DNA of 64,000 nt from Vicugna vicugna (taxonomy: Eukaryota). The notes under the pieces are model-generated. The model was given only the letters and a program-made list of their open reading frames with translations. It did not search any database and had not been told where the DNA came from. The stretch covers positions 1,488,001 through 1,552,000 of the forward strand of contig MU058919.1 of assembly GCA_013265495.1 (NCBI GenBank). Reading direction: 5' to 3'. This document shows positions 1 through 64,000 of the stretch, piece after piece; position 1 is the stretch's first letter, and each line of letters opens with the position of its first letter. Made by a program: the position numbers and the translations under genes.

Positions 1-334
1 CCACGCTGTCAACCGTCTGACAGGCGCTGGGAGCTGGCTGAGGGGTCCGAGCCCTCCCAGCAGGTGCACACCCACCGCGGGGCCCAGGTAGCTTCAGCGC
101 TTCTCTCCCCCTCAGATCAGGTTGAACAAGTTCCCTCCAAAGGCCCGGCCTACGCACTGGGCCATTCCTGCTCCTCGCAGGGAAGCTGGCAGGAGGGAAG
201 GGGCACAGAGGTGAGGAGGGACCCATGTGTGTGCCTGCTCTGTGCCCCAGTGCCACCTCCCACCCCAGCGTGATTATCCCATAGCTGCAGCTTCCCCACT
301 CAGAACTGCCCTGCCTTAGATGATAAACAGACGG

Positions 335-600
335 GCCAATTTGTATCTCATTTTTTCCTTTAGTTTCAATTTTTTTTAAGATTATAAAAGCAATATGTAT
401 TACTGTAGGAAATTCAACAGAAAAGTATAAAAAAGAACCAAAAAGTCACTCAGAGCCTGACCACTGTTAATATTTGAGTGTTTCCTTTCATCCCTTTTTC
501 CACACGAAGATAAATGTTTTTGACACACACTGGACAGAACTGTCTAGTGTGGTACTAGCGGTTTTAGGTGTTGATTCTCTTCATTTAAGCCTGAGCGTTA
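335..600 (-). mobile_element. Old L1 (L1ME-like) 3' fragment
   Basis: AT-rich island (ataaaagcaatatgtattactgtaggaaattc...accactgttaatattt) resembling reversed L1ME 3' ends. Confidence 0.5.
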
Positions 601-1980
601 CAAGTCCTGTCTACACATGAGGAGGCTTTGGCGGCCCACAGACAGTGCTCGTGTCAGATGCAGGTGGCCCTCAGTGGCACTAGGCCCAGAGGCTCAAGGT
701 GCCAGCCTCCCTCTGCCACGGAGGAGACACCACGGGGCGAGCTGAGCCGGGGAGGGGCTGCTCTACCCAGGCTGCACCCTGACAACAGGGCCAGCACCAG
801 ACTGAGCCCAGCCAGGGACCTGGGTGGGGGCAGGTGAGGGACTCTGAGGGCTGCAGGTCCATCGGGGCCACTCTGTGTCCTCCCCACAGGTGGGCAGCAT
901 GTGGGAGCCTCCCCTGCAGTCATGGGGGACATGAGGCCTTGGACCCCTGGGCCTTGGAGCTGAAAGGCTGCTGGGGGAAGGGGTAGGGGCTCCTCTCACC
1001 ACCCCCAGCTTCAGCCATAGCAGCCTGGCTTCACCTGCTATGTGCACTAGACATCCAGAGGCCATTTTGTTTGAAAAAGAAAACTGCTAAATAGAAAACA
1101 AACAGGAAGAGTCTGGACTGAGCGCTCTGGAGTCTCATTCCCAGAGGGGCGTCCTCAGGACCATTAAGATCTCTAGGCAAAAACTCTGTGGTCAGATTAT
1201 GTGGGCCAACCTTGGGTTACAGAAATTAAGTAAGCCTCCCCAAGCCTGTCCTCGAGGCTGCAAAAGTCCTGGTCTCCTGAGCTTGGCTAGCGAGGGCTCC
1301 CTGACTTGGGGGCCAGGTGCAGGGTCCATGTGCCCCTGAGCCCAGTCTGGGCTGGGCTGTGAACACGGGCGTCCCCTCGGCCCGAGCAGCGCACACCTGA
1401 GCCATGCTGCCCTCCATAGGGCGTGGGGTCCCAGCCTGTGCCACCTGCTCAGCTACCCTGGGTGGGCAGGTGGCCCCGCGGGGCTCCAGGCCAGGCTCTC
1501 TGTAACAGCACGACCTGGGGCAAACCGCTGGGTGCCCTTGCCTCAGTGTTGCTGAGGGCTGAGCTGATGTCCTCACAAGGGCTTGGGAAAGGCAGGTTCC
1601 TCCACTGTTCCTGACTCAGAAGTCACACAGAGCGGGTGTCCCGGCTCTGCTGTCCTGGGGTCCCTGGCTCCTGGCTGGAGTGAGGAGCAGGGACCTCCAC
1701 CCGAAACACATGCTGACTGCCCTGGTGCTGGGGACCCCGTGATCACGGTTCTCCCATCACAGTCGCTCACAGCCTCCTGCATCTGAGCCTCCCGATAGCC
1801 CGTGCTCCCCATTTTCCCGACCCGACCCGACCCTGAGGCTCGGAGGGGACAGAGGGCCCAGGCCCTGCCCAGGCCAGCCCAGAGCCAACGGTCCCACAGG
1901 CGTGGGGGGGCCACCAATCTGCCACACTCAACAGAAACCACACAGCCGGCTCCCATTGGTTGGGTACTGAACCAGGAAGC

Positions 1981-1986
1981 TTTATT
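1981..1986 (-). terminator. FAM53B: Polyadenylation signal AATAAA
   Basis: Minus strand reads cttttactgTGTAAATAAAgcttcctggttcagt. Cleavage is expected ~15-25 nt downstream. Confidence 0.78.
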
Positions 1987-2115
1987 TACACAGTAAAAGT
2001 AACAAGCAAATTCCTGAGAGACTAGAGCGGCTCTAGTGCAAGACAGTCACGGCCTGCGCGGAGGACAGGCTGCGGTGGGCGGAGCGGGAGCGGAGGTGGG
2101 CGGAGCCGGGTGGAG

Positions 2116-2163
2116 GGGGCGGGGCCAGGTGGAGCGGGGCGGGGCCAGGTGGAGCGGGGCGGG
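2116..2163 (+). repeat. 20-nt tandem repeat GGGGCGGGGCCAGGTGGAGC x2.4
   Basis: Exact copies at 2116-2135 and 2136-2155, partial copy at 2156-2163. Confidence 0.95.
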
Positions 2164-5100
2164 ACTGCCCAGTGCGGCCAGTCCTGGCCCCCACCCTTCC
2201 TCAAGCTCCACGAAGCCAACCAGGTACAGCTGGGAAAGCACACAGGGCCCGGGGCAGCCGGCTCCCTGCCACCGCGCCCCCAGGACGTCGCCCCCAACAC
2301 TGAAACACAATTTATCTGCCGAAGAGACTACGCTAGGAGGGCAGACTATCCTACCTAGGCTACAAGAGCTCCGCTGCGGTCTGAGTTTTGTGTTTTTTTT
2401 AAATCTTTTTCTTTTCTTTTCTCTTTAAAGAAGCATGTTTTCTCTGGCGCCAGTGGGAGGGATCTGACCAACTGTGTGGCTGTGGCAAGGTGTGGCACCG
2501 CTGTCTACACGGAGGCCCTGCCAGGCCGGGCTGCGCCCCAGCGCTAGGGGGACTCCTCGCGCCCCAGGCCGCAGAGCCCGAAGCGGTCATCGTTCAGGTG
2601 ACCGGCCCCGAGGCTGGGGCGCACACGACTGGAGGCCAGCTGGCTGGGCCCAGGGCAGGGCACCCAGGGTGCGGCGTGCTGAGGGCTCAGGCAGCGCCCG
2701 CCGGAGGCGGAGACGCCCAAACCACCCCTGCACTGGAGACCCATCCAGACACTGGGCTTGTTTTTCTAACGGGGACTTCTTTAACTTTTCTTTCGGTGTA
2801 CAAATTCACAAAACTTTCCTATTACAAAAATTTTGTTGAAAAGTAAGGCTTTCTGAGAATGAAGATCCGTACATATGATCAGAAAAGCTGTCCTGTGGCC
2901 TGGATGTTGTGTCTGCCTGTGGGCCACGCGCCGGGCCCAGCCCCCACCGCGAGTAAGGCAAGAGGGTTTGCGGTAATGTAAACGGCAAGGCTGCGGCCCT
3001 GATCCCGGTGCGGCCCCCACTGGCAGCAGCCTGTTAGGCCGGCGGCTTCAGCAGGTCCTCCCTCTGGAGTGAGCGGGGATGCTGCGTGACAGGGAGCTCC
3101 TCCCCACCCAGCTCTCCTGGAGCCACAACCCTGCTGTTGTCCTTCAGGGCCCCTGGGCAAGCAGACAGCCCGGCACAGCCCTCCCTCCTGGCTCTGAACT
3201 TCCTCAGTCTCCTCTCAGAGGCAGGAGTTCATGGGCATCAGCTGCGAGAGGCAGGGCTCCAGCTTAAGTGAGGCTCAGGGTCAGCCCACCAGCCTGCCTG
3301 CTGCCCCCTGGGACAGCCCCACAGGATCAGTGAGGGCCGCCCTCCAAGAGTTCCAAGACCAGAGGTCCTGGTGCCAGGGGAGCAGAGCCTAGCTGGGCCT
3401 CAGGCCGTGTGCAGCACTAGATGGGGTCTGCTCTCTTCAATCAAAAGACAGACATGAAGCCCCCTGAAGGGCACTCTTTCTGAGAAGGGACCGTGGGGCC
3501 AGGAATAGCCAAGAGAGGCCTGAGGAGGCTGGAAGGGGCCACACCCTGCCTTGGGCTGGGATCCTGTCTACCCTGGGGCTGGGTTTCTGGATCAATAGGA
3601 CCAGCCTGGCTGGAGGTGCCTGGCAAGGCCCCAGGGCGTCACCTGGACCACAGCCCTGTGACACACACCCACCACCATGTGCTTCCCCTCCTGGCCCTGA
3701 GCAAAGGCTGCTGGGAGCCATGGCCCAGGCCCATCCTGGCTCAGCCCCTGTCCCTCTCCATGGGTGAGGGAGATGGGACCCTGCCTCTCCTTCCACAGGA
3801 AGGATGCTATCCAGGGCGTGGTCCCTCTGTGGGCACTCTTGGTGTGGGCCACACCACTTTCTGAAGCCGAGAGGTACCAGCACGTGCTCTCTGAATTCAT
3901 ACGCTGCTGGACGCCACCCAACAGCTGCCCCAGCCTCCTCCAGCTCAGCTCTAAGGAGACACAGTCTCCATGACCCATCAGTGGGGATTGGGTGAGATGT
4001 CTTTATCCACCCAGAGCCTCCAGCTCCCTGGTTTGGCTCTCCAGGGGACATGCCTTTCCTAGGACCTGCCCAGCACCCCATACCCATTACACTCTATAAC
4101 CTGAGGCTGTCATCACAATCTCGGGGGGCCGTGGTGTTGGGGTTTTCTGCAAGCATCTAATGGCTGATTTTTAAGAAAAGCCAACTATAAATCAGAACTT
4201 GAGCCACCGCACTTCTGACGTAAAAAAGTGAAAGTTTAAGTGAAGTCTCCCAAATACGGGCTCTCTTCAGTGGAAAGTGGGACCCACGTGCACTCAACCT
4301 GCAGCAGTGAGGCATTTGCGGCCAGTGGGAGATGAGCAAGAGCAAAATGGCCCGGACCTTTGTCACGAGGCAGCCAACTCAAGAGAGTGCAGTTATATTT
4401 AGCCTCATGGGAGAAGGAGCCACTTGCTCATAAGCCGACCCAATTGCTATTGTCTGCGGAAGATGTCAAGTTGCTAAAAGCCGGATTCCAAGAGAGCAGA
4501 GCCCGTGTGGAGAGGAGCTGTCTGGGAGTGAAATCTCTGGGGCTGAGTCTGCTTGTTGATGCTGGGGGGTCTGCTGGGGTTCAAGGAGCCAGGTAGGGTG
4601 TGAGCCCTTAAAAGCCCCTGCTCCCCCAGCTGACCACTCCCCACCAATGAGAACATACCTGGAATCCTGCAGGGACCCCCAGAGCGGCCGGCAGACACCC
4701 TCCCAGAAACAAGTGCAGGGCCTGGGCTTGCGCACCTGCACAGACCTGCTTCCTGAGGATGTTTTCAAGAGATCACCCTTTAATGGGGACATCTCTCCAC
4801 TCACCCGAATCCACCAAGCTCATCGCTCAGTGACAGGTTAGTCACGGAGAATGGCTGCCAGCTGCCAACCCTGCTAAAGAAGCCCCCAGAGAGGCAGAGC
4901 ACCCCGGGGCCAGGCGTTCACACCACAGGAGGGGCTGGTGGGCCTGTCTTTTCAGCCAACAGATCACCAAATTTGTACCCAACTAGACAGCCTCTAACGA
5001 GCACCCCAAGTTGTTCCCTGAACCCTCGCCAGAGAGTCCAGATGTGGAGGCCACCCTGGTACCCCAGGGCCTCGGTCTTCCACACTCGGAATTAAGGCCA

Positions 5101-5479
5101 AATGGTTCTGATGTTACTATGGAAGGAAGCCTCTCCCGACCCTTCCCAAGCCTGAAGCAGGGAGACCTGGGAGAGAAGGCACGGAATACAACTGAGGGAA
5201 GAAGGAAGCTGCGGGGCCAACTCCCCAGCACTGAACCTGAGCAGGAGGCCAAGGAGGGCCATGACACCACTGGATGGACCTGAGCCCAGGAGGAAGCCCC
5301 GGCTGGGAGTGAGCACACGGAGCCGGCCAGCCCTGCTAGAAGCACACGGGACTCCCCAGCGGGGCCGGCTGGGATGCTTGTGCCCAGGTCCCACAAGAAA
5401 AGGGGGAAAGAGACTGAAACCAAGAAGCTTCTCTCGGCTACAGCAGTTCCGTGGACCGTGGCTGCCGTGCTGGTGAGAG

Positions 5480-6060
5480 GCTGAGGCGCCCCACTGCGTG
5501 GCCTGGCTGGGGGGCTGGCACTGGGCCAGGACGCCGCAGGCGGGACAGCGTTTTCGGGAGGCCATGGGCTCGCTCCCTGGCCCAGTGCCTTCCAGGAAGC
5601 TTTGATCGGGCCCAGGAGTGGGGCTCCCCTGCGAGGGCTCGCCATGTGCGCGGAGGGAGGCCTGCCGATTCTAACACACACCCCCAACCCGCCCCCGACC
5701 AGGGCCCGAGGCCCCTCAGTTGTTCTCTATCTGCTCAATGTCCAGCTCACCGTCCAGGGAGCAGGGGCTGTTCCGGGCGGCCCCGCGGTCCCGCCAGGCC
5801 GTGGCCGGCTCCCCCCGCCTGCCGCAGCCCTCGTCCAGGGCGCAGCCGCCTGACTCCTCACAGCACAGCTCCTCCCGGCAGGCGAGGTGGTCGTCCGAGG
5901 ACGGGGGCAGAGGCTCGGGGACTGGGGTCCCGGCGGGGGTCCTGCCCCCTGTGCCGGAGGCCGAGAGCAAGGTGGTCCAGGACCTGGTGCTGCTGGCGTG
6001 GAGGGCGAAGGGGCTGTGGGGGCCGCAGTCCTCCATCCCCGCGCTCAGGCAGCTGAGGCT
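5480..6060. promoter_or_regulatory. CpG-rich patch over the last coding exon and proximal 3'UTR
   Basis: High GC with many CpGs by eye; not computed. Confidence 0.5.
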
Positions 6061-6078
6061 GCTGAAGGTCTGACAGTT
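5716..6078 (-). CDS. FAM53B: FAM53B last coding exon (120 aa + stop)
   Basis: Acceptor tgtctcccccacag|AACTGT (AG at 6080-6079). Translates as NCQTFSSLSCLSAG...GRTPAGTPVPEPLPPS...SLDGELDIEQIENN*, the FAM53-family C-terminus. Phase 0 matches the donor at 55094. Confidence 0.97.
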   Translation of the reverse strand, partial: NCQTFSSLSCLSAGMEDCGPHSPFALHASSTRSWTTLLSASGTGGRTPAGTPVPEPLPPSSDDHLACREELCCEESGGCALDEGCGRRGEPATAWRDRGAARNSPCSLDGELDIEQIENN

Positions 6079-6254
6079 CTGTGGGGGAGACAGGCACACA
6101 GGTCACCAACAGTCACGCTCCCCTCCTGAAACCCACGGACTGTGCACCCCACCTTCCAGGCCAAGGCCTCTGGAACTATCCGCCAGTGGGACCACCAGGC
6201 AGTGGAAGACTGGCCTCCTCCACCATCGAGGCAAGGAAAAGGGGCTAATGGAAA

Positions 6255-6690
6255 CTCACTCACGAAGAAATACGCCTGGCCAACAAACACCATGTGAGTG
6301 CAGAAACGCAAGATGCAGTTACTCACTTATAAACTGGCAAACGGCACAAGGTGGGCAGCGCCCGGGTCTGGGGGCGCTGTGGGGGCGGGGTCAGGCTCAG
6401 GGCCCTTCACGCACAGCCTTGCTGAAAATGGGTCTGATTCCTTCATCAGGCAATTTCACTTCTAGGATTTTTATCAGAAGAAAACAATTTGGACACACGC
6501 AAAAATTCGGAGACATGAATGTTCCCTGCCACACCGTTAAATTGAAAGAACAGAGAGTGACCCAAATTCCCTGTGATAATGATCCCGTAAAGCATGTCTC
6601 TGCAGACGAGGGAAGACACTCTGGCCATTAAAGGAACACTGCAGGCGTGGGTTTGCTGACGCAAATGGAAACACTGCCAGGCTGCACGGC
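6255..6690 (+). mobile_element. Highly diverged L1M fragment
   Basis: caatttcacttctaggatttt and ggccattaaa, in the order expected for the L1 ORF2 end and 3'UTR. Confidence 0.55.
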
Positions 6691-9600
6691 TGCACAAAGG
6701 GGCATGGTGCCCGTGCCACCCTCTCCCCACAACAGCAAGAGGGACATGGGCCAGGAGGGCTGAGCCGACGTCCAATCTGGTGCACGTCACAGCCACCAGT
6801 GGGCTGGCCTCCATGCAAGTCCTGGGCTCCTGTGCCCTCAACAGGCCCGCAGGCAGCGGGACATGCAGCTCTGCTGGAGGAGAGGTCAGGCCCACAGCTG
6901 GGACCGCAGGCAGACCCCTCAGCCTCCCTAGGCCTCCACTGCCTCATCTTTAGCAGGCGAGTAGTGATGGTCCTGCCTGTTCCCCTTGGAGGCCCCAGTG
7001 AAGGAACATGGCTGGAAAGAGCTCCCCGCCCGCCAAGCACTGCCTTTGCGTGGGGCTGGCCTGGAGGAGGCGGCAGCCTGGGGCCTGTCCAAGCAGCAGG
7101 CGCAGCTTGAACATGACCCAAGGGTGCTTGAGGCCACCCACTCATAGTAGGGAGCAAGCCCAGCACTGTGCACAAGTGGGTTCAGTTAAAGGCCTGCATT
7201 CCTAGTGGAGCACAAAATTGGGACAGAGAACTGTGACGACCAGGGCGCCCACGGCCCAGCCCCACTGACCCCCGACAGGACCGGTAGCAATGCAGTCCCT
7301 TCTCTAGGACAAGACAGAAGAGATGCGCGGCAAAGCAAGCAGGGAGGAATCTGAGCTTTGGCTGCTTCCCCGGACAGGACTGGGGAGGGTGCTGGGGGTA
7401 CGGGGGAGCACCGCATGCCTGCCAATGCCAAGATCATAGGCCTGTCCCAAGGGCCCCGGGTCCTTTCACAGGCTGGAGTGTTTGTATGTCACTTTGAAAT
7501 AAAGATGACCACCAGCTGTCATGGCAAACAAGCTGCTGAAACAGGCTCAGCAAATGGAAAATAAAAGGCGCTCTCTCTGGAGGAAGGTGGCCATCCTGCA
7601 TGCACACACTCACTGTTCCTAACTGCACCAGGAGGAAACTGTTCTGATGGGTTTGCTTGTCTTGCAGTCTTTTGATTAGCAGAGAAAGGAAGGCTGGGGT
7701 ACTGGGGGAGCTCTGGGAAAAAGCGCTGGGATTGAGGAGAGAAGGGCTGGGCTACCAATTAGACCTGAGATGCTGGCCCAGGCCATGGTGGGAGCCCAAG
7801 CCTCAGCCTCACCAGACCAGGGACCCCTGTGGTGCCTCCCCCTGGGCTACCATGGGGCTCACTGAGGCCCCAGGCTGCACAGTGCACATTCCCTCCGCTG
7901 CCACAGCAGAGGGCTGGAGACAGCTCCTCATGCAAACCAGCCCCCAAGATCCTGGGTGATCCCAGGTCAGAACACAGACCTGATGCTGGGCGGGCAGAGG
8001 CCCCAGACGCCTGTGATGGGAGGGTCTCTGAGGCCACTTTGCCTCCCAGCCACTCCCCTGACTGACCTAGACCAGAGCCAGGGCAAAAGGAAAACTAGGT
8101 AGGGGCACAAGAAGGAGGGAAGATGGCCCAGCCCAGGCAAGGCGCCGACCCCCAGCCTCAGCAGACGAGGCCCCCGGAGGCAGAGCCCAGCCCCTGGCAG
8201 CTGGGCAGAGTTTCTTGCCCTTAGAAGCAGTGTTTGTAAGGATTTCTGCGAGTGCAGTGTGATTCCTGCTACAAATACTAACATCCAGGATAAACCCGAT
8301 GTGTGCAGGTGGCTCACAGGTGATGCCAAGATACTGACGTGCGCCGCCCTTGGGGGCTGGCCACAACGCTGAGCAGGTGTCCCCGTCTCCTGTGAGCTGT
8401 AACGTGAAAACGGGGGCAAGTGCTGGGGTCAACCCGAACAGAAAGTGCCCCCGAATCTGTGTTCACCTCCCGTCCTACCCAACCTCGTGCATTAACTAAG
8501 GCGCAGGGGGGTGGGGGCGCCTGACTTCATGGCAGATATGACAGGCGTGTGTGTCTGGGCACTGCTCATGTTAAACGTCGCTCACACCAGCAGCAGGGTG
8601 TGGGGAACCCAGTTTGCTGCAAACTTTCAGAGATGTCACTTTTGCCTCAAGTGTGCCCTGGAGAGGGCCGAGGCCAGACAGGCTGTTACAGGCCTGAGCT
8701 CTGCCACACCTGGGTGTGACAGCTTCAGACAAGACCCTCCAACCTGACGAATAAGAGGTGGGCCTAGGGCACCTGGGTCACCCCCACTCTGTCTGGAATA
8801 ACTGAGTCCCTTCTGCTTTGCAGCAGGGCAAGAAGCTGCCAGGTCTGGTTGGTGAATGTTGTCACAAGCCAATCCCAGGATGCCACTGAGCCCGACCCTC
8901 TGACAGTCCTCAAAGGCACCTGCTCCTGGGCTGTAAAGCTAGTGTCACCTTGAAAACTTTGTTGACTCTAAACTCAGCTGTTTCAGCCACAGTGAAAACC
9001 AAGACCCACCTGCTGAATGTCCCAACCGGTGGCACGCCTCACCTGCCAGGGAGGAATGTGATGGCCACAGTGGGGCAGTGTGTGTCCTGCCCAGGCGCCA
9101 TCCCCGGCGAGCCCATCCTGTGCCAACATCCAGGGCTGCCTTGTGCCCACCACGCCCTGGGGGCAGGGTCCCGCCCAGCCTCTCCTGGCAGCTCTCGCTC
9201 CCAGAAAGCCCAGCTCCCACAGAAGAATGCTGCACGGGCCTGTTGTAGGCCTGGAGGCCCGTGCGCCCTCAAAAATGTCTAGGGAAAGCGGCACAGCTGC
9301 TAACAAGTTCAAAGCACTATGTGAACACATCATTCCAGGGTGAAGTGTTTGCTCCGGGACACAGTCCCTCTACGCCAAATTCTTGTTCTCTTGAGGCCCA
9401 GCCCTGGCCTGGAGACGGGCCACCTACTTGGGCACAGGCCTGCCCAGGTAACAAAGCTCTGAGGAGACCATCCATGTGGGCTCAGGCTAGTGGCTGGAGA
9501 TACACTCAGCACCCCAGTCCTACAGTCTGGGGTGACTTTGGAACGGAGCCCCTGAAAGTCAAGTTGCTTCCATGAGACCTGCCAGACCTCAGGTCTAGCC

Positions 9601-11400
9601 AGCTAAGTCTCAGCCCACCCACCCCGTCTCTCCAGGGCTTCACAGCCAGGAGCAATGGCCCCTGCTTCTGTGTGGCCTTTATGAGCAGATATTTGCTATT
9701 ATACCCTCCTTCTGGGTGGAAGGCCCCTGGCTGGATCCTGGGGACTGAGACAGAGGTCCCTGCTTTTGGCGGAACTCTGTGCAGCCCCCACTGCAGACAG
9801 AAGCCCATCAGACCTGGGTGTTGAGAGCACCCAGAGGGCCTGGCCCTGTGCGCACACACTGTGACGAGGCCGGAGAGGACACAGCCCCTCACCAGCTGAC
9901 GGCACCTCTACCTTAGCTGCGAGCTGAAAACCAAATCGCCCCTCAGGAAACTCATGTTAACTCAACAGATTCAGCCCCACCTTTCTGCATAAGCTGACCA
10001 CCACCCTCCCACAAACCCTCTGGCCACAAGTTCTGTCCCCTCCCCAAGTGCCCGGGCTCCCTGTGCCAGCCTGGGGCAGCTCAGGGCCAAGCGCAAGGCT
10101 GTGGGGGTGCCCTTTCTCCTGGCTGTCTTACCCTAAGGAGGACAGGCTGGTTTCCTCATTCCTGTCTCCCTGGGCCCCTCCGGCCCCCAAAGCTGGGAAG
10201 ACCACGGGAGTGTGGTGCGTGTGGCCCCGGGGAGCAGCACAGGATGCAGGGTCTGGGGTCAGAGGGACTGGTCCAAAGTCTGGGCTCACTGACAGAGTCC
10301 CTTCACTTGGAAAACAGAACAGCTGTTGCTGGCCCGGCTGCCTCCCTCGGCTGATGCAAGGGTCCCACGAGAAAATGGATGAGAAGCAGGGGTCCTGGGG
10401 CCTCTCCACTGAAGCCCATTCCTGACCTGAGCTCTGGCTCTAACAAGTCCCCTGTCCCGTCCTCCTGGGGGCAGCCCGCCACCGGGAATGGCTGATATGG
10501 GTTCTGGAGCCGCCACAGGCCTCGGCAGGCATGGGGGTCAAATCCCAGGTGCTCCTCACACTGCGGGGCACCCCCTGGTTAGGCTGAGGGCTTCTTCCCT
10601 GTCCTGCTTCCCTCACTTCCTACAGGTTTCTCCCAAGAGCCTCCCCATCTCTGGGACCAGATCCCCGTCGGTGGTTCCGACCTAAGACGGGAGGCAAAAG
10701 CACTTTGTAACAACTGCCCATCACTACTGCTGCCCCTTGCAGAACGGGAACGCCAGGCCTAGTCAGAGGCTGACCATCAGGTCCCGCTGGTGTCCACCTG
10801 TCGGAACCAGACTGCCTTGTGTTTACTGGGAAGCAGTGGCTGCTGGGGACCTCTCCTTGGTCAGCCCATATCCTAAGCGTAGTGTTCAGATGACACTTCC
10901 TCTCAGCATCGTTCTGGGACAAAACACGTCTCCCCAAGGCACGTGTCTCAGACAAGAAGTATGACAGGGCCTCCCACTTCCCTCTTCCACGACTGTCTTT
11001 CAAGGCTGGCACATTTGCTTTTCCTTTTAAATCCAATTTTATGGCTCTATTTGTGTTCCAGATTTTTAGGGAACTACCCCAAATCCCTGTAGGAAGAGGG
11101 GCCTAAAGGAACCCACCCAGCCAGTCCAGATGATCAGACCAGGCCCCCGCCTGGCCCAGGCTTCTGGAGTCTTGCAGCCGCTCTGCTGGGAGCTGCTCGG
11201 CTTGGGGCTCTGGCTAAGCAGAGGCATTTCCTCCCCAAACACACGCTTTCACGAGAGCAGAATTCTCTAAGTATCAAGAAAACATCAGGCCATGAGAACG
11301 GCTAGCGGCCTGGAAATTTTCTAAGTCTCATTTATGCTGGAAGTTGGCACAGAGACAACCAAGATGGCAAGGCATGTGGTTTCCTTGGGGGTGGGTGGGG

Positions 11401-11432
11401 GTGTGTGTGTGCGTGTGCGTGTGTGTGTGTGT
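11401..11432 (+). repeat. (GT/GC)n microsatellite
   Basis: gtgtgtgtgtgcgtgtgcgtgtgtgtgtgtgt, preceded by G-runs and followed by a T-run. Confidence 0.95.
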
Positions 11433-12969
11433 TTTGTTTTTTTTTTAAACTATCTCAGAAAAGAGAAAGAGGCACCAGCATATTTGGGGCCTCTCTTTAA
11501 TCCATCTTTGGTAAATCTGAATTTTGTATGAAGGCTGGACTGTCTCTCAAAGGAGGCCCCAGGGCCCGAGGGGTCAGATGGTGGGTCGGCCTGGTGTCAG
11601 GCAGGTGCTGGAGGTGGTCGAGGGCAGTGGGCGAGGTCGCCCCGCACCGGGGCTGCTGCTCCAGCCCTGCTGAAGCTGGCCCCTCGCTCCAGGCATCTCA
11701 TCACCACGCCTGGGCAGCAGCCCAGCTCCACCTCCTGCTCACGCGGGCCAGTGTCGAGGCCCAGCCCGTTTCTGTGACCTGGTGACCTCTGGACCCCACA
11801 AGATGCAGCCCTTTCAGGCCTAGACCGCTTCCCTCCCCTTCAGGCCATACAGCCCAGACAGGGAAGCCGGGTGCTCAAGGCCTGAAAACAAAACGAAGCT
11901 GCCTTGAGGGAGCCTCTGGGGCCCAGCGAGCACCCCCGATTCAGCCCCTGGACACTTGGGGCTCTTCCCAGATCACAGGTTCTAGAACCAAACAGCTCAG
12001 GGAGGGCGGGAAATATCTGTGAGGTGGAAGGATGGCCCTGGAAGTTACTAGGAAGTCCCTGCCTTCCTGTGCCGTTTCCTCAGCTCACTCTTGCAGAGGC
12101 CACAGATGTTCCCAGAGCACCCGTCCCCCTGGCAGGCTCCCCCTTGTCCACTGAAACCCAGCTTTGCGTCGTTCCCCACAGAAGCCAGCCTGAGCCCACC
12201 GTGTGGGACCCCGCGGCCCTAACCCTGCACCCGGGGCCGGCGCACAGAAGGTGCTGGTGCAGCCCAGCGGGGTGGGAAGGAAGGACCGCCTGGGTAGCCC
12301 TGGTGGCTCACCTTGTGTGTCTGTGCGGCCCTGCAGTCCTGGGTGCTGTGGGTAAGAGCAGGCCGTGGTGGCCCAGAGCCCCCCACCCACCAGCGCCCCA
12401 CAGGCCACACTGTGGAGAACGCAGCTTCTGCACCAAAGCCCCCCCACCCCGTGGCAGGTGGCCTGTCTGAATGCAGAAGGTGTGGGAGCCGACACCAGGG
12501 GGCCTCTCGGCACTCTCACACTTGGAAAACAAACATTCTGTTTCTGCGGTGAGCATTCCGGCCAGCACACACTCAGGACAGGACTTGTGAAACCACCTCG
12601 CTCTCAGCTTGGCGTGAAGAGAATGCTTTGCCTGACAAAAGTCGAGGGACCTTTCCAAAGCACACAGGGCCTTGGCAGGGGGCCAAGGCCAGTGTGCTGC
12701 TGGGATGCACGAGGTGCCTGGGGGTGGCTTCGGCACCAGGACTGGGGGCACTGAAGGTGGGCCCGAGGTCCTGGAGGGGATGGTGGGCACTGGTTTTTGA
12801 CTGCCTGGAGCTGGATGCCCTAAGGGCCCCATCAGGGCACAAGGAGACGGGGCTGCAGAGCACTGGGGCCCTCTCGGCCCCATGCCAGCAGCTCTATATC
12901 TCTGTTCCAGATACTGGCTTCCAGAGAAAGGGAATGGTTTTTAAGAAATGTGCAAATTACCAACCAGCC

Positions 12970-13300
12970 TAACAGCCTTACTTTGCAGATGGGCACACTG
13001 AGGCCAAGAGAGGGCATGAGACTTGCCCCAAATCACCCTGCTGGCCGATGTGCAACCAGACCTCTTGACTTCTGGGCCATGCTCAAGAGAACATTTGATC
13101 CTCAGGCAGGATAGTGGCTTAGAAAAGGCTGGACAAGCCTGGGCTGGAATCCCAGCTCAGGTGTGTCCTCTGGAGGCCCTTGGCAAATCACGAAACTTCT
13201 GAGCCTCAGTTTCTCAATTGTACAACAAGGTTAAATAGAGCCCCAGTCACAGAATTGTCTGAAGGGTTAACTGTGTTGAGAGCACCTAGAAGGCCCAAGG
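12970..13300. mobile_element. Two MIR fragments (minus ~12970-13075; plus ~13140-13300)
   Basis: MIR core motifs tttgcagatgggcacactgaggccaagagagg and gagcctcagtttctcaattgtacaa. Confidence 0.7.
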
Positions 13301-13469
13301 AGGTGCTTGGCAAACCTGAGCTCCCCCTCCGCCCCCACCCACCCCGCCATGCTCAGGATCACATTGTCTGCCCGCGGCTGTCTGTGCACAGCACTCGACA
13401 GCCACGGGGTCGGAGGGCTCGGCTTTGGGAACAGAATCTGTAGATGGTCATACCCAGCTGTCCTTTTTA

Positions 13470-14230
13470 CCCAAAACTTGCTTTCAGGTGCAAAAGGACA
13501 TACCAGCAACATGAAAGGTGAAATCTCTGGGAATAAAAACGTAAGAATTGGCAAAAGTGACAGGAAGAAAACCTTACAAAACACAATAGAACAGACAGAA
13601 AGACACCTTGTGTCGTGGACGGGAAGACTCGACCTCAAAAAGGTGTGAATTCTCCCCAAGCTAATTTGTAAGTCTAACACGATCCCAAACTGCAGTGTCA
13701 ACAGCCACCCCCTCCATCTTAAGACAAGCTGATTCTCAAGTTTTTAATGGAAAAATAAACAGCTGGGATGACTCAGGAAGCCTCTGTGAAGAACAGTTCA
13801 GGGAGACCAGTCCTACCAGATGCTCAAACGTATTCTAGAACCTCGATCGTTACGAGTGTGTTACAATATGAGGACACGCGGAGACGCATGAAATAGAAAG
13901 CGATGTTCTGAAATAGCCCTAGGTCAGCATGTGATAAAGGTGGAATCTCAAAGCAGACAGAAAAAGATGGAATTTTCATTAGCTGGTATCAAAACAAATG
14001 GGTAGCTATATTAAAAAAGAAAAAAAACCAAGTTGGCTCTGTATTCATATCATATTCAGGATAAACTCCACATACACCAAAATACTGCAACATAAAACCA
14101 TAAAAACACTAGAAGGAAACACAGGAGAATTCCTCCGTAATCTTGGGACAGAAAGGCCTTTCTAAGAGGCAAAATTCAGAGCCAATAAAAGAAATAATAA
14201 ATCTGATAAAAATATATACATGTCAAAAAA
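13470..14230 (+). mobile_element. Old L1M ORF2 3' relic (5' part of a split element)
   Basis: gggaagactc...attctccccaagctaatt...gacaagctgattct...ataaaaacactagaaggaaacacaggagaa are typical of L1 ORF2. Confidence 0.8.
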
Positions 14231-14234
14231 TGCC

Positions 14235-14880
14235 AAAGGTGCTGGCAGGAATGTAAAATTGTGCAGTTGCTCTGGAAAACAGACTGGCAGTTTCTCAAAA
14301 TGTTGAACACAGTTATCACAGGAGCCAGCAATACCACACCTCGATAGGTATATGCCCAAGAGAAAGGAAACTCACACACCCACACAAAAACGTGCACATC
14401 AGTGAACTGTTCACAGCATCTAAAAAGTGGGGACAACCCCAATGTCCATCAGTTAGCAAATGGATAAATACAATGTGGTTTATCTGCACAAGGGAATATT
14501 CTGGGGCCATAAAAAGGGATGTAGTATTTACACATGCTACAACACCGACAAACCTTGAACAACTCATGCTGCTCAGTGCAAGAAGCCAGTCAACAACAGA
14601 CCCATGTACTGTTTGATTCCATTTGTACGAAATACCCACAACGGGCAGATCCAGAGGGACAGAAAGTAGATTAGTGGCTGCCTGAGGCTGAGGGTGGCTG
14701 AGGCTGGACGGTGACTGCCAGTGGATATGAGGTTCCTTTTGGGGGAGGATGAAAATATTCTAAAATTGACTGTGTTGATGATTACACAATTCTGCGAATA
14801 TACCAAAAACCACTAAAATTCTTCACTTCAAATGGGTGAACTGTGTAGCATATAAATGACACCTCAGTAAAGCTGTTAAA
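14235..14880 (+). mobile_element. L1MB-like 3' end nested in the older L1
   Basis: gctggcaggaatgtaaaa...aatgtccatcag...tgattccattt...agtggctgcc...gatgaaaatattctaaaattgactgtg...cacctcagtaaagctgtt. Confidence 0.85.
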
Positions 14881-15725
14881 GAATGCCCAAAGCAAAGGCA
14901 GAGAACAACTTGGAAATAAGCATCTGCGACTCACAGTACAGGCAAAAACTAATCTCTCTAACACACAATCAAGAGAGAGAGCAATAACTCGATTTTTTTA
15001 AAAGGGCAAATGAATACAGCAGAGGGCATATGAATGACCTTTAACTATAAAAAGAGAGGCTCAAATGATGAGAAAAATGCAAACTAAAATGACACAGAGA
15101 AACCATTTTTCATCTATCTGGTTGGCAAAAGCCACACGTGTGACCAGTGTCTGTTGAGGGGGTGGTGGGGAAACGGACCACCTCCAGCATCCGTCGGGGT
15201 GCGCAGCTCCTTCACGTCACCTGGGCAACGTCCTCTGAGATGACAAGTCTACACAACCTGCAGCCCAGCGACCCCAGGGGCAGGATGTGCCCACAGAGGA
15301 TACACCTGCACGCCTGAAGGGCTCACCAGCAACAAAGTACACAGCCAAGAAGCCGGTCCCCAGCTCGGGGGTCCGCCGGCCGGGGCCCGGGAAAGAAAGG
15401 GGGCCACATGCACAACAGAGCCTCCCACAGTGGAAAAAAGGTGGCGGCTGCTTGGCTCTGACATGGAAACACCTCCAGGGTCTGTTATTTAAGAAAGCAA
15501 GGGGCAGAAAGCTAGATATTAGCATGCTATCTCCTGTATAAGACAGGGAAACGAAACAAGAATGACAGTTTTGTTTGCTTATGCTCACATAAAGGAATTC
15601 TAGAAAGATCACAAGAAACAAATAAGCAGTTAACCTGAGGGCATGGGGACGGGAGCGGTGGGGACGGGACCTATCCCTGTATACTGTTTTAATTTCTGAA
15701 CATGTGGATGTCCTATCAAAAAAAA
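14881..15725 (+). mobile_element. Continuation and 3' end of the older L1ME-like element
   Basis: aaaaatgcaaactaaaatgacacagagaaaccatttt...ttggcaaaa, ending in tgtcctatcaaaaaaaaa. Confidence 0.7.
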
Positions 15726-18104
15726 ATGTGTGTGTTTATTTTAAGAGGAAGGGACACTAAGGAATGAAGAAAGGGATGACTCACAGGCCAAAAAATCTTA
15801 TTCAAATGGTCACTCATATTTTCAAAAAAAAGAAGCCTCTGCATCCATCTCCGTATTAAATCATTTTAATGTTTCTCCACCAAAGTTTTTGACTTTCCTT
15901 CTTCTCTATTGGCAGGAACAAGGCTTATGCATTAAAAAAAAAAAGGCACTTTGCAAAACTGTGCAGATCAAAAAAACAAAAACAAAAATCCTGCTGGGTT
16001 CCCGCACTTAATAATCAAATTGTGTCTGAGTTTCACACAAGCGCAAGACGTGAAAACACTGGGAAGGGCCAACCTTGACCGGCAAATGGGCCGCACGCGT
16101 GCAGGGCATCTGCACGGGGCGGTCGCCTCGTGGGCTTCTGCGGGGCTGGTAGGGGCTCTTGCAGACACAGGAAGGAGGGCACCCCTGGAAACCAGCTCCC
16201 TGGGCGGAGGCTGGCCTGGCGGGGGCTGGCCCGCGGTGGGCAAGAAGGGGGCAACCTGTTTGTCAGAAATGGTCCCGGGGAACGGCCCCCTGGTGTCTGC
16301 AAGACACGGTGCCGAGGGAGAGTAACGACACATGCTAAGGACAGACATTCGGGCCAGGTGTCTGCAATTCTGGTGCGTGTGAACATGGAGCCCCCGTTTC
16401 CACCTGTCATCGTATTTCTACACCTGGCGAATAGATGAGAAGCAGAGATTAAGTTCAAAGTGTCAGATTCAGCTGGATTTCCTTTCTATTTGGTGGGGGG
16501 GAGGGGGGTCGCTTCTCTCCTCCTCCACAATAAAATATAAATCATAAAGAAAGGCAGGCAAACATTGCGGAAACACAACTGACTGATTTATCTGCTCCAA
16601 CAGGCCTCAGCGATGAAAACTCCAGAAGCAAAGTCTCCACGTCCCTTACACACTACTGCCCCTTTCCGTTGACAAAGTGCTCCCCTCCTGCTGGAAAGGA
16701 CCGCCGGGTGCCCTGGCCTCACTCCCGCCCTCTCTGGTTTGATTCCACTCCTTCCAAGCTCTACTCCTCCGGGCCCCTGCCCCTGACTTCAGGGAGGACA
16801 CTGCCCGAGCAGGGCCCAGAGGCCGCCTGCACAGCTGGGGTCCGTCCCACACCAGGCTCCTTCTGGTGTCCATACCGACGTCAGTGAGGAGTGGACTTCA
16901 CAGCAGTGGCCACTTAGCACGGATTCCCAGCTAACCAGCCCCTCCAGAGGGCTAGGAGAGGAAAAGAAACGCATGTTCCGTGTCTGCTGCTCAGAACCTC
17001 GGCCATCTCCCAAGACCAAATACTGGAAAATCCAAATAAAACTTGCCACAATCAGACTGAACTCCAGGCAAACCCAAGGCCAAGAGAGCCTATGCCAACC
17101 ATCTTAGGACAATCCCAGCAGCCCTCAACTCCTGGAAGCCAGTTCCCTGGCCAGTCCCAGACAGCGCCCACTCACCTCACGCTCGGCGCCCGGGGACGTA
17201 GCCAGACTGGAAGGGCAGGCTAGAGGCCCCAAGGGAGGGGACCTCTCCCCACCGACTGGACCACGTACAAGCCACCCTGATCTGCCCAGGTCCCCGAGAG
17301 GGACACGGCAGGGCCACTGGGAAAAGGCCCCAATAGGGCCAGTACAAAATATCTGGCTGCACTCACTTCTGTGGCATCGGGGCTGGGAAGGCATTCTCCT
17401 GCCAAATCCAGAGCGGCTTCTCATTGGCTGCAAAGCCAGGCATGCCACAAACCACAAGCCCCACTCCCTTGCTCTGTGACTTGGTCCAAGTTCAGGGGTC
17501 CATGGGCAATGACTCCCTTAGGGAGGCACTGGGCTCACGTGGGAGAGACAGCCCTGCCTGGAGCATTAAAACCAAGTCTAGGTGCAGCTCCGGGGCTTAG
17601 GCAGATCCTGCTCCCTTTGAGGCCTCCCTCTGTCCTCTGTTCTGAGACAGGGTGGTCCCCAAGGACCTTGCAGTAGGTGGGAGACAACAGGCAAGCCCCA
17701 AGGACAGTATGGTGTCCAGGATGCCCCAGACGGAGTGTGGGCCCCTGGCTCTGGGCTCCAGTCTGCCAAGCACCAGGCATGTCCTGGGAAAGTCCTGGAC
17801 CCATGTAACAACGAGAGTTGTTGGTCCTGCATGAGGCTGCCCCGTCTTGTCTGCACACCCCACCCCACCCACTCAGGCTCCCCGGGTGCACGAAGTTCTC
17901 CTGGAGATGCTCTCCCTCGGCCAGGATCACCCCCTCAATAAACTCTCTCTCCCGTCACAGCCCTGCCCTGCCCCACACCCGTGCGCTAACAGGCAGCATT
18001 CTGGGGGTCTCGGCCAGGGAACAAGTCTGCCCGGGGCATTTCCCTGATGCCTGGAGGCACGGGGTCGGGTGGCTGAATGAAGAGTTGAACGTGATGACCC
18101 ATTT

Positions 18105-18250
18105 GAGGTGGAATCCTGCCTCTGCCACTACGGCTGGTGTTCCCCTGGGCTCCCTATGCAACCTGTCTCTCCTTCCTCATCTGTAAAATGGAGAAATAAA
18201 ACTACCCCTGCGGGGCTGTAACGGGACTGAAATGAGATCATGAAAAGGGC
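18105..18250 (+). mobile_element. MIR
   Basis: gaatcctgcctctgccact...ttcctcatctgtaaaatggag. Confidence 0.8.
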
Positions 18251-21200
18251 CTGGCTCAGCGGGATTTCCACACCACTTTGGTATCCAGCTGCACCAAGAT
18301 GGAGAGAGAGAGCTGGCGTTGCCACACGCAGCTCCGGGCAGAAGCAGCAGTGGAGAGCCATTTACCCCACTGCTGTCCCACCGGGAAGCTGTCCGTGAGA
18401 GCAGAAGTCCCAGGCGTGCGCTGGCCCGCACTGGACACTGAGTCCTTCAGGGGCGAGGAGAGGCAGCAGCCCAGCTGGGCTCGGCCAGCATGTCCCTGCG
18501 TGCCCGGGCAGGGCCGGTGGCCACGGACATGCCCGCTGGCGGCGGGTGCGGCAGGACATTCCTGGGCACATTCCGCCTCTGTGGGCTCCGTGGTCCCTCC
18601 CGCAGAGCCAGAGCTGAGTGCTAGGGACGCTGTGGGGGGCCCTGGTGCTTCTAAGCCCCGGAGGCTCCTGCAGAGACTGCCTCTCCTGAGGGCTTTATCC
18701 CACCTAGCTGGAGGGTGGGGTGGGGGGACGCACCCTGGACTCTTGCCCACCCGGCACCTTTCCTGGAGTGGCCTGCCCTCTTAGCCATGTCATTCATGTC
18801 TCTCCAACCTAATCCCCCAGTGGCAGAGCAGGGCCTGCGTCTCAGGGTGCCTGGGTAGCTGGGTGGGAGCCTAGCAGAGGGCCAGGAGCCCTGGTTTGGA
18901 GTCCCAGTTCTGCCCAGTGTCCCACGGGTGACCTGAGGTCTCACACCCTCTCAGAGCCTGGTTCTTCCAAGCTGCAGTAAGGGACCACAGGGGACACCTG
19001 TGGGAACCAGAGGGTGCAGAAATCTAGGCGTCTGTGTGGTGCTCACAGGACTTCTCTAGACGCTTATGGCCCAGCCCAACTCCTCAGTCTCTGCTGCCCA
19101 GGGCCACCCTGGCAGGGAACCCCCAGTGCAGGGGCTCCTGGGTCGCAGGGGTGAGGGGCCCAGCATTTCCCACCAGGACCAGGCCAAACCCACCCCAGCA
19201 GGAGGTCCAGATTCCAGGCCAAGAGCAGGCACCTAGGAGACATTTTTGTAAAGACACTGGAGAGAGAGGCCAAGGAGACTGCAAAGGCACGTCCTGAGCA
19301 GCACAGTGTGGTCTGGAACACGGTCTTTGCTACCAAACAGACACAGGAGCACAGTGTCTGCTGCTCTGAGCAATTCTGGACAAGTCATCTCTGCTCGGAG
19401 CCATGAGGGAACCGGGATGCTGACCTCATGAGGGAGCATGTGGAAGGCCCAGCTCGCGGCCTCAGTGCCGACAGCATGCGCTTGCCTCTTGGAGGCCTGA
19501 CTGCAGGCTCCGGAAGGGTTGGCCGGGGTGGGTCCCTGTTTCTTTGACTTTTCCAGGGACACACCTCAGCATAACTGTGAATTTCCTGATAGGCTTATTT
19601 TTTCCTTTTCTATTTTCTCCCTTTTGTTCATTACCATAGAAATGCTTGGCAGGATTTGCAAACACAGCACCCACATCTCGAGGCACCAGAAGCCCCTGAA
19701 GCCCAAGTCAATACACTTGAGGTGGGTGCCCAGGACCAGCGCTCAGTGAGTCCCTCACCTGCGTTATCTCACCATCTAATCCCAAGAGGCAGGCCCTGCC
19801 AGCATCTCCACGGACACGCAGAGACTGAGGTCCCACGCACGGCGGCGGTGGTGGGCCAGGCTCCACCTAGGCTGTCTGCACCGGCACGCGTCAGTCATGC
19901 CGCACCTCACTGCTGCCAGGAACCCCCGAGCCCGGGGTGGAGATCCGACCTGGTTTCTACCCCTCAAGTGCCCCCAGCTACAATGGCCCAAGGCCCTTGT
20001 GACAACCAGGGCTCCAAGATGGCCCCGAGGAATGTGTAGGGGGTTGGGCGGCCCTAAATCACTCTCAAATCCAGACGTTTCTTCATGTAAAGAAAACCGA
20101 CCCACAAGGCTGAGCTACTGTACATTCCACCCGTCTCACCCCCTGGAATCCTGCCTTGTTCCAGGAACAGAGTCAGGGCACTTCGAGGGGTATGTTCTCA
20201 TGTCCCAGCAGCCGTGAGGCTCTGATAATACAAGAACTGATGTACACTAAGCATTTTCCCGGAGCTTCCCGGGCCGTCCCACTGGACCCTCACAACGCCC
20301 CCTAAGTGGGGCCGGGGGGCACTGTCGTCACTGGAGGCTCAGGAACTAGCCAAGGCCACACAAGGGGCAAGTGGGGAGGCTCTGGACCCTGGCAGTCTGA
20401 CCCCGGGACCCAGTGCCCGAGTGCAGGAAGGAGAGAAAGCGGGAAAGGACGGAGGCCTCCCCAGTGCAGAACGCCAGCAGGGCAACAGCCCGGCAAGAAG
20501 CCAGAGGGAGGGTGTGCCTAGGCTGACCCCACGTGGGGCCAGGCCCCCAGCCAGATGGGAGAAAGGGGCAAAGGCCATGAGTATATTACTTTTCCCTGGA
20601 GTCACCCCTGGGTGATGAATGATGTGTCAGGAGAAATGCTGAAAGCTCTGAGGAGACAAACCAACGAGACAGAACGAGAAAAACCAGCCAGTACCCGGTG
20701 ACAATGCCTTGGTGCACACAGAATTCCCAGCATCTTCTCGAGGGTCTCAGCTTGGCCCTCGCTCCCTTCTTCCTCTTAAATGTAAATTCGTGCATGTGTG
20801 TGTGCATGCACACCACACACACAGATGCACACAGCTCCGCCACCCGGCAATCACTTCAAGATGCTGCAGTTCCTACAGTGACTGATGATCATGCAGTTTG
20901 ACTCTGACCCCTCAGCGTTGTCGTGGTCCAGACGGGGGAGGTGAGCTGTGACGGAGCAGAGGTGGCAGAGGAGGTGTCCACCGCCAGGAAACCAGCTTCC
21001 GGGCCTGGGGCCCAAGCCTTTGGCTTCAGACCGTCACTGACTGACCCCAAGTTAGGAAATGAGCCTACTTCTCTCTTGCGAAAATGTCCGATGATTTGGA
21101 AAAAGCACAGAACACACGGGCAAGTCCCTCACTTTCCATCTCCAAGTGGCTACTGTAATAAGGAGCTGCCAGACACTGCTGTGGCTGAAGCCCTGGTTCA

Positions 21201-21459
21201 CCCAGAGCCCCAGGAGCCTTGGGAGATAAGGTTCTAAAATCCCTAGGGGAGCCACCATCATGGCCTTAGGAGAGAAGCAGACCTGGGGCCAGTCCACCCC
21301 CAAGAGACTGGGTCCCTGCCCCCTGGGCCCCAGGAAGAGGGCCCCTTCTCCGCCCTCTGTCTGCCAAGCAGACAGGCGGGTCTTATTCAGACCAGAGCTG
21401 ACACCACATTCCCCTGACCTGGCTGCCTACCATGTGCACGCACCTTGCTCACTCCTCCA

Positions 21460-21570
21460 GAACCCCATGAGGCAAGTGCCAGTGCTCGTACTTTACAGAT
21501 AAGGAAACCGAGGCCTCGGGAGGCTGAGGCGCCTGCCAAGGTCACCAAGTGAGAGCGGGAGCCTCAGGCC
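21460..21570 (-). mobile_element. MIR
   Basis: tttacagataaggaaaccgaggc...ccaaggtcac. Confidence 0.8.
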
Positions 21571-21628
21571 ATTCTCCATCTGAACAAAATGGCTCAGGCA
21601 TGCAAACGTGCGTGCAACGTGTCTGCCT

Positions 21629-21631
21629 GCG

Positions 21632-21666
<35 letters not shown>
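21629..21666 (+). repeat. (GC)6(AC)13 compound microsatellite
   Basis: Read directly from the sequence. Confidence 0.97.
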
Positions 21667-22379
21667 CCCACCCTGGAAACCTGGAGGGAAAATGAGCCAT
21701 GGGGCCCTACTGGCAGGTCACTACAACTGCAGCCAGGGGTTGTGCTGGGTGGGCTCGGGACACAGAGCGTCATTCTTCTCTCCCTCCGAGGACACTGACC
21801 CTGCCTAGGCTCAGCAGCAATCTGCCGTGCAAGCAGGTCAGGGAATCTTTCTTTTTTTAGGTCAGGGGATCTTAACGAGGCTGGGACTCCAGACAAGAGG
21901 GGATGAAAGCTGGAGCCACGCATGTGGACAAATCGGCAGTGACAGGTACCCCTCTCATGCCAACGCCTCTCCTGGCTGTTGTGGCCAAAGCAGGTTAGCT
22001 TCAAGGGTGGGTGGAGGGGCAGGGTGATTCTGCTGCGACAGAAGGGCTGCCCGGCATAGCCCAGACGGTCCCAGATGCCACCCTCTCAAGGCTGGCACGT
22101 CCTCTCTGCAGGAGAACTGGCCTGGTGTGGGGCCCCACCCTGGCAGACCAACAGACGAGCGCTCAGGCAGGCTTGCAGGTGTCCCCCTCAGCATGACCCC
22201 AGCCCCCTGATGCACTGTGGTCGCAAAGTCCCTGAGGGAACAAGGACCCTGAAGTCCACTGGGTCAGTACTGCCACAAACACACACAATGTACACTCACA
22301 GAAACGTGGGACAAGGGTGGCCTTCTCTCTCTTTTGCACTTTAAATTAGTTCTCGCCGCACAACTAAATATGAGCCAAG

Positions 22380-23330
22380 AATTTCCCCCCAAATTACTCC
22401 AGCAGGGTGGGGAGATCCAGAATAAACCCCTTTAAATTACAGCATAAAGCTCTCGGCTGAACTGCCTTTCTACTCCGTTTTCCCTCACGTTGCCTCCCTC
22501 TTTAATCTCTGCCATTGTCCCCTCTAAGTGAGACCTCATAGTGTTTCCATGAAAGCAAGAAAAATTGACATTCCTGAAGGTATTGTGGGACCTGTCGAGG
22601 CGGAATCGCTCACATATGCCTTTTTTCTCACTATTAGCTTGAGATGATCTTAGAGAAAGAAAAAGAGAGAGAAAGACACACACAAAACACAAACAAAAAA
22701 GTCCCTTCCTCGATGGCCGAGGAGAAAGAAAGCCACTCTCTGTCTCTCGAGAGAAAACATCAATGGTCGGAGCGCTCAGGTTAACGGAGAAGCACAGAAC
22801 CGAGCACCCCACTCACCCAGGAAAACAAGGGAGCAACTTCCAATTGATTGGGGGAAAAAAATTAATTGCAGCTTTAGAAACATCCTTTCTCTCCAGCAGG
22901 ACCCTGGGGCCACGGGAGGCCTGGCGCTTTGCAGGGCTCCGGGCGGTTATCACCATTCACCGCTTGCAGGTGGCTGATCAATTTCCCAGGGTTTATCAGC
23001 GTGGCGATCGCGCCGCGCTCTTTCAGCGAGGGCTGCAGGAATCCATACAGGGCCACTTAAATCAGTCTGAAGCTGTGAAAGGCTCCATCACTCGAAGTCC
23101 GCGCCTGGCCGCCCAAACAGAGCCCCGGGAGGGCTGGCGGGCGGGCGCAGGGCCGGGAGGATGGTGCCAATTAAAAACCCAAGCTGATGGGCCTTTCTCT
23201 CCCTCGTTTTTTATTCCTACAGCTACATTGTGTCCACTGGCAGCAGATTCCAAAAGCAGGGCCGCTGCATTCACCTCCCAGGGCTTTAGAGCTGCCATTC
23301 CCAAACTAGGCTAATTAAAAAGCCTGGTCC
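22380..23330. promoter_or_regulatory. Candidate conserved non-coding element/enhancer with a small CpG-rich core
   Basis: Repeat-free, with many TAAT/ATTA, TGAT, GATA and NK motifs, and a CpG cluster at ~22905-23160. Confidence 0.55.
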
Positions 23331-26300
23331 CTCCCCGGCTGCTCTTGGGGAGGAGTGAAGACGGAAGGCTCAGAAGACGAGGCCGGACTGCGAATGTTGG
23401 ACTCTTCAGGGATGGCTGGCAGTCTGGGAGGATGGGTCCCCTTCAGACCGTCACCCCATCCTCAGAGGCAGAGGGTCTCTGGAAGGAATAGGACCCACTC
23501 CAACATCAGCCCAGAAAAGCCTGGCCCCTCGGGTCTCTGGAACATTCTAGCATTCCTTACATGTATTCAAGGCCTCCAAACCTGCCCAGGAAGAGAGAGC
23601 AAACCTGGTGTGGGTGGGACTGGGCCAGTCTGCAGTTTCACAGACCTGCTCCAGGCTGATGTATTGCTGGGTAAATTTACCACCCATGCCTACACCCAGG
23701 ATGCCCAGTGGACAGCAACCTGGAGACAGTCATAGTCAGGGGGAAGAAGGGCCCCAGGTCTGGCCACTCTCTAGCTGCCTGTCCAGGGCTCAGTCACTCT
23801 GCCTCTCTGGGCCTATTTCACCTGGGAAGCTGTGACAAGGAAAGTGACCTTGCAGAGCCGCAAGCGCGTGGCACACACTCAGCCTCAGCCAGAGATAGCC
23901 GACACTGCGACCACTAACCACAGCATGACCAAGTGGCCCCCACCCCCTCAGAAGCTCTGCCAGCAAACCAACGAGCTCCGGCTCCATGAGGGCAAATCAG
24001 AACCCCCAGAAATGGAACCCTCCCTGCACTCGCTCTTTCCTCTCCAGTGCCCTTTAGAATTCCAGGACAGCTCCTAGCCCAGCAGTGGACGAAGATGTGG
24101 GTGGCAACTCTGTTCTTTCAACGAAATGCACGTTACTTCCGGGTGACCTGCGCAGCATTCAGCAGCCCTTCTCCAAATTACCCGGGTATCCGCGCTGCTG
24201 CACGAGGTCCTCCCCCAGGAACGTCTCAGAAATGCACCACTCAAAGGTTTCTGCCACAGAGGGAGGCCAGAGGCCACCTCCCCAGGTTGCTCCAACAAGC
24301 TGGGGATGCCGGTTTCCCAGATGGCGGTGGGAAGGGGCATCTGGAGAGACTGGCAAAGCCCAGGAATTTGATCTAAGAGGGCAGGAAGCAGTGATGGAAA
24401 TGGGGTGTGGGGGATGCAGAGGAGGGGCAGCCTGGGCCGGCTTTTCCACCCAGAGCCTGCTTGGTCAGGAAGCCAGGGAGACAGAGACAGAGGGGATGGC
24501 GTGCCCAGAGTGCCTGCCCCTGAGTGGGTGAGGGTGGCCCCCACCTGGGTACCCAGAACCCGCAGAGCCTACACTCACGTTCTCTGAGCAAGAGGGAAAG
24601 GAACCACATGGCTGTCTGTCTGTGGGGCAGAAGCCAGGCCTGCCAGGCAATGACCCCAGCAGAGGTCCCCTGCTTTGGGGGCACCAGCAGAACAGTGGCC
24701 AGGCTCGGTCTCCCCAGGGGAGCCCCAGGGTGCACCGGGGCCCCGCGAGGAGGTGGGCTGAGCCGTCTGTGCAGAAACAAGCAGCTGGGGCCAGCCAGCC
24801 CAGGGGCTCCCTGGAGGCGTCCGTGTACCTTGGGCTCTGTGGCTACCCCTCTCCTGTTCTCAGCGTCTTCCTCAAGGGGATGTCTGAGACCACTGGTCCA
24901 GCTTCTTTCTTCTCTTTCAAGTTTTCAAAAAATCGAAAACTGAGAGTTACAATAAAAATCACATTAATTCTAACCAGTGCTCCTCAGGTCCTGCTGAGAG
25001 ATGCGGTCTTAGTCCCTGGGAGGGTTTCAGGGGTGGGGTGGCCCTGGTGTGGCAGTGTCCTGCCAGGCGGGCTCCCCGGAGGGGCAGTGGACAGGGCCAG
25101 CTCTGAGGGCAGACAGGTGACGGTAGATCGCGGAGGGCTTGTGCCAGGCAGTTGCTAAGATCTCCCCGAGCATCCTGAAATCCTGATTAATGGGCAAGAT
25201 GGCTCTGGGCCTTGGCAGGGGGCTCAGGCGCCGTCTCTGATGAAAAGCAGCGACGTGCACTGCTGGCAGCTGTCTGGCAAAACGCCTGTTGGCCTGGCCT
25301 CCCTGGAGGGGCTCTGGGGACACCCTGGCATTGCCCAGGAGCCGGCAGGAGAAGTGGGCCGAGAAGCCATCAGACAGTGTCACCATCCTTCCCAGCCCCC
25401 GGGGACACAGATTCAGGGATGGGGAGAACAAAGCTATCAAAGCCGTCTCAGGGGCGGAAGCCCTGCACTGCCTGTATCTCTAGGTAACTGGACGCCGCGT
25501 GGCCCAGCCCCACCTGCCCTGCATGGCACTTGAGCTGAGTGGCGCTGAGAAGGCACCTCTCCCTTGCCACTGCCCAGCCCAGAAGAATCAGATGTCCTGT
25601 CTGAGGCCAGACACGTAACAGGGCCCCAGGGGCTACAGCCACCAGGGAGGCCAAGATCTTTCTTTCACTCTAGTCAGTAGCTCTCAACCCACAACATCAC
25701 CTCCAGGTGACTGTCACGACTCAGGGGAGGTGGGAGCTATGGGCATCTGTGGGTAGAGGCAGGGATTCACGGTGTGGACAGCTCCCCTCCCTCCAACCAA
25801 GAATCATCGCATCCCAAATTTAATGGCGCTGAAGCTGAGAAACTGCTCTAGTCTCAACACCGTAGCATTTCTCCCTCCGACCTGGAGGCTTCGTTGTCCT
25901 CCTGGGCATTCGCTAGGCACCTGAGAGAGCATTCCCACCACAGCTTCAGTGCAGACTAGCTAAATCTGCTCTGGCCCCAGTGGGTTCCCCAGGTCTTTAC
26001 TGCCTGACAAGAGAGGGAGGAAGATACGCAATTTACAGCCATGCACAGAAAGAATCCTAGAACAAACGGAACCTTTCTGAGCAGCTGCCCCAAGCTGGGG
26101 CTCTCCCACTGTCGTGCCACCAATTCCTTTTCCTCCCTCGCTCCTTTTGCTTCCAGCCCTGGGCCTTTGGGATCTTAGGCCGAGAGCTGAAGACACGAGA
26201 CTGGGCTCACCAGAGACACAGGGGTTGCGGGTGACTCAGCATCCCTGCCCTCCAGCCCAGGTGGCGATGGTCACTCTCTGCGGCTCTCTCCCAAGGTCTC

Positions 26301-27879
26301 CTCCTGCTGCGGAGGGACCACCCCCTTCCCATGAACCCTGACCCCCCCTTCCTTCTGAGACGTCAGCCTGTGACACCAGGGTGATTCACACGGTTATCGG
26401 AGGCTGGAAGCAGGCACGACGGATGCCCAGGGATCCTAGGAGAACTGCTGACGTCTTTTCCCCACCGCAGACGTGCCTGTGACAAGCAGAGAGCCAAAGT
26501 CTGAAGGCACGGACGCCGTTCTCCCAAGGTCTAAAGTGAGGCCCCATCCACAGGATCCCAGGTGCCTAGGCACCCTTGGAATCAGCCCCTGGGACCACGA
26601 CAGGGTGACATGGTCAACCTCCTGGCAGGCACCAAGCCCCACCTGGGAGCCCAGAGCAGGCGGAGACCAGCCCCGCCTCTGAGGAGTCCAGTCGGGAAGG
26701 GCCGGGCGTGATGAAGGGCGCTGGGGGCGAGGTCTCGGGCACTCTGCCAAGCACTTCTGAAATACCATCTCATTTAATTTGTACCACTTCCCTGAGATAC
26801 TCAGCTTTATTATTATCAATGGGGAATTTGCGCCTCAGCAATGTGAGTGAATGGCTGGCAGAAAGCCACTGCAGGTCCCCCCTCCGAGCAGCTGCCTGGG
26901 CCGCTAGGCCGTGGCCGTTTCTCCTGCTCCTAACCCCACACCGCGACGATCAGGTGCCTCAGGACATCGAGCTGGATGCTGATGTGTCCATTCTGAGGCC
27001 TCAAATTAACTGGGGCGCCCTCTGAATGGGCAGGCCAGAGAAGGAAGGGAAGGGAATCTGCTGAGGGCCCACCAGGTGCTGGGTCCTTTACACGAACACG
27101 ACTGAGTCACCAGCCAGCTGGGAGGAACGAATGCACGTCCCCACACACTGCCATGGGAGCCCAGTGCCCCAGCTGGGGCGCAGCAGAGCAGGGGGAAGGC
27201 ACCCACGGCCACCCTGGCACCTGGCTGCAAGTGCCTAGGGAGACCCGGGATGCGCCCAGGAAGTGCCTCCGCACTCCTGAGAGACACACAGTAGGAGCTT
27301 TCAGACCCAGGGATGGTCATGGACTGGGGTCAGGGTTCCCTACTGCAGTGCCTGGACCACCAGGGAGGCAAACAAGGAGCATGCTGGTCGCTACTCAGCT
27401 ACCAGCCAGCAGGGCGATCAGGGTGGGGCGAGGGTGGGAGAGGAAGTGGGTGGGGGTGAGACAGCAGCACCAGGAAGTGCACGGGAGCCCTGCCTGTGAA
27501 GCCGCCCCCAGACTCCTGCCTTCTCTCCTCATGTTGAGGATCCACTCGTCTCTGCAGGACACGATGGCACACGCTTCCTCCTCGAGAAAGCCCTCTTTCT
27601 GGGAGCACTGGGGCCATCGAAGCTTCTGGGAAGCAAAGATGCTGAAAACTCTGGAAATGCTTGCAGGAAACCCCCGAGTTTGAGAGCATGGGCCAAGGCA
27701 CAGCAAAGGCCCCAGCCTGGGGCAGGAAACCTCCAAAACGGAGAGGGGCGGATGGGTATGGCTGCCCCCAGACCAGCGTGCCCAGCACCCACAAGCCCAT
27801 GGTCTCCGTGGAGAGGAGAGCCTGGGGGAGGTGGGTCCAAGGGGAGGGTGGCTGAGCGTCAGCCTGCTGTGTCTTGGCC

Positions 27880-28665
27880 TGGCTCTACACCACCTGCTAT
27901 GAAGTCATCACCCAGCTCCTCTCCCCTTGGAGCCTCCATCTCCCCATCTGTGAAATGGCAGTAATAGTCTCTGGCCAGCTCACCTGGTGGGATTGCCACA
28001 AGACCTCAAGGGTAATTGTCACGAGGCTTCGGTAGGGAGAGGCCACTAACACAGGGACAGTGGAGACCTCGACTGCACCCCCACCAGTGACAAGCCTGGA
28101 AACGTGCTCTTCTTATCCTCACTTTGCAGATGAGCAGGCAGGCTCAGAGAGGCTAAGTAAGTTGCCCGAGGTCCTAGAGCTGAAAGTCGCACTAGCAGAA
28201 CTCGGGCGCAGCCACCTGCCCCGCCTGCTCAGGGCTCCTCTAGCCGCAAAGAGGCCTGGCAAGGATTAGCCGTCGTGGGAAGCTGCCCTGGGAAGAGAGA
28301 GCAGCATCCCAGCCCTTGAGGAATGTGCAGCGTCACTGCAGAGGCCAGTGGAAAGTGCTCGCCACAACAAGAGAGGAACTTGGAGGCTCAGGGCGCGGGC
28401 CTGGGAGACAGGATGAGACCAGCGGGCGATGAGAGCCCAGCCCTGCCAACTTGCAGGAACAGCTGCAGGCCCGCTGCGGAAGGTGCCAAGGCGGGGAGGG
28501 CAGACAACAGAGCGATGGAGGACCAGGGGCTAGTCACCGCCCTGTCACCAACTGACTCACTATGTGACCCCGGGCAAAGAGCTCTCCTCTCTGGGCCTCA
28601 GTTCCCCCAGATGCACAAGGACAGGATTAGATGAAGGTCCCTTCAAGTTCCGAGAATTATGGGTG
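27880..28665. mobile_element. MIR cluster (plus ~27880-28030, minus ~28105-28200, plus ~28545-28665)
   Basis: MIR cores ccccatctgtgaaatgg, tttgcagatgagcaggcaggctcagagaggctaagtaagttgccc and ctctgggcctcagttcccc. Confidence 0.7.
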
Positions 28666-29359
28666 CCAGCTAGAACCTTCTGCATCTCTTCATCCTCAAA
28701 ACTGGGAGCAAAGAAAGCTGCCCTGATTATTGGAAGTTTTCATGCTGTCTTCCTAGAGGAAAAACCGTCGTCTCAGTAGACATCAGCACACTGCCCTCAG
28801 CAGAGGTCCCTGCATTGTTCCTGGACCGACCTGGCACCCTCTGACCACCCACCTGACCAACCACGACAGGGGGATGGGTGGAGAGGGTGCTGCCCGGCAC
28901 GTTGGCCCCGGCATCAAAGGCAGCGGTGGGAAGCGGAAAACACGATCCCGGCCAGCCCCTCCTCCACGTGAGTCAGCAGCTGTTTCTCCCAACATGTTTT
29001 TCCTCCAGAGCATACCATGGGGTACTGCCAAAATCCCAACAACTGCACAGATTTGGACAATGCCAGCTCTAAACAAACCTCCAAATTAAGCCTGAGCCCA
29101 TGTTCACACAACTGTGCGAAGGACGCCTGCTGTGAGCAGTGCCCAACTGGAAGACGGCAGGATTCCCGACCAGATAGCTGCCCCCTCGAGCTCGGTCTGA
29201 CAGCGTGGCACTCTCCTGGCCCTTGGTCTGCGCAGGGAGTGTGCACTTTATTCCCCCTGTTCCTTCCAGCTCCGAAAGCAACCCACATTTACCGAATGCA
29301 TATTTGCCCCATGAACGATGCTGTGCATCTCCAGTCCTCACGATGCCTCCACTAGTTTA

Positions 29360-29495
29360 GCCCCATTTTTCAAGAAAAACAAACAAAGCCAAAACCAAAC
29401 CAAACCAAAAAAACCAAAAAAAAAAAAAAAAAAAACAAAAACCCCCGAGGCCCAGAGAAGTTACTTGCCCAGGACCATGCAGCCAGTGGACGACA
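29360..29495 (-). mobile_element. MIR fragment interrupted by an A-rich expansion (29372-29441, includes A20)
   Basis: ccccattttt|A-rich|gaggcccagagaagttacttgcccagg: the two halves of a reversed MIR core flank the A tract. Confidence 0.65.
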
Positions 29496-29951
29496 GAGAT
29501 GGGGATGACCCCTACGCTAGCTCTTTCTCCTCTGTGCGCTCAGGTCTCCAGTCACCTTCTGAGATATTTATAGCATTAAAAGCTAAAGTCATAACAAGAC
29601 GATTTGGCGACGTGTGCAGATGACATAATTATCTACCAGATGACTTTTCTCCCTAACGGAGCCAGGATATTTTATTCTTAGTAATATAATTAGGTATAGG
29701 ATAATTTTAAGATAGTGTAGGCTCTGCCTTGCTCCCAGAGTAAGTGCTAAGAAGACAGCCAGTAACACTGGGGCCTCTCCCTATAAGGAAGAACTTTCCA
29801 CCAGTTGAAACAGGCCAAAGGTGAGTCTTCTTGAAGGGGCAGAAGCCCAGGTCATTGTAGTACACGAGAGGTGAGAGGTGTCCTCCACTACAATTCACAG
29901 AGCCAGGCATGAGGCTGTCCTCTAAGTGTCCTGACTGGACTCTGTATGCTA

Positions 29952-30256
29952 GATGATGATCAAGAAGGTGATGGTGGTGTTGCTAATGGTGATGAAGGTG
30001 ATGGTGGTGATGATAAAGCTGATGAAGAAGGTGATGGTGGTGATAATGCTGATGAAGAAGGTGATGGTGGTGATGATAATGCTGATGATGAAGGTGATGG
30101 TGGTGATGATAATGGTGATGATGAAGGTGACGGTGGTGATGATAATGCTGATGACGAAGGTGATGGTGGTGGTGGTGCTAACGGGGATGATGAGGGTGAC
30201 GGTGGTGGTGGTGGTGATGGCAGTGATGATGAAGGTGACCACAAGGGTGGTGATAA
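29952..30256 (+). repeat. Degenerate GAT/GGT triplet minisatellite with a ~33-nt period (9 units start GAAGGTGA/GAGGGTGA)
   Basis: Consensus unit GAAGGTGATGGTGGTGATGATAATGCTGATGAT; unit lengths 30-39 nt. Confidence 0.95.
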
Positions 30257-30465
30257 CTGCCGGCAGCAGCTACCATCTGCTGAGCATCCACAGTGTGGCC
30301 AGATGTGCTAGATGCTTTTCACGCTTTGGCTTATGTGATCTTCACACCAGCCCTGCGAGGTAAGTTATCATCCCCATTTCCAAATGAGGAAACTCAGGCT
30401 CAGAGTGGTTACCTGGCCAGAGAGTGGTGAGCCTGAGATTCAAACGCTGGTCCACTGAATTCCAA
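30257..30465 (-). mobile_element. MIR (long fragment including the 3' tail)
   Basis: agctaccatctgctgagcatccacagtgtggccag...atccccatttccaaatgaggaaactcaggctcagag...gagattcaaac. Confidence 0.85.
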
Positions 30466-31619
30466 AAGCACTGTTCCTCTTCTACCTCATGTCTCCCCAA
30501 GGGGCCTACTCTAGATGAGGAAACATTTCTTCTGCTGATGGCCAGTTTGCAGCCTCTATCTCCACAGTACAAACATCCCCAGTTCCCCTATCAAGTCAGC
30601 CTCCCTCAGCCATTGGTGTTTGTTTTAAGAGGTAGAGGCTCATCTGAAAGGAAAGAGCTCATCCTAAAGTGGACCTAGTGTGCTCCAGACCCCTCTCCTG
30701 CCCTCAGCCATGAGTGACAAGGAAGGAAGAACAGCGAGGAGTGCTGGGCTTCACGCATCTCCCTTCCCCAAGGGCTCCCCAACCTCCCTTCAGAGGCTGC
30801 TTCCCGCCCAAACCACCCCAAAGACAAAGCTGCAGCAGTTAAGGCGGCAATGAGGCAGAGCAGGCCAGCAGCACTCAGGCAGAGCACACCCTTTGTCCTT
30901 TTCGGCCAGTTTCTGTCTCTGTGCTACAGGGAGCAGAGCAAGGTCACTCCTTGGCCCACCCTTTCAGAGCCTCTGATGGTCCTGCTGTCAGCCTGCAACC
31001 AGGAGTCAAGGCCGACTGCCTAGCTCACATCCCCTGCTCCATTTCCCTCTGGCCCGAAGGGTAGGAGGCCAGGAGGGGCAGAGCAGCCTGAGGGCACCGC
31101 CTGGAGTCCTCCTGAGTATGCTGTGGCCTCCGAGCTGCACAAGACAGGCAGGGATGGAGCTGAGAAGGGCTGCCAGGTGAGCGGTACAAGGGCACAGCCG
31201 TGGCCCAGGCTTGCTCCTGACCCACAGGTCCCACGACTGGAAGCCCAGCGGCTGAACAAAAGCATAAGCCCGCAGACAGGCCCAGGGCCCAGACTGAGCA
31301 CACCACTCTCCCGCCGACTCCTCCTCTGCCTGGCCTCCCGGCGGACATCCCAGCCCAGCAGCCTCTTCGTTTCCTCCTCAGGGCAATGCCCTGCAGTCAG
31401 CTGACCTCCTGCCCTGGGGCCTAACCGCTCTGGAGCTGCCTGGTGACCCTTGCTGAAGACACCTGCTGAAGATCAGCAGATCCCTGGCTTCTCCAACACT
31501 CACACATGGTGCCTCATGCGGCCCCTGCCCACTGAGCCTGCAATGTTCGTGCCAGGCCCAGCCATCAGGATGAGCTAAGCCTGGAGGCCATTTTTTAACC
31601 CCTGGGGCCTTCGCTCACT

Positions 31620-31720
31620 GGTTCCTTTATTCATCTGCATCGATGAAGCACCTACTGTGTGCCAGGTGCTGTCCTGAGCTCCATGGACTCAGGGACCATG
31701 GTCCTTGCCCTCTAGGATCC
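31620..31720 (-). mobile_element. L2 3' fragment
   Basis: ttcctttattcat...gaagcacctactgtgtgccaggtgctgt. Confidence 0.75.
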
Positions 31721-34700
31721 CCCTTCCAAAGGATGGAAGGCTGAAGAATTTCAAACCCAGCACAATTCGGACTTATCAAGTACAGGAAGAATGAGAATTC
31801 TTAGGCTGGAGCTATTTCTCCAGGTTCTTCATCTCTAGCCCTCTATTCCAGGTAGGGCCTGAGACTTTCCCAAGTCTGTCCCTGCAGAGGGGAAGATCAA
31901 GCATTTCCCAAGTGTTTCTGCTCCACTGGTCTGAACGGAAACAGCGCTTAGAGGACTTATCACTCACACAGATTGTCCACCGGCAGCCCTGGGGGCCTGG
32001 GCAGCTCGGGGACGTGTCCTGTGCACACTGCTGCCAAGTGGCAGTGGCTGTGGCTGTGGCCTCTCTGCGGTGGGCTTTGGGGAGTTTGGAACCTGGTACA
32101 AAGCCGCCCACAAATCTGGTCCCAGACTGTTCCCCCTGGCGACAAGCTGCCGGGTGACCATGGCACAGCCACTTCTCTTTTCTGGGCCTCAATGGCTTCA
32201 CCTGCACAGTCAAGGAATCGAAGGAGGTCTGGTGTTTCTGGGCACCAGGGTTAATATCAGGAGTCCAGTGCGAGTGGGAAGGAATAGTTTGTGGTCACAC
32301 AGCTGTGGACAAACACTGTGGCGTAGGGCCGAAACTGCAGTGTTCCCCTGCCCTCCCTGGTCCCCAGCTCGGGGCCCATTTCCTCAATGTGGAGAGCAGA
32401 GGAATCCCAGGGGAACACTCCGCCACTGAGAGGAGACGTGTTCTTTCCAGCTGAGGTTTGCAGGCGAGTCCCCTGGCCTCAGGCCCCTCCTGTCCCCCTC
32501 CAGCCCACGGCTGCACACAGGCACAGGATGCCTTGTGTGGGTGTGGCCTCCACCAACCAAATACTTCCAAGGGACTGCAGATGAACAGGCTTGTCTTCCC
32601 AAGGGGCACCCAGTGCCTCAGCCAGAAGGAGACTCTGCTGGCAGCCCTAAGAGGAGCCACGAGCCCATGAAGCCAGGACAGTACTTTCCAACAGGGTCCC
32701 CGGGGCCCTGCAGAAAACTCAGCTGAAAGGAGCCTTGGGGGCTGCCTGTCTGCACCCCCAGTATCCCAAACACACTCTCCTGTTTTGCTCTTTGAAGTTA
32801 CTTTGGCTGATAATTTTTATGCCCACTTTGGGGAGTGAAGCCCCCTTCCAGCTCACAGAGGCTTCGGTGAGTTTCTCTGATGAAGCCCCAAGCTCATGGC
32901 CAGGAAAGGACATTTCCAGATTTTGTAAAGAGCTGTGCCTGAGGCCGGGGCGGCTGGCTTCCTCTAGGCCAAGAAGGGTGGGCGTGGCAAGGGCTGGCAG
33001 AAGGGCCCTGCTTGGAGACTCTGATGCTGAACAGGGGCGTCTTTGGAACCAGAGACAGCTGGGCACCCCCGGGGCCCAGGCAGCCAGGCCTCTCTCTCCA
33101 GCCTCTACTTTCGAGTGGTTCTGCCAATATAGCCAAGGATGGATGGGCTGTGGGTCCATCACTAGGGTGACAGCATCAGGCCAGGAGCCAGACAGACCTG
33201 GGCTCCAGGCCCTCTGTGCAGCCACTTCCTCATGGTGTGGCCTTGGGCAGGCCCTACCCCCGAGCCTCACTCTTCTCATGTATAAGTTGGGTCAGCAGAG
33301 CCCATCTCAGAGGGATCCCAGGAGGAAGAAACGCGACAAGGTGCGTGAATGTACTTTGTGACTCTAATGTGTAGGACGGATGGGAGGGGTCCAGGCCATG
33401 CCAGGTAGGATACCTGCTGTCCAGTTCAGGACCAGAGCCAGCTGGATTCTCCGGCTTACGTTTTTACATTCACCAGCACTGGCCAGAGGCTCAGCTGGCA
33501 AACCGCAGGGGCCAGGTTCCACCTGGCAGGCTTCTGGCAGTTCCAGTCAGCACCCTTCCCAGGCCTCAGCCTGTCAGGTCACTCTGTGGACGCAGGAAGG
33601 ATGAACGCTTAGAGCCGTTAAGGCACTCACGGGATGCCAGGCACTAGCTAGGCTGCCACATCTCCCTTATTTGGAAAGAATGGAAACTCCTGGGTGTAAT
33701 CCTAAAGAAAAAGGCTCACGTCATATCATTATCAAAGGAAATAATTAGGAAGCATTAAATGATAAACATGCTGTGAGCTAAATGCTGTGCCTGGCATCCA
33801 GCACTAAGGTGGTCAGGAAAAGATCTTGGAACAAAGGACCTGAAGCCTTGGGCCTGCCTGGCCCTCCTAACCCCTGGGTCTGAGCAGTGATGCCTTCCAC
33901 ACTGGGACCGCAACGGGGCTGCAGTGGAACACGGTCTCCGGGAAAGGGGCATTTCTGACTGGCTGCCACAAAGGCAGGACGGGAAGGAAGGGCGCTCCCG
34001 CGGCCAGGGCTCTGGTCCCTGGCAGGTGTGAGGATGGTGGTGGGGGCAGCAGGGTGGTGAGAGCTCATTTTCCACTTAGAGTAGAACAAACAGAAGCGAG
34101 TTACTGGAAGGCAGACTCCGTCTCTGAGCAGCCTGGGGGGAGAAGCTCCAGTCCGGTCACGTGCAGGAGCAGCCTCCTTCCCAACCTGGCAAAGAAGGGA
34201 TGGCAGGAACTCGCTCCCTTCCGTTACCAGTTACCAGAACGGTCAGCGCTGACAGGGCAGTGCGTTTTGGGTGGGGCTGCAGGTGGCTCAGCCTTCCTGC
34301 GGCTCTGACATGATGCTCTCCGCTCTGGACTTCCCGGGTCTGCGAGCCAGCCACGTCATAGGAGCCCTGGGTGCCCACTCCCCATTCACGGTTGGCCTGA
34401 GGAGCCACAAGGGCAGGTTCACAGCAGGTCATCTGGCTTCTTTTAAAAGGAAGACACACAGGAAGGGCACAGCGATCACTCTGCCAACAGTCAAGACTGA
34501 CATGAGCCAAAGGCCCCAAACAGAGCCCAGGTTACCTGGGCCCAAGGCGCACAGAGGTCACAGGCTTCTGGGAAACCACGTGCTTGCTGATGGCAGCACG
34601 GAATACGAGCTGCAGGGCCTGGGACTACTCCGCCAGGCCCTCAGTCCAGCCACCCACTCCTAACTGCACTGCCACCCTGAGTGCTCCCAGACAGACAGGG

Positions 34701-36429
34701 TGGGCTGCCCACCATGACCTGTCGTGTTTACGTGACAGGGCTGCTGAGAAACTCAAGGACAGTCAGCCCCCATCTCGTGCCCACACCCCAGGACCATCCC
34801 ATGGTGACACCCCCGCCCCCTGCCCCGACAGATAGCCCAGTCTGAGGCTGGGAGTCTCCATATGAGTCCAGGGTTTGTACCAAGACCCTCTGGGCTGGTG
34901 AGGGGCCCAAAAGTCACTAGGATGTCAATAGGAAAACGATGGGCTCCTTGAACTTGACACCTTCCCCCACCAAGATGTTCCCTCCCATAGACTTTGAGGA
35001 CAGTATTGCAGGACACCAGCTGGTGAGGAGAGGGAGCAGGGACTCTGGGAGACGGCCCCTCCTTGGAGGCACCTGGCCACTCTAGGTGATGACCGCCACC
35101 CAGGGTACCGCTTAGCAGTGCAAGTGCCTGACCCCGTCTCCCCAGCCCCAGCCAACACGGCCAGCCTCTGGGGTCTCTCAAGCCCCCTCCCCATGGGAGG
35201 TCTTTTTGTCCTCTCTCCCCTGTTGCCCAAACTTCTGGTCTTCCGAGCATGACTCTGACGTGGTCTCCCTGCTCCTGCTGACTCTGTGTCTGCCCACACA
35301 AAGGGAAGCTTCCGGAGAGCAGGGCCTGTGGCCATCCTGCCCCACACATATCCTCAGTGCTGAGAGCAGTGCCTGCACACAGTAGGTACACACTGAACAG
35401 CAGTGGCCCCAGAATGAATAGGATCCATCTGGATGAAGGGAATGGGGTCTTGCATCTGTTTTTCCTACTCTACAGCACCAGCACTTAGTAGGTCCTCAAA
35501 GAAGGTTGCTGGATTGAACAGGAGGTGACAGAGAGCCCCCCGGACACGGGCCCTACACGGGAACAGAACAAATTAGGGAGGAAGCCAGCCTCTGCCTTGG
35601 CACAGGGCGAGGCCTGAGAACCGGGGACGCCGACACTGGAGGCGGCGCTTTCGGGTTTTCTGACATCAAATGCACACCCTGGCTGTGCAGGGCCGGCGCG
35701 GGAGCACAACAGGCCCCAGAAATCAGTGTGTCCTGCGTGAGCACGGGGGCCATGGTGGGTGTGCATGCGTTCCTGGGCCTTAAAATGGAATGGTTCATGT
35801 ACAGAAAATGATGTAGCTGGACCAGCTCCCTGGACTCATGCGCAAACTATTCATAAAGAACAAAACCAAAACAAAGGCAGGGCCCTGCCCACCGGCAATC
35901 CTGCTCCAAGTCCGTGGTACAGGGCTGATATTGGAAATGACTCTCTTGCTTGGACTGGCTGCAAACATCTGGCCAAGTTGTGCTCGGTGCAGCCAGGCCA
36001 ACTCAGCTCCTGCACCCAGGCCAACAAGCCCCTTGAACGGACGTGGGGCTGATTAAATCATGTGAGGCGTGGTGTCCAAGCTGATGGATTGTGTTCTGTG
36101 ATGGTGAAGGGAGAACAGCATTATTACAAACTCATGATACAAGAGAATCAACCCATTCACCATAGAGTTTGGACCAAACAGCCTAAAAGAATTCAATTCT
36201 ATTTTGCATAGGGCCAAGAATTTTGTGGTAACTTTTTTTTTTTAAAACTATGTCTGCTTTTCTTATTGGATAGAGTGAAAAACCAGTGCTAAGGTCATTT
36301 TTTTTTTCATTTTAATGAGTAGTAGTTCTTTCATTTCCCTCTTTTAAAGGCATGAATTCTTATTTCTTGTTCATTCCACACATAGGGTATCTGAACCTAC
36401 AGAATCAATGGACTCCTGGCCTGGAACGG

Positions 36430-36650
36430 GTGTCAAGAGTCTCCATTCAGTGATATAGTTGTTTAGAAAAAGGACTGTAAGGATCTACACTAAACACTCA
36501 ATGATGGTATCTCTGGTGGTGGATGTCAGAGGAACTTCACTTTCCGTGTTTTCACATTTCTGAACTGTAATTTTTTTACCTTCTGAACTTTAAATTTTTC
36601 ACATGTATGCATTGATTTTGTAACCAGAAGAAACAATAAATAATGAATTT
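36430..36650 (+). mobile_element. L1ME-like 3' tail
   Basis: ggtatctctggtggtggatg...ttttcacatgtatgcattgattttgtaaccagaagaaacaataaa. Confidence 0.65.
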
Positions 36651-36689
36651 GGAAATTACTTACGTTGATATACAAGTGTTTGCCCAGTT

Positions 36690-36870
36690 TCAACAAAAAC
36701 ACTGCTATGTGCCATGAATTGAGAGCTAATATGCAATTATAACCTGATTGTGAGACACATGTCATCTCATTTAACTCTCTATTATCAACCCACTTTACAG
36801 ATGAAGAAACTGAGGCTCAGGGTCTACAGCCAGGTCTGCACCAAGTTCTGTCTTCTTCCAAAGGCCTTGC
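36690..36870 (-). mobile_element. MIR
   Basis: atctcatttaactc...cccactttacagatgaagaaactgaggctcag. Confidence 0.85.
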
Positions 36871-37769
36871 TCTCAGCCAGCCTGCTCCTCAGCCTCCTGA
36901 CAGACTTGAGGTCTCCTTTCCATCTGCTCCTTTTTAATCTGGCCACTGAAAGCAGGGGCCACACTAACCATAAATGATTCGGAGAACACAGGACTGGGTG
37001 GACAATCTGCACATGTCTGGGTCATGACTGGTGACTTAACCTCCCACAGGCAAAGAGGAAGGTCAGTCCCTGGCCTCACCCAGCAGACTGTCCAGTGCAG
37101 GGGAAAGGCGCAGGCTAGCAGGAGCCCGGGGACGGGGCTTTGCTAGACATCAAACTGCAGAAAACACTGGTGTGTGTGTTTGTAGATGGGTATCCTACCG
37201 GGCAAATGCGGAGGTCTGGCCGTCTTCCATGCTGCCCCACACTGTGCCACCCCGGGACGTATCAGCACCAGAAGCCCAGGGTCACCTCTGCAAGGGTCCC
37301 AGGCCATAGAGCCCAGAACAGATGTCAGCCGGTCCCCTCCTGCCCACTGCCGCAACCCCAGCCCTATAATATGCTAACTGTGCTTCTCAAAGGCTGCTTT
37401 ACAGGGGGTCAGCCCCCGCGCAAGCCTGTGAAATGCTGCATTCTCCTCCACCCACTCTGGGAGACGCAAGTGTGTTCAGGCTCCAAGAAGCTCCCCTTAA
37501 TGAGGCCTGTTCAACTGTCTTGGAGCTTTGGAAACCTTCTGTACAAGCCCAGCAGAATCAGAGTCTACACAGCCCACCTCAGGAGACAGGCATGAAGGAG
37601 TTCGTGGGAGTGGGCCAGAGGCAGGGCTGCGGGGCAGGGAGGTAAAGGGCACAGGCAGGACTCCAGGCTGCATTCTTCACCTCCACCCACGCTCTCCGTC
37701 TCTGCCTAGAAAACCTCCAGCCTTCAGCCCCTGCTCCCTGTACCTCCCGAGTCTTTGCGGTGCCCTGGC

Positions 37770-38030
37770 TCAGACCACACTCCTAGCCAAACTGCCTGGG
37801 TTCAAATCCCATACCTGCCGGGTCTGGCTCTGTGGCCTGGGGCAAGTTATTAATCAAGTCCCTGCATCTCTGCAGTAACATGGCGTGACGATAACTATCT
37901 GTCTCATGGGGGTGACATGAGCATTAAGTGAGCTCAGACACGGGAGGCATTTAGAGTGGCGCCCAGCGCACAGCAAGTGTTGGAGAAGCGCCTGCAATTT
38001 CATTATTGTCGCCCGGTCCCTCCCAGGGAC
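37770..38030 (+). mobile_element. Near full-length MIR
   Basis: ctgcctgggttcaaatccc...gggcaagttattaa...gcattaagtgag...cagcgcacagcaagtg. Confidence 0.85.
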
Positions 38031-38269
38031 CCCAGAATTCTCCTGGGACCTCAGTTTAGCATGTGCCTCATCCCGGCTAACAACTTACACGTCTGTCTCT
38101 CCCAGGCCAGGACTGGGGCTGATGCACACCCCCTAACCCCCAGGATCGTGCATCCAATTGGAGCTCAGCTTAAGTTGCCAGGACTTAGACAATATGTACA
38201 GCCGGTGAAGCTAAAATTCTCCTTTGGAAAATTGTGACCCACCTTTCAACCCCCAAGCAGCAAAAAGTC

Positions 38270-38800
38270 TTCCTGCTCCTCGGCCGCAGATATCCTTCAT
38301 GTCTGCGCAGGGGTGCCCGGGGTACGGCTGCCCCCGCGGACGAGGTGGGAAGGAGAGGACCCCCAGCGGGGCGGCTCGCTCTCCCCTCACCCCTCACTCC
38401 TGTCTCCCATCGCCAGCTTCTGAGCAGGGCCCACGCCGACAGCACTGGTGGAAGTGGCTCTTGGTTGTACTAAGAACTTTCCGACCACATTCCTGGGCCG
38501 CGGGCCGCGGCCTCCTGGCTCTGGTGCCTGCGGATTTCTCAGGCGTGGGGCGGCCTCAGGCCTGGGACAGGCCGGCCTCTGTTGACTGAGTGCGAGGTGG
38601 AGAGCAGGATAAAAACCACGGCCATCTGAGGCTTTTAAACGTCAGAGCCAACCATCCCACCCTTATTTTCACAATGCTGTTCCAAAACCACCTCGTCGGG
38701 CCAAGTTCTGTTACCACAAAGTTAATATCCTCTAGCAACTTCCGAGTTGGTTGTCCGCCTCGGGGGCTGGAACGCATCTGGCCAGCAGAGAGACCTCTGG
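38270..38800. promoter_or_regulatory. Intragenic CpG-rich patch
   Basis: Dense CpGs (cggccgc, cccgcggacg, gggccgcgggccgcgg) by eye, followed by an AT-richer motif block. Confidence 0.45.
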
Positions 38801-39408
38801 ATCCCCGGCCAGGGTGAACTCTCTAGGGGTTGGTCTTGAATGATGAGAACCCCCGGGGCCGCCCCTGCAGTTTGGGTCTGAGTTTTGTTCTACTGTCCTG
38901 GGTGGAACAGCCCTACCAAAATTCTTCGAGGAACAGGAGAAAATTAAGGGAGGAAGTGAAATCAGAAGGAAAGGAACACTCCTCGCTTTAGCCCACATTC
39001 TCCAAGGATGGCTACGCTGGGACTGGACACGCAATCCAGCAAACGCTTCCAGAGCAAGGCCACTGGGAGAACACGGTTTCATTTTAAAAAGGCATCGTGC
39101 CTTTGTGCCCTGAGATACGCGGAGCAACTCCTGGCACCAGGGCCCCGGTGAGCCAGAACTCAGGCTCCGGCAGCTCCCGCCAGCACCTCCTCCTCATTTG
39201 CCAATTGAGGAGCGCAGGAGAGCCGCAAAGGGGCCCAGGCTGGGCTCGGCAGAGCCTGAGACAATCAGGCAGGCCACGTGACATCACCCCCACATTCCTG
39301 ACCGCCAGGATCACGGTGCCCAGCCCTTTCTAGGACTCGCTCTCTGAGAAATCGCCAAATTCAAGTTGCTTTCCAAATGCAGAAACTGAGGCACGGGGCC
39401 ATCTATAT

Positions 39409-39560
39409 TAGGGGCTGGTAAAATTCTCTTAAAAGGCCCGACAGTAAACATTCTCAGTTTTGAGAACCACGTGTCTCTCTGGTAGCACGAAAGCAGCCGC
39501 AGGGAACAGTACACAAACAGGCAAGGCTGTGTGCCACTCAAGCTTTATTTGCAAAAAAGG
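39409..39560 (+). mobile_element. MER58A-like hAT-Charlie MITE
   Basis: aaaggcccgacagtaaacatt...gtagcacgaaagcagcc...ggctgtgtgccactcaagctttatttgcaaaaa follows the remembered MER58A consensus. Confidence 0.8.
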
Positions 39561-40689
39561 CTAACAGTGGTTTCCCGACTCTGATATACATGGTTTGAGG
39601 TGATGGCTGTCACCACTCCTGGAAGACACTGGACATAACTGCAGAGTTCCACTGAACCCCCAGGGGCCTCCTCAGCAGAGATCTAGTTAGAATATTGAAT
39701 CTATCATTATAAAACGGTAAGTAACATCCTATATAGAATTCAACAGACGCTGGGCCTTGGATCCCCCAAGGTCCTGCTCTGTGACAAGGGTGGCCTCTCC
39801 TGCCCCTCCCAGCACAGGCACAGGGCTGAGGGTCAGGGGAGGCCCAGGCAGAGAGGGGCTTGTGGCTCCTCTCTGTCCCACCTAAAATCACAGAGGAAGG
39901 AGAGAGGGGACCAGCGGACTAGAACGAAGGCAAGTCCAGCTGCCCTGGACGTCCAGCCTCCAAAGAGGCCCAACAAGAATTCCGCAACCTGGGGTGAGGC
40001 CCACGCTGGGCCTGCGTTTTCCTTTTCCCTGCTGGCCAGCTCTGGGCCAAGCCTACACGGCAGGGTCTCTCTAGGGCCCGGGCAGTCGGGAAGGTCCGTG
40101 AAGGGAGGTGCCCTTCATTTCCTCCACTCCGGCCCCTCGTGCTGAGCCTCAGGCACTGCTTCAAAAGCCTGGGGCTCCTCATGCAGGTCCCTGGGCTTCA
40201 TCAAGGCCACCATTAGTGCCCCCACTTAGGCACTTGCTCAGTGCCATGACTTCGATCTGAAGTTTCAGATTTCGGTAATAATCCAATTTTAGCCTACTTC
40301 ATCCAGAATGGTGACAACTGTCACTTCAGACAGTCTAGACAGCTCCAACAGCTGGCAGAGCAGGGACCAGATCGGGCCTTCCTGGTGATGTTACATGAGA
40401 TCCCAGCTGCCACTCCAAGACTGGGTACTGACCCCTGAGCCTAGCCACTTCTCTGTCCTCAGAGCCTTACGTGTCCAGGTCCGATCTATCCCACCAAGGA
40501 CCCACCATAGCCAAGGAGGGAAGACTCGCTCCTAGCCAATCCTCAGCTCCATGACCCCTGCCTCCACTGCCCCTGACCCCTGTGTGGACGCCTGAGATGA
40601 TGGCATGGGCCTGGCACCCCAAGGCCTGCCTTGGCCCCCTGACAAGGAGTAGAACAAGCCTGGACCTCAGAGCCCTGCCACACCCAGCC

Positions 40690-40790
40690 ACATGAGCTTG
40701 GCTGCCACTCTGAACCTCAGTTTCTTCTTCTGCAAAATGGGAACAGCAATCCTCACTTTCCAGGATTGTAATAAAGACAACATGTAACTA
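40690..40790 (+). mobile_element. MIR
   Basis: ctctgaacctcagtttcttcttctgcaaaatgggaac. Confidence 0.8.
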
Positions 40791-41028
40791 CACAAACACA
40801 AGCCTTATCCCTGGTCCAGAGTGCAAGGGAGCATGGGGACACGCAGGCCCAGTGTAAGTGCACTGCCACACGTGGCAAGAATCATCAGTGTTATCATTTA
40901 CATGTTGACCAAAGTTTCAAGGAGTGGGACCCAGGCCACATGAGGTGGAGGGCTCTGGCGAAGGGTTCTCAACATGAACCAAGCTGTCCTCATTCCTGAA
41001 TAGAAGGGACAGTGTGGGCAGCAGGATG

Positions 41029-41067
41029 ACCAGGCAGGTGACCCAAACCAGGCAGGTGACCCAAACC
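41029..41067 (+). repeat. Perfect 18-nt tandem duplication ACCAGGCAGGTGACCCAA x2
   Basis: Copies at 41029-41046 and 41047-41064. Confidence 0.95.
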
Positions 41068-43313
41068 CCATGGTCTCACTGCTCAGGAGTGTGGCCTCTG
41101 GCTTTCTTGGCTCTTAAGAGGGAAAAAAGAAGCCATTTCTGACTCAGTTCACTTCCTTAAAGGCAAATTTGGTCATCCTCTTTTTTCCTGATTAACTTCG
41201 CTGTCTGCTGAGGGAGAGGGACCGCTCACCTGAGGGGCCTCACAGGGGTCAAGTCAGCCAGCAGGCACCCCCGCCCAGTCTGCACCAAGCCGTAGACTCA
41301 CAGGTCTGTAGGAACCAGGCAAGGAATTCCCTGAAGTCTCTGGGCCCAAGCGGTTCAGCCTGCATGGCTCCCAGCCCCGCCTTCTCCACCAAGGGCCACC
41401 AGATATAGGAACACAGCCTTCTCTCCCTGCCCTGGGGTGCTCCCTGCACCCCTGCCCCTAGCCAGACTCAGGTTCCAAACCCCACCATCCTGTTCATCCT
41501 GTCCTTGGCTCCCCACTGCACAGAATAAGGCCCCAGCTCTCCAGCTGGCTCTCAGGCCTGTCACGCTCCATCCCAGCCACGATCCAGCCAAACAGGTTAG
41601 CTTCTTGTCCTGGGATCATCTTTCTGCCATGTCTCTCCTCTCCACTCCAGCTGAGGCGCAGCCTGAGCTGTGGCTGGCGCACCATGCCCAGGCCCACCAG
41701 AGAGCTTCTCTGCACCCCCGCAAAGGGGCCGAGCCCTGTACACGTCAGGGAGAACCCACCACGTGCCCACGGTTCCTACGGCCAGACTCCCGGAACGCTC
41801 GGGCGAGGGCACCAAGTGTCAGTGCGTGTCTGTCCCGCCTTCATCTTCTTACTGAACCCCAGCAACGGCCACCGTGGATCCTACCTAACAGGTAAGGAGA
41901 ACGAGGCTCAGAGGGCAGAGCTGCGAGTGCTAGTCACACTGCCCAGGTTTCCGTGTGACGATGTGTCCATGTTGCAGCCTCCAGAAGGCCAGAGCTGATG
42001 GTCCTGTCTACTGCTGCAGCCTGGGAGCCCACAGGGGCTGACACACAGCCGGTGCTTGGTAAGCGGTGGCCGAATGGAGGGACGAGTCCAGATCCTCGGA
42101 GGACACGACCACTCCATCGGCTTGGAGCTGGCGGCATTGACGCGGTGCTCCCACCTGACCCCTCTGTCACCTGCAAGCTCCTTAAAGGTAAGCACAGGGT
42201 CTCACGCACGCTGGTCTCCCCCGCGGCCCCGGTTCAGGCAGCTGTACACAGCTGGTACTCAGTCAATACGTGCTGATTTGAACCAGCTCACAGCGTCGTT
42301 GCTGCCTGGAGTCTGAGGGCCTAGAAGTTTCCCGTGGTGGGCGGGGTTATGTTTGAAGTTCCCAGGCTGTTGCAGCTGTAGGCCCCACCTTCCTGTAAGC
42401 CTCTCCTGGCAGGGGGCACAAACTAGAACCACAAATAGAACTTTCCAGAAAAACTGTGGCTAGGAGGCTGCCATGCCCCAAGGACAGGACAGCTCTGGAA
42501 CAACATTCTGCCTCGGCTGTTCCACACCTGCCCTGGCACTGCTCTGGGATCAAGCTCATTGCTTGAGTTCTGGGTGACGCGTGGCCCACCACCAAGGGCA
42601 GGGCCTAGAACGGGTCAGCTGTGCAGGGCCTGGCTCACGTGCTTGCTCGGGGGGCGTATGGGTACAAGTGCACCACCCAGTCATCGAGTGCAGAAGTGGC
42701 CCAGGGCTTGTGGCACCACAAAGCCTATCTCGGCACCCCCACCCAGACACCGCGAGAAGAGCCAGCCTTGCTTCCTCGTTACACCCCAGCTACTGCCACC
42801 CCTCTCCCCCAGCCCTGCCCTGGCCACACACCAGGAACAGCAAGCAAAGTGGGGCTGAAGATGTCCAGTAACTTTAGTAGGAAAAGAACACCCTAGAGAA
42901 GAAAGTGGGCTCTCAGAATAAGGGCGACCCCTTCCCCTCCCCGACCACAGGGGTCACAGCAGGTGACCAGGATGTCCAGGTTCCGTGAGAGAGCTTCCAA
43001 ACAGTCCATCACTCAGGCCTCCCAGGCTTGCTCTTCCCTGACGCTGGTCCTCGGGTAGAGAGAGCAAGCCCTGCGGAACCCGCACGTCAGAGCAAGGCCT
43101 CTCGCCAGCTCCTCCTTTACTGGCCGGCACTAGGGCCTCGCGCAGGACAGGGTCTGAGTAAGTGGCAGAGCCGAGCCACTCAAACCACGGCTGAGTCCTG
43201 GTCCCAGCCCTCATATCCACACCCCAGAGCCTCCCTACCTGCCTGCCTGCCTGTGCTGTGAGCTCCAGGGGCTGACGGCTCAGCCACTTAATGCAATGTG
43301 ACCTTGGGCAAAC

Positions 43314-43590
43314 ACACTGTCCACTACAGGAGCCACCAGCCACGTGAAGCCACTAAGCACTGGAAATGAGGCCAGTCTAAACTGAGATGTGCTACAAATG
43401 TAACACATGCCCCGACCTTGGAAACTTCGTATAAAAAAGCACGTATCTCATTAATGATTGATTTCTTTTGATTGCATGTTGAAATGACAGTGTTAAATAA
43501 AAGATATTATTAAATTAATTTCACCTGTTCCTTTTTTCTTTTTAATGTGGCTGCTAGAAAATTTAAATTTCTGTAGTTCACATCTGTTTC
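43314..43590 (-). mobile_element. MER33-like hAT element inserted into a plus-strand MIR
   Basis: ccagccacgtg...aagcactggaaatg...ctgagatgtgct...attaatttcacctgtt...taatgtggctgctagaaaatttaaa. MIR halves lie on both sides (gtgaccttgggcaaa before; cctctaaaatgg after). Confidence 0.85.
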
Positions 43591-43944
43591 CACTGCATGA
43601 CTCAGTCACCTCCTCTAAAATGGATACGATGCACGCACAGGGCTGTTTTGAGGAGAACGTTCAGTAGATGAGTTCCTTCTGCAAATGTGCTGCCACCTCA
43701 CTTGCCAACAGTCAGCAGCCCCACAGCTGCTGCCTCTCATGCCACCTGTGTGGTCAGAGGCCACCCCCTGAGCCCCCTGGGTCCCCAGGGCTGGGCAGGG
43801 CCACCTGAGGGTGGAGTAGGGGAGCACCCGGCACTCCCCACCCTCTGCTCCAGCCTCCCAGCCCTTCCTCAGGCCTCCAGGCAGAGTGCTGCTTCCTTCA
43901 CTGGGCTCTCCATCACGCTAAGAACAATGACTTCAAGGTCACAA

Positions 43945-44165
43945 ATAACAATAAATCAAAAAAATCATAATGACGATAATGGTGACAACATCCATCCCAG
44001 GGCCAGGGTTCCCCGAGGGCACACCGTGCGCCAGGCCTGACCCTGGTGTTCTCACAAGTTCAATACTCACATCATGCAGAAGAGGACACAGGGGCCCAGA
44101 GAGGGACAGTGACTTGCCCAGTGCCACCCAGCTGGTGAGTGGTACACCAACACTCCATGCCAGGC
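43945..44165 (-). mobile_element. MIR
   Basis: gaagaggacacaggggcccagagagggacagtgacttgcccagtgccacccagctggtgagtgg. Confidence 0.75.
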
Positions 44166-47100
44166 CCATCTGGCCCTGGAGCCCAGAGCCCTCCCAGGAG
44201 AGACCCAGGCCAGGCCCGCCTCTCCACTTCCTGCCGTCCTAGCTTTGGGGCAGACGCAGGCGCACGTATTTGCCCACAGCTTCCCCAGCTGCATCATGCT
44301 GAAGTTCTGGCGTCTCTGCTGAGTGACAACCTCACACCATTTCAGGTGCCATCTCCTTTCTCTTGCCAAATGAGGAAAGCTGCACAATCAGCCCACATCT
44401 GCTAAAACGCCTGCCCCAAACACACTGCGCTGGGCCGCTTCTGCCCAGGTGGTTTTGTCCCCACAGAAAAGGGTCTTTTCATCCACTGGCTCCCCGCCTG
44501 CATACTCGTTCCCATTTGTATTTGCCATCTATTCTCGGAAAATTCCACTGTGCAACACTGTTCCAGATTACAGTGAGACGGAACTTCTCTAGGTGGATTA
44601 GGCCTGCTTAAAGCTGGTCCCAGCTATCAAGGGGCTATGGGGAGGCTGTGCTTGCCCAGAGTTGGAAGCAGTTAGAAGCATCTGGATGACTGTACCACAG
44701 CACTGAGTCCCGGGCAAGATCCGTCCTTCCACAGGGGACACATGATGCTCCAAGACAGAATGGGAGGACAAGAGAAGACGAGCCAGACGGCCCACGAGGG
44801 CCCTCCCCAGTCTCATTATCTCCCAGGGGTTCCCACATGAGAAAGAGGCAGACAAGAAGTCTGGGGTGACAGGGCGAGGAGAGCGCCTCATGTGAGCATG
44901 AGCACAGCCCTGGTCTGGCCGGGCCGCCTGCACAGCAGACCCTCAACGCCAACTTGCCCCTTATTTGTCAAGTCAGCCCAGTGAGGGCTTTGCTAGGGAT
45001 CTTCCTGCCGGGACACACAGGCCCACTCCTCATGCCTCCTCCCCCAACACCCAGGCGTGCCCATCATTTTGGAGGGAGAGCAGGACTCCAGGAGGGGAAG
45101 GAGACGAGGGCCCAGGGGCTGCATCCAGAACAGTCTGGCTCGGGGTTAGGGGGGTGCGGCCAAGCCCTGGGCTTGGGCAAGTGCAGGACTGGCTGTGACC
45201 CCCCTCTCCCACCTGCCAAGACGAGCCACTCACGATGAGGGGGGGTGGCAGGGGCCAGGGGCTTAGAGATCTTCCAGTAAATCACAAAAATGGGCATCAA
45301 AGGCTCTGGGTTGGGCACTAAGAGGATTACTCCAGATTGTGGACATGTCCATCTGCAGAATGTGACTGATACTTCCCGGGCACAGCCCCACGGCACAGCA
45401 GAGCAAACTGCAGGGCTGCTCCGCCTTGTGCTCCAGCCGTGTATGATGGAAGGACCTGGGACAGGACAGCCGGCCGCACTGCTCGGGCAGAGCTGAAGCA
45501 ATCTCCAGGGAGGCCCTGGTGCCAAACCACGGGGCTCCTGTAAGCCCCCGGTGCCCTGGTTTACGAACCAGAAAACTCACAGCTCAAGAAATGCGAAGTC
45601 TGTCCAAGGGCTAGAAGGATGAGCCTGTTCAGGCAGTCTGATGTTAGAACTTCAAGGCTACTTCATCAGGGTGTGGGCCCAGTGGGTACAATAAATAACA
45701 TCTATGCTTCCTGAGGCCATTCTGGTCAAAGCGGCCCGTGGTGAGAAGGCCACCGTCCCCGCCTCACCTCCAGGGAGCCTGACGCCTAGAGCCGGTCCCA
45801 GACCCGCCTGGGCCCGTGGTTCGCCAGCGGTGGCGAACTCACCCCAAAGGGGCCCTTCGGAGAGGCGGTGGCCCACGGGCTGTGGGCGCTGAAGAGTGGC
45901 CAGGGCTCCTGGCACCGCTCTGCCCCTGGGCAAGTGAGCAGGCAGCTAACACTCAATTTTCTTCCTTGAAGAGGAGGGAGAGGGTTCCCCCCAGGTGGCT
46001 GAGGGACCACACACCTGAGGGAGGGCCCCTGAACAAGCAACCCCCGCCCCTGCCACAAGCACAGGCCAGAACAGTTAGGGGTTAGGACCCCGATTCCCAC
46101 TGCTGCCCTCAGCCAGGTGGAGGCAGCTTCCAGCAGCAGCTGCCTCCATGATACCTGGTGTTCACATCTCGGCTTCTTGGTTCTTCAGAAACCTGGTTAG
46201 CAACTGTCCACACTGAACTCTCTGGACCTATGGGGTGGTTTCTGTCCCCTGCAGGGCCCCAGCTGATCCAGGGGGCCTGCCCCACTCTCCACGCACAGAG
46301 CTCTGGCAAGGGAACAGCTGCAGCCCCCCATGACCACCACCCACTCCATAAAGATTAAACGCATTACAGGACCTGCACTGTGTCAGGGGAGGGGCAGGGC
46401 CTGGTGGCCTTTAGTGACATATTACTGCTGTGAGCTCACTGCTGTGCTCACAAATGAAGCTTCTGGCGGTTGCATTATATTTTGGAACCAACTACTTCTT
46501 TTCCAAGACAGAAAAGAAAAGGCTACCCCTCCCTGTCCCCAGAAGGAATTACCCAAGGGCCCTACTATGCCAGACTTTCAAAGGAGGCACTGTTAGCCTT
46601 CTCGCCGTAAACAGGCAACTAACACCCACCCGAGTCCAGTCGAACCAAGCTCCTGCTGGCCTGGGGAGGCAGCAAAGGGCTTGCCCTCCTGCGTGGCGTT
46701 TGCTTTCTCTAGTTCTCGACTGTGGCCTGAAGCTGCAAGAAAGGGCGGTAACTCAGGATGGCTGATTCCGCAAAAATGTTATAGATAAATGGCTCCTGTC
46801 AACAGCGGACTCTATGTGATGCCACACTTAGGACAACGGAGACTTTTTGTAAAAGGCAAAACGAGCTTAATTTCACCCTGTGTGGGTGCCCAGGAAAGCC
46901 AGCAGTCTGCACGGGATAAAGGCACAGGCAGGTGCCCGGCATGTCGGCTCAGGGCCTGGCTCGTAATTAATCACACGTCCATCTCAGTGACCCCACTCCG
47001 TGCTTTCCTGTCTCCAGTCCCCCTGAGGCTCTCTCAGACCCACAGGCTCACCAAGGGCCTGGAGCTCCTTCCCGGAGGCATCAGCCCGACATCCCCAATA

Positions 47101-49029
47101 AGGAAGCAGGAGTAAGATAGGGAACGCTGACATCCTCCCCGCCCCTTCCCCTGCAGCCTTCCAAGCTGGGCTGGGGTCACTGGGCTCTGTTAGGAGATTC
47201 ACAGAGGCCACTGCAGGCCCCTCATTTTCTGGAGATGCTGCCTCAGCCATTGTAAACAGACCAGACGCAGGACAGCTGAGATCAGATCCAGCATGACAAG
47301 CCTTCAAAGCTGTCAGAAAATCCTCCTGCGGCCCCAGCCCGCCCCGGCCTTCTCCAGCCGAGTCCAGAATGGGGGCCCAGGGTCAAGTGCAGAAGGACAG
47401 AGAAGCTTCAGCAAAGGAGTCGGACACATGGAGACGGGGGTGACGAGGAAGGTAGGAATGGAGTTTCCACGGGGTGGGAAAGGGCAGCCGGGGCTGGCAA
47501 AGCACTCGTGTATAATAAGGGTTTGGAGGTGGGGCACCTCCGGTTTCAAGGACACTTGTGAAAACAAGTCAGTCATGGTGACGAGCTACACTTCACTTCT
47601 ACTGAGAAGGCGATCAGGAAGAAATACAGGTAAAGTGAGGGCTGCAGGCAAGAAAACAAGAGGGACTTACAATCAGCAAACTCTAAAAACAGGGTAGCTT
47701 AAAGAAAGTAACCTTTGGAAGTTAGGGTGATGGATTCTCAGCCCAGGGAGGTCTGTGGCTGGGGTGACTTGGAAGCTCATTGACAAGATCAACTCATTGG
47801 CTGGGCCTACTGGTCGCACCTCCAGAACGTCTGAGCCCCTAACAGGAAATCAATGTGTCCACTGCCCCAGCCCTGGTCTAGCTCACCGTCATGTCTGCCA
47901 ACAGCCTCCCGCCTCCCCCAGACCCCTCAGTCCATGCTGCTCCCTGAAGCCTGAAGGAGCTCTGGGGGAAGGGGGTGCTGTCATTCCCCTGCTTAAAACT
48001 CTCTACTGCTGCCCCTCTGCACTGCGGATAAAAGATAAGCCTCTTCAGAGGACCTACCAAGAAGGCCCACTGTGCTCAGGCCCCCTGGCGCCCTCACCCA
48101 CCCTGCTCCAGCCACGCTGGGGCTCTTCCCAGCCCCTTCCTGACTCTGACCTTTGCCGTCCCCCACACCCACCCCACCCACACTCTAATACTTAGCTCAA
48201 ATGGCTTATTTCTCTGGTCACACGATTCCAATGTGCTGTGAGAACATTCTGGAAACCTGGCCTCTTTTAAATGGTATCAGGGACCAGAGACGCCCAGCAC
48301 ACACAGCATCTAGGCAGGGCACTGACAGCCACACCAGGTTCCTGGTCATTCACTCTGCCACCCAGTGCAAGACTTGGGCCAAGATGCTCTGAGCTGCTAC
48401 AGGGAGCTGGAGGGGCTCCCATCTGAGCAACTGGCTTATGCACGAAGCAGAGGCCCCTGCTCCAGAAAACCTCGTGTATCCCCAGAGCTTCATGGCCTCA
48501 CATCTTCTCAAACACCCTTCAGCTCAGAAAGGCTCTCAATTAAAGCATGGAAAATCACCAAGTGGCATTAAAAGCTGCCTCCCTGGCATGTCCCTAGTTG
48601 AACTCCTTCTATTTTTCTTTTCCCTGGGAGATCAAAGCTATTGTGTCAACACTCGGCCCTGATCCGAGCAACCTTAAGCAGATAGCTTATGCAACCTGGT
48701 GGCTGTGCCTGGCGACAGCAAGGAGTGATGCAGGTGTTCCTCAGATTATGAGAACCCCCATCAGGTGGTTCCACGGTGCTAGTGACACACCTCTTTCTGA
48801 GAGAAGGGAAAGACTGGAGACGGCTGAAACTAGTCTCCCAGCCCCGGCCCCACCTGTTCCACTGCTGCAGGATCCGTGCCTTGCAGTGACACCGCCTGTC
48901 CCGGGGGTGGCGAGCCCAGCTGACCGCTGGAGCCCAGGAGATGGGCCACAGGGTGCGGCTCTGTTGTAAAAGTATCCACCCTGGGAAGACCCACACTGCG
49001 CGACTCCTCCCCTCACCCGCGAGAAACTG

Positions 49030-49325
49030 GAACCGTCATCCCCATTTCACAGACAAGAAAATGGAGGCTTACAGAGGGTGACTGGCCCGAGGGCCCACAG
49101 CTCAAAAGTGGCAGAATGGGGACCTGAGCCCCTCCGACTCCAGAGCTCACACTTTCACCTCTACACCCTCTGTCAGCCGCCTGGAAAGGGCGCCTGGGGT
49201 GGATCACGGCAGCAGGAGGGGCAGTGAACCCGGAGTCAGGAGGCCCGGGTTCCGGCCTTCCCAGCCTCCTCGGCAGCCACGTGGCTTTGGGCAAGTCACC
49301 AACTCCCTGGACTCTCCCCTCAAGT
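49030..49325. mobile_element. Two MIR fragments (minus ~49030-49140; plus ~49220-49325)
   Basis: atccccatttcacagacaagaaaatggaggc; ggagtcaggaggcccgggttcc...gtggctttgggcaagtcacc. Confidence 0.75.
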
Positions 49326-51614
49326 GAGGGGGGAACAGGAGCAGAGATGGCAGGTCAACTCGCAGGCTCTAGTTGCCGAGGGGAGGGTTCTACGACTTCC
49401 TCTGGGTGCAACCAGAGAGAGCGCCACGACTGACCAGCAGTGTCCGTCACGAGCCTGGGAAGAGCCGCCCTGCTCGGCGCCCACAGGCTGAGGGGCCAGG
49501 TCTTAGAGGCGTCTTCCTTTCTCAAGCCCATCCTGCTTCCTCATCAGAAGCAACGATCCGCATGAGCCCATCGTGGTTTTTGCCTTTACTTTTATTTAGC
49601 ATTCACTTCACCCCGGTTGGAATTCCAGGGCTTTCCACGACTGCCCGGCAGAGATCCTCACACCCGTCTGCGTTCTGTGCGGCAAACGGCGATGCACCTC
49701 TGAATTCCTCTGCTAGCTGTCAACACAGTTCCCTAGGCCAGCAGGAAGGGTGCTCAGGGTGCAGGGCGGCAGGAACCGGAGCAAGTGAGGTGGCCGGCTG
49801 CTGGCAGAGGGCACAGAAGGTCATAAAGGTTTGGGTACGCCGGGCCTGAGCCCAGGGACCCAGCCCAGAAAAAGCACAGCTGGCCTGCAGCGGCCAGGGC
49901 TGCCTGAGAAGGCAGTGCAGCCAGTGAGGGTCACCCCACGGCGGCTGGGGGGCCCACCCCTCACTAAAGCCAGTCCCCCACCCCCTACCCCTGGCACACA
50001 GAGCAGGAGGCTGACCAGAGGGAGCCTCACCCAGGGACGACCTTGCCAGCAGAGAGGCACGAGTTATTGACGAGCATCAGTGACAAGCCTTCTGATGACT
50101 TCCTGCATCGACCCCCCTCACCCACTGGGGCCCCCACCGCCCTGGCCAGCCCCCTCTCCTGGACACATCCGCTGGACCACAGCTCTCTGTGTAGTTTCTA
50201 CCTCACGCTTCTTTCCTACCCCAAACTGCACCCGGCCAGCTTTCGTGGGCCCCTCCAACATCTGCTAACACAACAGTTGCTGCCTGTTCTGAGGCCTGCT
50301 CTGGGAGGTTCAGGGACTCAGTGTGTGGGCAGCTGCAATCAATCAAACCTCTGTTTCAGCATCCCGACCCCTCCTCACAAATGTCTCCCTTCTGTCTGAA
50401 GCACTGCTGAGAAATACAATTTGTTGCTCTTTCAAACTGACCGGCTTGGAGTTAAAAATACAGCAAGGACTGTGACACCCAGGGGCATGCCATTCATGGT
50501 AATCTTTAATTGTTGCTTCTTCTGAAATCTTGGCCCCCACGCATGTGATCCGTGTCTAAATGGCCACGCACAGCCCAGATCTCGCCGGGAGTCAACCGAT
50601 GCTTGGTGGTTGAACCAGGTCTCGAAAAAGCAGTAACTAATAATGTCAGCGAAAGTCCCGCTCATAAACTACTCGTACCCTCAGGCTGGGCCCTGCCCTC
50701 GAGGACACATGCTGTCATTTTGCAAAAGGGAGGCGGCTGTGGCTTAACATAAAACACCAGGCCGGAGGAGCCTCGACAGACCATGCGAGGAAAGCTGCCG
50801 GGAGGTCAGCAGGGTCAGAACCGGCTGCATGGGGCAAGGCTGACCCCGGGCCGCCTTCAAGCATCTTGCTCTGCGGACCCAGAGCTCGCAGATGCAGCTA
50901 CAGGGAGGGAGGGCCTTTCTGAGCCAGGTCCTTGCGTCATCCCTCCCCACAGGGCTCTCCTCCGTGCAATCACTCTCCCTCACTCAGGACCCAGCTCCCT
51001 AACCGTGAGCTAGGCACTCGGGTTTTAAGGAGACCAAAAAGCAATTTCTAACCCCTTCCCGGCACTGTGTGCTGGTGGCCTCACTGCTGCGAGAGACAAG
51101 AGCCACTTGGCCACCAGCTAGACACCGGTGCCCCGGAGACCAGGCTGGGGAGGTCAGGACATCTGGAGGGGCGTCTGGTGGGCTCCTGGGGCCACTTCCA
51201 CCCTGGTTCCACGGGTGACAGACATGAGACAAGAACGCTCACCCGGCCTCCTCTGGCAGGTGGCGATTCTGATTCTGTCACCATTTCACAATCCCCTGTT
51301 TCAAGCCCGAGTTCACCGCAGGCTGAGCAGAGCCAAAGGGCAGGCCTCCTTTCCATTTTCAAAAGAAAAGGATGAGGCAAGAAGAGGAACCAACAAGAAG
51401 AAGTAAATGGCAAGGACAGAAAAGGGGGGCTAAATACAGAAGGAAAAGATGGACAAGTAAAGAATAGGGGAGTCTTCAGAATGTCACCCTCAAGGCCCAG
51501 TTCTGCCTCTGGAGTTGCCCAGAATGAGCCCACGCCATCCCTCCCAATTCCTGTAGTTGTCACAACAGCCAGTAACTGTCAGCTCTCGCCGGGCCAGTCT
51601 GTGCACTAGGTGAA

Positions 51615-51785
51615 GTGTGCACATGTGAGTGTGTGTGTAGATTAAGATACATACACATATCAACAGATATTACGGACACACACATTTATACACGCACATC
51701 CACATATAGATATACACGTACACATACATGCACACACACGGACACGTGAACGCATTTGCACAACATATGCACACGCATGCACACA
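51615..51785. repeat. Degenerate (CA/TA/CG)n low-complexity tract
   Basis: Mostly alternating purine-pyrimidine sequence, e.g. acacgtacacatacatgcacacacacg. Confidence 0.85.
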
Positions 51786-54700
51786 TTTCCCCTATTCCTC
51801 CCAACAGCCCTACGTTGATGATGGTGGTGGCAGTGGTAGTATTATCTGCTGCACAGAGATGTTAAGCAGTTTGCACAGGGCTGTCAGCCTCCAGCACCAT
51901 TTCTGAGGCCTTCTGATTGGTCAATATACCCCCAGATGCAGATCTAAAGGTGAAGACCATGTTCCAGAAGGGCCTATTTCCTCAGGAGGGGCCAGGATGG
52001 ACACAGCCTGAGGTCACGTGTACCTCTCCCACCCTCTGCTTCTAGCTTTTTTTTTTGTAAGTTTTAATGCTTTGCAATGAATATCAACTACTAATTTAAT
52101 AAAAAAGTCTTCAAGTCAAAAGGTGGGGAATGGCTGCTTGAGGCGATAAAGACCCTTTTTACAGGCCTGGCCTGTACCCTCCGGGGGCTGCTTGCTCAAG
52201 AAGGTGACACGGCACCCAGAGGAGAGGGTCCAGGGAGGGGTGAGAGGCAGCCTCAGAGCAGGGCCCACCCCAGTACCCTTGCCCCCTGTGTGCAGGAGGC
52301 AGGGCCCGGGACCTCAGAGGGGCTGGCCTCCTCTGCCAGTCTGACTCAGGGGTCTTCCCCTGGTCTCTTTTCTGCTGGAAGTTTGGGGAGACTCTGACTA
52401 CCAGCCACTCTCGGGGTGCTGCTGGGGCTCACACCGACCCCGGGGGGTCCCAGCCCCGGTCAGTGCCTCTGGAAGCCAGGGTTTATCAGAACCCCTGTCA
52501 TCCCAAAGGGCTGACTGAGATGGCACTCACTCTGCACCTTCAGCCCAAGTCTTTCATGCACCTGAGTCCAGAGCCCACGCACACAGGGGCACCCTGCCAA
52601 CGATGCTCATGTGGAAAGCCCTCCTCCCAGGTAGGAGACTATATAAACCAAGATCAAAAGACCCGTAAGACAGAGAGTCCACCACCCAGCTGGAGGACAC
52701 ACGGAGCAGTGCCAACTCTCGACACAAGCCAACCTTTCCACAGACTTGCAGACCCACTCGTTTCCCAGCAACTGCAAATGCAGGTAAAGCCACGTGGAGG
52801 CTAGGGTCTGGGGACAGTTAGTCTCACACCAGCCGCCATCTGGCCGCGAGCAGGTCCCTACAAACCAGTGACACTGGCTCACGGGGTGCCCAGGCACAGG
52901 GCCCTGCATGTTCCAGGCTACATCCAGGGCTCCTTTCAAATGCACAGAGGTTGCCCTGGGCTTGGCTTTCAAGGCTCCTAGAGAAGCAAGGCCCATCTCC
53001 TGAGGCCATAAGTCATCTGAGGGGGGAGAGCCAAAGCAAGCAGAGCCCACGGGAAACGGCTGGCTGGGTCTGGAGGCTTGGCAGGGGGGGCGGCTTAGGG
53101 TCCACCCATCCCCAGGGCGCTGCCCGCAGCCCTTCGGCCCACAGGCTTCCCAGGGGCCCCTTCTCCGCTCTCCCTAGACTCTGCCCTCCCCAGGCCTCAG
53201 CCAGGGAAAGGCAGGCAGAACCAGGGCAGCCTCCTCAGGCTCTTGGAGGCCTGCCTGGAGCTGATGGAGCAATCCATACATCTGGGCACAGCCCCACCGA
53301 GCAATATATCTTTAAATGGTTTCTACCCAAGTGAGGACGGGAAATGTCTCCAGTGATGCCAGGGGTGTTATTCCAACTTGCGGCTAGTAAAATATAATAA
53401 CACGTGTAAGTTGTTTTTATTACCTATCTAGCTTATTAGCTAATAAAATAAGCTCAGCATTAAAAATTTAACTGAAGCCCTTTCTCGTGCACCCAGAACT
53501 CAAGACTCTGGGTTTCCTTTCAGAAGTCAACAAATCTGTCACCTCTCCAGCATTCTTACCTATTTAAATTTCTCCAAGAAGGAAAATTCCACTCGCCTGT
53601 CCAATGTCCAGGAAATGTGTTCAATCGCCGCCTAGCTAGGAAAGCACTCAGGGGAAAGCAAGGGATACACCTGGGGCAGCCATGTGATAGAAGGAAGGGA
53701 AACTGGAGATGAGGGCAGAGGGTGGAGTCTGCCCAGTCCTCCCGCAGGCTCTTCCCCAGGCGAGCCCCACCGGACCGGGGAGGCGGGAGCACCACCAGCT
53801 GGTCCTCCGACTGCCCCAGACCAGGGCCTAGGCTCTTAAGCAAAGTGGCCAGAAAGCCTGGACTCAGGGGCCAGGTGTGCTCAATACTGGAGATACCTGC
53901 ACCTCTTCTTCTGGGGAGACCTCAAGGCTGGGAGGAAAACCAAGAGGAAAGAGAAGGAAACTCCATAGACAGAAGCCATATTTTCATTCTAAAAGGAGGC
54001 CTGACTGAAAAAAAGCACTGGCCACTGAAGGAAGGTGGTGGAGCCCGCCTGAAAAGGAGTGGACGTGACAAGCCTGTTTGCCCAGATGTGCGCACATGCT
54101 CGTGAGCAAGGCCAACCTCTCACCAAACCGGCCTCTGTGACCCTCCAGCCCAGCCGTGACTGATGCTCATGTAACAAGACTAGAAAGGACGATAATCAAA
54201 CCGTGGCCCTGAGCACCTAAGGGCCTCCTGGACACAGAACCCGGAGCGCCACCTTCTGCCCACCATATCCACCTGTCCTCGGGTGGACAGCCACAAGGGC
54301 CAGCCCTGCTCCCTGGGCCTCACCATCACACGCTCTCATCCTTGGGATTCCCCAGTAAAGAAACAAACGCAGGCAACGCTCAGGCGTGGAGACTGTCCTG
54401 ATCGTGGCGCATTAACTCCAAGTTCCTCATTCAAATCAGTACCTGAGATCAGAGTTAGCAGGAGGCAGGGATCCGAGACTGAGGATAAAGTGCATGTGAC
54501 AGAGGCATGTGGCCAGAGGCCTCACCTATAGTGAACAGCAAGGACGATTACATAGGTGCCACTGACAAGTGATCACAACTTCTTGATGGTCTCACATTTT
54601 CAGCAGTTTAACCAAAAGAATAAGTGCTTCCCACCATTTCTCGCTTTCTAAAACCATCACCCAGGGCCCTGACCTCAGGATCAGCGTAATCCAAGTGACA

Positions 54701-55093
54701 CTGCATCCCGGCCTGTGCGAGCACTTCTTGGGGCGGCTGCAGGGACGGGTTCCTGGGAGAGAGGCTTCAGAGAACTGCCAGGAAGGGGGTAACCAGTGTG
54801 TGGTGATGCTGGTCTGCCCAAGGCCCTGTCCGTCCCCATCTGTCCGCTCTTACACCACTAGCACTGGGTTCACAGGGAAAGAACAGTTCTGATTTTAAAT
54901 GGAAAGAAAAAGACCCTTTACAAAGTGGGGCTTGATTTTCTCCTTCTCGGAATAGGATTTTAAAAAGCAGGAAATTAACCCATTCCTGGGGGTGTCTGAA
55001 ACTGACCCCCTGCACTTGCCTGGGATGGGCCAGGAGCAGCAGAGGCTCCGAAAGGCACCTGCAGCACCTCTCAGCACCTTCTGGGGCTCTTAC

Positions 55094-55872
55094 CTGTGCC
55101 ATCTTGGCAAGGTCCAGGGAAGGCCTCGGCTCCTGCACCTCTTCGGGGCGCCGCCGCTTAACGCCGACCTTCTTGTCGTTAAGGACACACGGCTGGGAGC
55201 GGCTGCGGGAGAGCCCGCTAGAGCGTCTCCCCAGCTCTGGCGTTGAGGCAGGTGTGCTGTTGGCTGAGGGTGGACAGTACTCCGCGAACGAGAACTGCTC
55301 GTGCGAGCAGGAGAGGGACCGTTGCATGTCAAGCCGGCCCCCACCCACCAGGCTCGGGTTGGGGCCCCAGATGTCTCTCGCCTGTCCACAGATGGCGGAG
55401 CCGGGCACCCCTTGGCAGGGCTGACCACCGAATTGGTGGTGAAAGGCCGCCTGGTCACAGGGCGAGGAGAGCACGTTGGCCCGGGAAGGGAGGCTGAAGC
55501 TGGAGCTCCGCTGCATGGTGCTGAAGCCGTTGGAATAGCGCTGGACGCTGCCCCCGCTGTAACAGCGCCTCTTTTCCACAGGCGTCCAGACTTTGGACCC
55601 CAAGGGCCTCCATGATGTTCGGCAGCTGGACATCTCGTCGGAGAAGGACAGTGACCGGCACTGGCGCTTGCTGGGGGGCGCGGAGGGGTTCCCGTTGTGG
55701 TCACTGAGGCTGAGGTCTTTGATCAGGTTGGTGACCGCGCAGGCGGTGGCGGCCTCCCGGTGCCACAGAGCGCTGTCCTGACACTTCTCAGGCAGGCACT
55801 CCCAGATGCTGGCGCTCGGCTGGTCAATCTGAAGAGGGCACTTCCTGTCCAGGTCTCGCCATCTGTCATTTT
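55094..55872 (-). CDS. FAM53B: FAM53B large internal coding exon (779 nt; exon 4 in human numbering)
   Basis: Translates as (E)NDRWRDLDRKCPLQIDQPSASIWECLPEKCQDSALWHRE...PPSKRQCRSLSFSDEMSSCRTSWRPLGSKVWTPVEKRRCYSGGSVQRYSNGFSTMQRSSSFSLPSRA...RSRSQPCVLNDKKVGVKRRRPEEVQEPRPSLDLAKMAQ, which I recognise as FAM53B. Acceptor tttatgaaccag|AAAATGAC (AG at 55874-55873, phase 1); donor GCACAG|gtaaga (GT at 55093-55092, phase 0). The provided ORF 54767..55633 covers the last 180 codons and then runs into the intron. Confidence 0.97.
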
Positions 55873-55959
55873 CTGGTTCATAAATGACAAAGAGAAACAG
55901 GATTTGAGAAGGCCTTCATGCCAGTCCTCTATCTCCTCACCAAGAACCCGTCTTAAGCA

Positions 55960-56090
55960 GGAATTTAGAGCTAGAAAGGCCCTTAAAAGCCATCCAGGGC
56001 GACCTCGATTTACAGATGAGAAACTGAGGCCCAGAGAGGGGATGTGAGTTCCCAGGTGCTGAGTTAGACGCAGAGCAAGGCCTAGGATCC
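55960..56090 (-). mobile_element. MIR ~90 nt upstream of the exon acceptor
   Basis: agaaaggcccttaaaagccatccag...tttacagatgagaaactgaggcccagagaggg. Confidence 0.85.
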
Positions 56091-57929
56091 AAGCACTGCC
56101 CAGGATGCCTGGCACGGCTTTCTCTCCAACGCACCGTCCTGCCTCCCAGGAAAGTCCACATCACTATTTTTCACCCAAAATGCTTCTCATTTTCTAGAAG
56201 GGAAACTGACTTGTCCCACCCCCCCCAACCCGGCCGGCAGCAGAGTCGGGTGACATGTCGGTGACATCCCATGTCAGGGCTCTGGGGCTGGGACTCAGTG
56301 CCCTGGCAGAAGGCCATGACCAAAGACGACTCAGCCATACTTTAGGGGCTGGAGGTGCTGCCAGGTTAGTTCATCTGAAGCCCATCTTGAAAACACTTGC
56401 TGACAACAGAAACTGAATATTTCCTTGATTTAAGTCCCCTCCACCAAAATGCTCCACAACATCAGCAACCAACAAGAGCTGCCAATCACTGAGGACGTTC
56501 CTTGCATTCATTTGCTTTCTTGCCAAAATAGAGAAAAAAGCAGCTAAAATCTATAGGGACAAGCCTTGGGCTGCAAAGACTTAAGGGAACAATTTAAACT
56601 TACGTTATCTGGGTCTCGACTTGAACACAGGAATAAATAAGCTCACCCTGCTATGAAAAGCTGACTTGGCACTTTGAACCTTTATTTTAGTGAAGTATTC
56701 AATAACTATTTATTGTTTTTCTCCTACGCGGAGCATTTTGGGCGAGCAAAGATAAATTTGACATGGTTCTTGTATTCAAGTTCACGATACGAAAGCGAAG
56801 TTAAGAAATACGCCATGCTCCCAGAGATCGACGTATTAGCATGTTTCGATTTTTTTCTATTCTATACATATTTATAAACGGTGCAAATGTGAATACAGAG
56901 AGAAATATGACTTGAGTCAGTCTCAGTAGAAGGAGAGCAGTGAAACCTGAAATGACGTTCAGAAGGTATGTCACGCACACTGATTCTCAGCACAATTACC
57001 ACGCGTCCACCACGGGCGCCCTGGGTGGTTGCCATCACTGCCAGACGGGGAGAATGAGGCTCGGAGAGGTTGAGTAAGCGGCCCCGAGCCACACAGCTAA
57101 CAAACGATGAGGGACTGGCCCAACCCGAAGTCCAAGCTGTTCTCACTTCACTGCAGCACTGAGGGAGCCACAGGGGAGCCTGACACTGGCCCTGTCCTCA
57201 GGGCAAGGACCAGTCGTGCAAGACAAGCCATGCCTCAGGAAACTGTGACGTCACCCACACAAGTGCTCCAGGCAGCTGGGACTGCAGAACCAGCTCCCCT
57301 ACCGGTGGCCACTTTTCCAAGGGCACTGAGAGACACACCCAAGGGACCGACCCCAGGCTGAGTGTCACAAGCAGCAGCTACATGACAGGTTCAAAGGGAG
57401 TGACCGATGAGGCCCAAAAGGAGATTCACAAGCCCAAGGAATTGCCAAATCAGGGCTAAATGTGACCACCTTCCTCCAGGGCGCCCTGTGTCGTCTGCAG
57501 TCATGAGACGCGCAGAGCCTGAGGGGGCCGGGACCCTGGGCCGGGGACATGGGAAGAGTGGTCCAGAGGCTGTTCCCACGGGAGGGCCTTAGAAGCTGGA
57601 GATGCAGGAGAGAGATTTGCCTCAAGCCCAGCAGGCCAGCTGGGAACAAAGCAGGTCTGTCACTAAACGTCCAATTCATCTCATCCCTGAAATCTTCCCA
57701 GGCCCTGGCGCACGGCAAGTCTCCAGACGTGCTCCTTCAACTGAATTTGACAAATCATTACCAGAAGTTACCTTCTTGCAAATAGCATTTATGTTGTTCA
57801 AAACAGGCCTTCACTATCCACTACTCCTCGAATATTCGCCATTCTTTTCTAAAAGAGTATCTTGCCAGCAGTTGAAAGTTCAGCAAACTAACACAATACT
57901 AAATTAAAACACTGAAGTAATACTAAAGT

Positions 57930-58385
57930 AAAAATTTTAAAAATATAAACCCACATCGACTGAGTTGCGACCAACTCTGTTATCCGATTTAGAAGAAAAG
58001 TTATCCTCAGAAAAAAGTGGAGATTTATGTTTAATGATGTTCTTCAAAATGATATAAGCGATAGCAAAATGGTAAACACAACTAAAATGTCCCACAGTAG
58101 GGGGCTGGTTAGATGAAGTATCAAGGAATAACATGGAGCATGAAAAAAGCAGCTTCAAAGAATATTAATGATGTGAGGAAATGTTAATGATGTAATACTA
58201 AGCATAAAGAAACAGGATATAAAACTGTATAGACAGCATGATTCTTATTTAGTAGAACACATATGCTGTGTGGGAAGACAGAAAGGAATAAACCTAAATG
58301 TTCATGGCCAATCGGCAGAGAGCTGGTTGATTTTTCTTTTTGGTTCCCGAGAGTTTCTGTGTTTTCTATAAGGACAATTATGTGG
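57930..58385 (+). mobile_element. L1ME-like 3' end
   Basis: atagcaaaatggtaaacacaactaaaatgtcccacagtagggggctggtta...aacaggatataaaactgtatagacagcatgatt. Confidence 0.75.
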
Positions 58386-59484
58386 AGAACCTGACCACCA
58401 AGCCCACAGGTGCTGTGCCAGGCTCAGGGCCAGGCTCACAACCATCCTTCTCTGGGCTTGTTCCTTTGGTCTTTCAGGAAGTTCCCATCAAACAACGCTG
58501 GCCACCAACTTTTCCTTCTGGACAAGGCACTGAGGCGCCAGATGGGCCACAAATGTGGCCGACTGAGGAAGGAACTAGGGGACCCAACCAAGGGCAGTGA
58601 GGGCCCCAACTTCCAACTAGAGTCCACTAGAGAAGGTCTCTCTCCAGGCCCTGGGAAACCCGGGGAATTAAGAGATTGATCCCACCCTCAGAAGGTACCA
58701 CTTTCTGTTCCATTTTTACTTCACTGCCCTGGAAGCTTCCCCATCTCCAGGGGAGAACAAAGGGGGAACTGGGAGCCAGTTAACAAGCTCAGCCGTTCTG
58801 TCTCCATCATTCGGCAGTGCCATCGCTCTCTAGCGGCCATCTTGTGATCTCGGTGCTTCTTGACTAGACCCCTTGGGCCTCCCTACTCCAGTCCCAACTC
58901 CTTTCTGCCGCCAGAGAACTTTCTGAGGTCATGGTCCATCCCCTCCCACAGCTTCTCATTGCCCCCTCAAAAAAATGCAGACATTTCATCCTGGCATCCA
59001 GATCCCCACCTACTCATGGTCCCCCTACAGGCCCTACACTCCAGGCACACCCAACCTGCCGTGACATCAAGAGTCAGCCCAGAATCAGACAGAGCCAAGA
59101 TCATCCCTAAAAATGCCTGAGGCCATAAAGCCACTCCTCCTGGTTTTGTGTACACAGTCCTGAAGAGTGACTCTTCTGCACCAGCAATTCTTCGTGAAAC
59201 TGAAGTTTAACAAATCGATTGGAGGAACGAGCACAGGTGCTGCCTGCGTGCAGAGGGCTGTGTATTCAACGTGCTTTTAGGTTAACTATCAAATCCCAGT
59301 GGGACTGGTGTCGGAGGGCTAATTCTATCGTGTTCCTACTTGCCTACAGGAACTACTCCACTCTGTTTTAAAGAGTAAGCCTCTATGACCTTAGTATGTA
59401 AGATGTCTCTGTCGTAGGGGGGACTAAAACAGTCAGTTCTCAACTCAGTCCACGGGTTAAACGTGAGCACGGCAGTGGCTCTGC

Positions 59485-59815
59485 AGCTTCCCCTCAAACA
59501 TCAGTGCTTTCTCGCCTTCACCCCTTTGCAGAGGCCTGGAATATAATTCTCCTGCTTTATCCTTCTACCAGTCTCTCACTCACCATTTGAGACCCAACTC
59601 AAACATCACCTCCCCTGCAGACATGTCTTCACATACAGGCCCTTGGGCAGCCCCAGCCTTTGCCTAGACTTCCAATCATATGGTTCGTGTTAACTGAATC
59701 CTAATTATCTGTTTATTTGTCTCCTTCTTCTACTGAGCTACAAGTTCTAGTACACGGTCCCGACATGACTCTCCAGCACCCAGTACCGAGCCTGGCACAC
59801 AGCCGACCTCAGGCG
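59485..59815 (+). mobile_element. L2 3' end
   Basis: cccaactcaaacatcacctcc...tgtttatttgtctcc...ccagtaccgagcctggcacacag. Confidence 0.8.
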
Positions 59816-60489
59816 GGGATGGGGGGAGGAAGGAGGGGATGACGAGTGCGGAGAAGAACAACAGAGCAGATGGTGGGGGTTCACTTGGTCTTGCCTGTCT
59901 CTTGCCCCTGGCGCAGGTAATCGCTCCTTGGCCAGGCAGATCCAACCTGGGCTGTGTCTTCAACTCCCCGCCCCACCGGAGCCACGGATGGCTGTGTGTG
60001 AACTAGCCAGGACACTGGCTGGCACAGCAACGTCTAAGACCCTTTGAAAACACAAAGCACTGCCCGACACTGAGCACTGCTGTTGTGTGTCAACACCAGC
60101 CAGGTGGCCACTTGGTCTGTCTGTGGGGCAGAGAATATTTTAATTGTTTCTATCTTTATCGCTTCAAGAAGTACAATATATGAAAAGTAAAAACAATCGA
60201 GGCTATGTTTAGCCCTTGTGTTTTCCCCCTTCACTCAGGGAACAGAAGGCGATTTGTTGGGTCAGGTCAGCAGACAAAAGAAACAGGAATAGAAGCTCAT
60301 TTTCAGTGGCAAACAGCCCTGAGCGTTCGGCCCAACGTCACGCTGCACGAAAGGCCCCGGTAAGGCTCCAAGGAGAGGATACCGGACGCCCCCGCCCCTC
60401 CATTCAACATCACTTCTGTACAAACAACTATAACTCTTTCAGAAGTGACAATGGCCGTGGACCCAGGGAGTCCGCTGAGCAGGGCTCAC

Positions 60490-60625
60490 TGGTGTGGGAA
60501 GGGTGCGGACCTGGGTTCGAGCCTCAGCTCTGAAAGTTACTGACTCTCTCAGAGCCTCAGTTTCTTCATCTATCAGCTTGCAGAGCTACTCTGAGGACGC
60601 AGCGGCTGCCTGGCACAGGGCCTGA
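60490..60625 (+). mobile_element. MIR
   Basis: cctgggttcgagcctcagctct...gagcctcagtttcttcatct. Confidence 0.75.
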
Positions 60626-60714
60626 GGGGACACACAACGAGCTCTCAGTGACAGTAGCCACGGTGTGACAACACTGGAGAAGGCCTGGGTAGGTGCGCCT
60701 CGGCCCTTCTACAA

Positions 60715-60920
60715 GCGGGTACCAATCTGGCTGTGTGTTCTGCACGAGGGCTTCTAAAAGTGCAGTTTGGGGACTAACTGCAGGAGTAGCCTCTGGGGAG
60801 CTAAATGCAGAGTCCCAGTCCCAGTCCCTGACCTAATGAATAGAATCTCTAGGGGGAAGAACCTGCATTTTAATAAACTCCCCGGGTTATCTTAACACAA
60901 AGTTGCTGAGAACCACTGCT
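60715..60920 (+). mobile_element. MER5-family hAT-Charlie MITE
   Basis: gaatagaatctctaggg...cctgcattttaataaactcccc and the terminus gagaaccactg. Confidence 0.75.
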
Positions 60921-61435
60921 CTGGACTGCAGGCCACACAGGGGCCTGGGCCCTCAGACAGCTCTGTGGCAGCCCCGTCAGACCGTCCAGCCACACCAGGA
61001 GGCTTCTGCAGCGCTGACGATCCCAGTCTCTACAAATCCGGATTCAGAACACCACTGAAAGGTGGTGTTCTTTTTGCTTTGGGCCAGTAACACAAAGCAG
61101 AATTATGGAGAAGGACAACTGCCCTTCAGGTACCTCAAGGTCCATTTTCACAGGAGGTGGTGGGTTGCACAGTATGTTCTGGATGGAGAGCCAGTGGGAA
61201 AGGCCTGAGAAGAGCCAAGAGTCTACATGAAGGGGATAGTGTGAGACATGCTGTGGCCTACAGCTTCTCGGGGAGGTTCCCAGCACCAAGACTCTGGCAG
61301 ACATGGTATGGCCCGGGGACACTGGGATCAGCCCCTGAAGTTCTAGGCAGTCCCCCTTACTTTAACCTTCAGGAACAACCAGAGTTTCTCCACTTCCCTG
61401 CTGAGCCTAGTTCACAAGTTTGAGATTATACATAG

Positions 61436-61473
61436 GAGAGAGAGAGTGAGTGAGTGTGTATGTGTGTGTGTGT
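61436..61473 (+). repeat. (GA)n(GAGT)n(GT)n compound microsatellite
   Basis: Read directly from the sequence. Confidence 0.85.
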
Positions 61474-64000
61474 AGTATAAACACACCCGGGGCTTTTTCT
61501 ACAAAGGAGAGAGAAAACCTGGCAAAAATACACAAAAATCACATGCACACCATCTAGTCTCTCACAGATGGACTGACAAGATGACCTCCAAGGGGTCTCT
61601 CAAAGCTGAGGCTCCATGTCTGAGCTTGAAGTTTCTGGAAAGACTTCTACTGGCCTGGGGCACACAGGAGAAGCCGACGACACCCACACAGGCGGGGACA
61701 GGAACTCAGATCCCCCGACTGCACTCACAGGCTTTGGTCCTGCGACTCCTTGGTTAAAGGGGAACAGAAGGCTGCTGGGTGCACAGATCTAGAGCTCAAA
61801 GAAAGAAAACGCCCAGAGGAGCACAAATAGCATTTGACCTCAAATGTTCTTATTTCCATTTTTGCCCTCAAACTTGAAGGGAAATTCCCAGGGGCCCAGA
61901 TTCTGAGTGGACTACAAGCTTTCTTACGCTCAAAAGATGGAGGAGATTTACAGCCTCGGATCTCTCTATGCTGTGTTTCGAGGCTGCCTTATGGTGACAT
62001 AACCACAGCAGAATGTGGTTTCTAGAAGAGGTTAAGCACCTAAAGCACAGACCCGAGACGCAAGGCTCCTGCAGCCGCCCAGGCCAGGGCAGCAGGCCTC
62101 CAGCCAGATCGAGGCTGGCTGACTCACTCCTGGATTTCACACCTGTCTCCTTGTGCTGACGTCAGTCTGCCTCCCCTGCCCTGTGGGCTGGGTTCTGCTA
62201 GCTCGGCCTCAGGGCTGCAAGGACTCCATGCTTGATTTCGGGGTAGAAGCTCACCAGCCCTTTCAATGGGAAACTCAAGAGCGCTGAGGTGGCTGTTTGA
62301 AGGCAGCTTTATCACACTGGTCTTACGAAAAGAACACAGGTGGGAAAACGTACAGGGCAATGACGTGAGCTGCCCCACAATGGCATCATCTACTTTGAAA
62401 CGAACTGTACAGCCCCTGGCCCACAGGGGTGTCTCTTTTCCTGGATCACCAGGGTGGGGACTCAGTTCACAGCTGTGTCAGGAAGACAAGGTTCCCGGGC
62501 CTTGCCTGCTGAAGGTTCAGCCTCTGGTTGTGCCCTCTCACCTGCAATAAATCATAAAATGTCAGCTGCATCTTGGGTTCAGGGACAGCAGCACAGGACA
62601 CCAAGCACCTGAGCCAAGGCATGAGGACAAGGGTCTAGGATGGCTGGAGAGAACACTCCACTGGCCCCACTGAGGGAGGGCTGGCTCGAGGGGCTCTGGG
62701 AGAAGCCCGAGAGCCTGGTGAGTTCAGAGTACTTGCCAGGGTCCTGCTGTCACCAGCCGGGTGGGGGTGGCCCATGGCAGCTACCAATGCTTCTGCGAAG
62801 TCTTTGCTCTTATAAAAAGATGCCCACAGTGGGATCCCCAAACAGACAGCACAGGGGTATAAAAAAACAAACCCTCCAGACTGGGCACTGGCAGTGTAGA
62901 CCTCAGTTTCCCAATCTGAGGAAGCACAGACGGAGGCCCTTTCAGCTCTGAACAGACTCCCTGCTCTACCCCTGACCTCCAGGGGCATTCAGAAACATAC
63001 AGGAAAAAGCTAGTACTCACAATGGCAACAAAAACTCCGAGGAGACAGAAAGGTCAGTTTTACCCATCTCCTTCGGCTTCCTACCCGGGCCGCGGGCACG
63101 CACGGAGCATGGGAAATATGCAGCTGCCTGCCATCCACCTCTAAACCAACACGCGCAGCAAAGCTGGGCGCCATTATACACATCAGAAAATTGTCAGCTG
63201 GGAGAGCTATTCAGGAAACTGTCAATAAATTCTCATTAACCGTTAATTAACTTACACCCCACTGGGATCCTTGCTGAAGCTGGGAAAGAGCATGAGCAGA
63301 TATCCCAAGCACAGTACTCAGCTCACGGGGCGTCACAGCACTCCCCGAGTGACTGGTGGGGAAGCCGAGCTTCAGAACAGTGCCATGTCTCGCCTGTGGA
63401 CACACAGTGGGCAAACGCAGCCTGCAGTCCCAAGGCCGCGCCCTTGCAGTTGGGCCAGGCTGCCTCCTGACGACCATTTCTCCACATGGAAGGCAACCTG
63501 GCGATGCAGCATAGCGGGGGTGCCCAAGGCCAGTCTGGTAGCTGCCATTCCCTATCCTCTGGCACCACTAGGACCCCCTCCCCAGCCCATGGCAGGCGAG
63601 CCTGGGTGAGAAGGCTTCCTTTTCACTTGTCACCGTAAACAGCCATCATGTGCCAACGACACTTTGCACCTACCTCCATTCTGCACTTTATTTCAGAAAC
63701 ACTGTCTAAAACCAATCAACGGTGCAAGGAAAAATGGGAAGCACTCTGTATGGACAAATCTTGCCCTATTTTAGACATGGAAAAGTCACACCTATGACCA
63801 CAATAAATCTAAATGAATAAGTAATTACAAGCAAGTTAAAAAAAATCACACCTATGCACATCTGTATATGGGTATACGTTAAAAAATGAAAGCAAGTCTT
63901 ACTCTAGCCCATTTTGGTTAATAATCAGTTTCTCACAGGAGGCCCTGGCCCAATGATGATGTGCAGGACGGCCATCTCCGAGAGACGGGAGAAAGCGGCC

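Follow-up and report, generated by a model that had tools for sequence, protein, structure and literature searches.

The junction-crossing reading frame of the large FAM53B exon in alpaca is probably a by-product of exon phase and codon usage

The 779-nt stretch studied here is a normal, already annotated exon, the large coding one of alpaca FAM53B (Simplet), and it is spliced linearly to the last exon of the gene 49 kb downstream. Joining the exon end to start, as happens in a circular RNA, creates an open reading frame (ORF) of 229 aa that leaves the FAM53B frame at the join and adds a tail of 49 shifted-frame residues. We regard this ORF as very probably an arithmetical by-product of the exon, with an unselected tail that would be a cryptic, drifting peptide if it were translated. 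It is equally likely, in our judgment, that anything translated from the circle has no selected function. Annotation of the exon and the gene already exists, and the circular ORF corresponds directly to its published human orthologue.

All positions refer to the window, which is the whole 64,000-nt stretch of DNA that was analysed, and the features are collected in Table 1. When recomputed by script on the minus strand, the length of the exon was 779 nt, which is 2 mod 3. Its main frame is stop-free for 259 residues, all of which match FAM53B of Vicugna pacos (P0001; 100% identity) and, therefore, the window contains alpaca FAM53B. Identity to the camel proteins was 97-98%. The Pfam FAM53 profile (PF15242) matched P0001 with E=4.7e-125 and residues 125-304 with E=9.3e-72; it spans residues 1-304 of the protein, of which the exon contributes 46-304. 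The last coding exon begins at position 6078 behind an AG, and the protein ends in ...ELDIEQIENN. Residues 1-45 had no match within the 64-kb window by tblastn, and in relatives the large exon sits 19.6-25 kb downstream of the gene start. The exon structure of FAM53B is conserved in its AG/GT bounds, its phase and the splice to the last coding exon. The bounds, including the acceptor context ...accAG/AAAATGACAG, are shared with 10 other genomic loci. The preliminary description of this DNA had reported an exon of 779 nt, not a multiple of 3, followed by a very long intron, and this was confirmed, with an intron of 49,015 nt.

Table 1. Positions of the FAM53B features and of the hypothetical circular reading frame in the window
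Feature	Position	Strand	Evidence or remark
Internal coding exon of FAM53B, 779 nt, residues 46-304 (candidate for circularising)	55094..55872	-	Sequence, frames, protein identity, tblastn, Pfam PF15242
Splice acceptor AG behind a pyrimidine-rich tract, ...tgaaccAG	55873..55874	-	Sequence
Splice donor GT, CAG/GTAAGA	55092..55093	-	Sequence; kept in other genomic loci
Downstream intron, 49,015 nt	6079..55093	-	tblastn and AG before 6078
Last FAM53B exon, coding part (residues 305-424 and stop); normal partner of donor 55094	5716..6078	-	
Upstream intron, partial, >8.1 kb; first coding exon beyond the window	55875..64000	-	
Start of the hypothetical circular ORF: 180 main-frame codons, FAM53B residues 125-304	55094..55633	-	Translation; matches FAM53 profile positions 125-304
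Hypothetical tail: 49 shifted-frame codons (55872..55726) and TGA (55725..55723)	55723..55872	-	Translation
Tail-frame AUG, 4 nt into the exon	55867..55869	-	Also starts an out-of-frame ORF of 48 codons in the linear mRNA
Example of a tail-frame peptide: MTDGETWTGSALFR			

Some observations concern the surroundings of the exon and the database entries for the gene. EEF1A lysine methyltransferase 2 proteins from several mammals are, unexpectedly for a sequence cluster, grouped with P0001 in its 90%-identity cluster. At the whale locus (L010 1-94), a methyltransferase gene lies directly upstream of FAM53B, and the methyltransferase members of the cluster may be fused gene models that chain both genes. 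Many public assemblies also contain ORFs that extend across the exon into both neighbouring introns (P0125-P0128, P0013, P0014, P0079 and others, with P0125 on 86 contigs); these are unspliced pre-mRNA or genomic DNA, which is common in those assemblies. Positions 14001-16000 of the window have a GC content of 0.43 and a strong AT skew of 0.24, inside an intron with otherwise 55-62% GC, and this segment may be an inserted repeat. An Rfam scan of the whole window gave no match.

The circular ORF would start at the first main-frame AUG (position 55633, MSSC...), run for 180 codons to the donor, cross GCACAG/AAAATG into the frame of exon base 1 and continue for 49 codons to the TGA at 55725-55723, for a total of 229 aa. 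It is the longest AUG-started ORF of the circularised exon. The predicted back-splice join, from exon end to exon start, reads GATGGCACAG/AAAATGACAG. This ORF had been described before, with its AUG, junction, stop and division into 180 + 49 aa, and every coordinate proved correct when it was recomputed. The motifs RSRSQP (residues 267-272) and KKVGVKRRR (278-286) are retained in it. The tail carries 7 K+R vs 2 D+E, and the normal C-terminal 120 aa carry 8 K+R vs 18 D+E. The earlier claims that an RSxSxP motif and a basic NLS-like stretch are kept, and that the acidic end of FAM53B is swapped for a basic tail, therefore both agree with the sequence. The 49-aa tail matched no family in Pfam.

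The tail frame has an AUG of its own near the start of the exon. Its context, AAAATGRCAG, was found in 12/12 exons compared, which follows from the conserved Asn-Asp codons of FAM53B. The 48-codon ORF that it opens in the linear mRNA (AUG 55869-55867 to 55723) covers the whole tail minus the first Lys. Since the linear mRNA has an AUG for the tail frame, tail peptides are, on sequence grounds, not exclusive to the circle. Tail peptides alone would thus not prove that a circle is translated, and junction-spanning peptides (...AKMAQK/MTDG...) would be required.

Circularisation of this exon has been reported in other mammals. A circle from the orthologous human exon has been reported as hsa_circ_0000267 (PMC11567935), and qRT-PCR confirmed the mouse circle mmu_circ_0001634 (circFam53b) in hippocampus (PMC9530360). 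In pig, the protein P0015 of an ENA assembly is identical to Sus scrofa FAM53B over residues 1-304 and then continues ...AKMAQ/KMTDGETW... for 49 residues. This tail is identical to the alpaca tail at 44/49 residues, and the join is exactly the one predicted for the alpaca exon. The assembler joined the end of the exon to its start in pig RNA which implies that reads of a back-splice or of an exon repeat were present; the join could stem from circular RNA reads, from exon repetition or from an assembly artefact. On the 1928-nt contig of P0015, the ORF passes through the first exon, the large exon and the start of the large exon again. The alpaca exon is orthologous, with intact acceptor and donor that could be joined end to start. 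It also lies between long introns (49,015 nt downstream and >8.1 kb upstream), which favor circularisation. As human, mouse and probably pig form this circle, it is probable that alpaca also produces some circFAM53B, by back-splicing 55094 to 55872.

The flanking introns contained no complementary repeats that could pair across the exon. In the window, no reverse-complementary matches at E<=1e-3 connect the upstream intron (8.1 kb present) with the downstream intron (49 kb), and inverted pairs of at least 25 nt that flank the exon are absent. Reverse-complementary repeats were likewise absent between 25 kb upstream and 10 kb downstream of the exon in wild camel. If a circle is formed, the long introns or proteins, rather than repeat pairing, would be needed to draw the two splice sites together. 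Another possible explanation is that alpaca does not circularise the exon to any meaningful extent and that the ORF exists on paper only. The lack of repeats in the window and in wild camel fits this explanation, as does the outcome of the database searches. When the 5.8-billion-protein collection was queried with the junction and tail of P0015, the sole match was P0015 itself, so a camelid junction-spanning protein was missing from it, and no alpaca or camel member of the FAM53B cluster had a junction-spanning form. The junction 26-mer gave 0 matches in the JGI metagenome contigs. We nevertheless consider this explanation rather unlikely. Horse and bat also lack complementary repeats in the flanking introns, so repeats may not drive the circle (in the other species they were few and distant), and the join has been shown in pig, mouse and human. 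Assemblies seldom preserve back-splice joins, so the negative database searches carry little weight. The junction 26-mer was also absent from the window with up to 3 mismatches allowed, which shows that it holds no genomic tandem copy.

Alternatively, the exon could be circularised in alpaca and the circle could serve as a non-coding RNA that binds, for instance, microRNAs or proteins, with the ORF being irrelevant. The circles reported in human (hsa_circ_0000267) and mouse hippocampus (mmu_circ_0001634), the exact join in the pig RNA assembly and the long introns are consistent with this idea. However, complementary intronic repeats are lacking around the exon, the sponge functions rest on human cancer-cell studies, and we saw no nucleotide constraint beyond coding. 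This makes a non-coding function in alpaca improbable.

The alpaca exon was compared with exons from 11 other sources (n=12), namely wild camel, Przewalski horse, red fox, beaked whale, wapiti, fruit bat, tamarin, prairie vole, a rodent-like cDNA, elephant and wallaby. The exon length was 2 mod 3 in all 12 therian exons. The shifted frame was open for 39-49 codons in 12/12, with the pig assembly providing a 13th species. It stopped at codon 39 in tamarin (as the review gives for human; PMC11567935), at codon 41 in vole, the rodent-like cDNA and elephant, at codon 46 in horse, fox, bat and wallaby, and at codon 49 in alpaca, camel, whale, deer and pig. The stop is, thus, not conserved. It falls at four different positions by lineage, moved by a main-frame Val/Ala exchange or by a switch between synonymous Val codons, and the last 10-20 residues of the tail vary between orders. 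The first 24 tail residues are well conserved (KMTDGETWTG.ALFRLT..APASG). An open frame in every species together with conserved first 24 residues would also be expected of a selected ORF.

A null model for the tail length was obtained by shuffling synonymous codons within each exon while keeping the FAM53B protein. In the alpaca shuffles, the median first stop was at codon 49 (P(sim>=obs)=0.54), and none stopped before codon 20. The shuffle medians for the 11 other species were 39-49 (P=0.38-1.0), and the observed length was equal to or below the median. A stop in the shifted frame requires a main-frame NTA followed by A/G, or NTG followed by A. FAM53B avoids CTA, TTA and ATA codons, and its conserved protein offers few suitable Leu/Ile/Val contexts. 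Conservation of the FAM53B protein, together with the codons it uses, therefore accounts for the lack of early stops and with it for the persistence of the ORF across mammals. Frequent early stops in mammals had been named beforehand as the observation that would speak against a coded tail; none occurs in the 12 exons, but the shuffles fully reproduce this absence. We rejected the idea that the missing early stops show selection, since synonymous shuffles give the same lengths.

Base composition gave a similar picture. Under a composition model of the exon (64.6% GC), an open run of at least 49 codons has P ~0.30. The frame of exon base 1 has one stop only in all 259 codons. Past this single stop (55090-55704, minus strand), the shifted frame is open for the other 209 codons and contains a 204-aa ORF from GTG. 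The 209 open codons after the stop show that the composition of this coding exon (65% GC) accounts for long alternative-frame ORFs here.

Position 3 of the main frame is position 2 of the tail frame, so every synonymous change in FAM53B alters the tail. Therefore, a selected tail should suppress synonymous change. Synonymous changes were counted by parsimony on the tree of the 12 species, and the overlap provided 18 usable synonymous columns. Four-fold sites had 2.0 changes/site in codons 1-49 vs 2.2 elsewhere (P=0.75), and 25 degeneracy-matched synonymous changes were observed in the overlap vs 27.7 expected (P=0.37). The preliminary description had proposed to look for main-frame synonymous constraint in the first ~50 codons and had named a normal rate as evidence against its claim; the rate there was normal. 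Summed over all species pairs, pN/pS was 1.19 in the tail frame vs 0.17 in the main frame of the identical bases. When a 49-codon segment was slid along the exon, the shifted-frame pN/pS ranged from 1.1 to 5.9 and tracked main-frame constraint, with the real tail ranking 4th lowest of 31. Between pig and alpaca, the tail differs at 5/49 residues and FAM53B over the identical bases at 1/49. Substitutions in the overlap tilted slightly to main-frame position 1, which is tail position 3 (0.61 vs 0.42 per codon; chi-square P=0.04, uncorrected). With 12 species and 18 columns, a mild constraint on the overlap may still be present. The signature of a second coding frame, that is, synonymous suppression, a low tail dN/dS and a conserved stop, was not seen among the 12 species, a number that limits the power of the comparison. 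Taken together, the evidence points to a 49-residue tail that is not maintained by selection and would drift at the neutral rate of the host-frame synonymous sites.

Within the overlap, exon codons 1-25 (55798-55872) had 10 synonymous changes vs 16.6 expected, which was not significant (P=0.11). Low synonymous change next to the acceptor could be due to a splicing enhancer, a second frame or chance.

The explanation that we favor can be put as follows. Conserved exon phases would set the exon length to 2 mod 3, and the GC-rich coding sequence would leave the frame of exon base 1 nearly stop-free. Any join of the end to the start would then read on for ~40-50 codons, and the 229-aa ORF would be a by-product of this. 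Alpaca probably produces some circFAM53B through back-splicing. The tail, if ever translated, would be a cryptic drifting peptide and not a designed FAM53B regulator.

The opposite explanation is that alpaca translates circFAM53B into a functional 229-aa protein with a basic tail that modifies or opposes the action of full-length FAM53B. The full-length protein has a part in the nuclear localisation of beta-catenin and binds 14-3-3 (PMC5403202), and a truncated form could in principle interfere with it. The ORF is intact, it retains a 14-3-3-type RSxSxP site and the basic nuclear-localisation stretch, its frame is open in 13 species, and the human product has been reported as translated (PMC11567935). 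On the other hand, the ORF is no longer than in synonymous shuffles, the synonymous rate is normal, the tail has a pN/pS of 1.19, and the stop position and the last 10-20 residues differ between orders. The human literature also describes a tumour-specific cryptic antigen. We find a functional protein very improbable for these reasons, and the modifier or dominant-negative role that had been proposed earlier was not supported, given the normal synonymous rate and a tail without sign of selection. An even broader version, in which camelids and perhaps all therians circularise the exon in normal tissue and translate a truncated FAM53B with the first ~24 tail residues as a conserved module, seems to us just as far-fetched; if it were true, circFAM53B-219/229 would be an ancient second gene product tuning FAM53B / 14-3-3 / beta-catenin nuclear import, with the end of the tail free to vary.

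Had the tail been under selection, the product would count among the very few circRNA-encoded proteins backed by evolutionary evidence, and a physiological role for the human vaccine antigen circFAM53B-219 would follow. The by-product explanation carries a caution instead: an alternative frame that is open in all mammals over a conserved GC-rich exon is no evidence of coding.

The human circFAM53B-219 is a 219-aa product of circularising one FAM53B exon, and its ORF was reported to be translated (PMC11567935). Its junction-derived part covers residues 181-219 and includes the peptides ALFRLTNRA (192-200) and RTAHYGTGR (210-218) (PMC11567935). A dendritic-cell vaccine trial has been listed (PMC12293153), and in the human literature the tail is regarded as a cryptic antigen specific to tumours and not as a physiological protein (PMC11567935, PMC12293153). 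The human facts in the preliminary description, 219 aa and both peptides with their positions, agree with the review (PMC11567935).

The alpaca tail is longer because an Ala (GCC) replaces the Val whose GTG makes TGA in primates, rodents and elephant. The alpaca codons GCC GCC ACC (Ala-Ala-Thr) stand in place of the Val-Thr of primates, rodents and elephant, whose GTG ACC contains TGA. The human exon is said to be 773 nt long, which is consistent with the 773-nt tamarin exon. The 10-aa extension had been attributed to a 6-nt difference in exon length plus loss of the human stop, and this account holds with the tamarin length and with GCC vs GTG. The tamarin exon (L015 1343-2115) is 6 nt shorter through the absence of the Cys-Gln/Arg codons after ...LPEK. 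Those two codons are retained in wallaby, elephant and all other placentals examined, and the 6-nt loss in tamarin looks like a primate-lineage deletion.

Frame-crossing ORFs of this design exist in other circular RNAs. The ORFs of circ-ZNF609, circ-FBXW7-185aa and circ-SHPRH-146aa likewise begin in the frame of the host gene, read through the back-splice join and finish with a short unique tail, and their translation is experimentally supported. In contrast, the alpaca ORF is known from its sequence alone and its tail fails the selection tests. The likeness to mouse circFam53b (mmu_circ_0001634) lies in a circle from the orthologous gene that is found in normal brain tissue (PMC9530360), suggesting that circularisation is not limited to primates or tumours. 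The mouse case differs in that the shifted frame stops after 41 codons in both rodent-type exons examined, and no coding role was reported for the circle (PMC9530360). The pig sequence P0015 differs in being an assembled contig from another species. With linear FAM53B / Simplet (PF15242), the hypothetical circular product would share the 180 pre-junction residues, which are plain FAM53B sequence, but it would be without residues 1-124 and without the acidic C-terminal 120 residues.

The human circFAM53B (hsa_circ_0000267) comes from the orthologous single exon with identical splice sites and phase. The human and alpaca ORFs have the same MSSC... start, the same 180 pre-junction codons and the same frame change at ...AKMAQ/KMTDGETW. 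They differ in the length of the exon, 779 nt in alpaca vs 773 nt, where the two extra codons are the state in all non-primate therians examined, and in the length of the tail, 49 aa vs 39 aa. Both HLA-presented peptides are altered in alpaca (ALFRLTSRA and RTALCGTGR). The circle and its translation have been shown in human; the alpaca counterpart is a hypothetical product. Of the 39 residues in the human tail, alpaca shares 32, and neutral drift of the tail fits the description of the human product as a cryptic, non-self-like peptide.
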